Positions 1 through 64,000 of a stretch of 64,000 nt of DNA are shown piece after piece. The stretch is from an uncultured Actinomycetes bacterium. Lineage in GTDB: Bacteria > Actinomycetota > UBA4738 > HRBIN12. Position numbers and translations under genes: made by a program. The stretch spans positions 221,702 through 285,701 of the forward strand of contig CAVSFP010000009.1 in assembly GCA_963727185.1 (NCBI GenBank), in the 5' to 3' direction. Each line of letters opens with the position of its first letter. Position 1 is the first letter of the stretch. Below the pieces are notes generated by a model. It ran no database searches, had not been told where the DNA came from, and worked only from the letters and a program-made list of their open reading frames with translations.

Positions 1-219
1 CAGGTTGCACGAGTCCATCAACGCGATGAGGTCGCCGACGTCCGACGACGTCCAACCGCCGTCCTCGCTCAACCAGCGTCCGAGGTGGTTGTGCACGTCG
101 ACGGCGGGGAACCGCGAGCGTGGGACGTGATGCGCTTCGACCCGGAGGGACGGTCGCGGCCGGAACTCGCGGAGGGGGAGGTCCCGTAGGGCGGGGTCGA
201 TGCCCGCGTTCATGCCCAT
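1..219 (-). CDS. amidohydrolase-family metal-dependent hydrolase, N-terminal part (gene runs off the left edge)
   Basis: Reverse complement of 1-219 is one open frame: MGMNAGIDPALRDLPLREFRPRPSLRVEAHHVPRSRFPAVDVHNHLGRWLSEDGGWTSSDVGDLIALMDSCNL. The VDVHNH context resembles the HxH metal motif of TIM-barrel amidohydrolases. It is absent from the ORF track because no stop lies inside the window. Confidence 0.45.
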   Translation of the reverse strand, partial: MGMNAGIDPALRDLPLREFRPRPSLRVEAHHVPRSRFPAVDVHNHLGRWLSEDGGWTSSDVGDLIALMDSCNL

Positions 220-313
220 CTCCGATCCCGGAGCGCGTTTCGGTGACAATGATGCTCGGAACTGTCCTAGAGTACGCTCGAATGAGCGAACTCGCGCATC
301 GAACACGCTGGGT

Positions 314-1246
314 GTGGGAACGTTGGCAGAAGCGACGCTGAAGCCGGCGCGGTCGCCGTGGTGGAAGCGGTTCATCCGCTCCGAACACCTCGCCGGTTGG
401 AGCCTCGCAGGCCCGGCCGTCTTCCTCATCGGCCTGTTCGCGATCTTCCCGATCTTCTGGTCGTTGGTGTTGTCGTTCCAGGAGAACAACCTGCTCTCCG
501 GGCACCCGACGTGGATCGGCTGGGCCAACTACCAGAAGCTGGCGCAGGATCCGGTCTTCACCGGCGCGATCCGACACACCCTGATCTACACCTCGCTCTT
601 CGTGCCGCTCTCGATGATGGGTGGGCTGCTCGTCGCCGTGGCCTTGAACCGGAAGATCGGGATGCGCGCCTTCTACCGCACGGCGGTCTTCGTGACTTTG
701 GCCATCTCCACGATCTCGACGGCCATCATGTTCCTGTGGCTGACGGACCCGACGTTCGGCCTCATCAACGACGTCCTGCACTGGTTCGGTATCGGACCGC
801 AGCAGTTCTTGTCCAGCACGAAGGAAGCGCTCTTCGTCATCGTGGCGATGGACGTGTGGGGCTGGCTCGGGTTCACCGTGATCATCTATCTCGCCGCGCT
901 CCAAGGTGTCCCCGCCGAGCTGCACGAGGCGGCGGCGATCGACGGCGCGAGCCCGTGGACCACGTTCTGGAGCGTCACGTTCCCGCTCCTCGGACCGGCG
1001 ACGCTCTTCCTCGCCATCTGGCTCTCGATCAACGCGCTCCAGCTCTTCGCCGAGGTCTACCTGACGACCAGAGGTGGGCCGCTGTTCGCGACCACGGTCA
1101 TCGTCTACTACCTGTTCCACAAGACGTTCGAGCAGTTCGACGCCGGACTCGGTGCGGCGGCGGCATGGGTGCTCTTCCTCGGGATCCTCGTCTTCTCGCT
1201 CATCGAGCTGTGGATCGGGAAGCGGAAGGTGCACTACAACTCATGA
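314..1246 (+). CDS. carbohydrate ABC transporter permease (CUT1, MalF/UgpA-like)
   Basis: ORF 200..1246 has multiple TM segments and the EAA-type loop (AAAIDGASPWTTFWSVTFPLL). The start is uncertain; GTG 314 or TTG 323 lie just before the first TM helix. The stop overlaps the next start (ATGA). Confidence 0.85.
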   Translation: MGTLAEATLKPARSPWWKRFIRSEHLAGWSLAGPAVFLIGLFAIFPIFWSLVLSFQENNLLSGHPTWIGWANYQKLAQDPVFTGAIRHTLIYTSLFVPLSMMGGLLVAVALNRKIGMRAFYRTAVFVTLAISTISTAIMFLWLTDPTFGLINDVLHWFGIGPQQFLSSTKEALFVIVAMDVWGWLGFTVIIYLAALQGVPAELHEAAAIDGASPWTTFWSVTFPLLGPATLFLAIWLSINALQLFAEVYLTTRGGPLFATTVIVYYLFHKTFEQFDAGLGAAAAWVLFLGILVFSLIELWIGKRKVHYNS

Positions 1247-2145
1247 GCGAGCAGGTCATCCTGCGGCCGACGGAGCCGTTCCGGACGGAACCGCCGCCAC
1301 CGAAACGGCGATGGCTGCCGTTCAACCGATGGCACCTCCTGCTGTTCCCGCTGTTGATCGTGATGCTCTTCCCGCTGGTGTGGATGGTGGTCACTTCGAT
1401 CGAGCTCCCGCGCGAGGCGCACCATTTCCCGCCGGTCCTGATCCCGCAGGGGATCCACTGGCAGAACTACCCGAACGCTCTGGACGCAGCGCCCTTCGGC
1501 CGCTTCTTCCTCAACTCCACGATCGTCGCCGTCACCGTCGTGGCGGGGAACCTGGTCTTCTGCAGCCTCGCGGGGTACGCGTTCGCACGGATCAACTTCG
1601 CGGGGAAGAACCTCGTCTTCATCCTGCTACTCGCGACTTTGATGGTGCCGTTCCAGGTCACGATGATCCCGGCGTTCCTGATCGTGAAGTGGCTCGGGTT
1701 GCACGTGAGCCCGTTGATCGGGATCGACAGCCTCGGGGCGCTCATCGTGCCGAGCCTGGTCCAGGTCTTCGGGATCTTCATGCTCCGGCAGTTCTTCCGG
1801 ACGCTTCCCATCGAACTTGAGGAGGCGGCCCGCATCGACGGCGCCTCGCGGCTCGGCGTCCTGTTCAAGATCATCTTGCCGCTGTCACTCCCGGCGCTGT
1901 CCACACTCGCCGCGCTGATGTTCCTGTTCTCGTGGAACGACTTCCTGTGGCCGCTCATCGTGATCCAGACGCAAGCGCATCAAACGGTCCAACTCGGCCT
2001 CGCGTACTTCCAAGGCGCGCACGTCACGCAGTGGACGCTCCTCATGGCCGGGAACGTCATGAGCTTGATCCCGATGCTCATCGTGTTCTTCCTCGCGCAG
2101 CGGTACTTCGTCCGTTCCGTGGCCACGTCGGGGCTGAAGGGATAG
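1243..2145 (+). CDS. carbohydrate ABC transporter permease (MalG/UgpE-like)
   Basis: In-frame ATG at 1243 inside ORF 358..2145 gives MSEQVILRP... The EAA loop is EEAARIDGASRLGVLFKIILPLSLPAL, with six predicted TM helices. It has a 4-nt overlap with the upstream permease. Confidence 0.9.
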   Translation: MSEQVILRPTEPFRTEPPPPKRRWLPFNRWHLLLFPLLIVMLFPLVWMVVTSIELPREAHHFPPVLIPQGIHWQNYPNALDAAPFGRFFLNSTIVAVTVVAGNLVFCSLAGYAFARINFAGKNLVFILLLATLMVPFQVTMIPAFLIVKWLGLHVSPLIGIDSLGALIVPSLVQVFGIFMLRQFFRTLPIELEEAARIDGASRLGVLFKIILPLSLPALSTLAALMFLFSWNDFLWPLIVIQTQAHQTVQLGLAYFQGAHVTQWTLLMAGNVMSLIPMLIVFFLAQRYFVRSVATSGLKG

Positions 2146-2148
2146 GCG

Positions 2149-3264
2149 ATGGCGGAGGTCGCGATCATGGACGTGACGAAGGAGTTCCCCGGCGGGGCGG
2201 TGGCCGTCAACCATCTGTCCATCACCGCCGAGGACGGCGAGTTCCTGATCCTCGTCGGACCGTCCGGATGCGGGAAGACCACGGCGCTTCGGATGGTCGC
2301 CGGTCTCGACGAGCCGACGTCGGGCGCCATCGCGATCGGCGATCGGTACGTGACCGGCCTCTCGCCGAAAGACCGCGACATCGCGATGGTGTTCCAGAAC
2401 TACGCGCTCTACCCCCACATGACGGTCTACAAGAACCTCGCCTTCGGGTTGAAACAGCGCAACGCATCGAAGGAAGAGATCGGACGCCGGGTGAAGGAGG
2501 TCTCCGCGATGCTCGGGATCGAGGAGTTGCTCGGACGCAAGCCCGCCCAGCTCTCCGGCGGGCAGCGCCAGCGGGTGGCCATGGGGCGGGCGCTCGTCCG
2601 CGAGCCGAGGGCGTTCCTGCTCGACGAGCCGCTCTCGAACCTGGACGCGAAGCTCCGCGTCCAGGTCCGTGCGGAGCTGAAGCGGCTCCACCGGCGCCTG
2701 GGTATCACCACGATCTACGTGACGCACGACCAGGTGGAGGCCATGACGCTCGGCGATCGGATCGTGGTGATGTCGGGCGGCGAGCTCCAGCAGGTGGGGA
2801 CGCCGCAAGACGTCTACGATCGGCCGGCGAACATCTTCGTGGCCGGGTTCATCGGGAGCCCGCCGATGAACCTCCTGCGTGGTACCGCAGTGGGTGGGCG
2901 GATCACGGCCGGAGATCTCACGTTCGAGCTGGGTGGTGTGCCCGAAGGCGAGGTGTCGCTCGGCATCCGACCGGAGCACCTCGCTCCCGCGGTCGACGGG
3001 CTTCCGACGTTCGACCTCCAGGTGGACGTGGTCGAGCCGCTCGGCGACGAGGTCATCGTCTATGGGTCCGTCGCCGGCCAGGTCGCCTCGGCCGAGATGT
3101 CCGTCGGGGAGGAGATCCTGCCCCCACTGCCGGGGTCGCGCGCGGAGATCACGGCCAGGCTGGGGCCGCATGAGCGTCCGGAGATCGGCGAGCCGCTCGC
3201 CCTCGGCGTCCACCCGGAAACGGTGCATGTCTTCGACGCACGCACCGGCGTCGCGATCCGCTAA
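2149..3264 (+). CDS. sugar ABC transporter ATP-binding protein (MalK/MsiK/UgpC family)
   Basis: Walker A GPSGCGKTT, signature LSGGQRQRVAMGRAL and Walker B FLLDEPLSNLD are present, with a C-terminal TOBE-like regulatory domain. Confidence 0.92.
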   Translation: MAEVAIMDVTKEFPGGAVAVNHLSITAEDGEFLILVGPSGCGKTTALRMVAGLDEPTSGAIAIGDRYVTGLSPKDRDIAMVFQNYALYPHMTVYKNLAFGLKQRNASKEEIGRRVKEVSAMLGIEELLGRKPAQLSGGQRQRVAMGRALVREPRAFLLDEPLSNLDAKLRVQVRAELKRLHRRLGITTIYVTHDQVEAMTLGDRIVVMSGGELQQVGTPQDVYDRPANIFVAGFIGSPPMNLLRGTAVGGRITAGDLTFELGGVPEGEVSLGIRPEHLAPAVDGLPTFDLQVDVVEPLGDEVIVYGSVAGQVASAEMSVGEEILPPLPGSRAEITARLGPHERPEIGEPLALGVHPETVHVFDARTGVAIR

Positions 3265-4772
3265 CGGACCGTTCGATCCTTCCCGGAGAGCTCGACGAGT
3301 TCGTGCATCGGATCGCGCAGCGCTCCATACAGCGACCGGTAGACCGCGTACCCGTCCTCATAGCGCGCGACGCGCTCCGGAGCGGGCTCCGTCACGGGCT
3401 CGCGCGTCTGGACGACCGTCGCGGCTTCGTCCACGTCGGCGAACGTGCCCGCCGCGACGTGTCCCAGCAACGCGGCACCGTATGCCGCCCCTTCGGGGAT
3501 CGCGAGCTGCTGAACGGGCGCACCGAGGATGTCGGCCTGGAGCTGCAACCACAGTTCGGATGTGGACCCGCCGCCGATCGCGCGGATCTGCGTCGGATCG
3601 ACATCGAGTCCTCGCATGATCTCAAGGCCGTCGCGCAGGCTGTACAGCACGCCCTCCATCAGCGCGCGGGTCATGTGCCCGCGTGTATGCCGCGCGGTCA
3701 GGCCGATGAAGCCGCCCGTCGCCCGCGGGTCGAGGTGCGGGGTGCGTTCACCCGTCAGGTACGGCAGGAAGAGGAGTCCCTCGCTTCCGGGTCCGACGGC
3801 TGCGGCTTCGGCGACGAGCTTGCCGTACGTGAGGCCGGTGACGTCGCGCCACCATCGGAGCGAGCCGCCCGCCGAGAGCGTGACCGCGAGCGTGCAGTAT
3901 CGGCCTGGCACGGCGTGAGCGAACGCATGGATCCGTCCCGACGGGTCGATCGTGCAGTCATCTGCGTGCGCGAACAGGACGCCGCTCGTTCCGATCGAGC
4001 TCGACATGAGCCCGTCGTGCGTGATCGCGGTCCCGATCGCGGCGGCGGCGTTGTCCCCGCCACCCGCGGCGATCGGCACACCCGTCGGCAGCCCGACCTC
4101 GTCGGCCACGGCGTCCGTCACCGACCCCGTCGGCCGGGTGCTCTCGACGACCGGAGGCAGCCACTCCGCCGGCACGTCGAGCGCCGTCAGCACTTCGGAG
4201 GACCACGTGCGCGAACGTAGATCGAGGAAGAGCGTGCCGGACGCGTCCGACGCATCGGTGGCCAGCTCGCGTGACAGCCGATAGCGGATGTAGTCCTTGG
4301 GGAGCAGCACGTGCGCGACCCGCTCGTGGTTCGCCGGTTCCTCATCCCGCAGCCAGAGCACCTTGGGCGCCTGGAATCCGGTGAGCGCGGGATTCCCGGT
4401 GATCTCGACGAGCCGCCGCGCACCGATCCGTTCGTTGATCTGGTCGCATTGGCGTTCGGTGCGTTGATCGTTCCACAGCAACGCTGGACGGATCACATCG
4501 AAGTCCCGGTCCAGGAAGACCGATCCGTGCATCTGGCCGGAGAGACCGATACCCACCACCTCAACGGAGGCTGTGCGGCATGATGAGGCGACGTGGCTGA
4601 GCGCTTCGGAGGTGGAACGCCACCACGTCGCCGGGTCCTGTTCGGTCCATCGCGGCCGTGGGGTGAGCAGCGGGTGTTCGGCACTCCACGCGTCGACGAC
4701 GCCGCCCCGCTCGTCGACGGCGATCGCTCGGGAGCCGGTGGTCCCGACATCGAGCCCGATCGCAACCTTCAC
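3261..4772 (-). CDS. xylB: FGGY-family carbohydrate kinase, xylulokinase-like
   Basis: 503 aa. The N-terminus MKVAIGLDVGTTGSRAIAVDERG and the motifs GLSGQMHGSV and GGGDNAAAAIG are typical of XylB/FGGY kinases. It is convergent with the ATPase, overlapping by 4 nt. Confidence 0.8.
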   Translation of the reverse strand: MKVAIGLDVGTTGSRAIAVDERGGVVDAWSAEHPLLTPRPRWTEQDPATWWRSTSEALSHVASSCRTASVEVVGIGLSGQMHGSVFLDRDFDVIRPALLWNDQRTERQCDQINERIGARRLVEITGNPALTGFQAPKVLWLRDEEPANHERVAHVLLPKDYIRYRLSRELATDASDASGTLFLDLRSRTWSSEVLTALDVPAEWLPPVVESTRPTGSVTDAVADEVGLPTGVPIAAGGGDNAAAAIGTAITHDGLMSSSIGTSGVLFAHADDCTIDPSGRIHAFAHAVPGRYCTLAVTLSAGGSLRWWRDVTGLTYGKLVAEAAAVGPGSEGLLFLPYLTGERTPHLDPRATGGFIGLTARHTRGHMTRALMEGVLYSLRDGLEIMRGLDVDPTQIRAIGGGSTSELWLQLQADILGAPVQQLAIPEGAAYGAALLGHVAAGTFADVDEAATVVQTREPVTEPAPERVARYEDGYAVYRSLYGALRDPMHELVELSGKDRTVR

Positions 4773-4785
4773 GACGCCGGGCAGG

Positions 4786-5982
4786 TCAACGCCGTTCGAT
4801 CATGGGGGCGTCGGTGTTGATGTCCGGACCGAAGAACTTGATCACGAGCAGGTCCTCTCGCCCGGTGTTCCGGACCTCGACGCCGCGGACCGCTCGGTCG
4901 TGCGTGACCAACAACTCGTCTCGGGTGGGATCACCACCCTGGACCTCGGCGCCACCGTAGCTCCCGCTGCCCGACCAGATGAGGATGTTGTGCACCCCGC
5001 TGTCTCGTGTCACGTAGGAACAGCCGGGATGCACGACCAGCTTCTTCCCGCTGAACTTGATCGAGTTGTAGTAGATCCAGTACTCCTCGCCGCCTTCGGT
5101 TCGCGACCCGTCGATGAGCCGGGGTGAGAGATGGTGGTTCTCGTAGAAGTACGGGTCGCCGTTCTCCTCCCAATCGATCAGCTCGAGGATGAATCGCTCA
5201 CCCATGCGTTCTCGATCCTCCGGGCGCACGTCCTTCCATAAGAGATCCTTCGAGATCTCCCTCCCGTCGACCACCGCTTGGAGCATCGCGTAGACGTCCG
5301 AGTCTTCCTGCAGTTCGATCGTGAGCGCGCTCCCCGGTGCATGCAGCACACCGGATGGGACGTGGAATCCCTCGTCGACCACTTGGAGGTACGCGACCGA
5401 GTGGCGAAGGATGAGATCGCCCTGCCACTCCACGAGATAGGGGAGCAGGACGTCGTACTCGTGGTTCTCCACGATCGACGGATGGACACCCAGGAACGTC
5501 TCGGGGTGCGGGCCCATGTCCCGGCCCGGCGGGAAGTAGTACGCCTCATCCTTGGATCGCCGTCCCACGAGCGCCGCGTGTTCTTGACGCTGGTGCAGGT
5601 GATAGGGGAGACGGCCTCGGTAATCGAAGATCTTCGCCAGGCGTCCCAGTCCCGAGTGCGTTGCGGCGTAGTCGACCCCCATGATGCCTTCGGGAGCGAA
5701 GTCCACCGCATCCTTCAACAGGATCCGCTCGCTTCCTCCCACGGAGACGTAGCTCAGACCCTCGTCCGGCGGCCCGATCCGATTGTCGGCTCTCGTCGTG
5801 GATCCCAGCCAGCGTTCGCACAATTCACCGCGATCGCCGAGATCGTAGGCGCCTTCAGCGAGTCCCAGGCGTCGCCCCGCGGGCAGGAAATCGCGGGCGA
5901 CCCAGGCCGGCTCCAATCGCACGATACCGTCGCCATCGGAAAGCGCTTGCTCGAAGTGATCACGCCTCGCGTCGACGACCAT
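4786..5982 (-). CDS. cupin-fold protein resembling type I phosphomannose-isomerase-like sugar isomerases (function unknown)
   Basis: 398 aa. LAKIFDYRGRLPYHLHQRQEH resembles the PMI K-x-L-x..L-S-x-Q-x-H-P region. A second cupin-like half contains HVPSGVLHAPGS. It lies 14 nt upstream of xylB on the same strand. Confidence 0.45.
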   Translation of the reverse strand: MVVDARRDHFEQALSDGDGIVRLEPAWVARDFLPAGRRLGLAEGAYDLGDRGELCERWLGSTTRADNRIGPPDEGLSYVSVGGSERILLKDAVDFAPEGIMGVDYAATHSGLGRLAKIFDYRGRLPYHLHQRQEHAALVGRRSKDEAYYFPPGRDMGPHPETFLGVHPSIVENHEYDVLLPYLVEWQGDLILRHSVAYLQVVDEGFHVPSGVLHAPGSALTIELQEDSDVYAMLQAVVDGREISKDLLWKDVRPEDRERMGERFILELIDWEENGDPYFYENHHLSPRLIDGSRTEGGEEYWIYYNSIKFSGKKLVVHPGCSYVTRDSGVHNILIWSGSGSYGGAEVQGGDPTRDELLVTHDRAVRGVEVRNTGREDLLVIKFFGPDINTDAPMIERR

Positions 5983-6078
5983 CCGTCCCCCATATGTGAG
6001 CCCGGCCGCATCGAGTTTAGTCGCGGCCGGGGAGCGTCAGGGGATGCCTGCCCGACCGCCAACGTCTATGGTCGCACG

Positions 6079-6879
6079 GTGTTCTTCCGCCTCGACAGTT
6101 GGGCGCTCGGGCTCATCCTGCTCGCCGTGGTGCTCGGAGCGACCGCGCTGGGCGTGGTCCTCGGTCGATCGCTCAGACACCTCAAGGAAGATCTCCGCGA
6201 GCCGTTCGGCGTCTTGCAGGCCGCCTTGCTCGGTGTCGTCGGGCTCATCCTGGCCTTCGGACTCGCGTTGGCCGTCGGACGCTACGAGGCTCGTCGTGCG
6301 GCGGTCGTGGACGAGGCGAACGCGATCGGCACCACGTATCTGCGCGCGCAGACCCTGGCCGAACCCGTCCGCAGTCGCTCCCTGGCGCTCCTGACGGACT
6401 ACACGGACACGAGGATCAGCCTTTCGCACTCCGTGCCCGGCAGCCCCCAGGCTCGTCAGGTCATCGCCCAAGGCGAGCAGTTCCTCCGCGAACTGTGGAC
6501 GCTCGGCGGCCAGGCGCTCGATACCGCTCCGATCGACAGCGCGCCACGGCTCTACATCGAGAGTCTGAACGAGACGATCGACATGGACACCGTTCGCATA
6601 TCGACGCTGAGCAACCGGGTTCCCGGGGCGGTCCTCGCGCTGGAAGTGCTCGGCGCCGCGTTCGCATTGGGCTTGCTCGGCGTCTACCTATCGATCCTGG
6701 GCGGCCGCGGCGTCGCGGCGGTCCTCCTTGGCGCGATCCTCGTCACCCTGCTGCTCCTGGTCACCTTCGACCTGGACCGTCCGACACGCGGCCTCATCCG
6801 CGTCCCCGACACCCCGCTCGTGGCCCTCCGCGTCTCCATGGAGCTGCCGCCGGCAGCGGCCGCCCCCACCATCCCTTGA
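6079..6879 (+). CDS. DUF4239-like integral membrane protein
   Basis: Only the C-terminal 266 codons of ORF 5278..6879 look like a protein. From GTG 6079 it reads VFFRLDSWALGLILLAVVLGATALGVVLG..., has a central soluble segment, and ends with two more TM helices. The part before 6079 is the antisense shadow of 4786..5982. Confidence 0.6.
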   Translation: MFFRLDSWALGLILLAVVLGATALGVVLGRSLRHLKEDLREPFGVLQAALLGVVGLILAFGLALAVGRYEARRAAVVDEANAIGTTYLRAQTLAEPVRSRSLALLTDYTDTRISLSHSVPGSPQARQVIAQGEQFLRELWTLGGQALDTAPIDSAPRLYIESLNETIDMDTVRISTLSNRVPGAVLALEVLGAAFALGLLGVYLSILGGRGVAAVLLGAILVTLLLLVTFDLDRPTRGLIRVPDTPLVALRVSMELPPAAAAPTIP

Positions 6880-7272
6880 CCGCCGGCGGTCGCACGGGTC
6901 TGCCGATCCGGCACCGTCCTGCACCTACTCGAGAACGGGCATCTTCGCCTCGCACCATCATCAATCAGATCCCGCGCGCCGAAACCTCTACTGGAAGGTG
7001 GTGGCCAGATGCAGCAGCTCCGCGCCGCACCAGCTGGCCGATAGACACGCCTCCTTCTCCGTCCGTTGCGCTTCCGCGACTCCGGTGTGACCCTGGGTAC
7101 CAACCGAGGTGCGCGCGGGCGAGCTGAAGATGCGACACCCTCTGCGCAGCTCACCTTGCTCAAGGCGAGGCAGAGGGGTGGGCACCAGCGAAGCGCCCCT
7201 AGTCCAGCGTCATCTCGAAAGAGGGCGTAGGCTGAGCGCTCCTGTATCGGATGGTTCGAGGGAGGGACGTTC

Positions 7273-8421
7273 ATGATCGGTTCTCGTTTGATCCGCACCG
7301 CCCTGGTGGCGGCGGTAGCGGTCGGCACGATCGCGGCGGTGGCCCCAAGCGCTGGCGCCGCGACCCAGACGTACACGGTGAAGGTCGACGGACAGCCACC
7401 GACGGGGGAGCCGTGGGCGTTCCTCCGTTTCTTCCCCGGGTCCTCCATCAGCGTTCATCAAGGCGATGTGGTGGACTTCGCGTTCTCCGCGACGGACACG
7501 CCGCACACCGTCACGCTGACCGGTGACGCCGATCCGGCCGCGTGGCGCGGCACGAATCAGGCTCCGGGCGGAGCCTACGAGGTCTTCGGTCCCGATTCCA
7601 CGTTCGGGGGCGACGATCAAAGCCTGGTGCTGAACCCGAAGGTCGGTGCGCCGTCCGATCCCGCGTGCGGGACCTCGGCCAACCCGTGCGCGTTCGATTC
7701 GACGAAGGTCGTGAACAGCGGGATCCAGTTCCCGAACAACCCGCAGCCAGCATTCTTCGTCGCCGTGACCGCGCCGGTGGGTAGCTACTCCTTCCTCTGC
7801 CTGCTGCACCCCGGCATGGAGGTCAAGCTGAACGTGGCGGCCGCTGCCACGACGATCCCCACGCCTCAGCAGGTGTCGAACGCGGGGGCCCAGCAGCTGA
7901 AGCAGGCGACCAAGATCGACGGAAGTGCCGCCGATCAGATGGCGCAGACGGTGACCAAGGGCAACCCATCCTCCGGTCCGCTCGTCAAGATCAACGCGGG
8001 CGGATTCTCGAACAACGTCAGCGCGAACGAGTACCCGGACAAGGCCGTCAAGGTCCACGTCGGCGACCGCGTTCGCTTCATCGGGATGCCCGAGATCCAC
8101 ACCGCGACCTTCCCGAAGTCCGCGGTCGGTGATCCGAAGTACGCGTTCCTCCAGACGTTCTGCGAACAGACGGGCGCGGACGTGCCCGCTCAGTCCCCCG
8201 CTGATTGTTCCGACCCGACGAAGTTCGAGACCGTCGTGAATCCGCTCGCGGCGGGGCCGACCAAGAACCTGAAGTTGGGGGACCCATCCGCGTTCAGGAA
8301 CTCCGGACTCCTGACACCGGGTACGAACGGGACGTTCCTCGCGAAGAAGCCGGGAACCTACACGTTCGTCTGTCTGGTCCACGGGCCGGAGATGAGCAGC
8401 ACGATCAAGATCGTCGCGTGA
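7273..8421 (+). CDS. secreted two-domain cupredoxin (blue-copper) protein
   Basis: Signal peptide MIGSRLIRTALVAAVAVGTIAAVAPSAGAA. Two C-terminal copper loops are present, FLCLLHPGMEV (C-x2-H-x2-M) and FVCLVHGPEM (C-x2-H-x3-M), each preceded by a candidate upstream His ligand (DTPHTVT, EIHTATF). Confidence 0.75.
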   Translation: MIGSRLIRTALVAAVAVGTIAAVAPSAGAATQTYTVKVDGQPPTGEPWAFLRFFPGSSISVHQGDVVDFAFSATDTPHTVTLTGDADPAAWRGTNQAPGGAYEVFGPDSTFGGDDQSLVLNPKVGAPSDPACGTSANPCAFDSTKVVNSGIQFPNNPQPAFFVAVTAPVGSYSFLCLLHPGMEVKLNVAAAATTIPTPQQVSNAGAQQLKQATKIDGSAADQMAQTVTKGNPSSGPLVKINAGGFSNNVSANEYPDKAVKVHVGDRVRFIGMPEIHTATFPKSAVGDPKYAFLQTFCEQTGADVPAQSPADCSDPTKFETVVNPLAAGPTKNLKLGDPSAFRNSGLLTPGTNGTFLAKKPGTYTFVCLVHGPEMSSTIKIVA

Positions 8422-8429
8422 TCTGACGA

Positions 8430-8461
8430 GGCACCTCGGGAGCTCCGGCTCCCGAGGTGCC
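8430..8461. terminator. perfect 14-bp stem hairpin between convergent genes (bidirectional terminator candidate)
   Basis: GGCACCTCGGGAGC-tccg-GCTCCCGAGGTGCC lies between the cupredoxin stop (8421) and the stop of the minus-strand small gene (8508). There is no U tract, which is not unusual in high-GC genomes. Confidence 0.6.
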
Positions 8462-8507
8462 CGACGTCGACGTCAGCCGAGGACCGCCCCCGTGGCCGGA
8501 GCCGGTG

Positions 8508-8690
8508 TTACTGGTACGAGCCGCGCGCGGACGAGCCGGCCAGCAGGAGCGACACGATCACCCCGAGAGGGAGCGCGCCCCAGTACGACAGTCCGAGCCC
8601 CACGTTGCCCAGGAAGAGCATCAACAACCAGGTCGCCGGGAACGTCGCGATCAGGAAGATCCCGAACGCGACCAACAGCGCTTTGAACAT
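8508..8690 (-). CDS. small two-TM membrane protein (60 aa)
   Basis: Internal ATG of ORF 8508..8747 gives MFKALLVAFGIFLIATFPATWLLMLFLGNVGLGLSYWGALPLGVIVSLLLAGS... It is preceded by AAGGAGG 5-6 nt upstream. Confidence 0.6.
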   Translation of the reverse strand: MFKALLVAFGIFLIATFPATWLLMLFLGNVGLGLSYWGALPLGVIVSLLLAGSSARGSYQ

Positions 8691-8757
8691 CGTGCCTCCT
8701 TCATAGGTGGAAAGGGCAGGATGCGATGGCGGGGCGAGCCGACGCAAGTCGGGTGGG

Positions 8758-9459
8758 TCACGCCGGGAGGTTGCGGGTGATCCGGACCCAGAGGAACTCG
8801 TCGACGATCTTCACCGGCGAGCTCGCGGGCCGGTCGAGCTCGGCAGGAAGCTCGGACGGTTCGACCGCCAGGCGTTCGGCGAATCCGACCAGCGCTCCGC
8901 GAACCGCCGCGAGGAACGTCGCGTACTCCGCAGCCTCCACGTGGCCCCAGCCGAACGCGCGTCGCATCGGCTCGTCCCACGGCGGGACCGCCAGAGGCCG
9001 GATCGCGAACAGCGCCTTCGCCGCCGCGGTGTCTCCGAACGAGACCGAGACGTCCCCGCCGCGACTCGCGCGGAACGCGGCCGGCGAGCGTGCGAGCGCG
9101 GCGTACGCCCGCCCCAACGCCGCGAGCTGGGCGTCATCCAGGTCCGTCAGCGGAGCCGTCTCCGACGGGAGCTTCGGTCCGAACCGGGACCACCACGACG
9201 CCAACGCCCGTGACGAACGCCCGGTGTCGTCACGGCGGAGATGGCGACATCCCCAGGCGCGGAGGAAGCGCAGCAGCGCCTCTCGGTGCGCGCGGACCGA
9301 GAGGTCGATCGCCGGACGGGTCGCGTCCCGCAGGACGGCGAGGCTCGTCTCGGGTCCGGCGATCGCCGCGAACGCGCGCAACGCCGCGGCTACCTGATCG
9401 CGCGTGAGCGTCGATCCCAGATCGTCGAGCAACGCCCACCCCGAGACCGGTCTCGCCAT
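8758..9459 (-). CDS. hypothetical protein (233 aa), no recognisable family
   Basis: This is the C-terminal part of ORF 8758..10662, starting at ATG 9459 (MARPVSGWALLDDLGS...). High GC3 and a continuous frame support coding. I recognise no motif. Confidence 0.5.
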   Translation of the reverse strand: MARPVSGWALLDDLGSTLTRDQVAAALRAFAAIAGPETSLAVLRDATRPAIDLSVRAHREALLRFLRAWGCRHLRRDDTGRSSRALASWWSRFGPKLPSETAPLTDLDDAQLAALGRAYAALARSPAAFRASRGGDVSVSFGDTAAAKALFAIRPLAVPPWDEPMRRAFGWGHVEAAEYATFLAAVRGALVGFAERLAVEPSELPAELDRPASSPVKIVDEFLWVRITRNLPA

Positions 9460-9461
9460 GC

Positions 9462-11337
9462 TCACCGACGGCTCAGAGTTCGACCGCGACGCCCGAGTTC
9501 GAGCGTCTGTCCGGCGGGCAGTTTGAAGTAGCTCGCCGCGCTGGTCGCGTTGCGGGACATGAACGCGAACAGGTGCTCGCGCCACCGCGCCATGCCGGGG
9601 CGCTTCGTCACTCGCAGCGGATTCTCGTCCGACGAAGTAGCTGACGCTTCGTGAGGTCGGTGCCGAGTCTCGTGCACCCGGTCGGCCAGCGCGCGGGGCA
9701 CGTCGGGATCCTCCATGAACCCGTAGTGCAAGGACGATCTCGTGGAAGCCGTACCGAGGTCGATGATCGTCGGCACGCTTGAGCAGGCAACACGCGGGTC
9801 GTTTCTCCGGACGAACGGACATCACCAGGATCTGGTCGTGGAGCGCGTCCGTGTGGCGCAGGTTCGCGAGCAGTGCCGGCGGGGTGACACCGGCGGTCGC
9901 GAACAGGTAGGCACCCGCTTCCCGGCGTAATCGCACGGGCGGGTGCTGCGAGTAGGCTGTCGATGAACGAGGCAGCGGCACCCCGCCGTGCAGCAGCCGT
10001 TCGTGGATGAGACGACGCCCGGTACGCCACGTCGTCAGGATGCTGAACACGACGACGCCCACGACCAGCGGGAACCAGCCGCCGTCGGGGATCTTGAACA
10101 ACGTCGCGCCGAAGAATGCGAGGTCGATGACGAAGAAGATCGACGCAGAGCGGCACGATGAACCACGTGTTCCATCCGAACGGCGTTCCCGGCACACGAC
10201 GAGAACAGGACGCGTCGTCAGCACCATGGTCGTCGTGACCGCGACACCGTAGGCGGCCGCCAGGTTCGCCGAGTGGCGGAATCCGAGGACGAGCCCGATG
10301 CAGGCCAGCATGAGGACCCAGTTGATCGACGAGATGTAGATCTGGCCGATCTGGGATCGCGACGTGTGCCGGATCTGGACCCGTGGCGCTGTAGCCGAGC
10401 TTGGACGGACTGACTCGGTGAGCGAGAACGCACCCGAGATCAAGGCCTGCGATGCGATGACCGTGGCCATCGTGGCCAAGACCGACGAGCGGATACGAGC
10501 GCCCAGTGCGGGCCATGCGGAAGAACGGGTTCTGCGACGGCGGTCGGCTCGCGGAGCAACAGCGCACCCTGTCCGAAATACACGAGGACGAGGCTCGGCA
10601 AGGACCGACCGCGTACCACCCGATGAGGATCGGCTTGCGGCCGAAGTGGCCCAGATCCGCATACATCGCCTCGCCGCCCACCACGACCAGGATCACTGCG
10701 CCCAGCACGAGGAACCCGGTGAACCCGTTTCGGCGAAGAACGAGACCGCGTAGTCAGGGAAGACCGCTCGCAGCACGTCCGGGTGCCTGGACGATCTGCG
10801 CCGCTCCGAGAACACCGATGGTGATGAACCACACGATCATCACCGGGCCGAACACCCGTGCCGATGCGTCCGGTGCCCGTGACTGAACGACGAACAGACC
10901 GATCAGGATGAGCACGCCGGCGGCACGACGAGATGGTGAAGGCTCGGAGCGGCGACCGACATCCCCTCGACCGCGGCCAGGACGGAGATCGCCGGCGTGA
11001 TCATGCCGTCGCCGTAGAGCAACGCGGCACCGAACAGACCGATCGAGCACGAAGACCCACCGGCGGCCTCGGTCGACGGCGACGTTGCCGATGGCCAGCG
11101 CTGACAGGGCGACGATCCCGCCCTCGCCGTCGTTGTCGGCGCGCATCACGAACGTCAGGTACTTCAGCGTGATGACGAGGATCAACGCCCAGAACATCAA
11201 CGACAGCAGACCGAGGACGTTCGCTTCGACTGATCCCGACGTGGTGCGGGCGCCTCGAAGGCCTCGCGCATCGCGAAGAGCGGATTCGTACCGATGTCGC
11301 CGAAGACCACACCCAAGCGCTCCGACGCGAGCACCAT
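9462..11337 (-). pseudogene. kup: KUP/HAK/KT potassium transporter, multiply frameshifted
   Basis: Kup hallmark peptides are spread over all three minus frames:
- LGVVFGDIGTNPLFAMREAFE (ORF 11197.. tail)
- [36 protein letters not shown] (10754..11200)
- [17 protein letters not shown] (9608..10708)
- [16 protein letters not shown]...[20 protein letters not shown]...[12 protein letters not shown] and [24 protein letters not shown] (8758..10662)
- [14 protein letters not shown]...MARWREHLFAFMSRNATSAASYFKLPAGQTLELG (9462..9776)
At least six frame changes are needed to join them. Confidence 0.85.
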
Positions 11338-11435
11338 CGTCCGGAGGTCCTTCACCGCGGGCTCCGCTCCCTCGGCGGAACGATCCCGGTCCGGTGAGCC
11401 GTTGCCCCGATCGCCCATGTCGGCTGCAGTGTGGA

Positions 11436-13610
11436 CTATCCGACCGGGACCGGCTCCTCCAGCTCTTCGGGATCCGAGGCGGTCTCCAGGCTCATCTTCG
11501 GCAGGATCCGATCGAGCCAGCCGGGGAGCCACCAGTTCGCGTCGCCGAGGAGCACCATGGTGGCCGGCACGAGGATGATCCGGACGACCGTCGCGTCGAT
11601 GAACACCGCGACCGCCAGGCCGATGCCGAACATCTTCGCGACCGGGTCCGGCTGGCTCACGAAGCTCAGGAACACCGCGATCATGATGAGCGCGGCGCTC
11701 GTGATCACGCGAGCCGTCGTGGAGATGCCGCTGACCACGCTCTCGACGTTGTTCCCGGTCTTCAGGTACTCCTCGCGGATGCGCGAGAGCAGGAAGACCT
11801 CGTAGTCCATCGAGAGCCCGAACAGGACGGCGAACATCATCATCGGCACGAAGCTGACGATCGGGATCAGCTGGTCGATGCCGAGCAGGCTGCGTCCCCA
11901 ACCCCACTGGAAGATCATCACGATCACGCCGTAGGCGGCGCCGATCGACAACAGGTTGAGCACCGCCGCCTTGAGCGGCACCAGGATCGAGCGGAACACG
12001 ACCATCAGCAACAGGAACGACAGCAGCACGACCGCGCCGATGAACCACGGCAACGCGTTCGTGATGCGGTCGGACAGGTCGATGAACGTCGCCGTGCCTC
12101 CGCCGACGTGGACCACCGCACCCGCGGGCGTAGCTCCCGGGATCACGTCGTCGCGCAGGCGCCGCACCAGCTCGGTCGTCGCCTGATCCTGCGGCGATGT
12201 GGTGGGGATGACCTGGATGATCGCGGCGTCGCCGGCCTTGTTCGGCTGCGGCGGCGAGACGGCTGCCACGCCCGGGGTCGCGGCGATCGCCGTCGTCAGC
12301 TGATCGAGCTGCTGGAACGCGGCCGGGTTGTCGAGCTCGACCGCCAGCAGCAGCGGGCCGTTGAACCCCGGTCCGAACCCCTCGGAGAGGAGGTCGTACG
12401 CCAGACGACGCGTCTCCGATTTCGGCGCCGTGCCGTCGTCGGGGAACCCGAGCTTCATGGAGAACAGCGGGATGGCCAGGAGCACCAACACCATGGCCGC
12501 CCCGATGAAGTACCGCCAGGGATGACGCTCCACCTCGTGGCCCCACCGGGACCACATGGTCTCCTTGCCTTCCAACTCGCCTTCGGTCGTGCGGCGTCGG
12601 TGGACGCTCAGCTTGTCGATCGCGTTGCCCGCGAAGCCGAGGAACGCGGGCAGCAGCGTGACGGCCGCGACGACGGCCACCAGGACGACGATCGCCGCGG
12701 CGGTCGCCATCATGCCGACGAACGCGATCCCGGAGATCCACAAGCCCAGGAGGGCGATCGAGACCATGATCCCGGAGAACACCACGGCCTGGCCCGCCGT
12801 GGCGCTCGAGAGGCCGATCGCGTGCAACGGCTCCATGCCGGCGTGCAGGTTCTGCCGGTAGCGCGTGACGATGAACAAGGCGTAGTCGATCCCGACGCCC
12901 AGGCCGATCATCGACGACAGGATCGTGGCGAACTGCGGCACGCTCGCGAACGACGCCAGGATGATGGTGAGGCCGGTCCCGGTGGTCAGGCCGATCACGG
13001 CGGTCCCGATCGGCAGGCCCATCGCGACCACGGAGCCGAACGCGATCAGCAGGATGATCATCGCGGCCAGCAGGCCGATCGCCTCGGACTTCCCTGTGTT
13101 GGGCTGTGCGCCCCACGACGCGTACTCGCCGCCGATCTCCACGTCCAGTGCGGGGGATCGGGCATCGCCCACGACCGCCTGGAGCCGATCGAACGGCACG
13201 GTTCCCAGATCGACGGCCGTCTGGTCGTAGGCCACCTGCGCGTATCCGATCGTGCCGTCGGCGGACAGCGCGCCGGGGGTCTGGAACGGGTCCGTGACCG
13301 CGACGACGTGAGGCTGACCCTTTATGGCGTCCAATGTGGCGTTCACGGCGTCGGCCTGCTCCTGGAGCGGCCCGCCGGTCGCGTGGAAGACGATGTACGC
13401 CGAGGTGCCGGAGGCGGCCGGGTAGCGCTGAGCCAGCAGGTCGTAGGCGCGCTGCGACTCGGAGTTCGGCAGCTTGAAGTTGTCGCTGAACTTGCCGCCC
13501 AGCGCGCTTCCCACGACGAAGATCGCGACCACGGCGGCGATCCAGATCCCGAGGGTGCGCCAACGGTGCCGCGCCGCAGCTTGCCCGAGCCGATAGAGGA
13601 ACGAACTCAA
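11436..13610 (-). CDS. MMPL-family (RND superfamily) membrane transporter
   Basis: 724 aa. The N-terminus MSSFLYRLGQAAARHRWRTLGIWIAAVVAIFVVG is followed by two 6-TM bundles separated by periplasmic-type domains, typical MmpL architecture. The 872-aa plus-strand and 816-aa minus-strand ORFs across it are shadows. Confidence 0.9.
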   Translation of the reverse strand: MSSFLYRLGQAAARHRWRTLGIWIAAVVAIFVVGSALGGKFSDNFKLPNSESQRAYDLLAQRYPAASGTSAYIVFHATGGPLQEQADAVNATLDAIKGQPHVVAVTDPFQTPGALSADGTIGYAQVAYDQTAVDLGTVPFDRLQAVVGDARSPALDVEIGGEYASWGAQPNTGKSEAIGLLAAMIILLIAFGSVVAMGLPIGTAVIGLTTGTGLTIILASFASVPQFATILSSMIGLGVGIDYALFIVTRYRQNLHAGMEPLHAIGLSSATAGQAVVFSGIMVSIALLGLWISGIAFVGMMATAAAIVVLVAVVAAVTLLPAFLGFAGNAIDKLSVHRRRTTEGELEGKETMWSRWGHEVERHPWRYFIGAAMVLVLLAIPLFSMKLGFPDDGTAPKSETRRLAYDLLSEGFGPGFNGPLLLAVELDNPAAFQQLDQLTTAIAATPGVAAVSPPQPNKAGDAAIIQVIPTTSPQDQATTELVRRLRDDVIPGATPAGAVVHVGGGTATFIDLSDRITNALPWFIGAVVLLSFLLLMVVFRSILVPLKAAVLNLLSIGAAYGVIVMIFQWGWGRSLLGIDQLIPIVSFVPMMMFAVLFGLSMDYEVFLLSRIREEYLKTGNNVESVVSGISTTARVITSAALIMIAVFLSFVSQPDPVAKMFGIGLAVAVFIDATVVRIILVPATMVLLGDANWWLPGWLDRILPKMSLETASDPEELEEPVPVG

Positions 13611-13699
13611 GGGATGAACCTTTCGTCGGGAGCGTGGGGACGCTCAACAGCGTACGTGAAGAGAAGACGGGTACGGACGACGCTCTCGTCGGGCGGCTG

Positions 13700-14080
13700 C
13701 TAGGGGGTCAGAACAGCGAGTCCGAGCGCGGACGCTGCTTGGGATTGCCGTATGTCGTATGTGATCATGGTGCGGACGTCAGGTCGAAGAGAGATCGCGG
13801 TAGCCAGGTGGATCGCATCGAGCGTCCGAAGCTCTTTCGGCCCGAGGGTCGCGGCCTCGCGGAGGATGCCTTCGTCGATGGGGACCAGGGCGATGCCGTC
13901 GAGGATCCGCTCGGCACGTGCCGTCGACCGACCGGCTCGACGGGTCGCGATCACGACCTCGGTCCACGCGATATGGCTCGAGACGACCACGGGATCCTCG
14001 CGGAGAGCCTCGACCAGTCGGGCCGTCTCCGGCTCGCGCACGACGAGCTTCACGATCGCGGAGGAGTCCAGGTAGTGCAC
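13700..14080 (-). CDS. vapC: PIN-domain ribonuclease toxin (VapC-like)
   Basis: 126 aa: MHYLDSSAIVKLVVREPE...TLDAIHLATAI... The acidic residues are at PIN positions. It lies 3 nt downstream of a small antitoxin-like gene. Confidence 0.85.
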   Translation of the reverse strand: MHYLDSSAIVKLVVREPETARLVEALREDPVVVSSHIAWTEVVIATRRAGRSTARAERILDGIALVPIDEGILREAATLGPKELRTLDAIHLATAISLRPDVRTMITYDIRQSQAASALGLAVLTP

Positions 14081-14083
14081 GAC

Positions 14084-14362
14084 CTAGATGCGATCCTCGC
14101 GGCCCTCGTCCAGGGCCCGGCTCACGTCGCGTGTGGACGTTCCCTTCGGTGGGAGCAGCGTGAGGAGGTCGCCGCGCGGCGCCATCACCCGACCGGATGC
14201 GACCAGCCGATCGAGCGCGTTCAGCGGGACAGGGAGCGGAGCCAGCACCGCGACCGGCCGCCCATGCTCGGTGACCTCGAGCCGCTCACCCCGCTTGATC
14301 CGGTCGAGGTACTTGCTGAGGTTCTGCCTCAACTCCCGAACACCCACCTGTCGGTCATCCAT
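14084..14362 (-). CDS. type II antitoxin (Phd/YefM-like)
   Basis: Internal ATG of ORF 14084..14407 gives MDDRQVGVRELRQNLSKYLDRIKRGERLEVTEHGRPVAVLAP, a typical Phd/YefM N-terminal fold signature. Confidence 0.75.
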   Translation of the reverse strand: MDDRQVGVRELRQNLSKYLDRIKRGERLEVTEHGRPVAVLAPLPVPLNALDRLVASGRVMAPRGDLLTLLPPKGTSTRDVSRALDEGREDRI

Positions 14363-14396
14363 GTAGCACACGGTAGCACAAGTGGCTCGAACATCT

Positions 14397-14864
14397 CTAG
14401 GGTCCACCGGATGAGCCGACGACGCGGGTCCGCAGCCCGGGAAGACCCTCGAAGCCTCGTTCGTCCGCGGTCACGAGGACGCGCGCAGAGCTCACCGCCG
14501 TCGCAGCGATGATCAGATCATGGGCGCCTCGAGGTCGCCCCCCTCGCCGGGTCGCAGCGAGCAGTGCAGCGTGGGCGCGTGCGGTGTCCGCGGTGTAGTC
14601 CTCGACGGTGAGCACCTCAAGCGCTCCGTCGACGAACGCGGCCCGACGCGACCGGTGGCGGGCGGTCGCGAGCTCCACCCCCACCAGGAGCTCCGCGATC
14701 GTGATCGCCGCGACCGCCACGTCGTCCTCGTCGCCGATCACCGCGTCGAGCCGGGCGCGGCTGCGCTCCGCCGCGATCAGGACCGTGGTGTCCAGGATCA
14801 GTCGGTCCAGGTGCGCTCCTCGGCGACCGACGCGGCTCGCAGCGCGGTCAGCTCGCCGCTCCAC
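14397..14864 (-). CDS. vapC: PIN-domain toxin (VapC-like); start uncertain
   Basis: LILDTTVLIAAERS...AITIAELLVG...AHDLIIAATAVSSARVLVTADERGF matches the PIN pattern. The true start is probably near 14,800, overlapping the upstream antitoxin stop at 14798. No ATG or GTG lies there, so the ORF-track maximum is given. Confidence 0.7.
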   Translation of the reverse strand: MERRADRAASRVGRRGAHLDRLILDTTVLIAAERSRARLDAVIGDEDDVAVAAITIAELLVGVELATARHRSRRAAFVDGALEVLTVEDYTADTARAHAALLAATRRGGRPRGAHDLIIAATAVSSARVLVTADERGFEGLPGLRTRVVGSSGGP

Positions 14865-15058
14865 CCGGCATCCACGCGGTGGCTCGACAGGAACGCCTTC
14901 ACCACCCGGCCCGGAGCCGCGACGACGGGCTGCAGGTGCGCGACGGGATGCCCACGTCGAACGATCGCGAACGATTCGCCGCGGTGCTCCACGGCATCCA
15001 ACACGTCAGAGAACCGGCGGGCGGCATCCGTCGCCGAGATGTCCTTCATGAGAATCAT
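14798..15058 (-). CDS. type II antitoxin (Phd/YefM-like)
   Basis: MILMKDISATDAARRFSDVLDAVEHRGESFAIVRRGHPVAHLQP. It overlaps the start region of the downstream PIN gene. Confidence 0.7.
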   Translation of the reverse strand: MILMKDISATDAARRFSDVLDAVEHRGESFAIVRRGHPVAHLQPVVAAPGRVVKAFLSSHRVDAGWSGELTALRAASVAEERTWTD

Positions 15059-15176
15059 ATTATCAGAGTTACTGTGTGGTCCGGCCATGCGAAGGACGGT
15101 AGGACCGCGTCGACGGCGGCACCGTGACCCACGTCACTGCTCCATGTCGGAGCGGGAACGGGTGGAACCCGAGCGC

Positions 15177-15935
15177 TCAGACGTCTCGGTGACGCTCGAA
15201 CCAGACGGCGGCCGCCCAGCCCAGCACGACGTAGGCGACCATCAGCAACCCGGCCTCGGGACGAGCGAACAGACGATCGCTCGCCTGCGACGAGAACGCG
15301 CCCGCCGCGCCGCCGAACGGGAGCCATTTCGCGGTCACCGGGATCAGGCTGCTCACGATGGACTCCACCACGAGCACCCACACGAGCAACCCGACGATCG
15401 CGGCCACCTGGTTGCGGAGCACCGCGCCGACCGCGACCCCCATCACGGCGCCGAACAGGGACTGCAGCCCGATCTGGAGGATCTCGAGGGGGATCGTGCC
15501 GTCGAGCGGCACGCTGTGGCCCTTCGCCGCGAACCAGACGAGGGCGACCAGGATCGGCACTGACCCGCCGACCAACCCGAACAGCGCGCCGATCGGGACG
15601 GCCGCGAGCATCTTGGCGGTGACGACCCGCGCTCGTCGCGGCGTCGCCAGGTACGTGATGCCCGCGGTGCCGTAGCGGTACTCAGACGTGGTCATCGTCA
15701 CGCCGAGGACGAGCGCCAGCGTCGCGGCGATCCCGCCGATGTCGAGCAACGTCCGAACGTCGGCGACCGTCTTCAGGTCGTGCAGGGCCCGAGCATCAGG
15801 GGAATCGGGACCCGGGGTGGAGGCCAGGACCGCGACGATGATCAACGCCACCACCGCGACGGCCACGCCGAGCAGCACCATCCACAGGCGCGTCGTTCGG
15901 AGCTTCAGCAGCTCCACGCGGACGAGACGGATCAC
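15177..15935 (-). CDS. ABC-2 type exporter permease
   Basis: GTG at 15935 (aa 147 of ORF 15177..16373) overlaps the ATPase stop (GTGA). The product reads VIRLVRVELLKLRTTRLWMVLLGVAVAVVALIIV... and has six TM segments. Confidence 0.8.
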   Translation of the reverse strand: MIRLVRVELLKLRTTRLWMVLLGVAVAVVALIIVAVLASTPGPDSPDARALHDLKTVADVRTLLDIGGIAATLALVLGVTMTTSEYRYGTAGITYLATPRRARVVTAKMLAAVPIGALFGLVGGSVPILVALVWFAAKGHSVPLDGTIPLEILQIGLQSLFGAVMGVAVGAVLRNQVAAIVGLLVWVLVVESIVSSLIPVTAKWLPFGGAAGAFSSQASDRLFARPEAGLLMVAYVVLGWAAAVWFERHRDV

Positions 15936-16879
15936 GGCAGGTCGCTCCGGGGGGGCGCCTCCGGGAGCTCCGGCGGAGCGCCGGGGTCGCCCTGCGGCTC
16001 GGTGAGGGAGAGGAAGGCCTGCTCCAGCGTGTGGACGCGCGTCCGGAGCTCGTGCAGGATCAGGCCGTCCCGCGCGGCCAGCTCGCCGACGCGCTCGATC
16101 GGGAGGCCGCTCACCTCCAGTGCACTCTCGGCGTCGGTGACGGTCGCGCCGTCGGCTTCCAACGCCGACCGCAGCCGGGCCGCGTCCGGCGAGCGCACGA
16201 TCACGACCGAACCCTGGGCCGTGAGGTCCTCCGTGGGACCCTCGTGCACCATGCGTCCGTGGTCGATCACCACGACGCGATCGGCCACCTCGGCCACCTC
16301 GGAGAGGATGTGGCTCGAGATCAGGACCGCGCCGCCGTTCGACGCGAACGATCGCAGGAAGCTGCGCAACCACGCGACGCCCGCGGGGTCCAGCCCGTTC
16401 GCGGGCTCGTCCAGGACCAGGACCTCCGGTTCGCCCAGCAGCGCCGCCGAGAGCGCGAGCCGCTGCTTCATCCCCAACGAGAACTTGCCCACGCGCCCGG
16501 ACGCGTACGTCGTCATGCCGGTGGCCTCGAGCACGCGGTCGACCCCACCCGCGCCGAGCCCGCCCTGCATCGCGACGACCCGCAGGTGGTTGCGCGCCGT
16601 CCGGCCGGGGTGGAAGCCGGTGAGCTCCAGGGAGGCTCCGACGCGTCCGAGCGGTCGTTCGAGCGCGACGTAGGGCGATCCCAACACGAACGTCTCGCCC
16701 TGGGTCGCCGCGGCGAGCCCCAGAAGGACCCGCATGGTCGTGGTCTTGCCGGCCCCGTTCGGCCCCAGGAACCCCGTGACCGATCCGTGCGGGACCGCGA
16801 AGCTCAGGTCCTGGACGGCCACGGTGTCGCCGTAGCGCTTCGTCAGCGAGCGGATCTCGAGTGCCGGGCGATCGTCCAT
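15932..16879 (-). CDS. ABC transporter ATP-binding protein (ABC-2/DrrA-like)
   Basis: Walker A GPNGAGKTT, signature FSLGMKQRLALSAALL and Walker B VLVLDEPANGLD are present. Confidence 0.9.
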   Translation of the reverse strand: MDDRPALEIRSLTKRYGDTVAVQDLSFAVPHGSVTGFLGPNGAGKTTTMRVLLGLAAATQGETFVLGSPYVALERPLGRVGASLELTGFHPGRTARNHLRVVAMQGGLGAGGVDRVLEATGMTTYASGRVGKFSLGMKQRLALSAALLGEPEVLVLDEPANGLDPAGVAWLRSFLRSFASNGGAVLISSHILSEVAEVADRVVVIDHGRMVHEGPTEDLTAQGSVVIVRSPDAARLRSALEADGATVTDAESALEVSGLPIERVGELAARDGLILHELRTRVHTLEQAFLSLTEPQGDPGAPPELPEAPPRSDLP

Positions 16880-17027
16880 CGGTCGCCAGCCTATCGACGG
16901 TGGGGATCAGGCGCCGCGAGAGGTCCTCAAGCGTTCGGGACGAAGGCCTCTCTCGTCGCCTCGGGCTCGGGCATCACGATCGGAGCCAAAGGCGACGTCC
17001 GGGGTTCCGGCTGCGCCGGTCCCCGGC

Positions 17028-17810
17028 ATGACGGAAGGGGGAACCGTGTCACAGCAAGTGACTGCCTCGGTGAAACCCGTGATCGCGCCTGAAGTCCAGG
17101 GGGAGCGAGACATCCCACGGAACCGGCTTCAGCGGATGCGCTCAGACAGGAAGGTTTCGACCCTCGTGGGGGTGCTCTTCATCGCCGGCGACATCGCCGG
17201 TGTGTTGAGCATCGCGGTGATGAACAAGATCTTCGACGGCCCGGGCGTTCTGGGAAACATCGCCACGAACCACGACAGGCTCGTGGCGGGAGCGCTACTC
17301 GTGATGGTCATGGGGTTCGCGCTCGCGATGATCCCGATCCTGTTGTATCCGATATTCCGCAGGTACGACGAAGCCTTGGCGCTCGCGTGTGTCATGTTCC
17401 GCGGCGCGATCGAGACCGTGATGTATCTCGCGACCGCGATCGTGCTACTCACGATCGCGGAACTCGGTCAGGAGAACGCGAACGGGGGTTCCATCGTCGG
17501 CGCTGGCCAACGAACGCTCGCCACGCTGCTGACGGCGGTCCGGGGTTCGATCACGGCGAACGTCACGGCCATCGTCTTCAGCATCGGAGCCGCGATCTTC
17601 TACTACCTCTTCTATCGATCGAGGCTCATCCCCCGGTGGCTCTCGGTCTGGGGGCTCGTTGGGGCCGCCCTGTACCTGGCGGCACCCGTCCTCGAGCTGT
17701 TCGGCTCCCCGCTCGGAGCGCTCATGGCTCCGCTCGCGGTGCAGGAACTGGTCCTCGCCGTCTGGCTGATCGCTAGGGGGATGGATTCACCGCTCGCATC
17801 GGGTGGATGA
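17028..17810 (+). CDS. DUF4386-like membrane protein
   Basis: The RKVSTLVGVLFIAGDIAGVLS start pattern and TM layout are typical of DUF4386. An alternative start is ATG 17136 (MRSDRKV...). A paralogue lies at 41077..41766. Confidence 0.65.
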   Translation: MTEGGTVSQQVTASVKPVIAPEVQGERDIPRNRLQRMRSDRKVSTLVGVLFIAGDIAGVLSIAVMNKIFDGPGVLGNIATNHDRLVAGALLVMVMGFALAMIPILLYPIFRRYDEALALACVMFRGAIETVMYLATAIVLLTIAELGQENANGGSIVGAGQRTLATLLTAVRGSITANVTAIVFSIGAAIFYYLFYRSRLIPRWLSVWGLVGAALYLAAPVLELFGSPLGALMAPLAVQELVLAVWLIARGMDSPLASGG

Positions 17811-18177
17811 GATGCCAACGACGACGAAGGTGTCACCCCCGAAGCTGTCACCGGCCCCGGTCCGCCCGGGCGAAGGGCGCAGCGCGTTAGGTCCGGCCGT
17901 CCTATCGCTCGCGAGCGGCGTTTCCTGGTGGCTCTGCCTCCTGGCCGCGCACGTGAGGGGCTTCGATAGCCCTGGCTTCATGAGCGGGATCGGGCTCTAC
18001 TTCCTGCCGCTCGCCGCGATCATGCTCGCGATGACAGCCATCGACCGATCGCGGTCGGTCCCGAAGGCTGGGCGTGATCGTCGGTGGAAGCTTGCCTCGG
18101 CTGCCGCGATCCTCGGCCTGGTGTTGGGTGGCCTCGGACCGCTGGTCCTGATCATGCTCATCGTGACTCAGGATTAG
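17803..18177 (+). CDS. hypothetical membrane protein (124 aa, about 3 TM)
   Basis: It overlaps the upstream stop by 8 nt and has hydrophobic helices (LASGVSWWLCLLAAHV, IGLYFLPLAAIMLAMTAI, AAAILGLVLGGLGPLVLIMLIV). Confidence 0.45.
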   Translation: MDEMPTTTKVSPPKLSPAPVRPGEGRSALGPAVLSLASGVSWWLCLLAAHVRGFDSPGFMSGIGLYFLPLAAIMLAMTAIDRSRSVPKAGRDRRWKLASAAAILGLVLGGLGPLVLIMLIVTQD

Positions 18178-18301
18178 CGGGGCGCAAGTCATCGTTCCCA
18201 GATCCTCGGGCAGGGACAGAAGTCTCTGCGAGCGCGGGTCATCGCTGCTAGGTTGCAGCATGAGGCGGAAACCGAGGCCTCGCCGGAGAAAGGGGACGTT
18301 G

Positions 18302-18757
18302 ATGAGGCACTCGAGTCGGTTCACCTCCTGGATCGGTCGGGTGAGCGTCCTGGCTCTCGTTGCCGTGCTGGCCACCGCGGCGACGGCCCTCGCCGCGAAC
18401 CCGGTCAACGGAGCCAAGTACAGCGGCCAGATCAACGCCGATAGCGGCCTCGCGATCAGCTTCAAGGTCTCCTCCAACGGCAAGGACGTCCTCAAGATGA
18501 AGGTTCCCCAACCGCCGATCTTCTGCCAGGGAGGCGGACCGCCGCCGCCACAGAAGCCGGCGAAGCCGGCTCCGATCTCGAGCACGGGGACCTTCAAGGA
18601 GACGCTCCAGTACGTGTCCAGCACCGGTTCCGTCATCGCAACCTTGAAGGTGACCGGCGCGTTTCACGCTCAACGCAAGGAGAGCGGCAAGGTGAAGGTG
18701 ACCTGGTCGGCCGCGTCGTGCAACGGGTCCGCTCCGTACTCGACGGAGGCAACCTGA
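18302..18757 (+). CDS. secreted hypothetical protein
   Basis: ATG 18302 gives MRHSSRFTSWIGRVSVLALVAVLATAATALAANP, which has signal-peptide features. The mature part is beta-rich and contains two Cys. Confidence 0.5.
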   Translation: MRHSSRFTSWIGRVSVLALVAVLATAATALAANPVNGAKYSGQINADSGLAISFKVSSNGKDVLKMKVPQPPIFCQGGGPPPPQKPAKPAPISSTGTFKETLQYVSSTGSVIATLKVTGAFHAQRKESGKVKVTWSAASCNGSAPYSTEAT

Positions 18758-18775
18758 TCGGTCGAGATCCAGGTG

Positions 18776-19732
18776 TTACGGGAACTCGATGACGCGACCG
18801 ACGCCTCTCTCCAGCGCACGGTCGTAGCAGAGGGCGCCAAGCGCCACGTCGTCCATCGCGATCCCCATGTTCAGGAACATGCGCCGCCCCGACGCGGGGA
18901 CCGGAAGCGTGCCGGCCACGATCTCCGCGAGCTCGCCGTCGGGCTCGCGATATCCCTCGAAGTGCTCCGCGACGTTGGCGTGGTACTGATCCAGGTCATC
19001 GACCGCGTAGAGGACCGCGTCGCTCGAGACGTGCGGGTCCAGCCCGAACTCGTAGTCGACCGGCAGCAGTAACGCATCGGGCGCGGACCCCTCGCACGTC
19101 AGGCGCTCGGGAAGCATGGTGGTGAGCGCGGTGATCACGAGGTCGGCGCCGGCGATGGCGTCCTCCGCTGACACGGCCACGGTCGCGCGCCGGTCACCGG
19201 CGAGCACCAGCAGTGTCCGGGAGGCGGCTGGCTCGATATCGAAGGCGCGGACCTCCGCGACATCGGGGCAGAGCTCCAGTAGGAGCTCCAGGTGTCGACG
19301 CGCCTGCGCGCCCGCACCGACGATCGCCACCGAGCGCGGGCTCGCGGACACCTGCCGGAGCACGACCCCCGAAACGCCCGCCGTCCGCATCTCGGTGACC
19401 CACCCGCCATCCATGATCGCGAGCGACCGGCCGGTCTCAGCATCGGTCAGCACGAAGATCCCGTTGATGTAGGAGAGCCCTCTCGCCCGGTTGGACTCAT
19501 AGCCCGCGATCCACTTGAGACCGGCGCGGTCCACGCCCCCCAGGTAGGCGGGCATGGCGTTGATGAATGCGTCGGGCCGCGGATGCAATGCGGGTTTCGG
19601 CGGGTTCTGGACCAGGCCGTCCGCCTTCTGCCGGAACGCATCCTCCAGCACGCCGACGAGGTCGGCCCAGGTCACCTCGAGCGAGACGAGCTCGTCTCGC
19701 CCGAGGACCAAGAGCTCGTTCGCGCCTCTCAC
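18776..19732 (-). CDS. ornithine cyclodeaminase / mu-crystallin family protein
   Basis: 318 aa with family-typical segments: INAMPAYLGG..GLKWIAGY, TEMRTAGVSGV and the Rossmann motif VAIVGAGAQARRHL. Confidence 0.85.
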   Translation of the reverse strand: MRGANELLVLGRDELVSLEVTWADLVGVLEDAFRQKADGLVQNPPKPALHPRPDAFINAMPAYLGGVDRAGLKWIAGYESNRARGLSYINGIFVLTDAETGRSLAIMDGGWVTEMRTAGVSGVVLRQVSASPRSVAIVGAGAQARRHLELLLELCPDVAEVRAFDIEPAASRTLLVLAGDRRATVAVSAEDAIAGADLVITALTTMLPERLTCEGSAPDALLLPVDYEFGLDPHVSSDAVLYAVDDLDQYHANVAEHFEGYREPDGELAEIVAGTLPVPASGRRMFLNMGIAMDDVALGALCYDRALERGVGRVIEFP

Positions 19733-19842
19733 GGCGTGAGTGTACGTTCAGGTTTCACGGGGCTTCAGACGGTGCAAGCTGGAGGCCGCCGGGCCACCGG
19801 AGAGACCGCCCTCTCTACGCCCTTCGGCAGCCTCTGCGCGCC

Positions 19843-20232
19843 CTAAGCGCTCCAGAAGGCGTCGGCGGCAGCCTGGTCGAACGGTGTGATCCAGACTTCT
19901 TTCGCCTTGCCGTCTTCGATGTGGAACACCAATACCTGCGCCAAGGTGACCGTGTTCCCACGGCGCGTCGCCGTCGCGCTCACGAGCGCGATGGTGTGTT
20001 CGTCGTCAGCGACGATCGCGTGGATCTCCTGGCTGAAGGAGTCGGTCTCTTGAGGGATCAGTGCGAAGCTCCCGAAGACCGCCTGCTTGCCCACGAAGTC
20101 CCCCGCGATGACGCCAGTGCCCGAGGCATGCCAGACGACGTCGTCGCTCATGATCCCATCGAGCGTCGCCATGTCTCCCGCAGCGAACGCCTCGAAGCCT
20201 TTCCGAACCAGGTCCGCATTCGGATGTGCCAT
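19843..20232 (-). CDS. SnoaL-like / NTF2-fold protein
   Basis: ATG 20232 gives MAHPNADLVRKGFEAFAAGDMATLDGIMSDDVVWHASG..., a typical SnoaL_2 N-terminus. Its 3' ~185 bp recur at 62337..62521. Confidence 0.75.
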   Translation of the reverse strand: MAHPNADLVRKGFEAFAAGDMATLDGIMSDDVVWHASGTGVIAGDFVGKQAVFGSFALIPQETDSFSQEIHAIVADDEHTIALVSATATRRGNTVTLAQVLVFHIEDGKAKEVWITPFDQAAADAFWSA

Positions 20233-20408
20233 CGTCGCCCTCCCGTTCCATCGGTATCCAGAACTGCTCTCCAGCGAGCGTACCTCGCGAACCTGCTCCC
20301 CCCGTCGCCGGCGGTCCAAGCGACCTCGCGCGAGACGTCTCGTTCAAGGACGTTGTCGCCTTGGGTCGACAGCGAAACCGAAGGAGGCTTCATCCTCGAG
20401 CGAAGCGC

Positions 20409-20735
20409 CTAGTTAGAAACGGGAGGGTAGGGCGGGAAGTGTTCGTCGATCGCTTCAAGCTCACGTGCGCGTGTCTCTCCGTCTTCGGTCAAGACGAAAG
20501 GACGGTACAGATCGATGCCTCGCGTATAGCTAAGCGGCCTGTGCCCGTTCGCTACCAACCCAGCCTCGCGTAAGTCTGAAAGCATCCGATCGACGACGGC
20601 GGGCGACTCCGGGACGACCCGGTTGTCGGCGTCCTCGACGTAGGAGGCGAGTTCGGCTGCATCGACGGCGGTTCCGATCCAGGACGCCCGTCCCTGCCAC
20701 ATCGCCAAGACCAACGTGTCAGCGGAGGAGCGCAT
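20409..20735 (-). CDS. hypothetical protein (possible winged-helix)
   Basis: Internal ATG of ORF 20409..20897 gives MRSSADTLVLAMWQGRASWIGTAVDAAELASYV...MLSDLREAGLV. It lies in a lower-GC patch. Support is weak. Confidence 0.3.
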   Translation of the reverse strand: MRSSADTLVLAMWQGRASWIGTAVDAAELASYVEDADNRVVPESPAVVDRMLSDLREAGLVANGHRPLSYTRGIDLYRPFVLTEDGETRARELEAIDEHFPPYPPVSN

Positions 20736-20846
20736 ACCACGAGCGTACCCGTATCTCAGTCGAGCAACCCTGCGATCTACGATCTTGGCAGTCTGATTTC
20801 CGTCAAGGTACCCCTTGGTAGAATGCCCTCGGGCTAGGATGAGGTC

Positions 20847-21188
20847 GTGCCTCGACCTCGAAGGGACCTGTCGACGCCCGAGAAACGGCACCTGCACTCG
20901 CTCGAGGGCCGTATGACACGGCTCGAAACCGAGCTACAGGCCATGCGCCGTGAGTGGGCGGAACTGGTCGAGGAGGCAGGCCAAGCGGCCGTGGCGCGAG
21001 AGCTGGGCGTATCGCGGCAGGCCGTCGCGGATCGCCTGCGGTCGCATCCGAGCGAACCACGAGAGAAGGAGCGGTCGGTGAAAAGCGCAAGGGGTCCCTT
21101 TGCGTTTTCCCGTGGCCGGGTATATGTTCGGTCGAGGTACCGGAGCGGCGCGAGCCGGTTCAGCCACCAGCGGTCAGAGCCCACCTAG
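20847..21188 (+). CDS. small HTH-containing hypothetical protein
   Basis: A coiled-coil-like N-terminus is followed by the HTH-like segment AAVARELGVSRQAVADRLR. Confidence 0.4.
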   Translation: MPRPRRDLSTPEKRHLHSLEGRMTRLETELQAMRREWAELVEEAGQAAVARELGVSRQAVADRLRSHPSEPREKERSVKSARGPFAFSRGRVYVRSRYRSGASRFSHQRSEPT

Positions 21189-21416
21189 GGCAAGCAACGT
21201 CAGCCAGCTAAGAGCTGCCGCAGCGCCGGGAACCTACGAGCCCCCGATGGGGCGGATGGAAGATGGTTTGGCCGGTCGCAAGGCCGGTCGAAGAGGTCAG
21301 TGTTCTTGCAAGGTGGACCTCTGAGAGGGCGGCCCCGAAGGACCGCCCTCCCCTGTTTCCTGGCTCGGTGCACGCGCCGAGGATCGGCTAGGGATCCGAC
21401 CCTGCGTCGAGACATG

Positions 21417-21454
21417 CCGCGGGACTTGATCCTCCCCGCGGGACTTGATCCTCC
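21417..21454. repeat. perfect 19-bp tandem duplication (CCGCGGGACTTGATCCTCC x2)
   Basis: Read directly from the sequence. It ends just 5' of an AGGAG box (about 2 nt away) and about 15 nt upstream of the GTG at 21470. Confidence 0.9.
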
Positions 21455-21469
21455 CTTAGGAGTTGGCCT

Positions 21470-21724
21470 GTGGTTCCGGAGGAACGTGTTCCGATCGATC
21501 GAGACCTTCGTCTGCACCTTCACGCGCTCGGGCCGACGGCGCGGACGGAACTTCTTCGCGTGCTGACCATGTCTCGTGGGAAGCGCGCTCGCCGGATCGG
21601 AGCTCTCTATCAGGTGCCCATGCTACAGACGAGCGCGGAGCTCCTCATGGACATAGAAGACGATCCTGCTGCACGGGCCGCCGTCTTGGCGGAACTCCGA
21701 ATCATGGAGCGAGAGGATGGCTAG
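21470..21724 (+). CDS. hypothetical protein (84 aa)
   Basis: ORF-track entry with AGGAG about 8 nt upstream of the start. No recognisable family. Confidence 0.35.
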   Translation: MVPEERVPIDRDLRLHLHALGPTARTELLRVLTMSRGKRARRIGALYQVPMLQTSAELLMDIEDDPAARAAVLAELRIMEREDG

Positions 21725-21792
21725 ATGCTCGCGTGTGGGTAACGCCTCTTGCCCACCCGCGGTTGCGTTGATCCGCTCAGGAGGTGAGAGGC

Positions 21793-21984
21793 ATGACATG
21801 GGAGGCCATCGGGCCTGAGATCAAGATCCTCCAAGCCGACAGCGGATTCTACTGGGAGCTGTGGAACGACGGTGAGCCCGTTCTGCAGAGCCTGAAGAAC
21901 TATCCTCACGCCACGGTCGAGGACTTCATCGAATGGGTCCGCCTGCACTTCGCAGAGATCGTTGTCGTCCCGTACGAGCCGTGA
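21793..21984 (+). CDS. hypothetical small protein, faint YegP/DUF1508-like pattern
   Basis: AGGAGG lies 9 nt upstream of ATG 21793. GFYWELWNDGEPVLQSLKNYPHATVEDFIEWV loosely resembles the DUF1508 repeat. Confidence 0.35.
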   Translation: MTWEAIGPEIKILQADSGFYWELWNDGEPVLQSLKNYPHATVEDFIEWVRLHFAEIVVVPYEP

Positions 21985-22189
21985 TGGTTGATGTCCCCCC
22001 ACTCCGTTGTCCCAACTGCACGAGTGATCTTCGGCTCGCCCATTGAGATGGCTAGGAATCGTCGAGGTTGAGGGTGTCTTCTCGGCCAAATGAGGAGAGA
22101 GCGCACCCCGGCTCATCGAGTAGTTATCGTAGGCGGGATGCGGCCGTCACGGCTTCGCCGATGCCGACAAGGCAAGGGAGGTCAACGAG

Positions 22190-22546
22190 ATGGTGGTTTG
22201 CGTTCCCGTAACCAGAGATGGCTTGATCGACCCACGCTGGGGTCGCGCGGATCGGGTGGCTATCGCAGAGGTAACTGCAAGCGGTATCGGGGACTGGCAG
22301 GAGTTCGACGTCGGGTGGAGTACCCACCACGATGCAGGAACTGAAGGCTCCCATCATGCACGTGTGGCTCGATTCCTCGTTGACCACCATGCCGAAGCTG
22401 TCGTCGCTGATCACATGGGCGAGCCGATGGCACACATGCTTCAGCAGATGGGTCTCGAGCTTCGCCTTGGGGCCAGTGGCGACGCGCGACAGGCCGTTAT
22501 GACGGTGAACGACAGCGAACTTCGCGGTGACCTAGGCCAACGCTGA
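22190..22546 (+). CDS. NifX/NifB-C-terminal-like (dinitrogenase FeMo-cofactor-binding family) protein
   Basis: MVVCVPVTRDGLIDPRWGRADRVAIAEV...VARFLVDHHAEAVVADHMGEPMAHMLQQMGLELRLG matches the small NifX/NafY-like fold pattern (Pfam PF02579-type). No nif genes are nearby. Confidence 0.55.
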   Translation: MVVCVPVTRDGLIDPRWGRADRVAIAEVTASGIGDWQEFDVGWSTHHDAGTEGSHHARVARFLVDHHAEAVVADHMGEPMAHMLQQMGLELRLGASGDARQAVMTVNDSELRGDLGQR

Positions 22547-22584
22547 CGAGCCGAGTCTGGCCCGGCCGACCCTTGGCGCGCTTC

Positions 22585-22806
22585 CTAACTCGCCAAGGCT
22601 CGCAACAGCGGGTACATCCTCAAACCGACCACCGCGGCCTCGGTCCGATTCGACACGCCGAGCTTCGCGTAGATGTTGCTCAGGTGGGCCTTCACCGTGG
22701 GCACGCTGACGTTGAGCTCCGCGGCGATCTCTCGATTCGTCTTCCCGACGATGAGGAAAGCAAGGGCTTCTTGCTCCCGGTGCGTTAGGTACGGGTGGTC
22801 ATCCAT
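22585..22806 (-). CDS. stand-alone LuxR/GerE-type HTH protein (73 aa)
   Basis: LTHREQEALAFLIVGKTNREIAAELNVSVPTVKAHLSNIYAKLGVSNRTEA is a canonical GerE HTH. No receiver or sensor domain is attached. Confidence 0.85.
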   Translation of the reverse strand: MDDHPYLTHREQEALAFLIVGKTNREIAAELNVSVPTVKAHLSNIYAKLGVSNRTEAAVVGLRMYPLLRALAS

Positions 22807-23082
22807 GATCGGCGTCCGGCGGCGGCCTCATACGCGATCGCTTGGAGACCTTCGGGGGGTACTGCCACGGGGAACGACGTCGTTCGCGCCACACCCTGAG
22901 TCGGTGGCGGAGGTTGTACGAGGGGAAGTTATGAAGTGGGGACATCCAGGACTCTCGACCATAGGCGCAGGCACGGTCGCCGCGTAACGCCCGTTGGCCT
23001 TAGCACCAACGACTGAGTCTCGAGGTGATGAGGTAGCGTCAACTCATGGACGACGAAGGCCGTTCATGAACCAGTAGAACGG

Positions 23083-23388
23083 CTAGAAGTGGTCACCGAT
23101 GCGTTCGTCGATCCAGACCCCGGGCTCAAGGATGATCAGGTCGAGGGTCACTGCCACGATCGCATGCTCCACGAAGGTACGGGCCGCCTCCTTGCTCTCG
23201 GCCCGCGCTCGACCCCTGATCGTGATCCTTTCGCCTTGAGCGTCGGGCACGACCATGACCTCCTCTAGCCCGTTGGCCGTGAGTTCTGCGACGAGCTCGC
23301 CGCGCCACTCGGGAACATCGAAGGGTGTGGAAGCGGGTGCCGGCTGGATGGTCGAGGCGCATCTAACGCTGAACTGTCGTCCGCTCAT
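23083..23388 (-). CDS. hypothetical protein (101 aa)
   Basis: ORF-track entry with a reasonable amino-acid composition. No family recognised. Confidence 0.35.
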   Translation of the reverse strand: MSGRQFSVRCASTIQPAPASTPFDVPEWRGELVAELTANGLEEVMVVPDAQGERITIRGRARAESKEAARTFVEHAIVAVTLDLIILEPGVWIDERIGDHF

Positions 23389-24014
23389 GGCTTACGCCGC
23401 CCCCTTGTTCCGGGCGGCTCGCAAGCGTCGCCTGATAGGACCATCGTCCATTCCTAGTGTCCCGTCAAACCCAGGTGGGAGCTTGCCTTCGGCGCGGATC
23501 TGATCCACCCGTTGGTGTGAGACTCAGAAGGACCGCGGCGGCCGCGGTCTCGCTGATCGGACGGTCTTACACGGCGAGCCAAGCCGCGCGCAGTGATCGG
23601 CCGGAGGAGCCTGAGCTGATCTCGGCCGATGGAGACTGTGCGCCGCTAGGGTTCGACGATTCCGCCACCGACGATCGGGACAGAAGCGCCGTTGTGCTTC
23701 AACCAACGGATGAAATCCACGGTGTCGTTCTTGTCGAGGTCGCCGTAGCTCTGTGGTCGTCTGTCGGTTCCAGAGCCCTCGGCTTGGTGAGTATCGGACC
23801 TCCCGTAGCTCGACTCGACCGAGGGGTTGAAAGAGCTTGGTATTGGACTTGCTTCGCCGAGTGGTCGTTTCACCTGAGGTCCTCGCACGTGTCGGGTGGG
23901 GCCGTAGGGAGGCCGACCCGATCGACATGCGGTGCCGTCGAACCGTGCGACGTCACCGGTCTCCGCGGTTTGGTCGATGACGCGTCGTCACCCTCGCCGG
24001 TCATGTCCGACGCC

Positions 24015-24971
24015 TTATCGCGAGAAGAGCGCGGCGCCCACCAAACCCGCCTGCGGCCCGATCGCGGACGGCATGATCGGGACCGCTCGCGCCGCGTCAG
24101 CCCAGATCGCGGCGCGAGCGGCCTCGACGGCCGCGTCCCGGTACGGACCCGCTGCGGAGCCCAGACCACCGCCCACCACGACGGCGTCGGGATCGAGCAG
24201 ATTGACCAGTTCGGCGAGCCCTCGCCCCAGTGCCCGGCCGGCAGACATGGCCACGTCGCGCGCTACCGGATCAAGCGTGGAACGCTCGAGGACATCTCGC
24301 GCGGAGGTTGCGACACCACCCGCATCGCGGTACCGCTGCACGAGCGCCGGACCTCCGGCGTACGCTTCGAGCGGCACGTCTCGGGGGCCTGGTCCAACGG
24401 TCGGGACATCGACCAGGACGCCGCTCCCGAGGAGGATCGCGGCGCCGTTCGCACCGGCCCACGGGCGACCGTCGAGCACGAAGCAGCAGCTGATCCCGGT
24501 TCCGATGGACACGAAGACGAAGGACTCCAGCCCGGCCCCGTGGCCGAATCGAGCTTCCGCGAGGGCTGCACCACGCACGTCCGCTTCGACGGCCGTCACA
24601 CCGAGGTCGGCCCACGCCGAAGCGAGGTTCCCGGACAAGCCGGGGATGACGACGTCGGTCAACACCTCGCCGACCGGCGACACGAGCTCAGGGACCACGA
24701 CGCCCACTCCTGCCGGCCGGACCTCCGAACCCGCGACCAGCTCCTCCACGACAACTCGGAGACGTCGGTGCAGGTTGTCAGCGTCTCGTTCCGCATGCGA
24801 GTCGATCTCTTGGACGTTCCGGACGATCCCCGATCCCACCTCGACGAGGCCGACCGCTGTCTTCGTCCCACCGACGTCGATACCGACCGCCAATCCCCGC
24901 TCCGACGCCATCATGCTGTCCGCTTCCAGTCGGTCATTGCTCGCCGGGAGGCCGCGTGTGGTCATGGACAT
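24015..24971 (-). CDS. ROK-family sugar kinase
   Basis: LAVGIDVGGTKTAVGLVEV (ATP-binding DxGxT) plus later glycine-rich ROK segments. The start is uncertain: ATG 24971 or 24965 overlaps the upstream gene, while ATG 24914 or 24911 lies after its stop. Confidence 0.85.
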   Translation of the reverse strand: MSMTTRGLPASNDRLEADSMMASERGLAVGIDVGGTKTAVGLVEVGSGIVRNVQEIDSHAERDADNLHRRLRVVVEELVAGSEVRPAGVGVVVPELVSPVGEVLTDVVIPGLSGNLASAWADLGVTAVEADVRGAALAEARFGHGAGLESFVFVSIGTGISCCFVLDGRPWAGANGAAILLGSGVLVDVPTVGPGPRDVPLEAYAGGPALVQRYRDAGGVATSARDVLERSTLDPVARDVAMSAGRALGRGLAELVNLLDPDAVVVGGGLGSAAGPYRDAAVEAARAAIWADAARAVPIMPSAIGPQAGLVGAALFSR

Positions 24972-26058
24972 GCGTCGAGGTGTCGGGGGTCCCGTTGACC
25001 AGCTGCAGGTCGCCGAACGTCGATGTGACGGCGACCATCGTCCCGTCTCCGGCCGCCGATCGGCGGCACGCGTCCACCACGTCGAGGACGTGGATGTCGT
25101 GGTCGAGGCTGAACACCTCCCATCGTCCCGAGCGCAGCGCCTCCACGGCGCTCCGCAAGCCGTCGGTCCAGTTCCATGTGCGGTCTGGGCTCGGGTATCC
25201 GCGCCAATGACCCCAACTCTCGCGGAACACCTCGATCCCTTCGGGGTCCCAGTCGTCGCCGAGCAGGTTCGCGGTCCCCTCGCTGCCGTACAGCTCGATC
25301 GCGGGACGTCGGTAGGCCCACACCGCGTGGCTCGCCATCACGGACGACGTCGCACCCCGCTCGTGCCGAAGCATCAGGTGCACGACGTCGGGATCGGGCT
25401 CACGGCCCTTCAGGGACTCCCGCTCGATATCCGATCGTGACTGTAGGCAACGGACCTCGCGAACGGGACCGAGCAGGGCGGTGAGCGACTTGAGGTTGTA
25501 GATCGCGAGATCGCCGAGCGGGCCGACCCCCGACGCGTGATACCAGGATGCCCACGTGGAACCCGGGTTCCCGTACATCGCGCGCGCCGAGTGGACCTGG
25601 CCGAGGACACCGGCCCGCACCCAGGCCCGCAGCATCCCGAACGCCGGCGAGAGCTGCACGAACGGTGCGACCGCGAGAAGGAGACCGTTCGCACGGGCGA
25701 GGTCGGCGAGCGCCCGGCCCTCGTCGGGATCGGAGGCGAACGGCTTCTCCACGACGACGTGCTTCCCGGCGTCGAGCGCCTGGCGCGTCAGCGCGGCGTG
25801 GCTGTCCGGGGCGGTCGTGATCAGGACCAGGTCGATGTCGCCGGCCAACACCTCATCGACGGTGGCGACCGCGCGCGTGCTCGGTCGCCGCGCGACGAGC
25901 TCGCGCCTCGTCTTGGCCCGGCGATCGCAGACCGGGCCATCGACCGCGGTGCCGGATGCGACGAGCGCGTCGAGCGTTCGCAGGTAGGCCCTGGACGCGC
26001 TGCCCGCGCCGATCAGGGCGACGACGACGGGTTCCCGATGCGCCCGCCGCCGAGGCAC
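24934..26058 (-). CDS. Gfo/Idh/MocA-family NAD(P)-dependent oxidoreductase
   Basis: GTG 26058 (aa 111 of ORF 24934..26388) overlaps the stop of the binding-protein gene. It has the Rossmann motif VVALIGAGSASRAY and the family motif HVVVEKPFA. Confidence 0.85.
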   Translation of the reverse strand: MPRRRAHREPVVVALIGAGSASRAYLRTLDALVASGTAVDGPVCDRRAKTRRELVARRPSTRAVATVDEVLAGDIDLVLITTAPDSHAALTRQALDAGKHVVVEKPFASDPDEGRALADLARANGLLLAVAPFVQLSPAFGMLRAWVRAGVLGQVHSARAMYGNPGSTWASWYHASGVGPLGDLAIYNLKSLTALLGPVREVRCLQSRSDIERESLKGREPDPDVVHLMLRHERGATSSVMASHAVWAYRRPAIELYGSEGTANLLGDDWDPEGIEVFRESWGHWRGYPSPDRTWNWTDGLRSAVEALRSGRWEVFSLDHDIHVLDVVDACRRSAAGDGTMVAVTSTFGDLQLVNGTPDTSTHVHDHTRPPGEQ

Positions 26059-27656
26059 TAGCCGATCCAGATCTGACGCCAGTCGTAGTTGTTGAGCGGC
26101 GCGCCGGTCTTCGTGGGCTCGACGCCATGCACTTGTGAAGACACCCCGTCGATCACCGGCGGGAACAGCGGGATGATGTACCCGCCGTCGTCGTAGTCGA
26201 TCTGCTGCATCTGGTGCACGATGTCGGTCCGCGCGTTCGCGTCCACCGTCTTCAACGCCTTGTTGTACAGGTCGGTGTAGGGCGGGTTGTCGTAGTGCGT
26301 CTCGTTGTACGGCGCGTCCGGGACGAAGAACTGGCCGACCGACGGCAGGTAGTACTGGTAGAAGGAGAAGTCCTGGGCGAAGACCCACTTCAGGTACTGC
26401 GGGCCGTAGAAGTCCGAGACCGTCACCTTCTTCAGGTTCACCGTCACGCCCGCAGCTTTCGCTTGCTGCGCGAAGACCGTGGCCATCGACGTCGCACCCT
26501 GCGCGAACTCCGACGTGACCAGGTCGATCGTCAGGCCCTCCAGGCCTGCCGCCTGCAGCAGCGACTTCGCCTGCTCGGGGTCGTAGGGCCGCTGTGGCAG
26601 GTCGTGGTTGTAGGAGGGGTCGTACAGGGACAACACATCGTTGCCGATCGTCCCGTTCCCGCCGAAGACCACGTTCATCATCTGCTCGCGGTCCACCATC
26701 AGACGGAACGCCTGACGAACGGAGGGATCCTTGAACGGATCAGCATCCACCCGCATCGTGAACGGCACCCACCCGCCGCCGGGCGAGACCACCGACTGGC
26801 CCCCGGAGGACGCGAGGGTTGCGGCGCCTGAGGCCGAGAGCTGGTTCACCATGTCGGCTTGTCCGCCGCTCAGCGCGTTCAGCTGCGCCGTCTCGTCGGC
26901 GAAGTCCGAGATCACGACCGTGTCGACGTACGGCTCGCCCGAGCGACAGTAGTTCTCGTTACGAACGAACGTGCTCTCCTGCCCTGGCGTGAAGCTCTGA
27001 TACTTGAACGGACCCGTGCCGACCGGGTTCTTCGGGTCATACCCCTGGGGGATGATGTTGTAGTAGTAGTTCGCGACCAGCTGATCCAAGATCGCGTACG
27101 GCGTCTTGCACGGGATCTGCACGGTCAGGTCGTCGATCTTCTTCATGTTGCCGACGTCCACGGCCGCCATCGGCGCGGCGCCCGGCAGCGGGGCCTTCGG
27201 GTCCACGATCCGCTGGAAGCTGTAGATAACGTCGTCGACCGTCAGCGGCTTGCCGTCGTGGAACGTGATGCCGCTCTTGAGCTTGAGCGTCCACAACGTC
27301 GCGTCCGAGTTCGAGGTGAACTCCTCAGCGAGGATCGGCACGAGCTTCGCGTCGTTGCCGAACCCGATCAACGGTTCGTTCAGCTGGAGGATCCGCGCGA
27401 AGTCGATCGTGGTGATCGCCGACTGGCAGTCGAGCGTGTCGGCGCTGGAGCCGCCGCTGATCGCCGCTCGGAGCGTGCCGCCCTTCTTGATCGCGGCGCT
27501 CGCGGACGGAGTGACCGAAGGCGTCGACGATCCGTTGCTGGTGCAGCTGACGGCGCCGAGGATCGGGATCGACACCCCCGCCAGCACGGCGGTGCGCAAC
27601 AGCTCGCGTCGACTCAGCGTCCAACCGTCACGATCGGACTGCGGTGTGCTCATCAC
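26058..27656 (-). CDS. ABC transporter substrate-binding protein, family 5 (DppA/OppA-like), Tat-lipoprotein signal
   Basis: 532 aa. The twin-arginine signal SRRELLRTAVLAGV is followed by the lipobox-like LGAVSC. The family-5 fold continues throughout. Confidence 0.9.
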   Translation of the reverse strand: MMSTPQSDRDGWTLSRRELLRTAVLAGVSIPILGAVSCTSNGSSTPSVTPSASAAIKKGGTLRAAISGGSSADTLDCQSAITTIDFARILQLNEPLIGFGNDAKLVPILAEEFTSNSDATLWTLKLKSGITFHDGKPLTVDDVIYSFQRIVDPKAPLPGAAPMAAVDVGNMKKIDDLTVQIPCKTPYAILDQLVANYYYNIIPQGYDPKNPVGTGPFKYQSFTPGQESTFVRNENYCRSGEPYVDTVVISDFADETAQLNALSGGQADMVNQLSASGAATLASSGGQSVVSPGGGWVPFTMRVDADPFKDPSVRQAFRLMVDREQMMNVVFGGNGTIGNDVLSLYDPSYNHDLPQRPYDPEQAKSLLQAAGLEGLTIDLVTSEFAQGATSMATVFAQQAKAAGVTVNLKKVTVSDFYGPQYLKWVFAQDFSFYQYYLPSVGQFFVPDAPYNETHYDNPPYTDLYNKALKTVDANARTDIVHQMQQIDYDDGGYIIPLFPPVIDGVSSQVHGVEPTKTGAPLNNYDWRQIWIG

Positions 27657-28558
27657 GACCTCCCTTTCGAGCTCATGTACGACGGCGCGGCCGCGAACAC
27701 GTACCGCGTCGATCCCTCGTGCGCCTGGTACCGGTGCTCCACTCCCTCCGGGACGTACCAGCCGTCACCGGGGTGGAGTTCGAACCACTTGCGTGCGTCG
27801 GGTCCCTCGACCGCCACCGCCAACGACCCCTCCAGGACGTAACCACACTCGTCGCCGGCGTGGGTGTGCCACTCGCCTCGCTGGCCTGCGTACAGGTCCG
27901 TCATCCCCACCGTGAGGTGCTCGGTGCTGACGAACAGGCCGACGGGAACGGGGTTGGGGCTGCCCGGCTCCAGGCGCCAGCGAAGATCGGCCGTTCGCAC
28001 GACCCGGATCGTGTCCTCCGCCGCCAGCGGAGCGCCGGGGACGAAGGTCCCGAGTTGTCGGTCGTCCCCGAGGGCGACGTCGGACAGCAACGGCTGCGAC
28101 CGCGCGTAGGTGCCGGACGTGCCGGCCGCCGGCGGCGGCGCGAACATCTCGAGCACCCGAAGCGGCTCCGGACCGACCGCGTGCGCATGGTGCCAGGTAT
28201 CGCGCCTGAAGAAGGCGGCGTCGCCGGCCTCGACGCGGTGCGCCTCACCGGTCGAGGGGTTCGCGATCATCATCGTGCCGTTCACGACGTAGAGGACCTC
28301 GTCGGCCGCGAAGATCGTGCGGAACTCGTCGGAGTGGCGGAACGACCCGTGCGGCGGGAGGCCGAACACGAGCTCGTGGATCTTCGCCGAGGAGACGTAG
28401 AGCCAGTCCTGGACCTCGCCAGACCCCTCGTCGCCCCAGGTGTAGGTGAGGACGTCCGCGCGGCGCAGCGCCGTCGCCTCGTCGAAGGTGGGGCGCGGCG
28501 ACGGGCGGTAGCCACTCACCGGGGCTTGCACCCGCGGCGTCGAGGCGGCGATCCCCAC
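27653..28558 (-). CDS. bicupin protein (two cupin_2-like barrels), function unknown
   Basis: 301 aa. The first barrel reads ..FRHSDEFRTIFAADEVLYVVNGTMMIA..GEAHRVEAGDAAFFRRDTWHHAH. The second reads GEWHTHAGDECGYVLEGSLAV...HPGDGWYVPEGVEHRY. It has an ATGA overlap with the downstream binding-protein gene. Confidence 0.7.
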   Translation of the reverse strand: MGIAASTPRVQAPVSGYRPSPRPTFDEATALRRADVLTYTWGDEGSGEVQDWLYVSSAKIHELVFGLPPHGSFRHSDEFRTIFAADEVLYVVNGTMMIANPSTGEAHRVEAGDAAFFRRDTWHHAHAVGPEPLRVLEMFAPPPAAGTSGTYARSQPLLSDVALGDDRQLGTFVPGAPLAAEDTIRVVRTADLRWRLEPGSPNPVPVGLFVSTEHLTVGMTDLYAGQRGEWHTHAGDECGYVLEGSLAVAVEGPDARKWFELHPGDGWYVPEGVEHRYQAHEGSTRYVFAAAPSYMSSKGRS

Positions 28559-28585
28559 CCGCTCCCCATCAGCGCGACCCTACAA

Positions 28586-28614
28586 GACCAGTTCATGACC
28601 AGTCAAGGACCAGT
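28586..28614 (-). promoter_or_regulatory. three direct GACCAGT repeats with 11-bp phasing (candidate GntR/HutC operator, internal to the operon)
   Basis: The plus strand reads aaGACCAGTtcatGACCAGTcaagGACCAGTgag. The array lies 28-56 nt upstream of the bicupin start (28558) and spans the ATPase stop codon (28603-28605). Confidence 0.55.
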
Positions 28615-30438
28615 GAGCGCGTCGAACCGTGGGACATCGTTCATCAGTGCGCGCGTGTACCCGTCCTGCGGGTGGTCGAGCACAGCGTCGACGGGTCCGG
28701 CTTCCACGACCCGGCCTTCCTTCATGACGACCACGTGCTGCGCGACGCTGCGGACCAGCGCGAGGTTGTGCGTGATGAACAACAACGACAGCGACCGGTC
28801 GGCCTGCAGGCGACGGAGCGTCTCGACGACCGCGGCCTGCACGGAGACGTCGAGCGCCGACGTGACCTCGTCGCACACGAGCAACGACGGGTCCACCACG
28901 ATGGTGCGCGCGATCGCGACGCGCTGACGTTCACCACCGGAGAGCTGATCGGGGTATCGAGCGACGAGCTCGACCGGCAGCGAGACCGACGCGATCGCAT
29001 CGCGCACGGCCCGGTCACCCTCGTGGCGGCTGAGCTTCGCGAAGTGGTCGACGGGCTGGGCGACGAGTCCACCGATGCTGCGCCGCGGGTTCAACGATGC
29101 GTAGGGGTTCTGGAAGATGTACTGGAGGCGTCGGAGGTTCTCGACCGACCGATGCCGGAGCCCTGGGATCAACGGCTCGCCCTCGAAGCGGATGTCCCCG
29201 GACCAGTTCGCATGGAGTCCGACGATGCACCGGGCGAGCGTCGTCTTCCCGGACCCAGACTCCCCGACGACCGCGACGCACTCACCTCGCGGCACCTCGA
29301 GCGAGACGCCATGAAGCACCTGGGTGGTCCCGTACGAGGCGTCGAGGTTCGCGACGGTGAGCACGGGCGCCGGGCCCGCTGCTTCTGGCGCCGAGGTCGT
29401 CCCGCGAACCGTGAGGCTCGGGCGCGGCGCCGCGGCGCCCGGGACGGCGAGATCGGGGCGCGCGAAGACGCACCGCGCGAGATGACCGGCGCCCCTCGCG
29501 GCGCGTGGTTCCGGGCGCTCCGTCCGGCAGACGTCGACGACGATCGGGCAACGCGGCGCGAAGGCGCACCCGGCCGGACGCGCGCCGGGTCGCGGAGGCA
29601 CGCCGTCCATCCCAACGAGGTGCTCGGCGCGGTCGGGCGACGGCACCGCGCGCAGGAGTCCCCGCGAGTAGGGATGCGCCGGGGCGCCGAAGACATCGGG
29701 CACTCGGCCGACCTCGACCACGCGGCCGGCGTAGAGCACGGCGACCCGGTTCGCGAGCTCACCCACGACCGCCACGTCGTGACTGACGTAGACCGCGGCA
29801 ACGGCATACCGGGTGCAGAGCTCGGCGACCGTCTCGAGGACCGTGCGCTGGGTGGTGACATCCAGGCCGGTCGTGGGCTCGTCCAGCACGATGACCGCAG
29901 GCCTGCACGCGAACGCCATCGCGATCGTTGCCCGCTGCTGTTGCCCACCCGAGAGCTGATGCGGGAAGACGTCCAGCACACCGGGGACCGACGAGAGGCC
30001 CACCTCTTCCAGCAGTTCCGAGATCCGCTCGTCAACCTCGTCGCCTTCATGACCGTGGAACGTAAGGGACTCACGCAGCTGGGAGCCGATCCGCCGGGAC
30101 GGGTTGAGCGCGGTCGCCGGATCCTGGGGAACGTACGCCAGCGTGGAGCCGCGCAGCCTTCGGAGCTCCGGCTCGGGCAGGGTGAGCAGGTCCCGGTCGT
30201 CGAGCCGGACGGAGCCGCCGGCGAACCGGAGTCCCCGCCGAACGTAGCCGATCATCGCGAGGGCGAGCGTCGTCTTCCCGGACCCGGACTCACCAACGAG
30301 TCCGAGGACCTCCCCGGCGACGACGTCGAGCGAGACGTCCTGCAGGATCTCGACGCCCCGCGTGGTGGCGATCGTCAGGTCCTCGACCCGCAGCTTCGCC
30401 GCGTTGGTCGGGGGTTGCGAATGCCCCGGACGGCTCAT
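28603..30438 (-). CDS. fused double ATP-binding protein of a Dpp/Opp-type ABC importer (DppD-DppF fusion)
   Basis: ATG 30438 gives MSRPGHSQPP.... There are two complete cassettes: Walker A GESGSGKTT twice, and signatures LSGGQQQRATIAMA and LSGGERQRVAIARTI. It has an ATGA overlap with the upstream permease. Confidence 0.9.
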   Translation of the reverse strand: MSRPGHSQPPTNAAKLRVEDLTIATTRGVEILQDVSLDVVAGEVLGLVGESGSGKTTLALAMIGYVRRGLRFAGGSVRLDDRDLLTLPEPELRRLRGSTLAYVPQDPATALNPSRRIGSQLRESLTFHGHEGDEVDERISELLEEVGLSSVPGVLDVFPHQLSGGQQQRATIAMAFACRPAVIVLDEPTTGLDVTTQRTVLETVAELCTRYAVAAVYVSHDVAVVGELANRVAVLYAGRVVEVGRVPDVFGAPAHPYSRGLLRAVPSPDRAEHLVGMDGVPPRPGARPAGCAFAPRCPIVVDVCRTERPEPRAARGAGHLARCVFARPDLAVPGAAAPRPSLTVRGTTSAPEAAGPAPVLTVANLDASYGTTQVLHGVSLEVPRGECVAVVGESGSGKTTLARCIVGLHANWSGDIRFEGEPLIPGLRHRSVENLRRLQYIFQNPYASLNPRRSIGGLVAQPVDHFAKLSRHEGDRAVRDAIASVSLPVELVARYPDQLSGGERQRVAIARTIVVDPSLLVCDEVTSALDVSVQAAVVETLRRLQADRSLSLLFITHNLALVRSVAQHVVVMKEGRVVEAGPVDAVLDHPQDGYTRALMNDVPRFDALTGP

Positions 30439-31397
30439 TCCGACACCACCTCCGCCGGCGGACCGAGGACCACGGGCACTTGAGCGGAGGCGACGACCGG
30501 AGGATCGACCTCCCGTCGATCGACGCCGAGCGCCACCCGCGTGATCGCGTCCGTGAGGGTGTTCAGCCCGATCGTGAGCACGGCGATCATCGCAGCCGGC
30601 GCCACCGCGGCCCATGCGTTCAGCGTCAGCCCGATCCGGTTCTCGTTGATCATCGTGCCCCAGTTCGGCTGCGGCGGCGGGAGTCCGAACCCGATGAACG
30701 ACAGACCCGCCATGATCACGATCGAGTACGTCATACGCAGACCGATCTCGACCATCAGCGGGGTCACGAGGTTCGGCAGGATCTCGCCGAGCATCACCCG
30801 TCGGCCCGAGACCCCCGTGATCTCGACCGCCTTGACGTAGTCGCGCTCGGACACGTCGAGCGTCGACGCCCGCAGCACCCGTGCCACCTGGGGGGCGTGT
30901 GACAATCCGACGGCCGCGACCAGCAGCCAATCGCTGGGTCCGACGACGGAAACCAACATGAGCACGAACACGAGCTGAGGGAACGCGAGCAAGACGTCGA
31001 CCGCGCGCATCACGATCGTGTCGGGGAGCCCGCGGCGATAGCCGGCGTAGATCCCCGCGAGGGCGCCGAGGGTCACTCCGATCACCGTCGCTGCCGCCGC
31101 CAGGACGATCAATTGCCAACCGCCCGCCAAGACCCGGCTGAAGACGTCGCGGCCCAAGACGTCGCCGCCGAGCCGGAACACGGCGGACGGTTTCGCGAAC
31201 GTCGCGGTCACGTACGCATCCGGGTCATACGGCGTGAAGAGCGGGCCGATGAAGGCCACGACGAGCACGAACATGGTGAGGACAAGTCCTGCCCGGCCCC
31301 TCGCCGTCCGCGTCGTCTCGAGCAGGATGTGCCCGAACTCTGAGCGGCGCACGCGAGGAGCGGCAGGTTCGTGCATCGCGCCCCGGTCTCGCGTCAT
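30435..31397 (-). CDS. Dpp/Opp-type ABC permease (DppC-like)
   Basis: 320 aa with typical DppC-like TM layout and EAA-type loop (DYVKAVEITGVSGRRVMLGEILPN). Its start overlaps the upstream permease stop. Confidence 0.9.
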   Translation of the reverse strand: MTRDRGAMHEPAAPRVRRSEFGHILLETTRTARGRAGLVLTMFVLVVAFIGPLFTPYDPDAYVTATFAKPSAVFRLGGDVLGRDVFSRVLAGGWQLIVLAAAATVIGVTLGALAGIYAGYRRGLPDTIVMRAVDVLLAFPQLVFVLMLVSVVGPSDWLLVAAVGLSHAPQVARVLRASTLDVSERDYVKAVEITGVSGRRVMLGEILPNLVTPLMVEIGLRMTYSIVIMAGLSFIGFGLPPPQPNWGTMINENRIGLTLNAWAAVAPAAMIAVLTIGLNTLTDAITRVALGVDRREVDPPVVASAQVPVVLGPPAEVVSE

Positions 31398-32410
31398 CGG
31401 GGGACCCGGCGGCGGGGACTGGCAAGGAGTGACACGATGTCCGCAGCGATGTTTATGAACACGTAGAAGGCGGCCAGCAGGATCACGATGAACTGGATCA
31501 CCGGGATGTCCTTGTCCGTAACGGCATTCACGAGACCCGCACCGATCCCCGGATACGCGAACACGTACTCGACGAGCACGATGCCGCCGGCCAGGTACAG
31601 GAAGGTCAAGCCGATCGCCTGGATCGTTGCCGGCAGCGCGTTCGGCAGCGCATGGCGGAGCAGCACCGCACGCTTCGGGAGTCCTTTGAGCCGCGCCATC
31701 TCGACATAGTCACTCTCGAGCGCCTCGATGCTCGCCGCCCGCATCATGCGGAAGATGTAAGGCACGACCACGACCACGAGCGTGAGCACCGGGAGGATGA
31801 GCATCCGCGGCTCGTCCCATGGCTTCTCACCCGGCGGGATCGGCGAGACCGCCGGGAAGATGTGGAACACGTTCGTCGCGAAGACGAACACGAGCGCGAT
31901 CGCGATCGCGAACTCCGGCAGTGACGTCACGGCGAGCGCCACCACCGACATGATGTGGTCCGACGCGCGGTCGCGACGCAGCGCGGCAGCCAGGCCGAGC
32001 AGCACCCCGACGATGGACCCGATCACCCCCGCGAGGACGACGAGGACCGCCGAGTTCACCACCCGCGGCCAGACCAACTCCCCGACCGGTTGCTGCTGGC
32101 CGACCAGACTCGTACCGAGGTCGCCCCGCAGCAGCCCGCTCAGCCAGTCCCAATACTGCTCGAGCGGAGGGCGATCCAGGCCGAGTCGATGCTCAAGCGC
32201 GGTCAGCGATTCCGGCGTGGCCGTCTGGCCGAGCACCGCGTACGCGGCGTTCCCCGGCAGCACCTGCGTCGCGGCGAAGACGATCATCGACACGAACAGG
32301 AGCGTGAGGAACCCGAGCAGCGTGCGCTGGATCAGCAGGTCCCGGATCGGATGAGGCGTCTTCGGCGCAGGCTGGACGACCTCGGGCGCGACGGGTTCGA
32401 GGGCACTCAC
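31394..32410 (-). CDS. Dpp/Opp-type ABC permease (DppB-like)
   Basis: GTG 32410 (aa 100 of ORF 31394..32707) overlaps the GntR stop (GTGA). It reads ..IRDLLIQRTLLGFLTLLFVSMIVFAATQVLPGNAA.., with an EAA loop DYVEMARLKGLPKRAVLLRHALPNA. Confidence 0.88.
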   Translation of the reverse strand: MSALEPVAPEVVQPAPKTPHPIRDLLIQRTLLGFLTLLFVSMIVFAATQVLPGNAAYAVLGQTATPESLTALEHRLGLDRPPLEQYWDWLSGLLRGDLGTSLVGQQQPVGELVWPRVVNSAVLVVLAGVIGSIVGVLLGLAAALRRDRASDHIMSVVALAVTSLPEFAIAIALVFVFATNVFHIFPAVSPIPPGEKPWDEPRMLILPVLTLVVVVVPYIFRMMRAASIEALESDYVEMARLKGLPKRAVLLRHALPNALPATIQAIGLTFLYLAGGIVLVEYVFAYPGIGAGLVNAVTDKDIPVIQFIVILLAAFYVFINIAADIVSLLASPRRRVPR

Positions 32411-33171
32411 CGCGACCCGGCCTCGGGTCCCGCGATCGACGTGACGGAGGCCCGGAACCGATATCGCTCGCCCGCGAACGCTCCTTCGGACACCTCGATC
32501 CGACGACCCTCCTCGTCCCATGTCGTCGCCTTGATCAGCAAGACGCTCGCGCCGATCGGGACATCGAGGAGCTTCGCCTGACGCTTGTCTGCGGTGCCGG
32601 CACGGACGTCGTAGTCGGCTCGAGCTGGCACGATCCCATCTGCGCGGAAGCCGCCGTAGATGGAGTCGCGCGCGTAGTCCTGCGAGACGAGGCTCGGCGC
32701 GAGCCATGCCGCCGCCACCGCACGCTGCCAGCCGACGGGGACGCCCCCGAGCAGCCGGACCCGTTCGAGCTCGAGCACCTGCGCACCGGGTGGGGCCTCG
32801 AGCTCGTCGCCCTCCGCGAGGGTCGCCTCCCGGGGGATACAGGCAAGGACGCGCGAGGTCGCCTCCAGCCCGCGCTCGGCGGCGAGGTCGGTGAACCCGA
32901 ACAAGGCGTTCGGCTCAACGAGCGGTGTGACGAACCATCCCCGGGTCCCGTCGGCGCGCACGTAGCCGTGCCGCTCGAGTTCCTCGAGGGCGCGGCGCAC
33001 TGTCGTTCGGCTGACGCCGAACCGGCGACAGATCTCGCGTTCGCCGGGCAACCGGTCACTGACCTGGAGCGCGCCGCGATCGATGTCGGCGCGCATCAGT
33101 CTGGCGAGTTGGAGGTAGCGAGGTTGCTCGACCGAGCCGATCGTCGCTGAGGGCAAGCGGGTCGAAGCCAT
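32407..33171 (-). CDS. GntR-family transcriptional regulator, HutC/UTRA subfamily
   Basis: The N-terminal wHTH reads LPGEREICRRFGVSRTTVRRALEELERHGYV. The C-terminal domain is UTRA-like. Confidence 0.9.
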   Translation of the reverse strand: MASTRLPSATIGSVEQPRYLQLARLMRADIDRGALQVSDRLPGEREICRRFGVSRTTVRRALEELERHGYVRADGTRGWFVTPLVEPNALFGFTDLAAERGLEATSRVLACIPREATLAEGDELEAPPGAQVLELERVRLLGGVPVGWQRAVAAAWLAPSLVSQDYARDSIYGGFRADGIVPARADYDVRAGTADKRQAKLLDVPIGASVLLIKATTWDEEGRRIEVSEGAFAGERYRFRASVTSIAGPEAGSR

Positions 33172-33186
33172 CGTCCCGACGCTATC

Positions 33187-33215
33187 GGACCAGTTAAAGA
33201 CCAGTCAAGGACCGT
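33187..33215 (-). promoter_or_regulatory. second array of 11-bp-phased GACCAGT-type repeats (candidate autoregulatory operator upstream of the GntR gene)
   Basis: The plus strand reads cgGACCAGTtaaaGACCAGTcaagGACCGTGtcg. It lies 16-44 nt upstream of the GntR start (33171). The third copy is imperfect. Confidence 0.55.
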
Positions 33216-33362
33216 GTCGAGCACGATGGCTCGGGCGCCGTCCGGCGGGCCCGACCGTCCCTAGGGACCTTGGTCCTCGGACCCTCGCCGTGCGTTCGGT
33301 GCTCATCGTGACGCAGGATCAGCGGGGGCTTCGGGATCTCGCGGGACGGGTCATCAGGGTCT

Positions 33363-33548
33363 TCAAGCGTGGAGCACCTTGAAGACGTGGTAGACCATCC
33401 AGGCTGGCCAGAAGATGCCCTGGAAGAACGCGAGGATGAAGGCCCAGAAGGTGTGGGCGTGTTGGAAGAAGTACACCCACGCGCCGAAGATGCCCAGCCC
33501 GTAGATCGCGCCGGCACCTGCCGCCGCACCTGAGCTGTCCTTGCTCAT
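33363..33548 (-). CDS. small membrane protein (61 aa)
   Basis: ATG 33548 is preceded by GGAGGTGG. The product is MSKDSSGAAAGAGAIYGLGIFGAWVYFFQHAHTFWAFILAFFQGIFWPAWMVYHVFKVLHA, with two TM helices. Confidence 0.55.
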   Translation of the reverse strand: MSKDSSGAAAGAGAIYGLGIFGAWVYFFQHAHTFWAFILAFFQGIFWPAWMVYHVFKVLHA

Positions 33549-33711
33549 CGTTACCACCTCCGCGTCGATCGGGCCCGAAGTCGCCGTCGACCCCGACCCT
33601 ATCGACATCCGACGCCGACGGCGGCATCGAGCGCCAAGCGATCCGCGTCAGAGCTCAAGTCGTCGAGGCGAAGGTCGAGGACGACTCCGACATCCCACTC
33701 TCCCAACCATC

Positions 33712-33986
33712 ACGAGCGCCAGGGTCGCGGCGATCCCGCCGATGTCGAGCAACGACCGAACGTCGGCGACCGTGTTCAGGTCGTGCAGAGCCCGGGTATG
33801 TCGGGGAACGCCTGCCACATGTAGCTGAACCACTCGATGCCCGCCTCCTTGGCCCCCATACTCCACAGGACCGCTGCGGTCGATGAAGTCATCCGCCAGA
33901 ATCTCCCGGGCAACTTCGGGCCGGTGGCCTGCTTGCCACTCCTCGACCAGACGGCGAACGAGGGCCTTGTTCTCCTCCTCGGACAC
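33712..33986 (-). pseudogene. chimeric remnant: frameshifted and truncated SnoaL/ester-cyclase-like gene joined to an 83-bp fragment of an ABC-2 permease gene
   Basis: From GTG 33986 the frame reads VSEEENKALVRRLVEEWQAGHRPEVAREILADDFIDRSGPVEYGGQ. After a frame change it reads GAKEAGIEWFSYMWQAFPDIPG. At about 33,797 it runs into ..LHDLNTVADVRSLLDIGGIAATLALV. That stretch (33712-33794) matches 15709-15791 inside the ABC-2 permease with 4 mismatches in 83 nt. Confidence 0.65.
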
Positions 33987-34136
33987 GCTACGCACCTCCC
34001 TCTCGGATGTGGATTCGGGGCCGCCCCGCCTCGAGTAACCCACGCTCGGATCCACTCTGGATGCTGGGCTCGCCGAACCTGAACCCGCCCGTCGGCACGA
34101 CCCCAGCAAAGCCCCTTCGGCCCATGCGAATGGGAA

Positions 34137-34400
34137 CTACGCCTCGACGAGGAACACGACAGTCTCGGGCAGCACGCCGTCGGACTCCATCTCTTCGCCG
34201 AACCCGGGGGTCTGCATCGCGGCCATGAGGGCATCCATGTCGGCAACGTCCATCAGCAGCCCCACGTGGGTCGGGTTCTGTGGGTTTACGAACGTCCGGA
34301 TGTTGGTGATGCCGATGGTGCCGAGGGCCTTGGCGCGATTCGGCGAGGCAAGCCAAAGGTCCTTGTCTTTAACCTCAAGGTGGCTAATCACGGTGGGCAT
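34137..34400 (-). CDS. hypothetical small protein (87 aa)
   Basis: Internal ATG (codon 12 of ORF 34137..34433) is preceded by AAGGAGG and gives MPTVISHLEVKDKDLWLASPNRAKALGTIGITNIRTFVNPQNPTHVGLLMDV... No family recognised. Confidence 0.5.
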   Translation of the reverse strand: MPTVISHLEVKDKDLWLASPNRAKALGTIGITNIRTFVNPQNPTHVGLLMDVADMDALMAAMQTPGFGEEMESDGVLPETVVFLVEA

Positions 34401-34519
34401 TGGTGCCTCCTTTGCTTGTGGGACGAGCCACAACGCCCGACCCGGTTGACAAACGTACGCTTATGAAGGCTTCACGAAGACGGGCCGGAGTGGAGGTCTC
34501 AAGGATCACCTTTGAGGAC

Positions 34520-34969
34520 CTAGGGAACGGCCGAACGAGCAGGGCGATCCCACTCCTTCAGGAGGCGCTCGCGCTGACGCAGGGCCCGGTCGTAGGCGAT
34601 GATGAGCGACCCCTTGAGCGGCGACAGCGCGACGACCGCCTCGTCGAGGAAGCCGGCGTGCACACCCGGGCGATCCCACCCCTTCAGGAGGCGATCGCGC
34701 TGACGCAGGGCCCGGCCGTACGCGATGACGAGCGACTCGCTGAGCGGCGACTGCGCGACGACCCCGTCGTCGAGGGATCCGTTGCTTTCCGCCACGCGGG
34801 TACCGCTGCCTTCCACGCTCGTCACGGATCGATCGCCTCGACCGGCCACGTTGAGTGCCACCGCGCTCAGGATCAGCGCCGCGGCCGCAAGAACGGACAC
34901 GGTTACGGTCCAGAACGTGAACAGCGCCGGTCGGCCGGAGAACCCCATGGTTCCCGCTTTCGTGCTCAT
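34520..34969 (-). CDS. membrane-anchored protein with 2 x 42-aa tandem repeat (copy 1 of a paralogous pair)
   Basis: MSTKAGTMGFSGRPALFTFWTVTVSVLAAAALILSAVAL forms an N-in signal anchor. It is followed by two 126-bp repeats encoding ..SPL(S/K)(E/G)SL(V/I)IAY(G/D)RALRQR(D/E)RLLK(G/E)WDRP.. GC3 is high, and GGGGAGGGA lies upstream of the ATG. Confidence 0.55.
   Translation of the reverse strand: MSTKAGTMGFSGRPALFTFWTVTVSVLAAAALILSAVALNVAGRGDRSVTSVEGSGTRVAESNGSLDDGVVAQSPLSESLVIAYGRALRQRDRLLKGWDRPGVHAGFLDEAVVALSPLKGSLIIAYDRALRQRERLLKEWDRPARSAVP
34542..34793. repeat. 126-bp tandem repeat x2 (in-frame, 42 codons) inside 34520..34969
   Basis: The units start at about 34,542 and 34,668 (GGGCGATCCCAC(T/C)CCTTCAGGAGGCG...). 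Similarity fades in the last ~15 nt. Confidence 0.85.
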
Positions 34970-34984
34970 GATCCCTCCCCTTCC

Positions 34985-35010
34985 CTCGGGTACCGATCTC
35001 TGATCCCGAG
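34985..35010. promoter_or_regulatory. conserved dyad CTCGGG-N14-CCCGAG directly upstream of the small-gene RBS (also at 42765-42790)
   Basis: It is identical in both module copies. Copy 2 additionally carries a ~12-bp near-tandem duplication of one arm (CTCGGGTACCtc/CTCGGGTACCga). It could be an operator or an RNA hairpin. Confidence 0.35.
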
Positions 35011-35082
35011 GCTAGAGAGAGCACCGACCCGAGGAATCCCCGAAACCCGTACCGATCGAGACGGTGACCGGTAGGTCTTGGC

Positions 35083-37882
35083 TCACGATCCCGGATGGCC
35101 GGATGGGAACGTCGAGGCCAGCTCCGTGCGGGAGCGGATGCCCAGCTTGCGGTAGATCCGCTTGAGATTGGCTTCCACGGTATGGACGCTGACGAACAGG
35201 GCGTCGGCCACCTCTCGGTTGGTGCTCCCGGCGGCGACCAGCTCCGCCACCCTGGCCTCGGTCGGGGTCAGGTCCACCGAGGAGGCGGCCCGTCCGCCGA
35301 TCCGGGCAAGCTCGGCACGCGTCCGTTCCGCCCACTCCGCGGCGCCGAGCCGCTCGAAGATCTCCAGAGCCTGCGTGAGCGTGTCCCGAGCCTCACGCTT
35401 CCTCTTGGCCCGGCGCTGCACCGCTCCCCTCACCAACAGCGTCCGACCCAGCTCGAACGGAAGGGGCAGGCGATCGTGTTGACGGACGGCCTCATCGGCT
35501 GCATCAGATGCACCTTGGAGGTCACCCCGGGCCGCGAACACGAGCGCCCGGCATCTGGCTCCCGTCGCCATCGCCCATGCCCGATCGAGGCTTCGGCCGG
35601 CCTCCTCGAAGGGGGCGAGGAGCGCCTCAGCCTCGTCGAGCCGCCCGAGGGCGACGAGCGCCTCGACCTCGTCCGGGACGACCCGGAAGTAGGCGGGCTC
35701 CCGAACGCCCATCGCTTGCTCGAGCTCGACGGCCCTGGACAGGAACGCATCGGCCTCGGCGGGTCGGCCCAGGGAAAGCTCGAGGAACCCCAGGACCGAC
35801 AGGTTCGGGATCAGGAGGAGGATCTCGCCGGCCGCCTCGGCGACCCGCAGCCCCTCGAGGGCTTCCAGCCTCGCCGGGTCGGCCCGCCCCAGATGGGCTT
35901 CCACCAGGCCCACCGCGAAGTGGCCCTCCGACCGACATGGGCCCCATGTGGTTCCGCTGGGCGGTCGCCCTGCTCTCCCGGGCGTGCTCGATGGCTGCAT
36001 CCCAGTTGCCCGCCCGACACTCCAGCTCGGCGAGGTGGTATCGGATCTGCGCTTGCGGGGTCTCAACGCCGTGCGCCGCGGCATCACCCAGGAGCTCGGT
36101 GAACGTCCGGCGGGCCTCGTCCAGGCGATCGGTGAACTTGAGGAGCTGCGCTACGACGAAGCTTGCACGCAGGACGTGGGATTTGAATTCGCCCTCCATG
36201 TGCCCTTCCAGGGCGATCCCGCGATCGAGCATCTCCTGATCGACCCCGCGTCCGAGGAGGAACTCGACGAATGGATACGCCTGGAACGCTTCGGCCATCA
36301 CCCGTGGTTCCTGCAGCTCCTCGGCCAGCTGCAGCGCGGCGCGAGCGTGCCGTTCCGATGCCGCGAGGTCGCCCCTGAACAGCCAGGCGTACCCGAGGTT
36401 CTGCTCGATCAGTGCCCGCAGCGCGAGATCGTCCCCCGCCTCGCCCCGAGCAGCCTCGAACACGGCCCAGGCCCCCCGCCACCCTTCGGTCTCGGCGAGG
36501 CCCATCCCCAGGTCCAGTAGCAGTCGGGCCCGAGCCGGCCCGGCCATCGAGAGGTCCACCGCTTGCTCCAGGACGCTCCGCGCCAGCGAGGGGTCCCCGC
36601 TCTCGAAGTGAGCCACGCCCGCCTGGTGGGTCCGACGCACCAGGTCCTCGCCTCGATCCCGCGGCGTGGCGCGGCGGGCCATCTCCCAGAGCTCGGCCGC
36701 GGATTGCGGCGCTCCCCGGGAGGAGGCCAGCAGGGCGGCCTCCTCGAGGGCGGCGGCGACGGCGACGTCCGGGCCCTCGACGGACAGAGCCAGGTGGCGG
36801 GCTCGTTCCTCCGGATCGAGGACGATCGTCGCGAGCCGCGCGTGCAGCTCGCGACGCCGGGCAGGCGGGATCTTCTGATAGACGGCGGAAGCAAGGAGAG
36901 GGTGCGTGAACCGGAGCCCGTCGCCGACGACCTCCACGACGTCGTTGTCGATGGCAGGACCCAGACGATCGTCAACCCCGCGCGAAGGAGCGATCGCCGC
37001 AGCGATCACATCGAACGTCGGAGCCGACAGGGCCGAGACGATCTCCAGGGCTTCGACGGTCCGCGCAGGGAGCCCCCCGAGGCGATCCTCGATGAGCTCT
37101 TGAAGGCGGTCAGGGATCGGGAGCCCTTCGCCGGCCGTCACGTCACCTCCGCGGCGAAGGAGCGCCAATCCGATCTCCCGTGCGAAGAAGGGATTGCCTC
37201 CCGACATCTGGTGGAGGCTGAGGAGCGTGGTTCGGGAGAACCCTTCCCCCACCTTGGCCCGAAGCACCCGTTCGAGGGCGTCCTGCGACAGCGGTCCGAC
37301 GTGGACGGCGTGCACGCGATCCTCGGCGAAGGCCGACACGACGCCCAGGGGGTCGTCATCGGCACGGGCGCCTCGAGCGGCCGTCATCAAACCGACCTGC
37401 TCGTCCTTCAGGCGCCGCACGACGAACTGGAGCACCCGGACCGAAGGGATGTCCATCCATTGGACGTCATCGACGGCCACCACCACGGGAGAGGTGGAGG
37501 CCACCGATCGGAGGCATCCAAGCACGGCCAGGGAAACGGCCCGCTGGTCGGCTCGGGCGCCCGATCTCGGGGAGCGCAAGAGGGCCACCTCGAGGGCCTG
37601 ACGCTGTGGCTCCGGCACGGTGGGAAGTGCCTCCTCGAGGATGGGCTCGAGGAGGTCACCGAGGGCAGCGTAGGACAGGCGTGTCTCGGCCTCGACCGGA
37701 CCGCATGAGAGCGTGCGGTAGCGCCGCAGCTGAGCACCCGCCAGCCCCTCCTTCCACACGGTGGTCTTGCCGATGCCGGGATCACCCGACAGGACCAAGG
37801 CGCTCGGCCCGGTCGGGATCGAGTCCAGGAACCGATGGAGGATCGCGAGCTCGGACTCGCGCCCGATGACGTCACCGGCCAA
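35083..37882 (-). pseudogene. LAL-type regulator (P-loop NTPase + TPR + C-terminal LuxR HTH), copy 1, split by a 1-nt insertion
   Basis: The N-terminal 751-aa ORF (35627..37882) has Walker A GDPGIGKTT and Walker B VVVAVDDVQWMD. The C-terminal 334-aa ORF (35083..36087) ends in the GerE HTH LTPTEARVAELVAAGSTNREVADALFVSVHTVEANLKRIYRKLG. The two frames join at about 35,921-35,940, where copy 1 has one nucleotide more than the intact paralogue. Confidence 0.8.
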
Positions 37883-37935
37883 GACGCTCTCCCCGCGCTC
37901 GGTGGATGCCAGGATTCTAAGGATGGCGGGTCCGA
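37883..37935 (-). promoter_or_regulatory. conserved upstream region of the LAL gene with -10-like TAGAAT (copy 2: TACAAT at about 45,691-45,696)
   Basis: The homologous segments are ..CCGCCATCCTTAGAATCCTGGCATCCACCG.. and ..CCGCCATCCTTACAATCCTGGCGTCCACCG.. Each lies about 31 nt upstream of a TTG start at the equivalent position, with GGGAGAG-type SD boxes between. Confidence 0.4.
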
Positions 37936-38061
37936 ACCTGCGCCTCGATCACTCCGAGCTCCCGTGCCGTCTGTCGCGGGTCCACCTCGAGGTCGCCGGT
38001 CGTGAGCGTCCCTGAGTTTCCCCAAGTTGCGTCCGGGGAGCGTTGATTGCACCATGCGCGC

Positions 38062-39408
38062 ATGGAGCGCCCCGGTGTCGCCTTCGCCCGCGCTCAGGAT
38101 GGGGCATACCTCGCGTACCAAGCCTTCGGCGATGGACCGATCGACCTCCTGTGGCAGGACGACTTCTTCGCGATCGTCGACGAGTGGTGGGACTCGCCGG
38201 TTGACCGCGCCATCTACGAGAACCTCGCTGGATCCGCGCGGGTGATACTGCACGACCGGCGCGGCACCGGTTGTTCGAGCCGTGACGGCGGGCCGGCGAA
38301 CCTCGAGACCCGGGTTTCGGACACGCTCGCCGTGATGGACGCCGCTGGCGTGCAGCAAGCGGTCGTCGGCGGTCTCTTGGAAGGGGGAGCGAGCATGGCA
38401 CTGTTGGCCGCCATGTACCCCGAACGGGTCCGAGCGTTGGTGTGGTCGCGGCCGGTACCGTGCGCCGCGGCGAGGCCTGATTTCCCATGGGGCGTCGACG
38501 CCTCGTATATCGAGCGTGAGGAGGAGATCACGAGCGACTGGGGCACGGAGGCATTCGCACGCGGCTTCATGGAGCTGAACGCAGAGGCCATGGAAGGCCC
38601 GTGGTCGGCAGAGAGCTATGTCGCCACCCTCGCTCGGATCACACGCCGGACGTGTACCCCCGACGTGGCGAAGCAGCTCAACACGATGTGGTACGAGACC
38701 GACGTCCGCGGGGTGTTGTCGTCCATCCAAGTGCCGACGCTCCTGCTCGTCGACCGGGAGGACTCCGACCACGACCTCCGCACGATCGGCGAGCACGTCG
38801 CTTCGTTGATCCCCGACGCCGTTATCGAGCCCTACATCCTTGTGGACGACACCGGCGCCGGCGTCCGCGCGATGGGGGAATCGATCCGCCGGTTCATCGG
38901 TGCCGAGCGACGGCCCGAAGCGCTGGACTCCGTCCTGGCGACCGTGCTGTTCACCGATATCGTCGACTCGACCAAGCGCAGCGCGGAGTTGGGCGACCGG
39001 GAGTGGGGCGCCGTGCGACGGCGGCACGATGACATCGTCCGCGCCGAGCTGGCGCGCTACCGTGGCCGCGAGGTGAAGACGATGGGCGACGGGTTCCTCG
39101 CAACCTTCGAGGGTCCCGCACGCGGTGTGCATTGCGCCCGAGCGATCGCGGAAGGCGTCAGAGCGTTAGGGATCGAGATCCGCGCCGGCCTCCACACCGG
39201 CGAGATCGAACTGGAGGGCGACGACATCGCGGGGATCGCGATCGCGATCGGCGCCCGCATCGGCGCCATGGCAGGTGCATCCGAAGTGCTCGTGTCTCGC
39301 ACCGTGAAAGACCTCACGGCCGGAAGTGGACTCACCTTCGAAGACGTCGGAGAACACGACTTGAAGGGCGTCCCCGACCGCTGGCAGCTCTATCGGGTTG
39401 CGGGCTAG
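38062..39408 (+). CDS. alpha/beta-hydrolase domain fused to class III adenylate/guanylate cyclase domain
   Basis: The N-terminal ~270 aa are alpha/beta-hydrolase-like (VILHDRRGTGCS; GGLLEGGASMALLAAMYPERV). The C-terminal cyclase homology domain reads LATVLFTDIVDSTKRSAELGD...KTMGDGFLATFEGP...RAGLHTGEIE. The start is taken at ATG 38062 (ORF-track TTG 38047). Confidence 0.85.
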   Translation: MERPGVAFARAQDGAYLAYQAFGDGPIDLLWQDDFFAIVDEWWDSPVDRAIYENLAGSARVILHDRRGTGCSSRDGGPANLETRVSDTLAVMDAAGVQQAVVGGLLEGGASMALLAAMYPERVRALVWSRPVPCAAARPDFPWGVDASYIEREEEITSDWGTEAFARGFMELNAEAMEGPWSAESYVATLARITRRTCTPDVAKQLNTMWYETDVRGVLSSIQVPTLLLVDREDSDHDLRTIGEHVASLIPDAVIEPYILVDDTGAGVRAMGESIRRFIGAERRPEALDSVLATVLFTDIVDSTKRSAELGDREWGAVRRRHDDIVRAELARYRGREVKTMGDGFLATFEGPARGVHCARAIAEGVRALGIEIRAGLHTGEIELEGDDIAGIAIAIGARIGAMAGASEVLVSRTVKDLTAGSGLTFEDVGEHDLKGVPDRWQLYRVAG

Positions 39409-39879
39409 CCCGATCCCGAATCAACGGAGGCCCTTGAACTGGGAATCCGGACCATCTGTCACGGATCGCCGCGTTCTCGCCCGCGGTCTGTTCTTCAGAC
39501 GGTGGCAATCGGTGGTGTCCGGGTTCGCGTCCGGAGAGCAGCCGAAGCTATAACCCCTTAGTGCTTGACGGCAGAGTTGCGGCTCGTCAGTTGGCGTTCC
39601 TTGAGTCCCCCTTGGCCGCGGTGAGTCAAGCGGGGGAAGCAGCGAAAGCACTGGGCCCCAGCGCATCGGATGAAGGCGCTTCCGACCGACTCGAACCCGC
39701 CAGCAATAGTGCTTCGAAGCACGGTCGGCGGTAACCGCGTGTCCACCCGCATATGGAGAAAGGGTTGCTTCAGTAACAAGACAAAGGTAGCGAGGCCGGT
39801 CACGGCTACGCCCGCGTGGTGTCCGTCTCCTCCCTCGGCTTGGATCCCCGGATCGGGCAGTGTTGCGGGTGCAAGGGCT

Positions 39880-40022
39880 TCAGGGCGATGATCGAGGCGG
39901 GGGAGTTCAAGCCGATCGTCGATCGGCGATATCGTCTGGAACGAGATCATCGAGGCCTACCGCTACGTCGAGACGGGGCGGAAGATCGGCAACGTGGTGA
40001 TCACGGTCGATCCGGCGAGCTA
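39880..40022 (+). pseudogene. C-terminal fragment of a medium-chain (zinc-type) quinone oxidoreductase/alcohol dehydrogenase, frameshifted
   Basis: ..MIEAGEFKPIVDRRYRLE, then after a frame change ..IIEAYRYVETGRKIGNVVITVDPAS-stop. This is the typical C-terminus of the MDR family. The upstream ~450 bp have no intact frame, though a faint AIVLRSTVGG resembles the D-V-V-L-D-T-V-G-G region. Confidence 0.5.
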
Positions 40023-40038
40023 GTCGAAGGAGGGACAC

Positions 40039-40425
40039 ATGGGCGAGGCAGACGCAGTCGTTGGCATCTCGCGTGACGAACTGCGCGCGGGGCTCCCGAC
40101 ACCGGGCATGCGGCGCGAAGAAGCGATCGCCACCGAGACGACCTGGGCGGGGCTCGCTCATACCGAGGCCGGCATGGTGTCGGGCTGGCATCACCACGGC
40201 GACTACGAGTCTGTCATCTACGTCCTCACGGGAGGGTTCCGGATGGAGTCCGGTCCGGCCGGAACCATCGTCTTCGACGCAGCGCCCGGCGACTTCCTGT
40301 TCGTCCCGCGTGGTGCGATCCATCGAGAGGGCAACCCGTCAGACGACGAAGGAACCGCGGTCGTCGTGCGCACGGGACGGGGTGATCCCGTCGTGAACGT
40401 GGACGGCCCGGCGCCGAGCGTCTAA
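40039..40425 (+). CDS. cupin_2 domain protein (128 aa)
   Basis: GAAGGAGGG lies upstream of the ATG. The cupin motifs are GWHHHGDYESVIYVLTGGFRME and GDFLFVPRGAIHREGN. Confidence 0.7.
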   Translation: MGEADAVVGISRDELRAGLPTPGMRREEAIATETTWAGLAHTEAGMVSGWHHHGDYESVIYVLTGGFRMESGPAGTIVFDAAPGDFLFVPRGAIHREGNPSDDEGTAVVVRTGRGDPVVNVDGPAPSV

Positions 40426-40813
40426 CGAAGCAGGGCGCGATCGAGCTCGCTCGCCATCACGGGTCGAGGGCGATGATCCAGCGCTTCGAGTTGCAGACAT
40501 CGACGTCGGCCTGGCCCCGACGCCCCTTGAACGTCCGGTCCCGCCTCCGAGAGCGAGCCGCCCCTTGAACGACGAAGTGAAGGCCGCAGCAAGGAGTCGC
40601 CTTGGGATGGGTCGCATCCCAGTGAGGCTCCGTAGTTGCCGGCCGTATGGAAGTCGCCGAGATGCAGGACTGGGCAAGACTCGCAGTTTCGTGAACCAAC
40701 GAGTCACAGGCGAGTCGACCGTGCATCGACAGGAGCGCCGGCCATGGGGGAGCGGATAGCGGAACCCGCGACGCCTGCGGCCTGGCGCTCTGGCACGTCT
40801 ACGTGGTGCGTTG

Positions 40814-40835
40814 TCGGCGGATCGAGAGGGCGCCG
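40814..40835 (+). repeat. 22-bp exact direct repeat, left copy (TCGGCGGATCGAGAGGGCGCCG)
   Basis: It is identical to 41977-41998. GGTGC is also shared a few nt upstream of both copies. Confidence 0.9.
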
Positions 40836-41076
40836 AGATTCGTGACTGGAGACGAGCGCATACGAGGTCAGGATCGCCCTCCGAGCTGGGCGGTTATGCG
40901 TCGAACGAACGCCACACGACGATCGCGATTGCATCCGCGACCCGAAGCGATCCGCCCACATGCTCATGCGTCGGGGGTAGAGGGGTTGGTAGGTGACAAA
41001 CGGGTTTGGACTGCACTCAAGGTTGACGAGAGTGAACTGCTACCCCAAAGACGGCTCGGGTGAAGCTTGAGGACGG

Positions 41077-41766
41077 TTAGCTCTTGGCCTCAAGCGCGGC
41101 AACAGCCTCCGTGTCGAAGCCTTTGACGATCAACCAGATGCCGAGGCCGAACTCGAAGACCGCGACCGGGAGCGCAGAGAGCCCCGCGAACCCGCCGGTT
41201 CGGTCGATCGTTCCGGAGAGCACAAGCAGGTAGCCAACGACGAGCAGGGGTGCTCCGATGATGCCGATCACCGATAGCCCTCGCGGCACCAGGCGCGACT
41301 TGTACAGCATGTAGCCGAGCAATAGGTCGCAGACGGCGGGCATGAAGCTTTGCCCTAGCAGGAAGATGCGGTTGTAGAGGGCAACGAGCGCGTGGCTCAC
41401 CGCGAGGCCTCCTGTTCCAGCGCCGTCCAGCCGCAGGGTCACGATCGACAGGATGAACGCTACCCCGACGAAGATCGTGGCGGACTCCAGGATGCGGGCC
41501 GCGACAAGACCGAGTGCGAACGTCTCGTTCTGCTTCTTGAGTATCGGGAACAGGATGACGGCGGTGGCGATGCCGGCGAGAGCCACGATGATCTCCAGGA
41601 TGCCGCCGACGATGGCAGCCGTATTCGAACCCGAGCCAAGGAGGTAGTTCGCGCCCTTAACTGAGCTGTACAGAGCGATCGAAGGTATCGAAACGAAGGT
41701 GAGCACATACGCGATGCCTGCGGCGAGGGAGATCCTTCTCTGTGAAGACGCTGCGGTGGTATTCAT
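41077..41766 (-). CDS. DUF4386-like membrane protein (paralogue of 17028..17810)
   Basis: ATG 41766 gives MNTTAASSQRRISLAAGIAYVLTFVSIPSIALYSSV.... It has the same TM pattern as the other DUF4386-like gene. Confidence 0.7.
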   Translation of the reverse strand: MNTTAASSQRRISLAAGIAYVLTFVSIPSIALYSSVKGANYLLGSGSNTAAIVGGILEIIVALAGIATAVILFPILKKQNETFALGLVAARILESATIFVGVAFILSIVTLRLDGAGTGGLAVSHALVALYNRIFLLGQSFMPAVCDLLLGYMLYKSRLVPRGLSVIGIIGAPLLVVGYLLVLSGTIDRTGGFAGLSALPVAVFEFGLGIWLIVKGFDTEAVAALEAKS

Positions 41767-41976
41767 ACGTCTACTGTCCCCCCTTGATCGTTGACTACTG
41801 CGCCCGCGCCGCCTACTTGGCGCCGTGTGTCTCATCCTGCCAGATGCTCTCCCACCAGTGGTGCCACTGCCATCTTCGCAAGCCGACTGGCCAGATATCG
41901 CCTTGTCGGCAGTCCCCAGCTGGCTTGAGTCCCATTCCCCGGTCTGGGAGGCAGAGTGTACGCATTAGGTGCTATC

Positions 41977-41998
41977 TCGGCGGATCGAGAGGGCGCCG
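41977..41998 (+). repeat. 22-bp exact direct repeat, right copy
   Basis: It is identical to 40814-40835. The two copies bracket 1.14 kb containing only the DUF4386-like gene. Confidence 0.9.
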
Positions 41999-42314
41999 GA
42001 CGGCTTATTCGAGGGGGAGGAAGCCGTCTTGCACCTGATGTGTTAGGAGATAGAACGCCCCGGGACGCCCCCCATCGAATCGCGATCTCGGAGAGGGCCT
42101 ATCCGAGGGAGAACCCGTCCTCCAACGCTTGATGAGAAGAGAGATAGAGAGCTAAGGATGCCCCAGCCCCTAACGCACATCGTGTGAGGATCTATTCGAG
42201 CCGCGCCCTCCTTACCTCCCCGAGCTATCACCGAGTCGGGTGCTCGCTCGCCGACTCGCCGAGCTCGCCCCCCTAAGCGTGGTCGGGCGGCGATCGTTGC
42301 GCTGGCTGCGGGTC

Positions 42315-42737
42315 CTATCGTCCAGCCGAGGACCGCGGGAAGATGATTCCTTGGTCGCACCCGACACAGGAGGGCAGGGAACGTGACCGAGCAAGCGCCC
42401 CAGCAAACCTCGGGAAGATGGTTCCTTGGTCGCACCCGACACAGGAGGGCAGGGAACGTGACCGAAGAAGCGCCCTAGGAACACCCGAGAAGATGGTTCC
42501 TTGATCGCATCCGACACAGGAGGGCAGGGCGCCCGCGTTCGCCGAAGCGCCGACCCGCTCGGCCCGCTCACCATCCCTTGCCACACTCGTAACGGAGCGA
42601 TCGCCGCGTACCGCCACGGTGAGCGCCAGGGCGCTCATGATCAGCGCCGCGGCCGCAAGAACGGACACCGTTACGGTCCAGAACGTGAACAGCGCCGGTC
42701 GGCCGGAGAACCTCATGGTTCCCGCTTTCGTGCTCAT
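42315..42737 (-). CDS. membrane-anchored protein with 3 x 25-aa CxxC-containing tandem repeat (copy 2 of the paralogous pair); coding status of the repeat part uncertain
   Basis: The N-terminal ~50 aa are almost identical to 34520..34969 (MSTKAGTMRFSGRPALFTFWTVTVSVLAAAALIMSALAL). The C-terminus is three repeats of SLPSCVGCDQGTIFP(R/S).....(S)R. The repeat part uses many low-GC3 codons (tgt, caa, gga, ctt, tca), unlike neighbouring genes. Confidence 0.45.
   Translation of the reverse strand: MSTKAGTMRFSGRPALFTFWTVTVSVLAAAALIMSALALTVAVRGDRSVTSVARDGERAERVGASANAGALPSCVGCDQGTIFSGVPRALLRSRSLPSCVGCDQGTIFPRFAGALARSRSLPSCVGCDQGIIFPRSSAGR
42337..42530. repeat. 75-bp tandem repeat x about 2.6
   Basis: The units start at about 42,337, 42,412 and 42,487. 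The first ~52 nt of each unit are nearly identical (GGGAAGATG(A/G)TTCCTTGGTCGCACCCGACACAGGAGGGCAGGGAACGTGACCGA). The last ~23 nt are more diverged. Confidence 0.85.
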
Positions 42738-42861
42738 GAATCCCTCCCTTCCCTCGGGTACCTCCTCGGGTACCGATCTCTGATCCCGAGGCTAGAGGGA
42801 GCATCGTTCCGGGGAATCCCCGAAACCCGTACCGATCGAGACGGAGACCGGTACGTCTTGC

Positions 42862-45765
42862 TCAGGATCCCGGGTGGCCGGATGGGAACTTCGAGGCCAG
42901 CTCCGTGCGGGAGCGGATGCCCAGCTTGCGGTAGATCCGCTTGAGATTGGCTTCCACGGTATGGACGCTGACGAACAGGGCGTCGGCCACCTCTCGGTTG
43001 GTGCTCCCGGCGGCGACCAGCTCCGCGACCCTGGCCTCGGTCGGGGTCAGGTCCACCGAGGAGGCGGCCCGTCCGCCGATCCGGGCAAGCTCGGCACGCG
43101 TCCGTTCCGCCCACTCCGCGGCGCCGAGCCGCTCGAAGATCTCCAGAGCCTGCGTGAGCGTGTCCCGAGCCTCACGCTTCCTCTTGGCCCGGCGCTGCAC
43201 CGCTCCCCTCACCAACAGCGTCCGACCCAGCTCGAACGGAAGGGGCAGGCGATCGTGTTGACGGACGGCATCATCGGCTGCATCAGATGCACCTTGGAGG
43301 TCACCCCGGGCCGCCAACACGAGCGCCCGGCATCTGGCTCCCGTCGCCATAGCCCATGCCCGATCGAGGCTTCGGCCGGCCTCCTCGAAGGGGGCGAGGA
43401 GCGACTCGGCCTCGTCGAGCCGCCCGAGGGCGACGAGCGCCTCGACCTCGTCCGGGACGACCCGGAAGTAGGCGGGCTCCCGAACGCCCATCGCTTGCTC
43501 GAGCTCGACGGCCCTGGACAGATACGCATCGGCCTCGGCGGGTCGACCCAGGGAAAGCTCGAGGAACCCCAGGACCGCCAGGTTCGGGATCAAGGGGAGC
43601 ATCTCGTCGGCCGCTTCGGCGAGGCGCAGCCCTTCAAGGGCTTCCAGCCTCGCCGGGTCGGCCCGCCCCAGATGGGCTTCCACCAGGCCCACCGCGAAGT
43701 GAGCCATCGACGAGAAGGACCCCATGGCTTGCCGCTGGGCGGCCGCCTTGCTTTCGCGGGCGTGTTCCATGGCTGCATCCCAATTCCCCGCCCGGCATTC
43801 CAGCTCCGCGAGGTGATACAGGATCTGAGGGACCGGGCTCTCGACACCATGCGCCGAGGCACCAGCCAGGAGCTCGTTGAACGTCCGGCGGGCCTCGTCC
43901 AGGCGGTCGGTGAACTTGAGGAGTTGAGCGAGGACGAAGCTCGCGCGCAGGACGTATGAGATTAACTCCCCCGACATATGCCCCTCCAGGGCTATGCCAC
44001 GATCCAGCAGCTCGTGATCGACTCCCCGCCCCAGGAGGAACTCGACGAATGGATACGCCTGGCAGGCTTCGGCCATCACCCGTGGGTCCTGCAGCTCCTC
44101 GGCCAGCTCCAGCGCCGCGCGAGCGTGCCGTTCCGATGCCGCGAGGTCTCCTATGAACAACCGGGCGTACCCGAGATTTTGCTCGACACGTGCTTTCAAA
44201 GCGAGATCGTCTCCCACCTCGTTCGAGGCAGCCGAGAAGATGTCCACGGCCCGCCGCCAGCCTTCCTCCGCCGCAACGACCTGGCCCAGATCGAGTAGCA
44301 CCCTTGCCCGAGGCGGCCCGTGGGTCGAAAGGTTCACCGCTTGCTCGAGGACGCTCCGCGCCAGCGAGGTGTCTCCGCACTCGTAGTGAGCCACGCCCGC
44401 CTGGTGGGTCCGACGCACCAGGTCCTCGCCTCGATCCCGCGGCGTAGCGCGGCGGGCCATCTCCCAGAGCTCGGCCGCGGATTGCGGCGCTCCCCGGGAG
44501 GAGGCCAGCAGGGCGGCCTCCTCGAGGGCGGCGGCGACGGCGACGTCCGGGCCCTCGACGGACAGAGCCAGGTGGCGGGCTCGTTCCTCCGGATCGAGGA
44601 CGATCGTCGCGAGCCGCGCGTGCAGCTCGCGACGCCGGGCAGGCGGGATCTTCTGATAGACGGCTGAAGCAAGGAGAGGGTGCGTGAACCGGAGCCCGTC
44701 GCCGACGACCTCCACGACGTCGTTGTCGATGGCAGGACCCAGACGATCGTCAACCCCGCGCGAAGGAGCGATCGCCGCAGCGATCGCATCGAACGTCGGA
44801 GCCGACAGGGCCGAGACGATCTCCAGGGCTTCGATGGTCCGCGCAGGGAGCCCCCCGAGGCGATCCTCGATGAGCTCTTGGAGGCGGTCAGGGATCGGGA
44901 GCTCTTCGCCGGCCGTCACGTCACCTCCGCGGCGAAGGAGCGCCAATCCGATCTCTCGTGCGAAGAAGGGATTGCCTCCCGACATCTGGTGGAGGCTGAG
45001 GAGCGTGGTTCGGGAGAACCCTTCCCCCACCTTGGCCCGAAGCACCCGTTCGAGGGCGTCCTGCGACAGCGGTCCGACGTGGACGGCGTGCACTCGATCC
45101 TCGGCGAACGCCGACACGACGCCCAGGGGGTCGTCATCGGCACTGGCGCCTCGAGCGGCCGTCATCAAACCGACCTGCTCGTCCTTCAGGCGCCGCACGA
45201 CGAACTGGAGCACCCGGACCGAAGGGATGTCCATCCATTGGACGTCATCGACGGCCACCACCACGGGAGAGGTGGAGGCCACCGATCGGAGGCATCCGAG
45301 CACGGCCAGGGAAACGGCCCGCTGGTCGGCTCGGGCGCCCGATCTCGGGGAGCGCAAGAGGGCCACCTCGAGGGCCTGACGCTGTGGCTCGGGCACGGCG
45401 GGAAGTGCCTCCTCGAGGACGGGCTCGAGGAGGTCACCGAGGGCAGCGTAGGACAGGCGTGTCTCGGCCTCGACCGGGCGGCATGAGAGCGTGCGGTAGC
45501 GCTGTTGCAGGGCACCCGCCAGCCCCTCCTGCCATACGGTCGTCTTCCCGATGCCGGGATCACCGGATAGGAGCAGGGCGCTCGGGCCGGTCGGGATCGA
45601 GTCCAGGAAGCGATCGAGGATCGCGAGCTCGGACTCGCGCCCGATGACGTTATCTGCCAAAGGCGCTCTCCCGCGTCGGTGGACGCCAGGATTGTAAGGA
45701 TGGCGGGGCCAACCTTGCAGACCCGTCGAGGCTCGCACGGTCGGCGGTACCCGCCATCGCGCCAA
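42862..45765 (-). CDS. LAL-type regulator (P-loop NTPase + TPR + LuxR HTH), copy 2, intact
   Basis: 967-aa ORF with the same Walker A/B motifs and C-terminal GerE HTH as copy 1. The likely true start is TTG 45660 (..LADNVIGRESELAIL), homologous to the copy-1 start and downstream of the conserved TACAAT box. Confidence 0.85.
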   Translation of the reverse strand: MARWRVPPTVRASTGLQGWPRHPYNPGVHRRGRAPLADNVIGRESELAILDRFLDSIPTGPSALLLSGDPGIGKTTVWQEGLAGALQQRYRTLSCRPVEAETRLSYAALGDLLEPVLEEALPAVPEPQRQALEVALLRSPRSGARADQRAVSLAVLGCLRSVASTSPVVVAVDDVQWMDIPSVRVLQFVVRRLKDEQVGLMTAARGASADDDPLGVVSAFAEDRVHAVHVGPLSQDALERVLRAKVGEGFSRTTLLSLHQMSGGNPFFAREIGLALLRRGGDVTAGEELPIPDRLQELIEDRLGGLPARTIEALEIVSALSAPTFDAIAAAIAPSRGVDDRLGPAIDNDVVEVVGDGLRFTHPLLASAVYQKIPPARRRELHARLATIVLDPEERARHLALSVEGPDVAVAAALEEAALLASSRGAPQSAAELWEMARRATPRDRGEDLVRRTHQAGVAHYECGDTSLARSVLEQAVNLSTHGPPRARVLLDLGQVVAAEEGWRRAVDIFSAASNEVGDDLALKARVEQNLGYARLFIGDLAASERHARAALELAEELQDPRVMAEACQAYPFVEFLLGRGVDHELLDRGIALEGHMSGELISYVLRASFVLAQLLKFTDRLDEARRTFNELLAGASAHGVESPVPQILYHLAELECRAGNWDAAMEHARESKAAAQRQAMGSFSSMAHFAVGLVEAHLGRADPARLEALEGLRLAEAADEMLPLIPNLAVLGFLELSLGRPAEADAYLSRAVELEQAMGVREPAYFRVVPDEVEALVALGRLDEAESLLAPFEEAGRSLDRAWAMATGARCRALVLAARGDLQGASDAADDAVRQHDRLPLPFELGRTLLVRGAVQRRAKRKREARDTLTQALEIFERLGAAEWAERTRAELARIGGRAASSVDLTPTEARVAELVAAGSTNREVADALFVSVHTVEANLKRIYRKLGIRSRTELASKFPSGHPGS

Positions 45766-45837
45766 GCCTCGAAGTCACCTTCGGAGATCGTGCGGCGAGT
45801 TGAGGGAGTCCTCTCGAAAGGATCGTCGAACCCCATT

Positions 45838-45892
45838 GGACACGGACTCCGATTCCTGAACCACATGGGACACGGACTCCGATTCCTGAACC
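45838..45892. repeat. 25-nt motif GGACACGGACTCCGATTCCTGAACC repeated twice with 30-bp period in the divergent LAL/cyclase intergenic region
   Basis: Read directly from the sequence, with copies at about 45,838-45,862 and 45,868-45,892. It is absent from the equivalent copy-1 intergenic region. Confidence 0.85.
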
Positions 45893-46035
45893 GCCAATGG
45901 CCTATCCCCAAAAGCGCTTCGTGCGACGTACAACCGCCGTGATCTAGAGTTCGGTGAGGCAGTGCCTACACGTCCAGCCGAGGGTAAGGGTTGTACGCGT
46001 GGTCGGCGCGGTAGGTGAGAGCTGGAGGGTGCTTC

Positions 46036-47292
46036 ATGATCGCGGACACCTCGATCGGCCCAGATGAGCTCGCCTCTCGCGCCAACGTCACCCGCGAGCG
46101 GGTCGACGAGCTGGCGAAGCTCGGCCTGATCGAGGCGCATGGCGATCGATTCGTGGCGGCGGACGTTGGCCGGATCGCCGTCGTCGAAGCCCTCGTCGGT
46201 TCCGGCGTTCCGCTGGCGGATCTCGTCGAGACCGCTGCCGCCGGCGTGGTGTCGCTCGCGTGGTTCGAAGGCGTGCTACCCCCGTCCCCCCCACTCGGTG
46301 CCAGAACGTATCGAGAGGTGCTCGAAGAGCTCGACCTGCCAGCCGCTCTCGTCTGCACCCTGTTCGAAATCTGGGGTGTCACCCAGCCGCCGCTCGATGA
46401 CCGCATCCGGGCGGACGACGAGCGACTGTTCCGCTTCCTTGCGCCTTCCTATGAAACGCTCGGCCGCGCCGATGAGAAGTTCCTCGAAGCAACGCGGCAC
46501 TTCGGCGACAACGCGCGTCGAAGCGCCGAGGCCCAGATCGACTTCTATCGTCGCAGGATCTTGGAACCGCTCCTCGCGTCGGGTCTCTCCTTGAAAGAGA
46601 TCGTGGAGAGGATCAATCCGATCACGAGCAAGGTGATGCGACCGGGCGTTCACGAACTCCTCCTTTGGCTTAACCGGCGTCACGTCGACGCCCTGAACAT
46701 GCAGATGCTCGTCCAGCTCGTCGAGACGGCTTTGCTCGACGCGGGCGTCGAGATTGCCCGCGAGCAACGACACCCCGCGATCGCGTTCCTCGATCTGTCG
46801 GGCTTCACTCGGTTAACCGAGGAGGCCGGCGACGAACAGGCCGTCTCGCTCGCCACGAACCTATCCGATGTCGTTAGGACTGCGGCCCTGAAGTTCGGCG
46901 GCATCGCCGTCAAGTTGTTGGGGGATGGAGTGATGTTCCACTTCCCTGATCCGGCGGACGCGGTGCGCTGTGCCTTGTACCTGCTGCCCGAAGCGGCCAG
47001 GCGCCAGCTTCCGCCGGCGCGGGTTGGCGTACACGCGGGACCGGTCGTGTTCCGAGACGGTGACTACTTCGGGCGGACGGTGAATCTGGCCTCCAGGATC
47101 ACGGATTACGCGCGACCGGGTGAGGTTGTCGTGTCCCAGTCGGTGGTTCAGTCGGTGGGCGAGGTGGAGGGCGTAGCATTCCAACCGATCGGGCCCGTGG
47201 CGCTCAAAGGTATCTTGGAACCCATCGTCCTCCACGTGGCACGGGGCCCTATCGGAGCAGGGCCGGTGCCGGGCTCATCTTCTGCCGCGTAG
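46036..47292 (+). CDS. class III adenylate/guanylate cyclase with N-terminal HTH-like (MerR-type?) and helical domains
   Basis: GGAGGG lies 7 nt upstream of ATG 46036. The N-terminus MIADTSIGPDELASRANVTRERVDELAKLGLI is HTH-like. The C-terminal cyclase domain reads AIAFLDLSGFTRLTEEAGDE...KLLGDGVMFHFPDP...RVGVHAGPVVFRDGDYFGRTVNLASRI. Confidence 0.8.
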   Translation: MIADTSIGPDELASRANVTRERVDELAKLGLIEAHGDRFVAADVGRIAVVEALVGSGVPLADLVETAAAGVVSLAWFEGVLPPSPPLGARTYREVLEELDLPAALVCTLFEIWGVTQPPLDDRIRADDERLFRFLAPSYETLGRADEKFLEATRHFGDNARRSAEAQIDFYRRRILEPLLASGLSLKEIVERINPITSKVMRPGVHELLLWLNRRHVDALNMQMLVQLVETALLDAGVEIAREQRHPAIAFLDLSGFTRLTEEAGDEQAVSLATNLSDVVRTAALKFGGIAVKLLGDGVMFHFPDPADAVRCALYLLPEAARRQLPPARVGVHAGPVVFRDGDYFGRTVNLASRITDYARPGEVVVSQSVVQSVGEVEGVAFQPIGPVALKGILEPIVLHVARGPIGAGPVPGSSSAA

Positions 47293-47782
47293 ACCGCCGC
47301 CCTGGAGTCTGGTCGGACTCCGATGCACGGCGTGCGTCGATGTCTTCGGGTCCCGACGGCACCTTATGCTCGAATTGCCAGGGGTGCCTTCGCCGGTAAC
47401 GCCACACCCGGATGCGGTGGCGCAAGGCGTATGAAGTGGAAGTCACGCGCTCTCATGGGTTCGCAACTACCCCACTCCGGGTCAGACGAAACAGCAAACC
47501 TCGCTTTGGCCGGAGGGGTTAGAGGCGTCCACCGCCGGGATATGACCTTGAGAGGCTGAGGGGAGCGGGCACCCGGGGAGCCCTCTTCCCCGGTCCCCTC
47601 GGCCGTTCGCCTCCGTGTGTAATCCGGGCCTGGGGCCGATCCGAGCCGCCGTCGCCGTCCCCGCGGGAACCGGCTGCGAAGCCTCGATTCTGATGGTCCT
47701 GATCGCGAGGAGCCGCGTGGCCCTACATGGAGCGGCCGCGCGGCGGGACGGTGGCACCGGAACGGAGAGGAGATGAACATCC

Positions 47783-48547
47783 ATGCCTGTTCCTGATCCC
47801 TCATTCGGTTGGCAGGACGCCACCGCTGCCTTCGCCATCATCGCGGTCGTGGCGTTCTTGGTGACCTGGGTTGTGACCGACCTCGGTCACGTGTCGCGGA
47901 CACCCTACGTGGCGATCCTCACGCTGATGACGCTCGCCCTTGCGGCTGGTTACCTCGTTTGGTCAGGTACGTCGGTGGCCGACCTCGTAACGACGGGGTG
48001 GGTCTGGGGCATCCTCGGAGGTCTGGTTGCAGCCGGGGTGGTTACGCCTCTCGTGCGTCGTTTGCCCTCAGGACGACCTCGACCTGAAGGTTCTCAGCTC
48101 GTTGGACGGCTCCTCTGGGAAGGGGTCGTGTACGGATTCGCGGAAGCAGTCCTGCTCGCCACCCTGCCGGTCCTAGCTGTTTGGCAGGCGACCGAGGCAC
48201 TCGGATGGACGGACACCACTTGGGCGAAGGTGGGCTCGGGCGCACTCGCAGTGGTCGGAGCGCTGTTCGTGGTCTTGGTCCACCACCTCGGATACCGGGA
48301 GTTCCGGGCGAGGGCCCATAGGAAGATGCTCTCGGGTGCGCTGGTGGGCTGCGGCATCCAGGCGTTGGCGTTCCTTCTGACGGGCAATGTGCTCGCCCCG
48401 ATCGTCGCCCACATCGTGCTGCACGGGCAGTTGACGCTCCGTGGCATCGAGATGCCTCCCACGTCGCACCCGGAGCCGGTTTCCAGTGGCGCAGACCGCG
48501 CGCGCGTCACCAAGGTCCCCGCACCGGAGAAGGAGCTAGTCGCGTAA
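47783..48547 (+). CDS. integral membrane protein, possibly a distant CPBP (CAAX-protease-like) family member
   Basis: 254 aa with about 6 TM helices. Weak CPBP-like motifs are present (WEGVVYGFAEAV; VLVHHLGY; APIVAHIVLH). A GGAGAGGAG RBS lies upstream. Confidence 0.45.
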   Translation: MPVPDPSFGWQDATAAFAIIAVVAFLVTWVVTDLGHVSRTPYVAILTLMTLALAAGYLVWSGTSVADLVTTGWVWGILGGLVAAGVVTPLVRRLPSGRPRPEGSQLVGRLLWEGVVYGFAEAVLLATLPVLAVWQATEALGWTDTTWAKVGSGALAVVGALFVVLVHHLGYREFRARAHRKMLSGALVGCGIQALAFLLTGNVLAPIVAHIVLHGQLTLRGIEMPPTSHPEPVSSGADRARVTKVPAPEKELVA

Positions 48548-48784
48548 GGAAGTCCGAGAACCCGCCAAGGATCACTTAGATGTGGAGTCAGCACGCGCCC
48601 CGGCGCGGGCAACCCCCATTAACCAGCTGAGCGCTCGTCCCCCACACACGCCTCGGAGGCGCCCCGGAGGGCCGAGGCGCCTCGACACGGATGGTACTCA
48701 GCAGCAGTCGGGCGGACAGCAATCGGGCGGGCAACCGGGATCCTGCATCGGACTTCGCCTCCTCTCACATCGATGGTGGTCGAT

Positions 48785-48817
48785 ATATTGACCAAAGAGA
48801 TAGACGGCTGTCAATAT
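48785..48817. promoter_or_regulatory. inverted repeat ATATTGAC-N17-GTCAATAT overlapping a TTGACC(-35)/CAATAT(-10)-like promoter and the arsR start
   Basis: Read directly from the sequence. The right arm overlaps ATG 48816. The spacing would place a transcription start near GTG 48825, suggesting a possible leaderless mRNA. Confidence 0.45.
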
Positions 48818-49169
48818 GTGCGTCGTGAAGCTCATCCAGCAGATCGACGCAACCTGTTGCCCCTCGTTCGCCGAGGCACCTCTCGGCGATCGGGAGGCCG
48901 AGGGCCTCGCCGCAGCGCTCCGCGTCGTCGCAGATCCGACGCGCCTTCGGCTGCTCAGCCTGATCGCAGCCAGCCCGAACCGGGAGGGATGCGTATGTGA
49001 CCTCACGGCGCACCTAGGTTTGTCGCAACCCACGGTCTCGCATCACCTCAAGGTGCTGAGTGAAGCCGGAATCCTCTATCGCGACAAACGCGGCCGCTGG
49101 GTCTACTACCGGATCAACACCGAACCGCTGGCGGCGTTGCAGGCGGCACTGACGCCGGCGTTCGCGTAG
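48816..49169 (+). CDS. arsR: ArsR/SmtB-family metalloregulator
   Basis: The HTH reads LGLSQPTVSHHLKVLSEAGIL. A CVC motif in GCVCDL corresponds to the As(III)-binding ELCVCDL of R773 ArsR. An additional N-terminal CC pair (DATCCPS) is present. An alternative start is GTG 48825. Confidence 0.85.
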   Translation: MCVVKLIQQIDATCCPSFAEAPLGDREAEGLAAALRVVADPTRLRLLSLIAASPNREGCVCDLTAHLGLSQPTVSHHLKVLSEAGILYRDKRGRWVYYRINTEPLAALQAALTPAFA

Positions 49170-49192
49170 GCACCCGGCGGGCCGATGGACAT

Positions 49193-50311
49193 GTGTCGAT
49201 GAGCGTGGACTGGAACCCGCTGCCCAGCTTGCTTCCACCCGTGATCGTCGTCGGTGGCGGCCAGTCGGGTCTGGCGGCCGCCCGAGCTCTGCGCGAGCTA
49301 CAGATGCCGACCGTGATCCTGGAGGCGAGCGACCGTCCAACCGGATCGTGGCCTCGCTACTACGACAGCCTGCGCGTGTTCTCGCCGGCTGCATACAGCT
49401 CGATGCCAGGGATGCCCTTTCCGGGTGCGCCTGATCGCTACCCAGGTCGTGATGAGGTGAGCGATTACCTGGAGCAGTACGCCGCCCGGCTCGACGTCGA
49501 GATCCAGACCAACACCCGCGTCGAGACGATCCGGCAGGACCGAATGGCGTTCCTCGTCCTGACCGGGGACGGACGTGAACTGCCCGCATCAGGCATCGTG
49601 GCCGCGAGCGGGTCGTTCTCGAACCCCTATCGCCCGAGCTTCGTGGGCGAGGAATCCTTCGTTCGCGAGCTGTCGCACGTCGCCGACTACCGCAACCCGA
49701 CGCCGTATGCCGGCAAGCGAGTGATCGTCGTTGGAGCGGGCGACTCCGCCGCGCAGGTCGCCAACGAACTCGCACCGGTCGCGGCGGTCACGATCGCCAC
49801 CCGCCATCCCTTGCGGTTCATCCCCCAACGGCTGCGGGGCCAAGACGTGCACTACTGGCTTCGCAGGACGGGGTTCGACACCTTGCCGGCGGTCTGGTTG
49901 AGCAAGATCACCGGGGGCAGCGTGGTGACCGACAGCGTCGGGTTCGAGCAGACTCTCGCTGAGGGCCGCGTCGATCGCCGTCCGATGTTCGTCGCGCTCG
50001 ACGGAGAGCGGGTCGTCTGGAGCGACGGCCAACGGGAACCGGTCGACGCGATCATCCTCGCCACCGGATACCGGCCCGGTTTGCACTACCTGCGCCAACT
50101 CGGGTCTCTGGACGAACACGGAACTCCGCTGCACGTCGGCGGCATCTCATCGACGAACCTCGGCTTGGTCTACGTCGGCTTGGAGTTCCAGCGCTCCTAT
50201 GCCTCAAACACGCTCAGGGGCGTCAGCGAGGACGCGAGAGCGGTGATCGCACCGCTCGTCTCTTGGATCCGCGACGCGCCCACCACGGTCGGACTTGGAC
50301 CGCCGCCTTGA
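49193..50311 (+). CDS. FAD/NAD(P)-binding flavin monooxygenase-like oxidoreductase (ArsO-like)
   Basis: VIVVGGGQSGLAAA is an FAD GxGxxG motif. A second dinucleotide motif is VIVVGAGDSAAQVA. It lies directly downstream of arsR. Confidence 0.7.
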   Translation: MSMSVDWNPLPSLLPPVIVVGGGQSGLAAARALRELQMPTVILEASDRPTGSWPRYYDSLRVFSPAAYSSMPGMPFPGAPDRYPGRDEVSDYLEQYAARLDVEIQTNTRVETIRQDRMAFLVLTGDGRELPASGIVAASGSFSNPYRPSFVGEESFVRELSHVADYRNPTPYAGKRVIVVGAGDSAAQVANELAPVAAVTIATRHPLRFIPQRLRGQDVHYWLRRTGFDTLPAVWLSKITGGSVVTDSVGFEQTLAEGRVDRRPMFVALDGERVVWSDGQREPVDAIILATGYRPGLHYLRQLGSLDEHGTPLHVGGISSTNLGLVYVGLEFQRSYASNTLRGVSEDARAVIAPLVSWIRDAPTTVGLGPPP

Positions 50312-50473
50312 GATCACGCTGACAAGAGGGTCCCCCTTTGAGCGGCGTCCACTCCCGGGCTGCATGAAGGACGCGTCGACAGCCAAACTGACAGCAAAGC
50401 GTATCGACGTTGGCGGGCGACGCCGGACGCTAGAAACTCAACGGGTACCCACGCCTGCATCCTGAGCCTCCTT

Positions 50474-50491
50474 GCCGTCTGACCGTGTGTC
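50474..50491 (+). repeat. 18-bp exact direct repeat, left copy (GCCGTCTGACCGTGTGTC) at the left edge of the lower-GC island
   Basis: It is identical to 61493-61510. Confidence 0.9.
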
Positions 50492-50578
50492 ACGGCGAAG
50501 CCAGCAGACGGGCCATCCGAAGTCCGTGCTCGGCGAGTGGTTCGCCAAGGCAAAGACCGACCGCTGATAATCGTAAGC

Positions 50579-50965
50579 TCATGCACGTTCATTGGCCCCA
50601 TCTCCAAGCCAAACGATTGCGTCTATCTCGACGTCGAACCCGATTAGATTCGACTGAATCGCTGTTCTGGCGGGCAGCGGCTCGATGAAATGCTTGCGAT
50701 ACTCCTCATCCATCTCTTCCCAGTCGCCGAGGTCCCTTAGATAGACGCCTACACGAACGGCGTTCGTTATCGACCCGCCCTCGGCACGGGCAGTCGCATC
50801 TAGGTTCGTCAGTGCCTGTCTGACCTGATCCGCGACCGATACGCCAACACGATTGCCTTGATTGTCAAATGGCCCCTGGCCGGTGAGGAACAGGAAGTCA
50901 CCCACCCGGATTCCCTGTGAGTAAGAGCCCGAAACCGGAGGAGCCTCGCTAGACGTTGCTTGCAT
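50579..50965 (-). CDS. RidA/YjgF/Endoribonuclease L-PSP family protein
   Basis: SGSYSQGIRVGDFLFLTGQGPFD...ALTNLDATARAEGGSITNAVRVGVYL...PARTAIQSN...VEIDAIV matches the family pattern and is intact. Confidence 0.85.
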   Translation of the reverse strand: MQATSSEAPPVSGSYSQGIRVGDFLFLTGQGPFDNQGNRVGVSVADQVRQALTNLDATARAEGGSITNAVRVGVYLRDLGDWEEMDEEYRKHFIEPLPARTAIQSNLIGFDVEIDAIVWLGDGANERA

Positions 50966-51053
50966 GCGCCTCATTCATCGCTCCCGTCACTTGTCGGTGT
51001 CAACCCCAGTCGTGCGGTCACTCTGGAACAACCATCCACTTGAAGCGCCCAAA

Positions 51054-52019
51054 TCATCCGTATCGGACTCGCGGGTCGAGGAAGGCGTACAATATGTCAA
51101 CGATCACGTTGGCAGACACGATGAAGAATGTGCCCAGAAGAGTGACGCCTGCGATCGCTGGTATGTCTGCCGCCCTCACCGCCTGGTAGGCGTAGAGTCC
51201 GATACCCGGAAGATTGAAGATGGTCTCGACGACCACTGCCCCCCCCAGAAGTAGAGCAAGATCGAGACCGAATAATGTGACAATGGGCGTCAAGGCACTC
51301 CTGAGCCCGTGCCTGAGGATGATCCGTCGCTCAGTTAACCCCTTTGCTCGCGCGGTCCGGATGTAGTCTTGGTGCATGACCTCAATGAGATTGCCACGGG
51401 TCATCCGCGCGTACCAGGCTGCGTAGCCCAGGGCGAGGGCAAACCACGGCAGGACCAGATGGCAACCCCAAGATGCCGGACTTACCGAAAATGGAACGTA
51501 TCCTGGGCCGCAGACAAGATGCAGCTTGAACCAGAAGAAATACAGCAGAAGTAGCGATAGCCACACCACGTACATCGAAACGCCGACGAGCGCGAACAGC
51601 ATCGCCACCCTGTCGACAAGCGATCCCTGCCGTGTCGCAGAGATGATTCCGATCGGAATGCCCATCAACAGCCAGATCAACGTAGCACCCGCTGCGAGAG
51701 AGATCGTCACCGGAAGCCGCTCAATGAGCTCCGTGCGAACGGGCACGAAGTTTTGGAAATGAGAAGCCAAGACCCGGCCAGCCGTACTGGTCACCGAGGA
51801 ATAGGCGTCGGATGAAGAGGCCGTACTGAACGAGCCGTGGTCGATCGGTGCCGAAGATATGTCGCAAGATCGCGATCGTCCGAGGCGTGGCACTCGCCTG
51901 GCAGCGAGCCTTGCGGGATCGGCCGCGGGGAGCAAGAAGAAAACGGCGAAGACAACCGCGCTCACCAGCAGGAGCGTGATGAAGGCCCAAAGCATCCGCC
52001 GCAAGATGTACCGACTCAT
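51054..52019 (-). pseudogene. DppB/OppB-type ABC permease with an internal out-of-frame segment
   Basis: The long ORF is open. However, residues ~40-95 (RRVPRLGRSRSCDISSAPIDHGSF...) are nonsense. The expected sequence (ATPRTIAILRHIFGTDRPRLVQYGLFIRRLFLGDQYGWPGLGFSF) sits in another frame (ORF 51721..51990). Two compensating indels are implied. Confidence 0.6.
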
Positions 52020-52059
52020 GGTCGCGTCATCCCATCCTCGGAGGGATGGACGTCCTCAT

Positions 52060-53043
52060 CTAGGGCCTCTTGGGGCTCAGCGCATCTTGGAGACCGTCGC
52101 CTAGGAGGTTGAAGGCGAGCGTCGTCAACAATAGAAAGAGTCCTGGGAAGAACATGTACCAGGGCGCGACCTGTAGACACCGTTGATCGAGGCCTCCGAG
52201 AACATCGCTCCCCACGATGGCGTTGTGGGGCTGACACCCACCCCCAGGAAGGACAAGGTCGCTTCGAAGAGGATGTTGTTCGGGATGATGAGTGTCGTAT
52301 AGACGATTATCGGTGCCGGCGATGTTCGGCAGCACCTCCCGGAACATGATTCGGGTTCCGCTCTCACCGAGAGAGCGTGCAGCCTCCACGAATTCGCGAT
52401 GTTTGAGCGAAAGCGTCTGTCCCCGAACGATCCGGGCGATGTAGGGCCAGTTGGCGAAGGCGATGATGATGACGATCAGGAAGAGTCCCGGCTTGAGATG
52501 ACCACCTAGACACCCCTGAACCGTGGCTGAACAGGTGGCGGCGATGCCCATAGCGAGCATCAAGATCGGGATGGATAGCACGACGTCCATTGATCTGGAA
52601 ACAAGCGTGTCTGCAAAGCCACCCCGGAAGCCGGCTATGAGTCCGAGCACGACACCGATGAATACAGAGAGGCCCGTCGCCACGAACGCGATGAGGAGAG
52701 AGGTTCGGGCTCCGTAGATCACCCGCACGAACAGGTCCCGTCCCACGCTGTCAAAGCCGAACCAAAAGTGACCATTCGGTCCCTTAGGAAGTCCCTCTAC
52801 CGTCGTCCCCTGGAGGGTGTACAGGGTATTGGGCGGGTGGTGGACCACGAACCTGACGATGAGCCCGGCGCCGAAGGCAACCGTCGTGAGGAGAATGACG
52901 AAGATCCCGCCGGCCATTGCGAGCCGATCCTTTCGCAGACGCCGCCACACCATCTGCCACGGTGTCCTCGCAATGACTGCTGGAGCAAGCTCAAGTTCTT
53001 CCGCGCCAACCCCGAGGTCCGCAGCGTCTCCTAGATGCTGCAC
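52060..53043 (-). pseudogene. DppC/OppC-type ABC permease with an internal out-of-frame segment
   Basis: The main frame loses sense after ..MFREVLPNIAG. The expected APIIVYTTLIIPNNILFEATLSFLGVGVSPTTPSWGAMFSEA is in ORF 52125..52367. The main frame then resumes with PWYMFFPGLFLLLTTLAFNLLGDGL. Confidence 0.6.
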
Positions 53044-53205
53044 CCATTCTCCCCATCAGATGCCACGCCGGGTCTCCTCAGTGCTCTTCTCCATCGCGGC
53101 CGCTCCAGCAGGGCTCGCGGAGCTTCTTGGGATTCCACCTCCTTGACAGGCCGAAGTGAAACAACCTAGGGTGTTTATGTCAATGACGCATGGACGTTTC
53201 ACTAT

Positions 53206-54075
53206 ATGACACAAGCATCGGTTCAGACGCTGGGTCGAGGCCTCGATGTGCTCGAGTACTTGGCCGAGAAAGGGGAAGCGCGTCTCTCCGAGGTGGCCGA
53301 GGAGCTTCGCGCCTCTCGGGCAACCGCGTTCCGCGTTCTGTCTACCCTGCGGGCCCGTGGTTACGTGGAGCACATGCGCGAAAGTCGTACCTACCGCCTC
53401 GGTTTCGGGCTTCGAGCCCTTGCGGCCCGCGCGGACGGGTCGTCCATCGTGGCTCGCTCCGTTCCGGGCATGGGCGAGCTCCGCACGTCAACCGGGGAAA
53501 CAGTGAACCTTGCGCTGCTGCGTCGGGGTCGAATCGTCTACGAACTTGTGCTGGAGGGGTTCCACGTGCCGCGGATGGAGGCGGTCGAGGGACAAGACGT
53601 CCCGGCACACGCCACCGCGTTGGGGAAGGCGATCCTGAGCCAGCTGCCGTTCGAATTCCAAGCGGCCCTCCTTCCGAGTGAGCCCTTCCCGGCGCTTACG
53701 TCACGCACCGTCACAACCCGCGCCGCCCTCGAGAAGCAGCTACGGATCGTTCGCAAGCGGGGCTATGCCGAGGACAACGGCGAGGGCGATGTCGGCGCCT
53801 TGTGCTTGGCCGCACCCATCCTCGACGGAGCCGGTGAAGTCGTTGGAGCGATTTCGGTGTCTGGGCTAGCCGCTCGGATCCCGACGAACAACCGACGCAG
53901 CATCGGAACAGCCCTTCGCGAACAGTGCGATCGAATCTCTGCCGAGCTTGTCGGGAAAAGAACACACCCTTTAGGGATCGATTCGAGGCTCCGCAAGGAC
54001 GTGGGTATGATGATCCGGCCGGGCGGCGTGCCTCGTATGCCTAATCAGCCATCTGCGAAGGGAGGTCATGATTAA
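53206..54075 (+). CDS. IclR-family transcriptional regulator
   Basis: The N-terminal wHTH is VQTLGRGLDVLEYLAEKGEARLSEVAEELRASRATAFRVLSTLRARGYV, followed by an IclR effector domain. The gene is intact. Confidence 0.88.
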   Translation: MTQASVQTLGRGLDVLEYLAEKGEARLSEVAEELRASRATAFRVLSTLRARGYVEHMRESRTYRLGFGLRALAARADGSSIVARSVPGMGELRTSTGETVNLALLRRGRIVYELVLEGFHVPRMEAVEGQDVPAHATALGKAILSQLPFEFQAALLPSEPFPALTSRTVTTRAALEKQLRIVRKRGYAEDNGEGDVGALCLAAPILDGAGEVVGAISVSGLAARIPTNNRRSIGTALREQCDRISAELVGKRTHPLGIDSRLRKDVGMMIRPGGVPRMPNQPSAKGGHD

Positions 54076-55960
54076 AGCATCCACGAAGCTCAGTCGACCA
54101 TTCACACTGCGGCTCGCACTCAAGACCGTGCATGCGCGCTCGCCGTTGTCCTGGTAATGGCGGCATGCACATCTTCGAGCTCTAACTCTGCCACGAACAC
54201 CCCGTCAACTTCCGAAAACTGCGACCTCCTCCTCGCAACTACAGTTGGGCGGCGTGCTCAAAGTCGGGTACCTATTTGACTTCGGGGGCGGCCTGGATCC
54301 GGCTCAGAACTATGACTTCGGCTGGGGTGTCCTGCGACTGATGACCAGGACTCTTTATGCATGGACGGAGACCACGGGCTCCGTCTCGCAGTTGGCTCCG
54401 GATATCGCTGAAAAGATGCCGAAGATCTCGTAGACTGGTCTGACGTATACGATCTCCATACGGCAAGGAGTGAAGTTCGGACCTCCTTTGGACCAGCAGG
54501 TCGTGTGCGCCGACTTCCAGACCGCCTTCGAGCGGATGTTCTCGCCCAACGTGCCGGCCGCCTACAACTTCTATTACACCGTGATCCAGGGTGCGAGTAG
54601 TTTTCAGTCGGGGAAGTCTAAAACAGCATCTCTGGGATTACCTGCCCTAACGACGAGACGATCGTATTCAAGCTCACCCAGCCCACCGGTGATTTCTTGG
54701 CTCGGCTCACTCTGTTTGCGGCTTCGCCAGTTCCGGCCGTAGCCGTCAAAGGTCACGATCAAGACTACGGAAGGTTCATCGTTTCGACGGGGCCCTACAC
54801 CTATCAAGGTATGAGTGCTGTGGACTTCTCTTTGCCAAGACTCCGCCCAGACTCCGCCACCCGGGTATAGCCCGAACAAGTCGATGACCCTTGTTCGCAA
54901 TCCTGACTGGAGTCAGAGTACGGAACGTGATTCGGAATGCATATCCGGATGAGTATCCCCGCTATTACGTTCGGAGGGGAGACCCAGAGCCTGTACGAGC
55001 AGGTGCAATCTGGCGCCTTAGACGCTGTAGAAGGTGATGCCATCACACCTCCCCAGGTACTCAGTTCCTACAGCTCGAACCCGTCCCTCAACGATTTTTG
55101 GTACTCGCGCCAGCTCCTCGGCGTGCGTCACGTCTACATCAACGTAACGACCCCGCCATTTGATGATGTCCACGTTAGAAAGGCGATGAATTGGGTCGTC
55201 AACAAGGCTTCACTGGCGCGATTGTATGGGGGACCAGCCTTCGGCCAGATCGCCACGCATGTCCTCTCGGCGCCTGCTGCCGACCCCGCCGTTCCAGCAT
55301 CCTATGATCCCGAACAGAGCACTCCCGGAAGTCAGGGGAGTGTGACCAAGGCCAAGGCAGAGATGATGCTCTCGAAGTACGCACACGAACCAAGACGGAC
55401 TCTGTGACGCCGCGGTCTGGCAAGAACGTCGTGGTGGTTGTGCCGAGTACCCCTCCCACACCGAGCGTCTTCACTTCGATCATGGCCGACCTGGCGAAGA
55501 TCGGGATCACGGGGCGGATTCAGTCCGTGTCGTCGACGACATGGCAGACCTATCAAGAGCGATCCCACGAAGAACATTCCGCTGGGGTACAGCCAATGGG
55601 TCCAGGACTACAACGACCCCTATACGCTCTTCGAACCGCGCAGATACGGCGCCATCGGAAAACCAGGAAGCAACTCCAATTACTCCCTCGTTACCGATCC
55701 CCACGTGACTTCTGAAATCGCCAGGTGCGAGGCCCTGCTGGGGAACGCGAGAGCCACCTGCTGGGCTGGGTGACCAGTACCTGATGGAAAGTGTTGTGCC
55801 ATCGTTCCGTTCCAGGTGTGGGAACGCCGTCCGCGTTCTTCTCGACCAACGTGGCCAATGTTCCGATCCCATGGGTGTCGGATCTCGCGACAGCTATCGA
55901 TGCCCTGGCGGATGCCGGCCGAAATCCAGGCCACGGCATCTCAGGTGAAGAGTGCCTAGT
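54068..55960 (+). pseudogene. family-5 ABC substrate-binding lipoprotein, fragmented over all three frames
   Basis: Pieces include the lipoprotein signal ALAVVLVMAAC|TSSSSNS (about 54,130). Others are GGVLKVGYLFDFGGGLDPAQ (54245..), KFGPPLDQQVVCADFQTAFERMFSPN (54470..), HVYINVTTPPFDDVHVRKAMNWVVNK (54937..) and YSQWVQDYNDPYTLFEP (55438..). The end coordinate is approximate. Confidence 0.7.
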
Positions 55961-56087
55961 GACGTGGAGGGGCTCGAAGATGAGATCATGGGCGGGGACA
56001 GCACCCAACTTCGGGGCGGCGACCTCTGCGACCTCAATGTCGTCTGGATGGTGGGACCGAGCGGAGCGCCGGAATCGGGAGGATTTG

Positions 56088-57545
56088 ATTGAGAGTTGGC
56101 GTCGGAGGGATCCTCCACGAGACGAATACGTTTGCGAGCGGCCTGACGAACGGCGGACTTCCGCGCCTATCAGTACGCCGAGGGCCGAGAACTCCTCGAG
56201 TACGAGAGCACGGGGTCTGAACTCGGAGGGGTGCTGTCTGAGCGCAGAGCTTGGCTGGACGGTTGTGCCGACGATAGGCCGTCCCGGGTGGCCGCGTCGA
56301 ACATCGGGCTTACCGCGCACTTGCGGACGGCCTCATCGAGGCACTGGCGGCAGACGACCAGCTGGACGGCGTCCTCCTAGTCCTACATGGGGCCATGGTC
56401 ACAACCGCCGAGGAGGATGCTGAAGGGGATCTGCTCGCAAGGGTTCGGAACGGGTTGGCCACGCCGGTGGTCGCAACGCTTGACTTCCATGCGAACATCA
56501 GCCCTCTCGGATGACGGAGAGCGTGGATGCTCTGGTCGGATACGACACGATCCGCACGTTGATATGCGAGATCGAGGTCGAGAGGCGGTCAGGATACTGG
56601 AACAGATCTTGGCCACAGGCCGGCGTCGTGCGGTCTCCCTGAACAAACTCCCACTACTCACCGCTCCCCAAACGCAGCGTACGGGACGCTCCTCCGATTG
56701 AAGGGTGGATGACGTTCTGTACACTAGTGGGAAGCGACCAAGGATGTGCAGGTAACCGTTGCGCCGGTTTCCCGTACGCCGATTCCGACTGCACCGGGAT
56801 CGCTGTGGTGGCGAGCTCGCCGATACCGCCTTGGCGTCTGAAGCGGCGGAGGCCATCGGGCAATTCCATCTGGAGCTGGTGCGATCTATTCGCATACGCC
56901 GGCGTGCGCGTGCAAGAGGCGGTCGACCAGGCCTCCGCGAGCGGGGATACACCGGTCATCTTGGTGGATTCCGCAGATAACGTCGGTGGCGGTGGTCCTG
57001 GAGATGGCACCGCCATCCTCGAAACCGCGGCTTTCCGGGGCTCTCAGATCTCCTTGTCTTCATCGCGGACCGGAGTCGGTCCGGGCGGCAGCGGCGGCAG
57101 GAGTGGGAGCCACCCTCCCGCTCACCGTGGGTGGAAAGACCGACGACCTCCATGGACTACGGGAACTTCAACCGACACCGTGCAGTTGATCTCGCATGGA
57201 CCTACGAGCACGCCAGCGAGTACTTCCAGGGTTACGTCTATTCCGTCGTGGCCTAACGTCGGTACTCGACGTCAGCGGGAACACCGTGGTGCTGACCGAG
57301 AAGAAAGACATGCCATTTGACGCTCAACAGGTGTGCTATCGCTGAGATCGATCCATCCCGATATCAGGCGATCGTAGTGAAGTCGGCGATCGCTTGGCGG
57401 AGTGGCTACGGGCACAGTGCGGGGAAAGATCGAGGTCGATGCCCCCGGCATCTGCACGGGCCGTCTCTCCCTCTGGATATTCAGCCGCGCGGCGGAAGAT
57501 GTTGCCGCCCTCGGAGAGGGCTCAGGTAGATCGGCCATGAAGGAG
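56088..57545 (+). pseudogene. MlrC-like (M81 family) metallopeptidase, multiply frameshifted
   Basis: RVGVGGILHETNTFA (about 56,090) and DGVLLVLHGAMVTTAEEDAEGDLLARVRNGLATPVVATLDFHANIS (about 56,360-56,500, interrupted by a stop) match the family. The C-terminal YQAIVVKSAIAWR.. lies at about 57,370. Boundaries are approximate. Confidence 0.6.
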
Positions 57546-57606
57546 TAGGAGCACCCCTAGAACATTGAGGCCCGTTACCGTGAGTCTCTAGCGCGGAAAC
57601 AAAGAG

Positions 57607-58860
57607 ATGCGAACCTGCATCCCAGGTGGGGTCAACAGCGTGTTCAGGGCGGCAAGCCAGCGTGTCGCTCACTTTCGTACGCGGACACGGCGCCCAGCTC
57701 GTCGACGTGGACGGCTACGAATACGTCGACTATGCCCTGGGGATGCGCATGCATCTGCTCGGCCATGCCCCTCCAGTCGTCACGCGAGCTGTCGCAGCTG
57801 CTTGGAGGATGGACAGCTTTTCCGCCGGGCTCAGCACCCGCGGGAGTCGGAACTCGCGGAGCTCGTAATGCATGAAGCGCATCCGTTGCGCCGAGATGAT
57901 CCGCTTCGATGTCAGAGATGACGCATCTGGCTATCCGGCTCGCACGAGCACAGACCGGACGGCAGCGTTTCATCAGGTTCTACGGGCACTATCACGGTTG
58001 GATGGATCCCGTCTTCATCGACCCGTCATCGGGGCGCAGTGGATGGGGCGAGTGAGTCGATGCTGACCGATGGGCAGTCGATTGCAGGTGGGGCAGACGT
58101 CATCGCACTTGCCTGGAACGATCCTGAGGTCTTGGACCTAGCGTTCGGGAGAGCACAGGGCTGAGATCGGGGCGGTGATCCTGCAGCGATCATGTGCAAT
58201 ACTGCGCGCGCACCCTGCTCGGCCAGGCTACCTGGACAAGCTCCAGAACCTCTGTCGCACCCATGGTGTGGTCTTGATCTTCGATGAGGTGATCACGGGA
58301 TTCCGTGTCAGCCTGGGGGCGCGCAAGACCTCCTTGGGCTCACGCCCGATCTCGCGGTCTTCTCGAAAAGCTATCGGGTCTGGGTTCCCATCCGCAGCGA
58401 TCGCTGGCTCCGGCGACCTGATGGAACCTCCTTGCGGAGGGTCGAGTGGTTCACAGTGGCACATACAACACAGGTGTGGCTGAGATGGCCGCGGCGATCG
58501 CGACGATGCGTTCGTTGATCGAAGACGATCCCTACCCGCAACTTGAACGCACGGGGCGTCAACTGATGCAAGGACTCGAAGACGCAGCGGTGGCGAACGG
58601 TATGGACCTCGTCATCGAAGGACTCCCGGCGGTGTTCCATACGCGATTCGGACCTGAGCAATCACCGATCGACCACGCGCAAGCTTTCGCCAGCTAAGCG
58701 ACGAGGGGTTGAGGAGTCGTTTCGTCCGCGGCCTCCAGGACGAGGGTGTCCGGATCACGTCGCGCGGACCTGGTTCGTGTCGACGGCGCACACGGATCGG
58801 GATGTGGAAAATCACCCTGGGCGGCCGACCGCGTTCTTCATCGACTCCGCTGACGCATGA
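57607..58860 (+). pseudogene. class III aminotransferase (glutamate-1-semialdehyde aminomutase-like), multiply frameshifted
   Basis: The pieces lie in different frames: IPGGVNSV, RGHGAQLVDVDGYEYVDYALG..LLGHAPPVV, GVVLIFDEVITGFRVSLG, KAIGSGFPSAAIAGSGDLM and HSGTYNTGVAEMAAAIATM. Confidence 0.65.
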
Positions 58861-60060
58861 TGGTTGACAGTCACGACAAGCTGGTCACTTCGCTGCATTG
58901 ACTGTGGCGCGTCGTCGCCTGCTGGATCACTTCGCTATCGGTGCTCGTGCGGGGCGAGATGCGCGTGAAGTATCAGTCTCCTTTCGCAATGGACGCGAGT
59001 CGCTCTGGCCTGTGGCGCTATTTCCCCCGCACTTCCCGTCGGATCTCCTGACGCAGTCGTGAGCGAGGCGAAGGACTCCTCCTCTTCTTCCCATGGCTCA
59101 CGCGAACTTCTTCCACCTTGAGCCGGGGCAGGTCGAACGCCGAGTACATCAATCCCAGCGGATCCTTCAAAGATCGGATCGCTTCCGTGCGCGCTTGTCC
59201 ATCGTCGTGCAGCGGCAGCTGGCGGGTTGTTTGGGGAACGTCGTCCGGGGGCGCCGCTGCCGCCTCATACGGGGCTCGTAGCGACCAACAGGTGGTCCTG
59301 CTCACCCTGCCGGAGGCACCGAGCGAGAAACTCCGACAGATCCTCGTCCATGGGGCAAGGTCATCGCAGTCAACGGTCTGGTACTCCGCCGAGGCGACGG
59401 ATCGGGTTGTCGACGTCGTGCGAGAGTTCGCGGTCAGATACAACTTCCTCCCATACCTGACCGGGGTTCGAGATCCGCCAGAGACGAAGGGGCGAAGACC
59501 ATTGCCTTCGAACTGCTGGAGGAGTTGCCTGAGACAACGGTCGTCTATGTTCCGATCGGTGGGGGTGGGCTCCTTACATCCATCTGGACAACGGCTACAG
59601 GGAGGGCGCCGAGCACTTGGAGGGCTGATGGCTTGTTGGCGTACAGCCGGAGGGGAGTGCGACCCTGGCGCCGGCCCTGCGGGGAGAGCCTGGACGTTTC
59701 GCGGGCGACGTGCGCACCTCCATTTCCGGACTGCAAGTCCCAGTTCGGTGTTCGACCCTTGATCGGGAGCTCCTGAAGCGATCAGGGAAACAGGTGGTCA
59801 TGTCGTGCAGGTGGCGGATCAAGAGATATGGGAAGCACAACGCTTCCTCGCGGAGACGGAAGGCATCTTCGTCGAGCCGGCCGGCGACGGCGTTCGCCGG
59901 TCTGGTCGCAGATTCGAGCGCTGGAGGGTTCTCCGGAGGGGACGTGGCCGTTGCCGTACTGACAGGCTCGGGATTCAAGGATCTGAGCGCCATCGACCGG
60001 ATCCTTGGTTCGAGACTCCCCAAGCTCGATCACTCTGGAGCAGGTCCCGAACACGCTCGA
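58860..60060 (+). pseudogene. threonine-synthase-like PLP (fold type II) enzyme, multiply frameshifted
   Basis: An N-terminal zinc-ribbon-like LRCIDCGAS...YRCSCG is present. The PLP lysine motif is NPSGSFKDRIAS (ORF 59118..), followed by ..VYVPIGGGGLL.. and a C-terminal VAVLTGSGFKD, spread over several frames. Confidence 0.55.
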
Positions 60061-60087
60061 ACGGATCAGTGTTCGCCGGGCATCCGA

Positions 60088-61365
60088 ATGACCGTCATCG
60101 ATTCGCGCGATAAGGGCTGGCCTCCACTGGATCAACCCGTAAACAGGACCCAGATCGAACGGCAGCGATGGAACGTCTTGAAAGGCGATCTGCTGCGCTA
60201 CCCACGATGGTGATAAAAAGGAAAGCGCGATCAGCAACAACATCACCCTCATGGCCGAGTACCGCCGCAAGCATGGTGTCTACCTTGGCTCTCGCATGGC
60301 AAAGACGACCATGGCCCCGCAAATCGTGAAGGCGGGCAAGATCGACGCCGGTGCCTGGGGGTTACCGCCGCCACGATCAGCCAGGTGAGAGCATTCCGTC
60401 ACTCCGGAATCGAGCGGATCCTCCTTGCGAACGAATTGGTGGAACCGGCAGCTATCGAGTGGATCGCCCGCGAAGTCGCCCGAGCGCCCGAGTTCCACTT
60501 CATCTGCCTCGTTGACTCCACTCGTAGCGTCGAATTGATGGCGAAGACGCTCGTCTCCTTCGGGGTTTCCAGGCCGCTACGGGTGTTGGTCGAATTGGGG
60601 GTGTCGGGGCGGCGAACCGGTTGCCGGACCTTGAGAGAGGCTCTCGCGGTTCGCACAGGCTGTCACCGACGTTCCCGCGCTTAGCCTTACCGGCGTGGCC
60701 GGCTTCGAGGGCATCATCAAACTGCCAGATGATGACTGCGACGATCGTCGCCGTCGATCGAGTTCCTTTCGGCGATGCGAAAGCTCACAGTTGAGATAGC
60801 TATGCGGGGGATGTTCAGTGGGCAAAAGAAGAGGTCATCGTGAGCGCCGGCGGAAGCGTCTTCGTTGATCCCAAGTCGCGCGGCTTCTCACCGGTTGGGA
60901 TATCGACCCGCGAGTTAGAACCGTGCTTCGATGCGGCGGCATACGCAACGCACGACCACGGGGAGTTCTGAGCGGATATCCCCCCTTGCGGGCCGCGGGC
61001 CGGGTGGTGGCCGGCTTCGTCCAGCACTCGAGATCTGGGCTACCGTGTCTGTCCTGCCCCGAAGATAGGCTTGCGATCGCTGGGTTCGGAAGGCGCGATG
61101 CTCCATTTGATGAAGCGCTCCCCGTTCCTCACGCGACCGTCAGGACGCCGGACGACATGCGCGGGGTTCCACCCGGGGCGCTAACCGTTACTCAACTGAA
61201 CGATCAGCACGGCGTACATTTCGGTTGCCACTGGTTTCGACCTCGCTGTCGGCGATCTGATCGGATGCGGGATAGCTCATCCGTGTACCGCTTTCGATAA
61301 GTGGCGTCGGATACCGGTCGTCGACGACGCTGCTACGACGTCATCGACGCAGTCGAGACCTTGTT
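60088..61365 (+). pseudogene. D-serine-deaminase-like / alanine-racemase-N-domain (DSD1-type) enzyme, multiply frameshifted
   Basis: MTVIDSRDKGWPPL...WNVLKGDLL is followed by KTTMAPQIVKAGKIDAGAWG, then GIERILLANELVEPAAIEWIAREV..FHFICLVDS (ORF 60385..). The C-terminal ..HPCTAFDKWRRIPVVDD lies at about 61,270-61,330. Boundaries are approximate. Confidence 0.5.
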
Positions 61366-61492
61366 TTGCGGTTCCCCTCACCTTCCTGTGAGTAGTCTCA
61401 CATTGAACTCGCCGCAGCAAAGGGAGACGCGGCCCACTCCATCTAGGTCTGACTCGAAGGGCCAAAGTGCTGTCTCCGGGTTGACTGACGGC

Positions 61493-61510
61493 GCCGTCTG
61501 ACCGTGTGTC
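61493..61510 (+). repeat. 18-bp exact direct repeat, right copy, at the right edge of the lower-GC island
   Basis: It is identical to 50474-50491. Confidence 0.9.
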
Positions 61511-61578
61511 CACAAGAACGGCCGCCCCAGCTCCCGCGAGTAACGAACTCGGACCACTGGCTCCGGTAGGGTCCTCAG

Positions 61579-62340
61579 ATGGGCGATATCGACCGCTTCT
61601 TCGCGTTCGAAGCCCATCGTCACTCGCTGCTCAGCACCCGTACGGAGCCGTTCGAGGGCGGCGTCGCGTACTTCGACGACGGGTATCCGGAGAGGTACGT
61701 GTCCAACTTCCTCCTCGTCGACCGCGACGAGGTAACGCTCACCGGCGATCGACTCGCGTCGTTGGCGGACGACATCATGGGTGGCGAAGGGCTCTCGCAC
61801 CGCCACGTGACGGTCCTGGGCGAGCGCGGCGGGCGACTGGCGCCGTCGTTCCGCGACCGCGGGTATGAGGTCGGGAGGATCGTCGCGATGGCGCTTCGCA
61901 GGCCTCCCGATCGTCCCGCCGCCCTGTCGACGGAGGAGCGTTCGTTCGATGAGGTCCGCCCGCTCATGGAGGAGATCTACTGCAGGGAGCTGCCGCGGGC
62001 GCCGGAGACCGCGGATCGTTTCGTCGAGCAGCACGCGGGGTGGGACCGCATCCTCGGCACACGGCGGTTCGCCGCGCGGATCGACGGCACGCTCGCCGGG
62101 CAATGTGAGCTGTACGTGAACGGCGCCGACGCGCAGATCGAGTACGTCGACACGCTCGAGGAGTACCGCGGGCGCGGGGTCGCGCGCGCCGTCGTGCTCG
62201 CGGCCGCCGAGGCGGCGCGCCGCGCCGGGGCCGATCGGGTATTCATCGCCACCGACGAGGACGACGGGCCGAAGCTCCTCTACGAACGCTTCGGGTTCGA
62301 CCCGATCGGCCACGAGTGGGAGTTCACGCGTTACCCCTAG
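61579..62340 (+). CDS. GNAT-family N-acetyltransferase
   Basis: The C-terminal acetyl-CoA motif is IEYVDTLEEYRGRGVARAVVLAAAEAARRAGADRVFI...LYERFGF. Confidence 0.8.
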   Translation: MGDIDRFFAFEAHRHSLLSTRTEPFEGGVAYFDDGYPERYVSNFLLVDRDEVTLTGDRLASLADDIMGGEGLSHRHVTVLGERGGRLAPSFRDRGYEVGRIVAMALRRPPDRPAALSTEERSFDEVRPLMEEIYCRELPRAPETADRFVEQHAGWDRILGTRRFAARIDGTLAGQCELYVNGADAQIEYVDTLEEYRGRGVARAVVLAAAEAARRAGADRVFIATDEDDGPKLLYERFGFDPIGHEWEFTRYP

Positions 62341-62521
62341 GCGCTCCAGAAGGCGTCGGCGGCAGCCTGGTCGAACGGTGTGATCCAGACTTCTTTCGCC
62401 TTGCCATCTTCGACGTGGAACACGAACACCTGCGCCAACGTGGCCGTCTTCCCACGGCGCGTCGCCGTCGCGCTCACGAGCGCGATGGTGTGGTCGTCGT
62501 CGGCGACGATCGCGTGGATCA
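62337..62521 (-). pseudogene. 3'-terminal remnant (about 60 codons) of a SnoaL-like gene, duplicate of 19843..20027
   Basis: It reads ..IHAIVADDDHTIALVSATATRRGKTATLAQVFVFHVEDGKAKEVWITPFDQAAADAFWSA-stop. About 185 bp align with the intact gene at 19.8 kb with about 10 mismatches. There is no N-terminal half and no plausible start. Confidence 0.7.
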
Positions 62522-62544
62522 GGCTCACGACACCGACATCGAGA

Positions 62545-63832
62545 TCACGGCTGATCCTTCCCACGCTCCTCTTCTTCCCGCTGCAGCTGGAGCCGGCGTT
62601 GGCTGCTCATCGCCTGCTTGTAGTGGAGCCGCTTCGCGCTGGTCGCGTCGAACGCGCCCTCCTCCAGGAACGGCAGGTCCTCCTCGATGTCGGCGGCCAG
62701 GCGCGTGAGCTCCTCGGCGTTCGGCGACCCGGCGGCGTGCGACCGGAGCTCGTCGGCCGCTTCGCGGAGCACGGTCTTCGCACCCTCGAAGTCACCCTGC
62801 TGCGCGCGACCCCGCGCGTCGCGCTGGGCCCTCGCCGAGCGCAGGATCACGACCTCCTCGCTCACCTCGGTGTCCAGGCCGGCCGCGGCCGCCTCGTCGG
62901 ACGAGACCAGGTTCACGTTCAGCGGGATCCGGGTCTCGTGCTGCTCGATCTGCTCGCCGATCGAGACGTAGCGCAGCACGACCTCGCCGATCGTGGTCGG
63001 GCCGAGCGTCGGGAGCGACGGCACGTGCAGCGCGAACACGACCCGCCGGGTCTCGCCGCCGTACGCGTCGCCCAGCTGCGTCTGGACGCCACCGTCCACC
63101 TGGACGCACGGGAACTCGTTCAGGACGCCGAGCACCTGCACGTGCTCCGAGCCCCGCACCTCGACGCTCAGGTTCTGCGCCACCAGCGAGACCAGGTCTG
63201 AGAACTCCTTCGCGAAGATGCCGGGCGCGTCGTCGGGCGAGGCGGCATGGTGCGCGCTGCCGCCCGTCGCCATCGCGGTCAGGAGCTCCTCGTCGAAGTC
63301 GTCGCCGAACCCGATCGTGGTGGTGCCCGACGCGCTGGCTCTGCACGGCGCCGTCGGCGAGCGAGACCAGCGAGGGCGCGTCCGTGACGCCGACGTTCGC
63401 CAGGCCGTCGGTCAGCAGCAGGATCTTGCGGATCGCGCCGCGCTCGTCGGCGGCGCCCAGGACCTCGAAGCCCTTCATCCAGCCGCCCGACAGGTTCGTC
63501 TGCCCGCCGGGGCCGATCGACGCGATCGCGGGCGCGAGCGTCGACGTCGGGTTCGCGAGCGGCGACACCAGCCGGACCTGATCGTCGTACGTGATCAGCG
63601 CGATCCGGTCGGTCGGAGCCAGCCGGCGGGCGAGGAACGCGGCGCACTCCTTCGTGACGTCGAGCTTCCGCCCCGCCATCGAGCCGGAGCGGTCGATCAC
63701 GAGCGCCAGGTCGAGCGGCGTGCGCGTGTCGGCGCCGGGCGCTGCCGGACTCGTGATCTCGAGCATGCAGTGGACGTCGTGCTCGGACTCCACGGCGAGC
63801 AGGGCGTGTTCGAAGCGAGCGGAGAGATGCAT
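62545..63832 (-). pseudogene. von Willebrand factor type A (VWA) domain protein, single frameshift (or sequencing indel)
   Basis: The N-terminal ORF 62792..63832 has the MIDAS motif LVIDRSGSM and ..LLTDGLAN. After ..LADGAVQSQRV the sense continues in another frame (GTTTIGFGDDFDEELLTAMATGGSAHHA.., ORF 62545..63273). The join is at about 63,300-63,320. Confidence 0.7.
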
Positions 63833-64000
63833 CGGGGGCCTCCTAGCGTTCGGGGGAAGACGCTTCGAAGGAGAGTGTCACCCAGGCCACTGACACGAAC
63901 AGACGTTCGATGGGTTAAGAGGGAGAACGGCCCTTCATGGCGACCTCCTTGCAGTCTGCTGCGTCGCGATCGGCGGAACCTCCAGCATGCTCAACCGAAG

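Follow-up and report, generated by a model that had tools for sequence, protein, structure and literature searches.

Among described systems, those closest to the locus studied here are the RRNPP receptor-propeptide pairs (Rap-Phr, NprR-NprX, PlcR-PapR, PrgX-PrgQ and AimR-AimP), the criteria for which are a propeptide of 10-100 aa, secretion by Sec or PptAB, a receptor of 250-500 aa, TPRs in the receptor and adjacency of the two genes (PMC10075063). The likeness lies in a TPR transcription factor that adjoins a small gene of the basic/hydrophobic export type. The locus differs in that the receptor would be a STAND NTPase of 930-970 aa that ends in a LuxR HTH, in that the small protein is built of tandem units and has 109-161 aa in the family, and in that the host belongs to the Actinomycetota, not the Firmicutes.

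The regulators of the locus share the domain order AAA_16, TPR and GerE with the LAL/MalT-type regulators MalT, PikD, AveR and mycobacterial IniR. Few of the signals to which LAL regulators respond have been identified, and to our knowledge no small anchored repeat protein paired with such a regulator has been described; our literature searches returned no description of a pair of this kind either. Multi-copy peptide precursors, including the yeast alpha-factor precursor MFalpha1 and multi-core RiPP precursors such as PatE (cyanobactin) and VarA (thiovarsolin), consist of an export or leader part followed by tandem short cores and variable linkers. The proteins analysed here also have an N-terminal export part, tandem conserved cores, variable linkers and a variable copy number, but neither a modifying enzyme nor a dedicated protease is conserved in their neighbourhood; the context beyond the regulator varies, and the differing downstream genes include no RiPP enzyme families.

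In-frame minisatellites (VNTRs), for example those of the mycobacterial MIRU type, have units of 3n length that vary in copy number with the frame kept. Long units of 3n length that change in number without a frame break are found here too; the differences are that each unit carries a strongly conserved peptide core and that one array comes from a housekeeping gene. This gene is recF (TIGR00611; structures 5zwu and 8a8j), to residues ~125-172 of which one of the repeat units is homologous at both the DNA and the protein level, although the unit is a 42-aa piece that lacks ATPase motifs, is joined to a membrane anchor and is located away from the dnaA-dnaN-recF-gyrB region.

Two regulator-small ORF modules

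The window, i.e. the whole stretch of DNA analysed, is 64,000 nucleotides long and has a G+C content of ~67%. Two small ORFs lie on its minus strand, copy 1 at 34520..34969 (149 aa, N-terminal anchor and recF-derived tandem tail) and copy 2 at 42315..42737 (140 aa, anchor and three units with the core LPSCVGCDQ), each of them therefore downstream of its own regulator on that strand. Example peptide sequences of their predicted products are LWDAGKLEAMQGR and LPSCVGCDQGTIFPR. Taken as a whole, the window is probably best explained as carrying two paralogous copies of a lineage-specific two-gene module that consists of a LAL/MalT-like STAND regulator and, after it, a small anchored protein.

The initial annotation had described the first ~50 residues of the two ORFs as almost identical, with DNA homology that ends inside the gene and unrelated in-frame repeats of 126 and 75 bp beyond that point, and all of this is borne out. 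Over the first 53 codons there are six amino acid differences (89% identity), one of which falls within the first 33 residues. A 3.15-kb repeat (34809-37939 versus 42576-45715, 92.8% identity in the window self-comparison) takes in the regulator, the leader between the genes and the opening ~53 codons of either small ORF, and homology between the copies stops within the small ORF, past ~codon 53, at 34809 and 42576. Tandem Repeats Finder reported an array at 34542-34775 in copy 1 (period 126, 1.9 copies, 89% match, score 391) and another at 42336-42529 in copy 2 (period 75, 2.6 copies, 91% match, score 316), compared with scores of 30-50 for the background rows of the same table.

In the regulator gene of copy 1 (35083..37882, minus strand; AAA_16, TPR and GerE/LuxR HTH by Pfam), an additional G at 35933 separates two ORFs; this +1 frameshift is unique among ~15 aligned homologues and may be either real or an assembly error. 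The regulator gene of copy 2 (42862..45765, minus strand) is intact and encodes 967 aa, with AAA_16 at 40-195, TPR matches (TPR_12, TPR_8 and TPR_2) at ~600-880 and GerE at 906-958. The STAND/AAA NTPase, the central TPR-like sensor and the C-terminal LuxR HTH place these proteins in the LAL/MalT-like group. Comparison of the two regulators reveals a mosaic, in which two blocks are 98-100% identical and the central region of aa ~480-728, on the TPR side, is 69-89% identical. The first 33 codons of copy 2 resemble copy 1, as do those of P0246, one of four metagenomic homologues of copy 2 (see below); in the other three (P0244, P0245 and P0247) the aligned N-terminal region differs from the type shared by copy 1 and copy 2. 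On the basis of the mosaic regulator identity and this N-terminal pattern, homology most likely stops inside the ORF because a tract of recombination or gene conversion between two older paralogues has its edge there, a cause of the sharp end that we favour over a recent truncating duplication; partial homogenisation of the two older modules would have extended over the 3' end of the regulator, the leader and the first part of the small ORF. The related strains L030 and L031 have the copy-1 module only, and in L031 its neighbour is DNA found on the far side of copy 2 in the window.

When one genome per GTDB species was scanned, the small ORF turned up in MAGs of 17 uncultured Actinomycetota species, and it is also present on many metagenome contigs. 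In 16 of the 17 species (the exception is L013) a LAL regulator 84-87% identical to that of the window ends ~113 nt upstream of the small ORF. Gene order shows the pairing to be conserved across at least 17 species of uncultured Actinomycetota, L013 excepted for the upstream regulator, so that the position directly after a STAND regulator, which the initial annotation had considered unusual, is the rule in this clade. The downstream context is variable: common neighbours are a second LAL regulator or, on the opposite strand, a gene for tRNA-Ala or tRNA-Ser.

The leader between regulator and small ORF is 113 nt long in copy 1 (34970..35082, minus strand) and includes a hairpin or palindrome (CCTCGGG-N14-CCCGAGG, 34984-35011), two GATCGGTAC motifs and a GGGAGG ribosome-binding site; the 124-nt leader of copy 2 (42738..42861, minus strand) equals that of copy 1 with a 12-bp tandem duplication (42752-42774) beside the hairpin. 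Across 20 aligned loci the mean p-distance of the leader is 0.09, compared with a synonymous pS of 0.17 in the adjacent ORF, and one stem pair of locus L014 has switched from G-C to C-G, a compensatory change. The leader RNA fold is not significant (z = -1.1), and promoter and terminator scans gave nothing useful. The conservation of the leader, its palindrome, the GATCGGTAC motifs and the ribosome-binding site would fit regulated expression of the small ORF, possibly by the LuxR-type neighbour. Control by the regulator is a clade-level association only, for distant family members are not beside LAL regulators: the three distant relatives that could be placed lie in unrelated contexts that lack one.

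The small protein family and its canonical tail

A protein search with copy 1 gave 284 matches, mostly to the first ~65 residues only, at 85-95% identity, which is also the range of identity between the N-termini of the window ORFs and those of the family. Canonical members have 109, 135 or 161 aa, corresponding to two, three or four copies of a 26-aa (78-bp) unit, PLWDAGKLEAMQGRVLAETVRAEGSA, with the core WDxxKLxAMxGRxLA, and they terminate in RVLAG. Neither window ORF has two or more tandem WDxxKLxAMxGRxLA units, and tblastn with the repeat found the canonical unit nowhere in the entire window. By Nei-Gojobori counts, pN/pS is 0.34 for the N-terminal 53 codons of the family and 0.29-0.33 for the 17-aa repeat core, with most variation at third codon positions. 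These low ratios indicate a real protein-coding gene, and the canonical tail and the N-terminal anchor are both under purifying selection across species. An exhaustive HMMER search extended the family to 86 clusters, including relatives at 40-60% identity that have other anchors and keep the WDxxKLxAMxGRxLA core; no Pfam, NCBIfam or PDB match to the family was found.

The architecture proposed in the initial annotation, a shared anchor with swapped and repetitive tails, is thus family-wide, with three tail classes: WDxxKLxAMxGRxLA (two to four units), LPSCVGCDQ (one to three units) and recF-derived (one or two units). The comparison of copy number among genomes that had been suggested shows it to vary within each class over these ranges. 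Unequal recombination that always preserves the frame is the probable cause of changes in array length, as the unit lengths and the observed copy numbers suggest. The small anchored tandem-peptide proteins are an undescribed family with modular repeat tails, linked by conserved gene order to LAL-type STAND regulators within one clade of uncultured Actinomycetota from soil.

Specific pairing of receptor and tail, which would bear on the sensor-partner role raised in the initial annotation, found no support, given that L009 shares the copy-2-type regulator block (aa 480-728) and yet has the canonical tail; there is no sign of diversifying selection in this block, the dN/dS of which (0.35) is as elsewhere. 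Derivation of the canonical repeat from recF was also rejected: a PDB alignment extended over the LWDAGKL unit, but the motif is old and widespread, and the likeness, which sits at recombination junctions, was treated as microhomology rather than descent.

Predicted topology and structure

Both window ORFs have the basic N-terminus of the family and, at residues 14-43, its uncharged hydrophobic stretch, 21-31 residues long among the members. In copy 1 this stretch (34841..34930, minus strand) may be a signal anchor or a long signal peptide, and the A-V-A motif that it has at residues 36-38 is a candidate signal-peptidase site; the charge bias of the small ORFs and this motif are compatible with predicted export. 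The flanks of the stretch in copy 1 carry +2 on the N side (with a further +1 for the N-terminus) and +1 on the C side, and in 25 of 26 family members the N-terminal flank is the more positive (means +2.4 versus -0.3). By the positive-inside rule this pattern favours a predicted N-in/C-out orientation with extracytoplasmic tails, which upholds the topological part of the earlier proposal that the tails are ectodomains. An AlphaFold2 model of the canonical homologue P0102 (mean pLDDT 50) is confident in the anchor helix only (residues 13-46, pLDDT 68-86), and its units are short low-confidence helices. PDB profile searches with the canonical and LPSCVGCDQ tails found no match.

The LPSCVGCDQ tail of copy 2

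The copy 2 array comprises three 75-bp (25-aa) units by repeat search (42332..42556, minus strand), each of which encodes (A/S)LPSCVGCDQGTIFP and a linker. The G+C content of the tail is flat across codon positions (GC1/2/3 =.64/.66/.66) and rare codons are used; the blastn match of copy 2 to every family locus stops at 42576, with no canonical-flank homology beyond it, and a 19-mer from the unit is absent from the fetched loci and from the JGI contigs. These three observations (flat G+C, missing flank homology and the absent 19-mer) had suggested a truncated duplicate reading into junk, an explanation that was dropped after a protein search with the tail alone found P0244-P0247.

Those four metagenomic proteins have the same architecture, i.e. 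the anchor, then VGAGANAGA, then one to three units with the LPSCVGCDQ core. Copy 2 belongs to this subgroup, and copy 1 lacks the core. The core is invariant in all 11 units of the five aligned proteins. Identity to copy 2 over the first 53 residues, read by eye from the alignment, is ~72% for P0244 and ~77% for P0245; BLASTP identity of the tails is 84% and 72%, respectively, so that in this class the tail is conserved as much as the anchor or more. The LPSCVGCDQ tail emerges from these comparisons, at the protein level only, as a second conserved class, and so high a level of conservation is incompatible with neutral drift.

Such conservation could instead act on the DNA and not on the protein. 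The flat codon-position G+C and the rare codons agree with that reading, as does the fact that the exact copy 2 ORF was left uncalled by the public gene caller and is not among the proteins called in the public collection. An RNA structure signal is absent from the 75-bp array (z = -0.2), and no Rfam match was found across 33900-43000. The CxxC of the tail is followed by D and not H and is therefore no haem site.

The recF-derived tail of copy 1

The copy 1 array (34542..34775, minus strand) consists of two 126-bp units that encode RecF residues ~125-172 in recF's own reading frame. The initial annotation had read this helical-looking unit as part of a dedicated ectodomain; it is rather a captured piece of recF with a pN/pS of ~1.2. 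The homologue search that had been proposed for each tail therefore gave a mixed outcome, with relatives of the same kind for copy 2 (P0244-P0247) and, for copy 1, recF in place of a dedicated ectodomain. The copy 1 tail matches positions 131-172 of the NCBIfam recF model TIGR00611 (E 2.5e-5), and longer variants of the recF tail match this model at E 1.3e-7 and also the RecF structures 5zwu and 8a8j. At the DNA level (blastn), the units match the genuine recF in L038 with 84.6% identity over 117 nt (E 1e-28) and, in a further match, 77% over 124 nt (E 2e-16), and 165 nt of L035 match genuine recF at E 3e-44. A search with the copy 1 fragment retrieved P0121 and P0122 at 87-90% amino acid identity; the gene context of P0121 in a related MAG, with dnaN on one side and gyrB on the other within dnaA-dnaN-recF-gyrB-gyrA, identifies it as part of a genuine recF. 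Copy 1 itself is no RecF: a full-length protein has ~340-400 aa with Walker A, signature and Walker B motifs, copy 1 covers only model positions 125-172 of 339, and there are no dnaA-dnaN-recF-gyrB genes near 34.5 kb in the window.

Homology of copy 1 to the canonical loci runs up to 34774 (codon 65, where the repeat starts) and is found again from 34542 to 34496. The latter segment (34496..34542, minus strand) is homologous to DNA just past the canonical stop codon, with 83-98% identity over 38-48 nt to L006, L007, L008, L010, L015 and others (blastn), and marks the 3' edge of the replaced array. In copy 1, then, nothing but the array has been exchanged, and what took its exact place is an in-frame piece of recF from the lineage itself. 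The present stop codon of copy 1 is within sequence that is non-coding flank in the canonical loci.

An older state of the recF-tail locus is preserved in L036, where three collinear recF pieces (nt 385-508, 844-908 and 990-1036 of the L038 extract by blastn) are flanked on both sides by canonical LWDAGKL units, with short shared strings such as GTGGGACG, i.e. microhomology, at the junctions. Judging from these junctions, a recF fragment of at least 650 nt was probably inserted by microhomology-mediated illegitimate recombination; internal deletions and the loss of canonical units would have followed, and then tandem duplication. A housekeeping fragment was taken in frame into another gene, trimmed and duplicated, with intermediates surviving in related genomes, which makes this clear case of capture a useful natural example of the origin of a chimeric ORF and of a new repeat.

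The G+C distribution of the copy 1 tail (GC1/2/3 =.76/.50/.86) is coding-like because the fragment sits in recF's own frame. Among eight non-independent recF-derived units from five loci, pN/pS comes to 1.16, and of the 17 variable sites 2, 7 and 8 fall at the first, second and third codon positions, so that no purifying selection was detected in this small sample. For this reason the recF-derived tail is most likely a non-functional passenger. A gain of new function is the alternative, to which the still open ORF in several assemblies (149-aa and 107-aa forms) lends some weight. The one-unit (107 aa) and two-unit (149 aa) forms each occur in several samples, and decayed forms are found too; the exact copy 1 protein is on record as P0249, and at least five further assemblies contain variants of it that are 95% and 89% identical. 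As to the condition set with the initial annotation, that its reading would fail if the ORFs were fortuitous, without homologues or selection, homologues exist for both; selection is seen on the anchor and the canonical tail, and none on the tail of copy 1.

Possible functions of the module

As a best guess, the small proteins may form an exported or surface-tethered peptide array that would be transcribed under the adjacent regulator via the leader. Such a linked exported array offers a concrete candidate signal for LAL regulators; if the tails have no signalling role, the locus is an evolutionary curiosity of modest importance. The finding gives no proven new mechanism.

A receptor-propeptide pair of the RRNPP kind, in which a secreted multi-copy pro-peptide would be cut into units that are re-imported and bound by the TPR region of the regulator, with the tail classes as pherotypes, is in our judgement unlikely. 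A TPR transcription factor does adjoin a small gene whose product has a basic N-terminus followed by a long hydrophobic stretch, the adjacency being kept in the window and in at least 17 species with a gap of 113-124 nt; the units are modelled as short low-pLDDT helices, as peptides might be, there are two alternative conserved unit types, and the leader is under constraint. However, the receptors (931-967 aa, with a STAND NTPase) exceed the 250-500 aa of the RRNPP receptors, and the small proteins (140-149 aa in the window, 109-161 aa in the family) exceed the 10-100 aa of the propeptides (PMC10075063). Moreover, the regulator block of aa 480-728 does not follow tail class, LAL regulators are missing beside the distant family members, and no conserved peptidase or oligopeptide importer is found nearby.

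The more specific proposal that the LAL regulator and the repeat protein form a previously unknown actinobacterial peptide-signalling cassette, in which WDxxKLxAMxGRxLA or LPSCVGCDQ units would be released and sensed by the TPR and the two window modules would represent distinct signal types, the recF-tail one decayed, seems to us distinctly doubtful.

We consider it highly unlikely that the modules are contingency loci, or encode a variable surface protein with adaptive switching of ectodomains, as the initial annotation had supposed. The tails of the paralogues differ, the number of units varies between genomes and the tail is predicted to be extracellular, all as such a function would have it. 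Against this, the units of 75, 78 and 126 bp are all multiples of three and lie inside the ORF, where slippage in units of 3n changes length and not reading frame; they would therefore give no on/off switching, and a frame-shifting or promoter-spacing tract, as in phase-variable genes, is not among them. The canonical core is conserved and not diversifying, the one clear tail swap is a fragment of a housekeeping gene that evolves unconstrained, and the loci have no silent cassette donors or recombinases.

That neither window ORF is a gene, both being chance frames across non-coding minisatellites downstream of the regulator, is very improbable indeed: many long spurious ORFs arise in high-GC genomes, the copy 2 tail has no codon-position G+C signal and escaped the public pipeline, and the copy 1 tail is free of purifying selection, but the anchor and canonical repeats are under such selection across species, the ribosome-binding site and start codon are conserved, the LPSCVGCDQ core is invariant in five contigs whose anchors differ by 23-28%, and copy 1, for all that its GC3 is inherited from recF, has an anchor part that belongs to a real gene family.

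A search for defence systems gave a PADLOC match at the HTH level only. Directly downstream of copy 1 lies an 87-aa gene (34137..34400, minus strand) with no Pfam match, which is kept beside the recF-tail variant in other assemblies, always after the two-unit form.

Regulator gene copy 1 and its leader

Alignment of regulator copy 1 with copy 2 and with 13 homologues revealed an extra G at position 35933 that is found in copy 1 only and breaks the gene into two ORFs, 35083-36087 and 35627-37882; the insertion reflects pseudogene formation or, alternatively, an error of assembly. ARAGORN also places a 92-nt tRNA-Ser(cga) on the minus strand within this coding sequence (35802-35893), and makes equivalent calls at a matching relative position within the regulator gene in several related loci of other genomes or contigs (9077-9168 in L002, 5077-5168 in L005 and 37-128 in L008). 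Rfam returned no tRNA at 35802-35893, even with E <= 1, and the call is probably a recurrent false positive.

The leader of copy 1 contains a conserved palindrome or hairpin, CCTCGGG-N14-CCCGAGG (34984-35011), in which a compensatory change has occurred in the related locus L014, and two GATCGGTAC motifs (35047-35073). The leader of copy 2 (42738-42861) carries a 12-bp tandem duplication beside the palindrome (42752-42774). The palindrome and the GATCGGTAC motifs are putative operator elements to which the LuxR-type regulator could bind.

Neighbouring genes

Divergent from regulator copy 1 is a plus-strand gene encoding a fusion of a LipJ-like alpha/beta-hydrolase and an adenylate cyclase (38047-39408); in L001 and L037, too, cyclase genes are found close to the module. 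Many loci with the canonical small ORF, which is built of tandem 26-aa WDxxKLxAMxGRxLA units, have a tRNA-Ser(gct) or tRNA-Ala(tgc) gene 100-230 nt past that ORF on the opposite strand (6524-6613 in L002 and L005, 6632-6705 in L007, 6511-6585 in L011 and 6551-6624 in L017), and no such downstream tRNA is present at either window copy.

Small-ORF family in other genomes

A second conserved motif, (V/T)(K/P)PH(L/V)PKR or HGGPLG, often closes distant WDxxKLxAMxGR proteins, the members considered for it being the family proteins P0145, P0146, P0150, P0153, P0170 and P0186; this C-terminal motif is missing from the clade to which the window belongs. The canonical arrays are frameshifted in several loci from metagenome-assembled genomes (L015, L017, L020 and L021), giving a Cys/Arg-rich reading, which could reflect long-read assembly errors or real decay.

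Other repeats in the window

Just upstream of where regulator copy 2 begins is a 30-bp tandem repeat (45828-45892; 2.2 copies, 94% match), which is not part of the duplicated segment. Two dispersed direct repeats were detected as well, one of 83 bp (15709-15791 and 33712-33794; 95%) and one of 186 bp (19841-20026 and 62335-62520; 94.6%), the latter element being found also in the related locus L030 (14276-14461).

Follow-up and report, generated by a model that had tools for sequence, protein, structure and literature searches.

The question raised by this locus is whether an interval of about 11 kb, which is bounded by an exact 18-bp direct repeat in the genome of an uncultured soil actinomycete, arrived as a unit from elsewhere, and whether the repeat was left behind by its integration. 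The locus was analysed within a 64-kb stretch of a 305,885-bp contig, hereafter the window (Table 1). In the explanation that we favour and hold to be rather probable, this MAG carries a horizontally acquired, decaying genomic islet, whose flanking repeat arose by recombination of a circular molecule.

Table 1. Coordinates of the repeat copies, the island genes and the flanking segments in the window.
Feature	Position	Strand	Remark
Left flank: ArsR (48816-49169) and ArsO-like flavin monooxygenase (49193-50311)	48630..50374	+	native composition
99-bp stretch from the end of L008/L009 homology (50374) to the left repeat	50375..50473	.	matches no relative locus compared
Left repeat copy, GCCGTCTGACCGTGTGTC	50474..50491	+	exact; 88 bp beyond the RidA stop codon
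RidA/YjgF (Ribonuc_L-PSP)	50579..50974	-	intact; GC3 0.61
DppB-like ABC permease (BPD_transp_1_N + BPD_transp_1)	51054..52019	-	open ORF, frameshifted
DppC-like ABC permease (OppC_N + BPD_transp_1)	52060..53043	-	compensating frameshifts near 52317 and 52177
IclR-family regulator	53206..54075	+	intact; GC3 0.70; closest database relative only 60% identical
Family-5 solute-binding protein (SBP_bac_5), pseudogene	54148..55773	+	lesioned
M81 metallopeptidase (DUF1485 + MlrC_C), pseudogene	56147..57530	+	Pfam pieces across all three frames
Class-III aminotransferase (Aminotran_3), pseudogene	57584..58700	+	fragments: profile positions 9-55 and 205-289
PLP-dependent enzyme (PALP fold, threonine-synthase-like), pseudogene	58998..60030	+	lesioned
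D-serine-dehydratase-like protein (Ala_racemase_N + D-ser_dehydrat), pseudogene	60217..61390	+	domains differ in frame
GNAT-upstream segment including the right repeat, 77 bp	61489..61565	+	common to the window and L001 only
Right repeat copy, GCCGTCTGACCGTGTGTC	61493..61510	+	native copy; single in L001, same spot upstream of GNAT
Right flank: GNAT acetyltransferase gene (61579-62340) and SnoaL remnant	61579..62520	+	displaced block

The interval is foreign in composition. Its G+C content is 0.607, as compared to 0.672 in the rest of the window, and the 11-kb segment with the lowest G+C content of the whole sequence begins at 50500. A two-change-point likelihood fit places the boundaries at about 50360 and 61518-61620 (log-likelihood gain 48.9), with 2-log-unit support intervals of 49984-50587 and 61367-61827, each of which contains one copy of the repeat. 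The tetranucleotide distance, calculated for 11-kb segments, reaches its maximum at start position 50001 (0.0248) and does not exceed 0.016 in segments clear of the island. A GC-phase HMM trained on native genes assigned 50292-61520 to a single block without the native coding periodicity in GC3; within the island, its signal is too weak for frame tracking. A coincidence of the interval with a drop in G+C had been reported in a preliminary description and is borne out by G+C content, change-point fit and HMM, and the shift in G+C and tetranucleotide usage coincides with the repeats, with the largest tetranucleotide distance of the window. However, the flanks, which had been put at 70-80% G+C, measure 65-71%. 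The low G+C content could also be attributed to drift in a native region no longer under selection, without any horizontal transfer, and the heavy pseudogenisation of the block and the presence of other native pseudogenes in the window would fit such a history. However, the two intact island genes are low in GC3 as well (0.61-0.70 versus 0.76-0.95 in native genes), and the shift is therefore not merely a product of decay; a native Kup pseudogene in the window has retained native G+C content and GC3 periodicity, and the block is missing from all relatives, with no relative of its IclR regulator closer than the one listed in Table 1. Drift of native DNA is thus extremely improbable.

All ORFs and fragments of the island fall into metabolic, transport or regulatory Pfam families. 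These assignments support the view that the cargo is one coherent, regulated cluster for the utilisation of peptides and D- or hydroxy-amino acids, which is now decaying, and they agree with the earlier impression of a functionally coherent gene set unlike its neighbours. The island contains a binding protein and two Dpp-type permeases, and the ATPases are absent; RidA would serve to quench reactive imines. The island cluster is redundant and lies beside an intact native Dpp system. Pseudogenes account for seven of the nine genes of the island, which had not been recognised in the first reading of the sequence, and at least 27 lesions, either frameshifts or in-frame stops, were counted; RidA and the IclR regulator alone are intact. 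For the broken genes, Pfam scans were run on stop-to-stop fragments. In the DppB-like permease, a compensating pair of frameshifts near 51880 and 51744 garbles about 45 residues, and the SBP_bac_5 pseudogene has at least four frameshifts and two in-frame stops within its first 1.2 kb, with more frame changes past 55400. The aminotransferase fragments are split by stops and frame changes, and the PALP-fold pseudogene contains four to eight frameshifts and in-frame TGA codons at 59626 and 59760, its catalytic SFKDR motif being still legible.

Frameshifts in such numbers raise the question of whether the block is an assembly or consensus artefact, that is, a low-GC segment of another organism or a minority strain built into a metaFlye contig, with Nanopore errors, arising from low or mixed coverage, posing as lesions. 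The relatives of this genome stem from the Microflora Danica long-read project, in which Nanopore reads were assembled with metaFlye and polished in one Medaka round (PMC12313526), split ArsO genes occur in low-coverage contigs of the same series, and the frameshifts of both permeases come in compensating pairs. Some of the island lesions could be consensus errors, since the source metagenome was probably assembled from Nanopore reads alone. However, 18-bp repeats do not join sequences in long-read overlap assembly, and a chimera would not have an identical 18-mer at both ends. The lesions are moreover clustered, with the island, Kup and one LuxR copy broken and the long native genes intact (724, 967, 532 and 503 aa), which argues for real pseudogenes; the island lesions include several in-frame stops (54431 and 54812 in addition to the two TGA codons), most frameshifts lie outside homopolymers, and RidA and IclR within the block are intact. 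An artefact is thus decidedly unlikely, but long-read MAG blocks that are rich in frameshifts call for read-level checks. The Kup gene and the LuxR copy are native pseudogenes located elsewhere in the window.

An exact repeat of 18 bp is not exceptional in itself. The preliminary description had expected such a chance pair in 64 kb only a few percent of the time; third-order Markov simulations of the window, however, gave 0.27 exact 18-mer pairs per window and at least one pair in 23% of windows, and in DNA of 67% G+C the pair by itself is weak evidence. It is its placement that makes a chance origin untenable. The copies lie 4 bp (right) and about 100 bp (left) from breakpoints that were set independently from relatives, and the density of pairs in the simulations puts the chance of such a placement at an estimated 1e-6 to 1e-5, which upholds the argument that a position at both boundaries makes coincidence less likely. 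Apart from a few short-range repeats, the pair is the sole isolated exact repeat of at least 18 nt outside longer paralogous duplications, and no third copy of GCCGTCTGACCGTGTGTC was found on either strand of the 64-kb window with up to two mismatches. The edges of the repeat are sharp: in the 120 nt flanking each copy, the similarity between the copies is no higher than in shuffled controls, which rules out a relic of a longer duplication. A dispersed repeat family, against which the preliminary description had advised checking, was likewise ruled out, as eight matches of GCCGTCTGACCGTGTGTC in JGI metagenome contigs all lie in unrelated contexts without BLAST similarity to the window, and a scan of viral contigs gave no match.

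The closest relative, a MAG represented by contig CAVRSI010000048.1 (L001), shares 95% nucleotide identity in the flank. It contains a single GCCGTCTGACCGTGTGTC, at the corresponding position upstream of GNAT, which identifies the right copy as native, and its homology to the window begins 4 bp left of this copy, where an attR-type junction would place it. Left of the 18-mer, L001 continues into ordinary chromosome of native G+C content, with a CarboxypepD_reg gene and a cyclase-AAA regulator, and the island is missing at this site, showing the variable presence typical of genomic islands. In two other relatives, L006 and L007, homology to the window begins only at 61566. The usual context of GNAT in relatives is downstream of an ABC-2 exporter and a small protein, and its upstream region meets three different left-hand neighbours there. 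The right flank of the window is a displaced copy of a small protein-GNAT-SnoaL locus, whose ancestral neighbours lie at 17.8-20.3 kb of the window; the SnoaL remnant (186 nt, 62335-62520) belongs to a gene convergent to GNAT.

The left junction is less simple. Two relative loci were taken from a scan of GNAT contigs, and further look-ups gave four GNAT and four ArsO relatives. The ArsR-ArsO module of 1.75 kb has a different right-hand neighbour in each of four lineages (the window, L008/L009, L020 and L021), with Transgly_assoc to its right in L008. Relatives match the left flank only up to 50301-50374, 100-170 bp short of the left copy; to keep a simple attL picture, one has to assume an additional event or changes in the relatives. 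ArsO and GNAT are never neighbours in relatives, and the empty site that the preliminary description had proposed to look for, with a single 18-mer between the two genes, was found in none of the GNAT- and ArsO-centred loci compared. Both flanks are thus mosaic, a reminder that supposedly 'native' flanks may be patchworks too. Of the earlier claim that the repeats are attL/attR scars of an island, the foreign interval, the native right copy and the break within 4 bp of it stand, whereas the empty site is missing and the left break is displaced by 100-170 bp.

These observations also bear on the possibility that the segment is foreign and decaying but that the 18-mer pair had no part in its arrival, the region being a patchwork of small modules, exchanged time and again by homologous or illegitimate means, and the repeat a coincidence or a by-product of some other event. 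The frequency of such pairs in simulated windows, the mosaic flanks, with four right-hand neighbours of ArsR-ArsO and a displaced GNAT, and the distance of the left homology break from the left copy all speak for it. The right copy, however, lies within 4 bp of the L001 homology breakpoint, both copies fall inside the change-point support intervals, placement by chance has a probability of about 1e-5, and other isolated exact repeats of this length are limited to a few short-range ones. We regard an unrelated repeat as rather unlikely, and the two copies are probably integration scars.

The origin of the island itself was traced in several ways. RidA and IclR form singleton clusters, with no relative of at least 90% identity among about 15 billion proteins, and no syntenic intact relative of the island was found via IclR, the contexts of its best match being unrelated. 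A search with a 78-aa fragment of the M81 pseudogene gave no matches, subject to the word-index limits on so short a query, and searches for a plasmid origin gave no matches with megablast and only conserved ABC-permease motifs with distant blastn. The island is carried by no second genome among those compared.

Machinery for its mobilisation is equally scarce. No integrase, transposase or tRNA was found in or adjoining the island, as had been stated before, and no recombinase was detected among roughly 45 ORFs scanned over the window, a scan that was ORF-based rather than an exhaustive six-frame search. The only tRNA called by ARAGORN lies at 35.8 kb within a regulator gene and has no support from Rfam. 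The repeats are intergenic, and Rfam gave no matches to a tRNA, tmRNA or other ncRNA target at the junctions. No inverted repeat was found around the 18-bp core, local structure at the junctions, of either att or terminator type, is not significant (fold z-scores of -0.3 and -1.8), and scanning for promoters and terminators gave nothing informative. The dif-like sites that flank Xer-exploiting elements (IMEX) or dif modules span about 28 bp, with two dyad arms and a 6-bp spacer between them; judged on length and arms, the repeat, with just 18 bp and no dyad arms, is not such a site.

An exact, sharp-edged repeat might also have arisen by target-site duplication, whether the inserting element was a transposon, a casposon-like element or an IS of the kind that produces long duplications, as a few IS families do (e.g., IS1549 and IS1634). 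However, such duplications usually measure 2-14 bp, less than the 18 bp seen here, neither a transposase nor a Cas1 domain is present in any island ORF or fragment, and the gaps between the annotated genes are too small for a lost 1-kb gene. Terminal inverted repeats, which together with a transposase define transposons and IS elements, are absent between the island ends, and a transposon was ruled out on these grounds; target-site duplication as a whole is very improbable.

For the favoured reading, integration of a circle, a plausible mechanism of insertion can be proposed. The DNA would have arrived as a circular molecule and undergone a single recombination with an 18-bp sequence that the chromosome already carried immediately upstream of the GNAT promoter, so that this sequence would end up on either side of the insert as an attL/attR-like direct repeat. 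The reaction may have been catalysed by a recombinase of the tyrosine type that acted in trans or was lost afterwards (CIME-like), or by host recombination on the 18-bp identity. At least one further rearrangement would later have swapped the DNA left of the left repeat. The circular form would carry the junction GGTTGACTGACGGC-GCCGTCTGACCGTGTGTC-ACGGCGAAGCCAGC, and the empty site would read CTGAGCCTCCTT-GCCGTCTGACCGTGTGTC-CACAAGAACGG.

Compared with known systems, the islet is an ordinary, dying genomic island of known type. It shares with classical islands and islets a deviating G+C content and codon usage, short flanking direct repeats (exact, 18 bp; those of classical islands have 16-20 bp in the pathogenicity-island literature), absence from the site in the nearest relative, and a coherent accessory metabolic cargo of about 11 kb. 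It differs from them in lacking a tRNA/tmRNA neighbour or insertion site, an integrase, IS, transfer genes and other mobility genes, in its mostly pseudogenised cargo and in flanks that are not syntenic in relatives. The case is a routine one: genomes of soil actinomycetes take up accessory catabolic clusters that are later lost, and this cluster has been caught mid-decay.

Integrase-less elements that keep attL and attR have been described as CIMEs (PMC5704250). With these, the island shares the att-like flanking direct repeats, the right one of which is a single-copy site in L001, and the absence of recombinase and transfer genes, so that only an enzyme supplied in trans could excise it. Unlike CIMEs, it shows no sign of ICE/IME ancestry, no tandem ICE or IME in the window and no known cognate integrase, and CIMEs are found mainly in Firmicutes and at conserved gene 3' ends, whereas the repeat is intergenic. 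It is tempting to speculate that the 18-mer is the att site of a recombinase encoded elsewhere and marks a recurrent hotspot of cassette exchange, in which CIME-like cargo would be moved in trans; the three left-hand neighbours that relatives have at the GNAT upstream region and the divergence of the window and L001 at the 18-mer point in this direction, but we consider this quite unlikely. If true, it would be a CIME-like system outside the Firmicutes, at an intergenic non-tRNA site, and the locus would gain greater importance only if the 18-mer turned out to serve a trans-acting recombinase repeatedly as its attachment site. AICEs of the pSAM2 type, finally, share with the island an actinobacterial host and direct repeats left by integration; however, their insertion sites are tRNA genes, their identity segments are longer, and they bring their own int, xis, rep and tra genes, all of which are absent from the island.

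The low-GC interval between about 50.3 and 61.5 kb is a decaying, integrase-less genomic islet set in a mosaic part of the genome of an uncultured actinomycete, and as such belongs to a known type. The compositional shift claimed in the preliminary description was found by both GC and tetranucleotide measures. Across the interval, the GC profile falls from 0.65-0.71 to 0.57-0.64 (0.607 within the island vs 0.672 outside), and its boundaries come out at about 50360 and 61518-61620 in a likelihood fit with two change points, with support intervals of 49984-50587 and 61367-61827, respectively. The lowest-GC 11-kb segment starts at 50500, and the tetranucleotide distance of 11-kb segments peaks at 0.0248 for a start at 50001 and is at most 0.016 where the island is not overlapped. 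In a GC-phase HMM with native-gene parameters, 50292-61520 forms a single block without native coding periodicity. That this is a native region gone to decay, with no acquisition, is hardly credible, since the intact island genes are foreign in codon usage (GC3 of 0.61 and 0.70 vs 0.76-0.95 in native genes) and a broken native gene, kup, keeps its GC periodicity; the low GC thus reflects origin rather than decay.

Features of the island and of the surrounding window
Feature	Position	Strand	State or remark
Kup-type K+ transporter	8760-11422	-	broken
PIN toxin + Phd/YefM antitoxin	13700-14407	-	
Phd/YefM-like ORF	14798-15088	-	
99-nt direct repeat	15709-15807; 33712-33810		89% identity, 18 kb apart
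DUF4386 paralogues	17028-17810; 41077-41835		
Small protein of GNAT-type locus	17793-18179		
Ornithine-cyclodeaminase family	18776-19732		at old GNAT position
SnoaL	19841-20317		full gene
186-nt direct repeat	19841-20026; 62335-62520		95% identity
Stretch without native GC3 periodicity	20216-24026		GC 0.61-0.63
Dpp/Opp-type ABC system	26058-32707	-	intact
~3.4-kb duplication	34542-37967; 42332-45765		spacing 7.78 kb, 80-99% identity
Two-copy tandem, 114 nt	34542-34781		spacing 126
tRNA-Ser(cga) call	35802-35893		92 nt
Three-copy tandem, 75-nt unit	42332-42556		100, 92, 67% identity
18-mer, left copy	50474-50491	+	
RidA	50579-50974	-	intact
DppB-like permease	51054-52019	-	2 frameshifts
DppC-like permease	52060-53043	-	2 frameshifts
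IclR regulator	53206-54075	+	intact
Family-5 solute-binding protein	about 54148-55773	+	at least 4 frameshifts + 2 stops
M81 peptidase (DUF1485 + MlrC_C)	about 56147-57530	+	pieces over all three frames
Class-III aminotransferase	about 57584-58700	+	fragments only
PALP-fold enzyme	58998-60030	+	4-8 frameshifts + 2 stops
Ala_racemase_N + D-ser_dehydrat enzyme	about 60217-61390	+	domains in differing frames
18-mer, right copy	61493-61510	+	

Scanning ORFs and stop-to-stop fragments against Pfam identified nine genes in the island, which form a coherent catabolic cluster for peptides and D-/hydroxy-amino acids, in line with the functional coherence noticed earlier. Proteins of the RidA family quench enamine/imine products of PLP dehydratases, a role that the RidA protein of the island may well fulfil here. 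The island transporter comes without ATPase genes and is redundant, as the window also encodes an intact Dpp/Opp-type ABC system of native composition (532-aa family-5 binding protein, two permeases and ATPase-sized ORFs at 28.6-30.4 kb).

Only two of the nine genes, those for RidA and IclR, are intact. Lesions were mapped with a custom frameshift-aware protein-to-DNA aligner. The frameshifts in the PALP gene, which lie within about 1 kb, were counted against three independent homologues (P0137, P0135 and P0140); its in-frame TGA codons are at 59626 and 59760, and most of its lesions fall outside homopolymers. The binding-protein gene, compared with its native paralogue, carries 4 frameshifts and 2 stops across the first 1.2 kb, and its translations change frame further beyond 55400. 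The two frameshifts in each permease gene compensate each other ~140 nt apart, and Pfam pieces of the M81, aminotransferase and dehydratase genes are scattered over different frames. Altogether, the island contains at least 27 lesions, which are sparser in the left 3.6 kb (about 1 per kb) than in the right 7 kb (about 3-4 per kb). The Microflora Danica long-read project relied on Nanopore reads, metaFlye and one Medaka round (PMC12313526). The retrieved relatives are contigs of this project, the contig of the window probably has the same origin, and ArsO genes are split in short, low-coverage contigs of the series; consensus errors are therefore a legitimate worry. An assembly or consensus artefact is nevertheless improbable: the lesions are strongly clustered (island, one LuxR-type paralogue and Kup at 8.8-11.4 kb), no breaks are seen in native genes of 724, 967, 532 and 503 aa, and the several in-frame stops, the two intact island genes and the foreign codon usage likewise speak against errors as the chief explanation. 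The kup gene has native composition, but its coding sequence is divided among three or more reading frames (stop-to-stop segments 10757-11398, 9611-10753 and 8761-10692), with up to six phase changes in the GC-phase HMM; it is either a native pseudogene or a local error cluster.

The 18-mer GCCGTCTGACCGTGTGTC is present, as described, at both ends of the island in the same orientation; no third copy with up to two mismatches was found in the window, and it is not a dispersed element. The bordering bases differ (cctt and acgg around the left copy vs cggc and caca around the right copy), and similarity between the 120-nt stretches around either copy does not exceed that of shuffled sequence; thus, the repeat is exactly 18 bp long and sharp-edged. 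Taken alone, such a pair is weak evidence. Third-order Markov simulations yielded 0.27 exact direct-repeat pairs of at least 18 nt per window, and 23% of the simulated windows contained at least one, so that the initial estimate of chance recurrence was too optimistic. All other long exact repeats in the real window lie within longer paralogous duplications or short-range tandems. The strength of the evidence comes from the position of both copies: based on the simulated pair density, we calculated that one copy no more than a few bp from the right break, which was defined independently, and the other no more than ~120 bp from the left break would be expected on the order of 1e-6 to 1e-5 times, which effectively excludes chance as the reason for the placement. 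The bare frequency of exact pairs would allow the 18-mers to be incidental within a recombination patchwork; given their placement, we consider this unlikely, and the 18-bp repeats are probably integration scars.

The nearest relative, L001 (MAG contig CAVRSI010000048.1, 'uncultured Actinomycetes bacterium'; nucleotide identity about 95%), aligns in two stretches: the first starts at 61489, 4 bp to the left of the right repeat, and runs across GNAT up to 62520, and the second covers 62523-63910. It has a single 18-mer at the equivalent place; thus, the right copy is native, and island and native DNA meet at its left edge. To the left of its 18-mer, L001 encodes a metallo-beta-lactamase, an MFS transporter, an S9 peptidase, a cyclase-AAA regulator and a CarboxypepD_reg protein, all of native GC and none present in the window. 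Relative to L001, about 1.3 kb is missing from the window at 62520/62523. L001 also has a low-GC block of its own (13500-16854; 0.53-0.60) directly after the segment homologous to 62523-63910, a position past the window end.

The order ABC-2 exporter, small protein, GNAT, SnoaL is kept in four other relatives (L006, L007, L010 and L011). In L006 and L007, which were aligned to the window, homology to GNAT of the window begins only at 61566 and the 18-mer is absent there. The small protein and SnoaL genes of these relatives have their counterparts at 17.8-20.3 kb, so the GNAT gene of the window, together with the 186-nt SnoaL remnant behind it, is a displaced copy of the locus; its old position is occupied by an ornithine-cyclodeaminase-family gene and an uncharacterised ORF. 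The remnant repeats the 3' end of the full SnoaL gene, and recombination between the two copies would remove 42.5 kb, island included.

On the left, L008 and L009 (94% identity) match 48630-50374, which covers ArsR and the ArsO-like gene, and diverge past 50374 into a Transgly_assoc gene and others, while homology to L020 and L021 (88-89% identity) ends at the ArsO stop codon (50301-50315), with other genes beyond. The ArsR-ArsO module thus has a different right-hand neighbour in each of four lineages (the window, L008/L009, L020 and L021). Homology to relatives ends 100-170 bp short of the left repeat, and the 99 bp at 50375-50473 match none of the fetched loci. The preliminary description had interpreted both repeats as attL/attR-type scars; comparison with L001 suggests an attR-type right junction, a picture that the left side does not mirror. 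The empty site it envisaged was not found either: ArsO and GNAT adjoin in none of the relatives examined, and the island was seen in none of them. At 90% identity, RidA and IclR each form a singleton, and IclR has no better match than 60% identity, in unrelated contexts.

Integration is most simply modelled as one crossover from circular DNA. The incoming molecule would have carried an 18-bp sequence identical to the chromosomal one upstream of GNAT, and one reciprocal crossover at the shared 18 bp would leave the insert flanked by the duplicated sequence. No plasmid counterpart of the island was found. The catalyst could have been a tyrosine-type recombinase, lost or acting in trans, or host recombination on short identity, two options that are inseparable from sequence. 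In line with the earlier statement that the window holds no integrase, tRNA or transposase, recombinase domains are absent from island ORFs and fragments and from the ~45 ORFs scanned across the window, and neither tRNA or Rfam hits for the island or junctions nor significant local structure or promoter/terminator signals at the junctions were detected. The left arm of the island site is unlike that of L001, and a further event must have taken place at the 18-mer or close to it: the recipient lineage may already have differed from L001 to the left of the 18-mer, or a later rearrangement may have swapped this DNA. This weakens the simple att story and hints that the 18-mer is a point prone to rearrangement. 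By our own rough reasoning, ~5% flank divergence from L001 plausibly corresponds to a few tens of indels per 10 kb of unconstrained DNA, and the chance that both 18-mers stayed identical over that time is roughly 0.4.

A target-site duplication from a transposition-type insertion is very improbable, as the island lacks terminal inverted repeats, which also rules out a transposon; nor is the island an AICE or Xer/dif module. The island resembles classical genomic islands or islets in composition, direct repeats, variable presence and size, but differs in lacking a tRNA site and mobility genes. Decayed ICEs/IMEs whose recombinase is lost or acts in trans are named CIMEs (PMC5704250), and the island has a similar architecture.

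Several other features of the window were noted. The ~3.4-kb duplication contains the gene for a LuxR-family AAA/TPR regulator, which is intact in the second copy as a single 967-aa ORF; the first copy, split over GC phases (34548-35117, 35118-35929 and 35930-37967), is probably a pseudogene. The sole ARAGORN tRNA call lies inside this first copy, has no Rfam support and is thus likely spurious. The three-copy tandem is located just downstream of the intact regulator gene, and the two-copy tandem occupies the corresponding position next to the other copy. The second stretch without native periodicity contains only short ORFs without Pfam hits; 20798-21996 is conserved in L007 at 83-86% in inverted orientation. 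Of the 99-nt repeat, the first copy is part of the ABC-2 exporter region, and both copies have matches in L006 and L007. The PIN/Phd genes adjoin this variable ABC-2/GNAT-type locus, and the same pair is found in L007. Of the DUF4386 paralogues, one lies beside the GNAT-type locus and the other beside the duplicated regulator.
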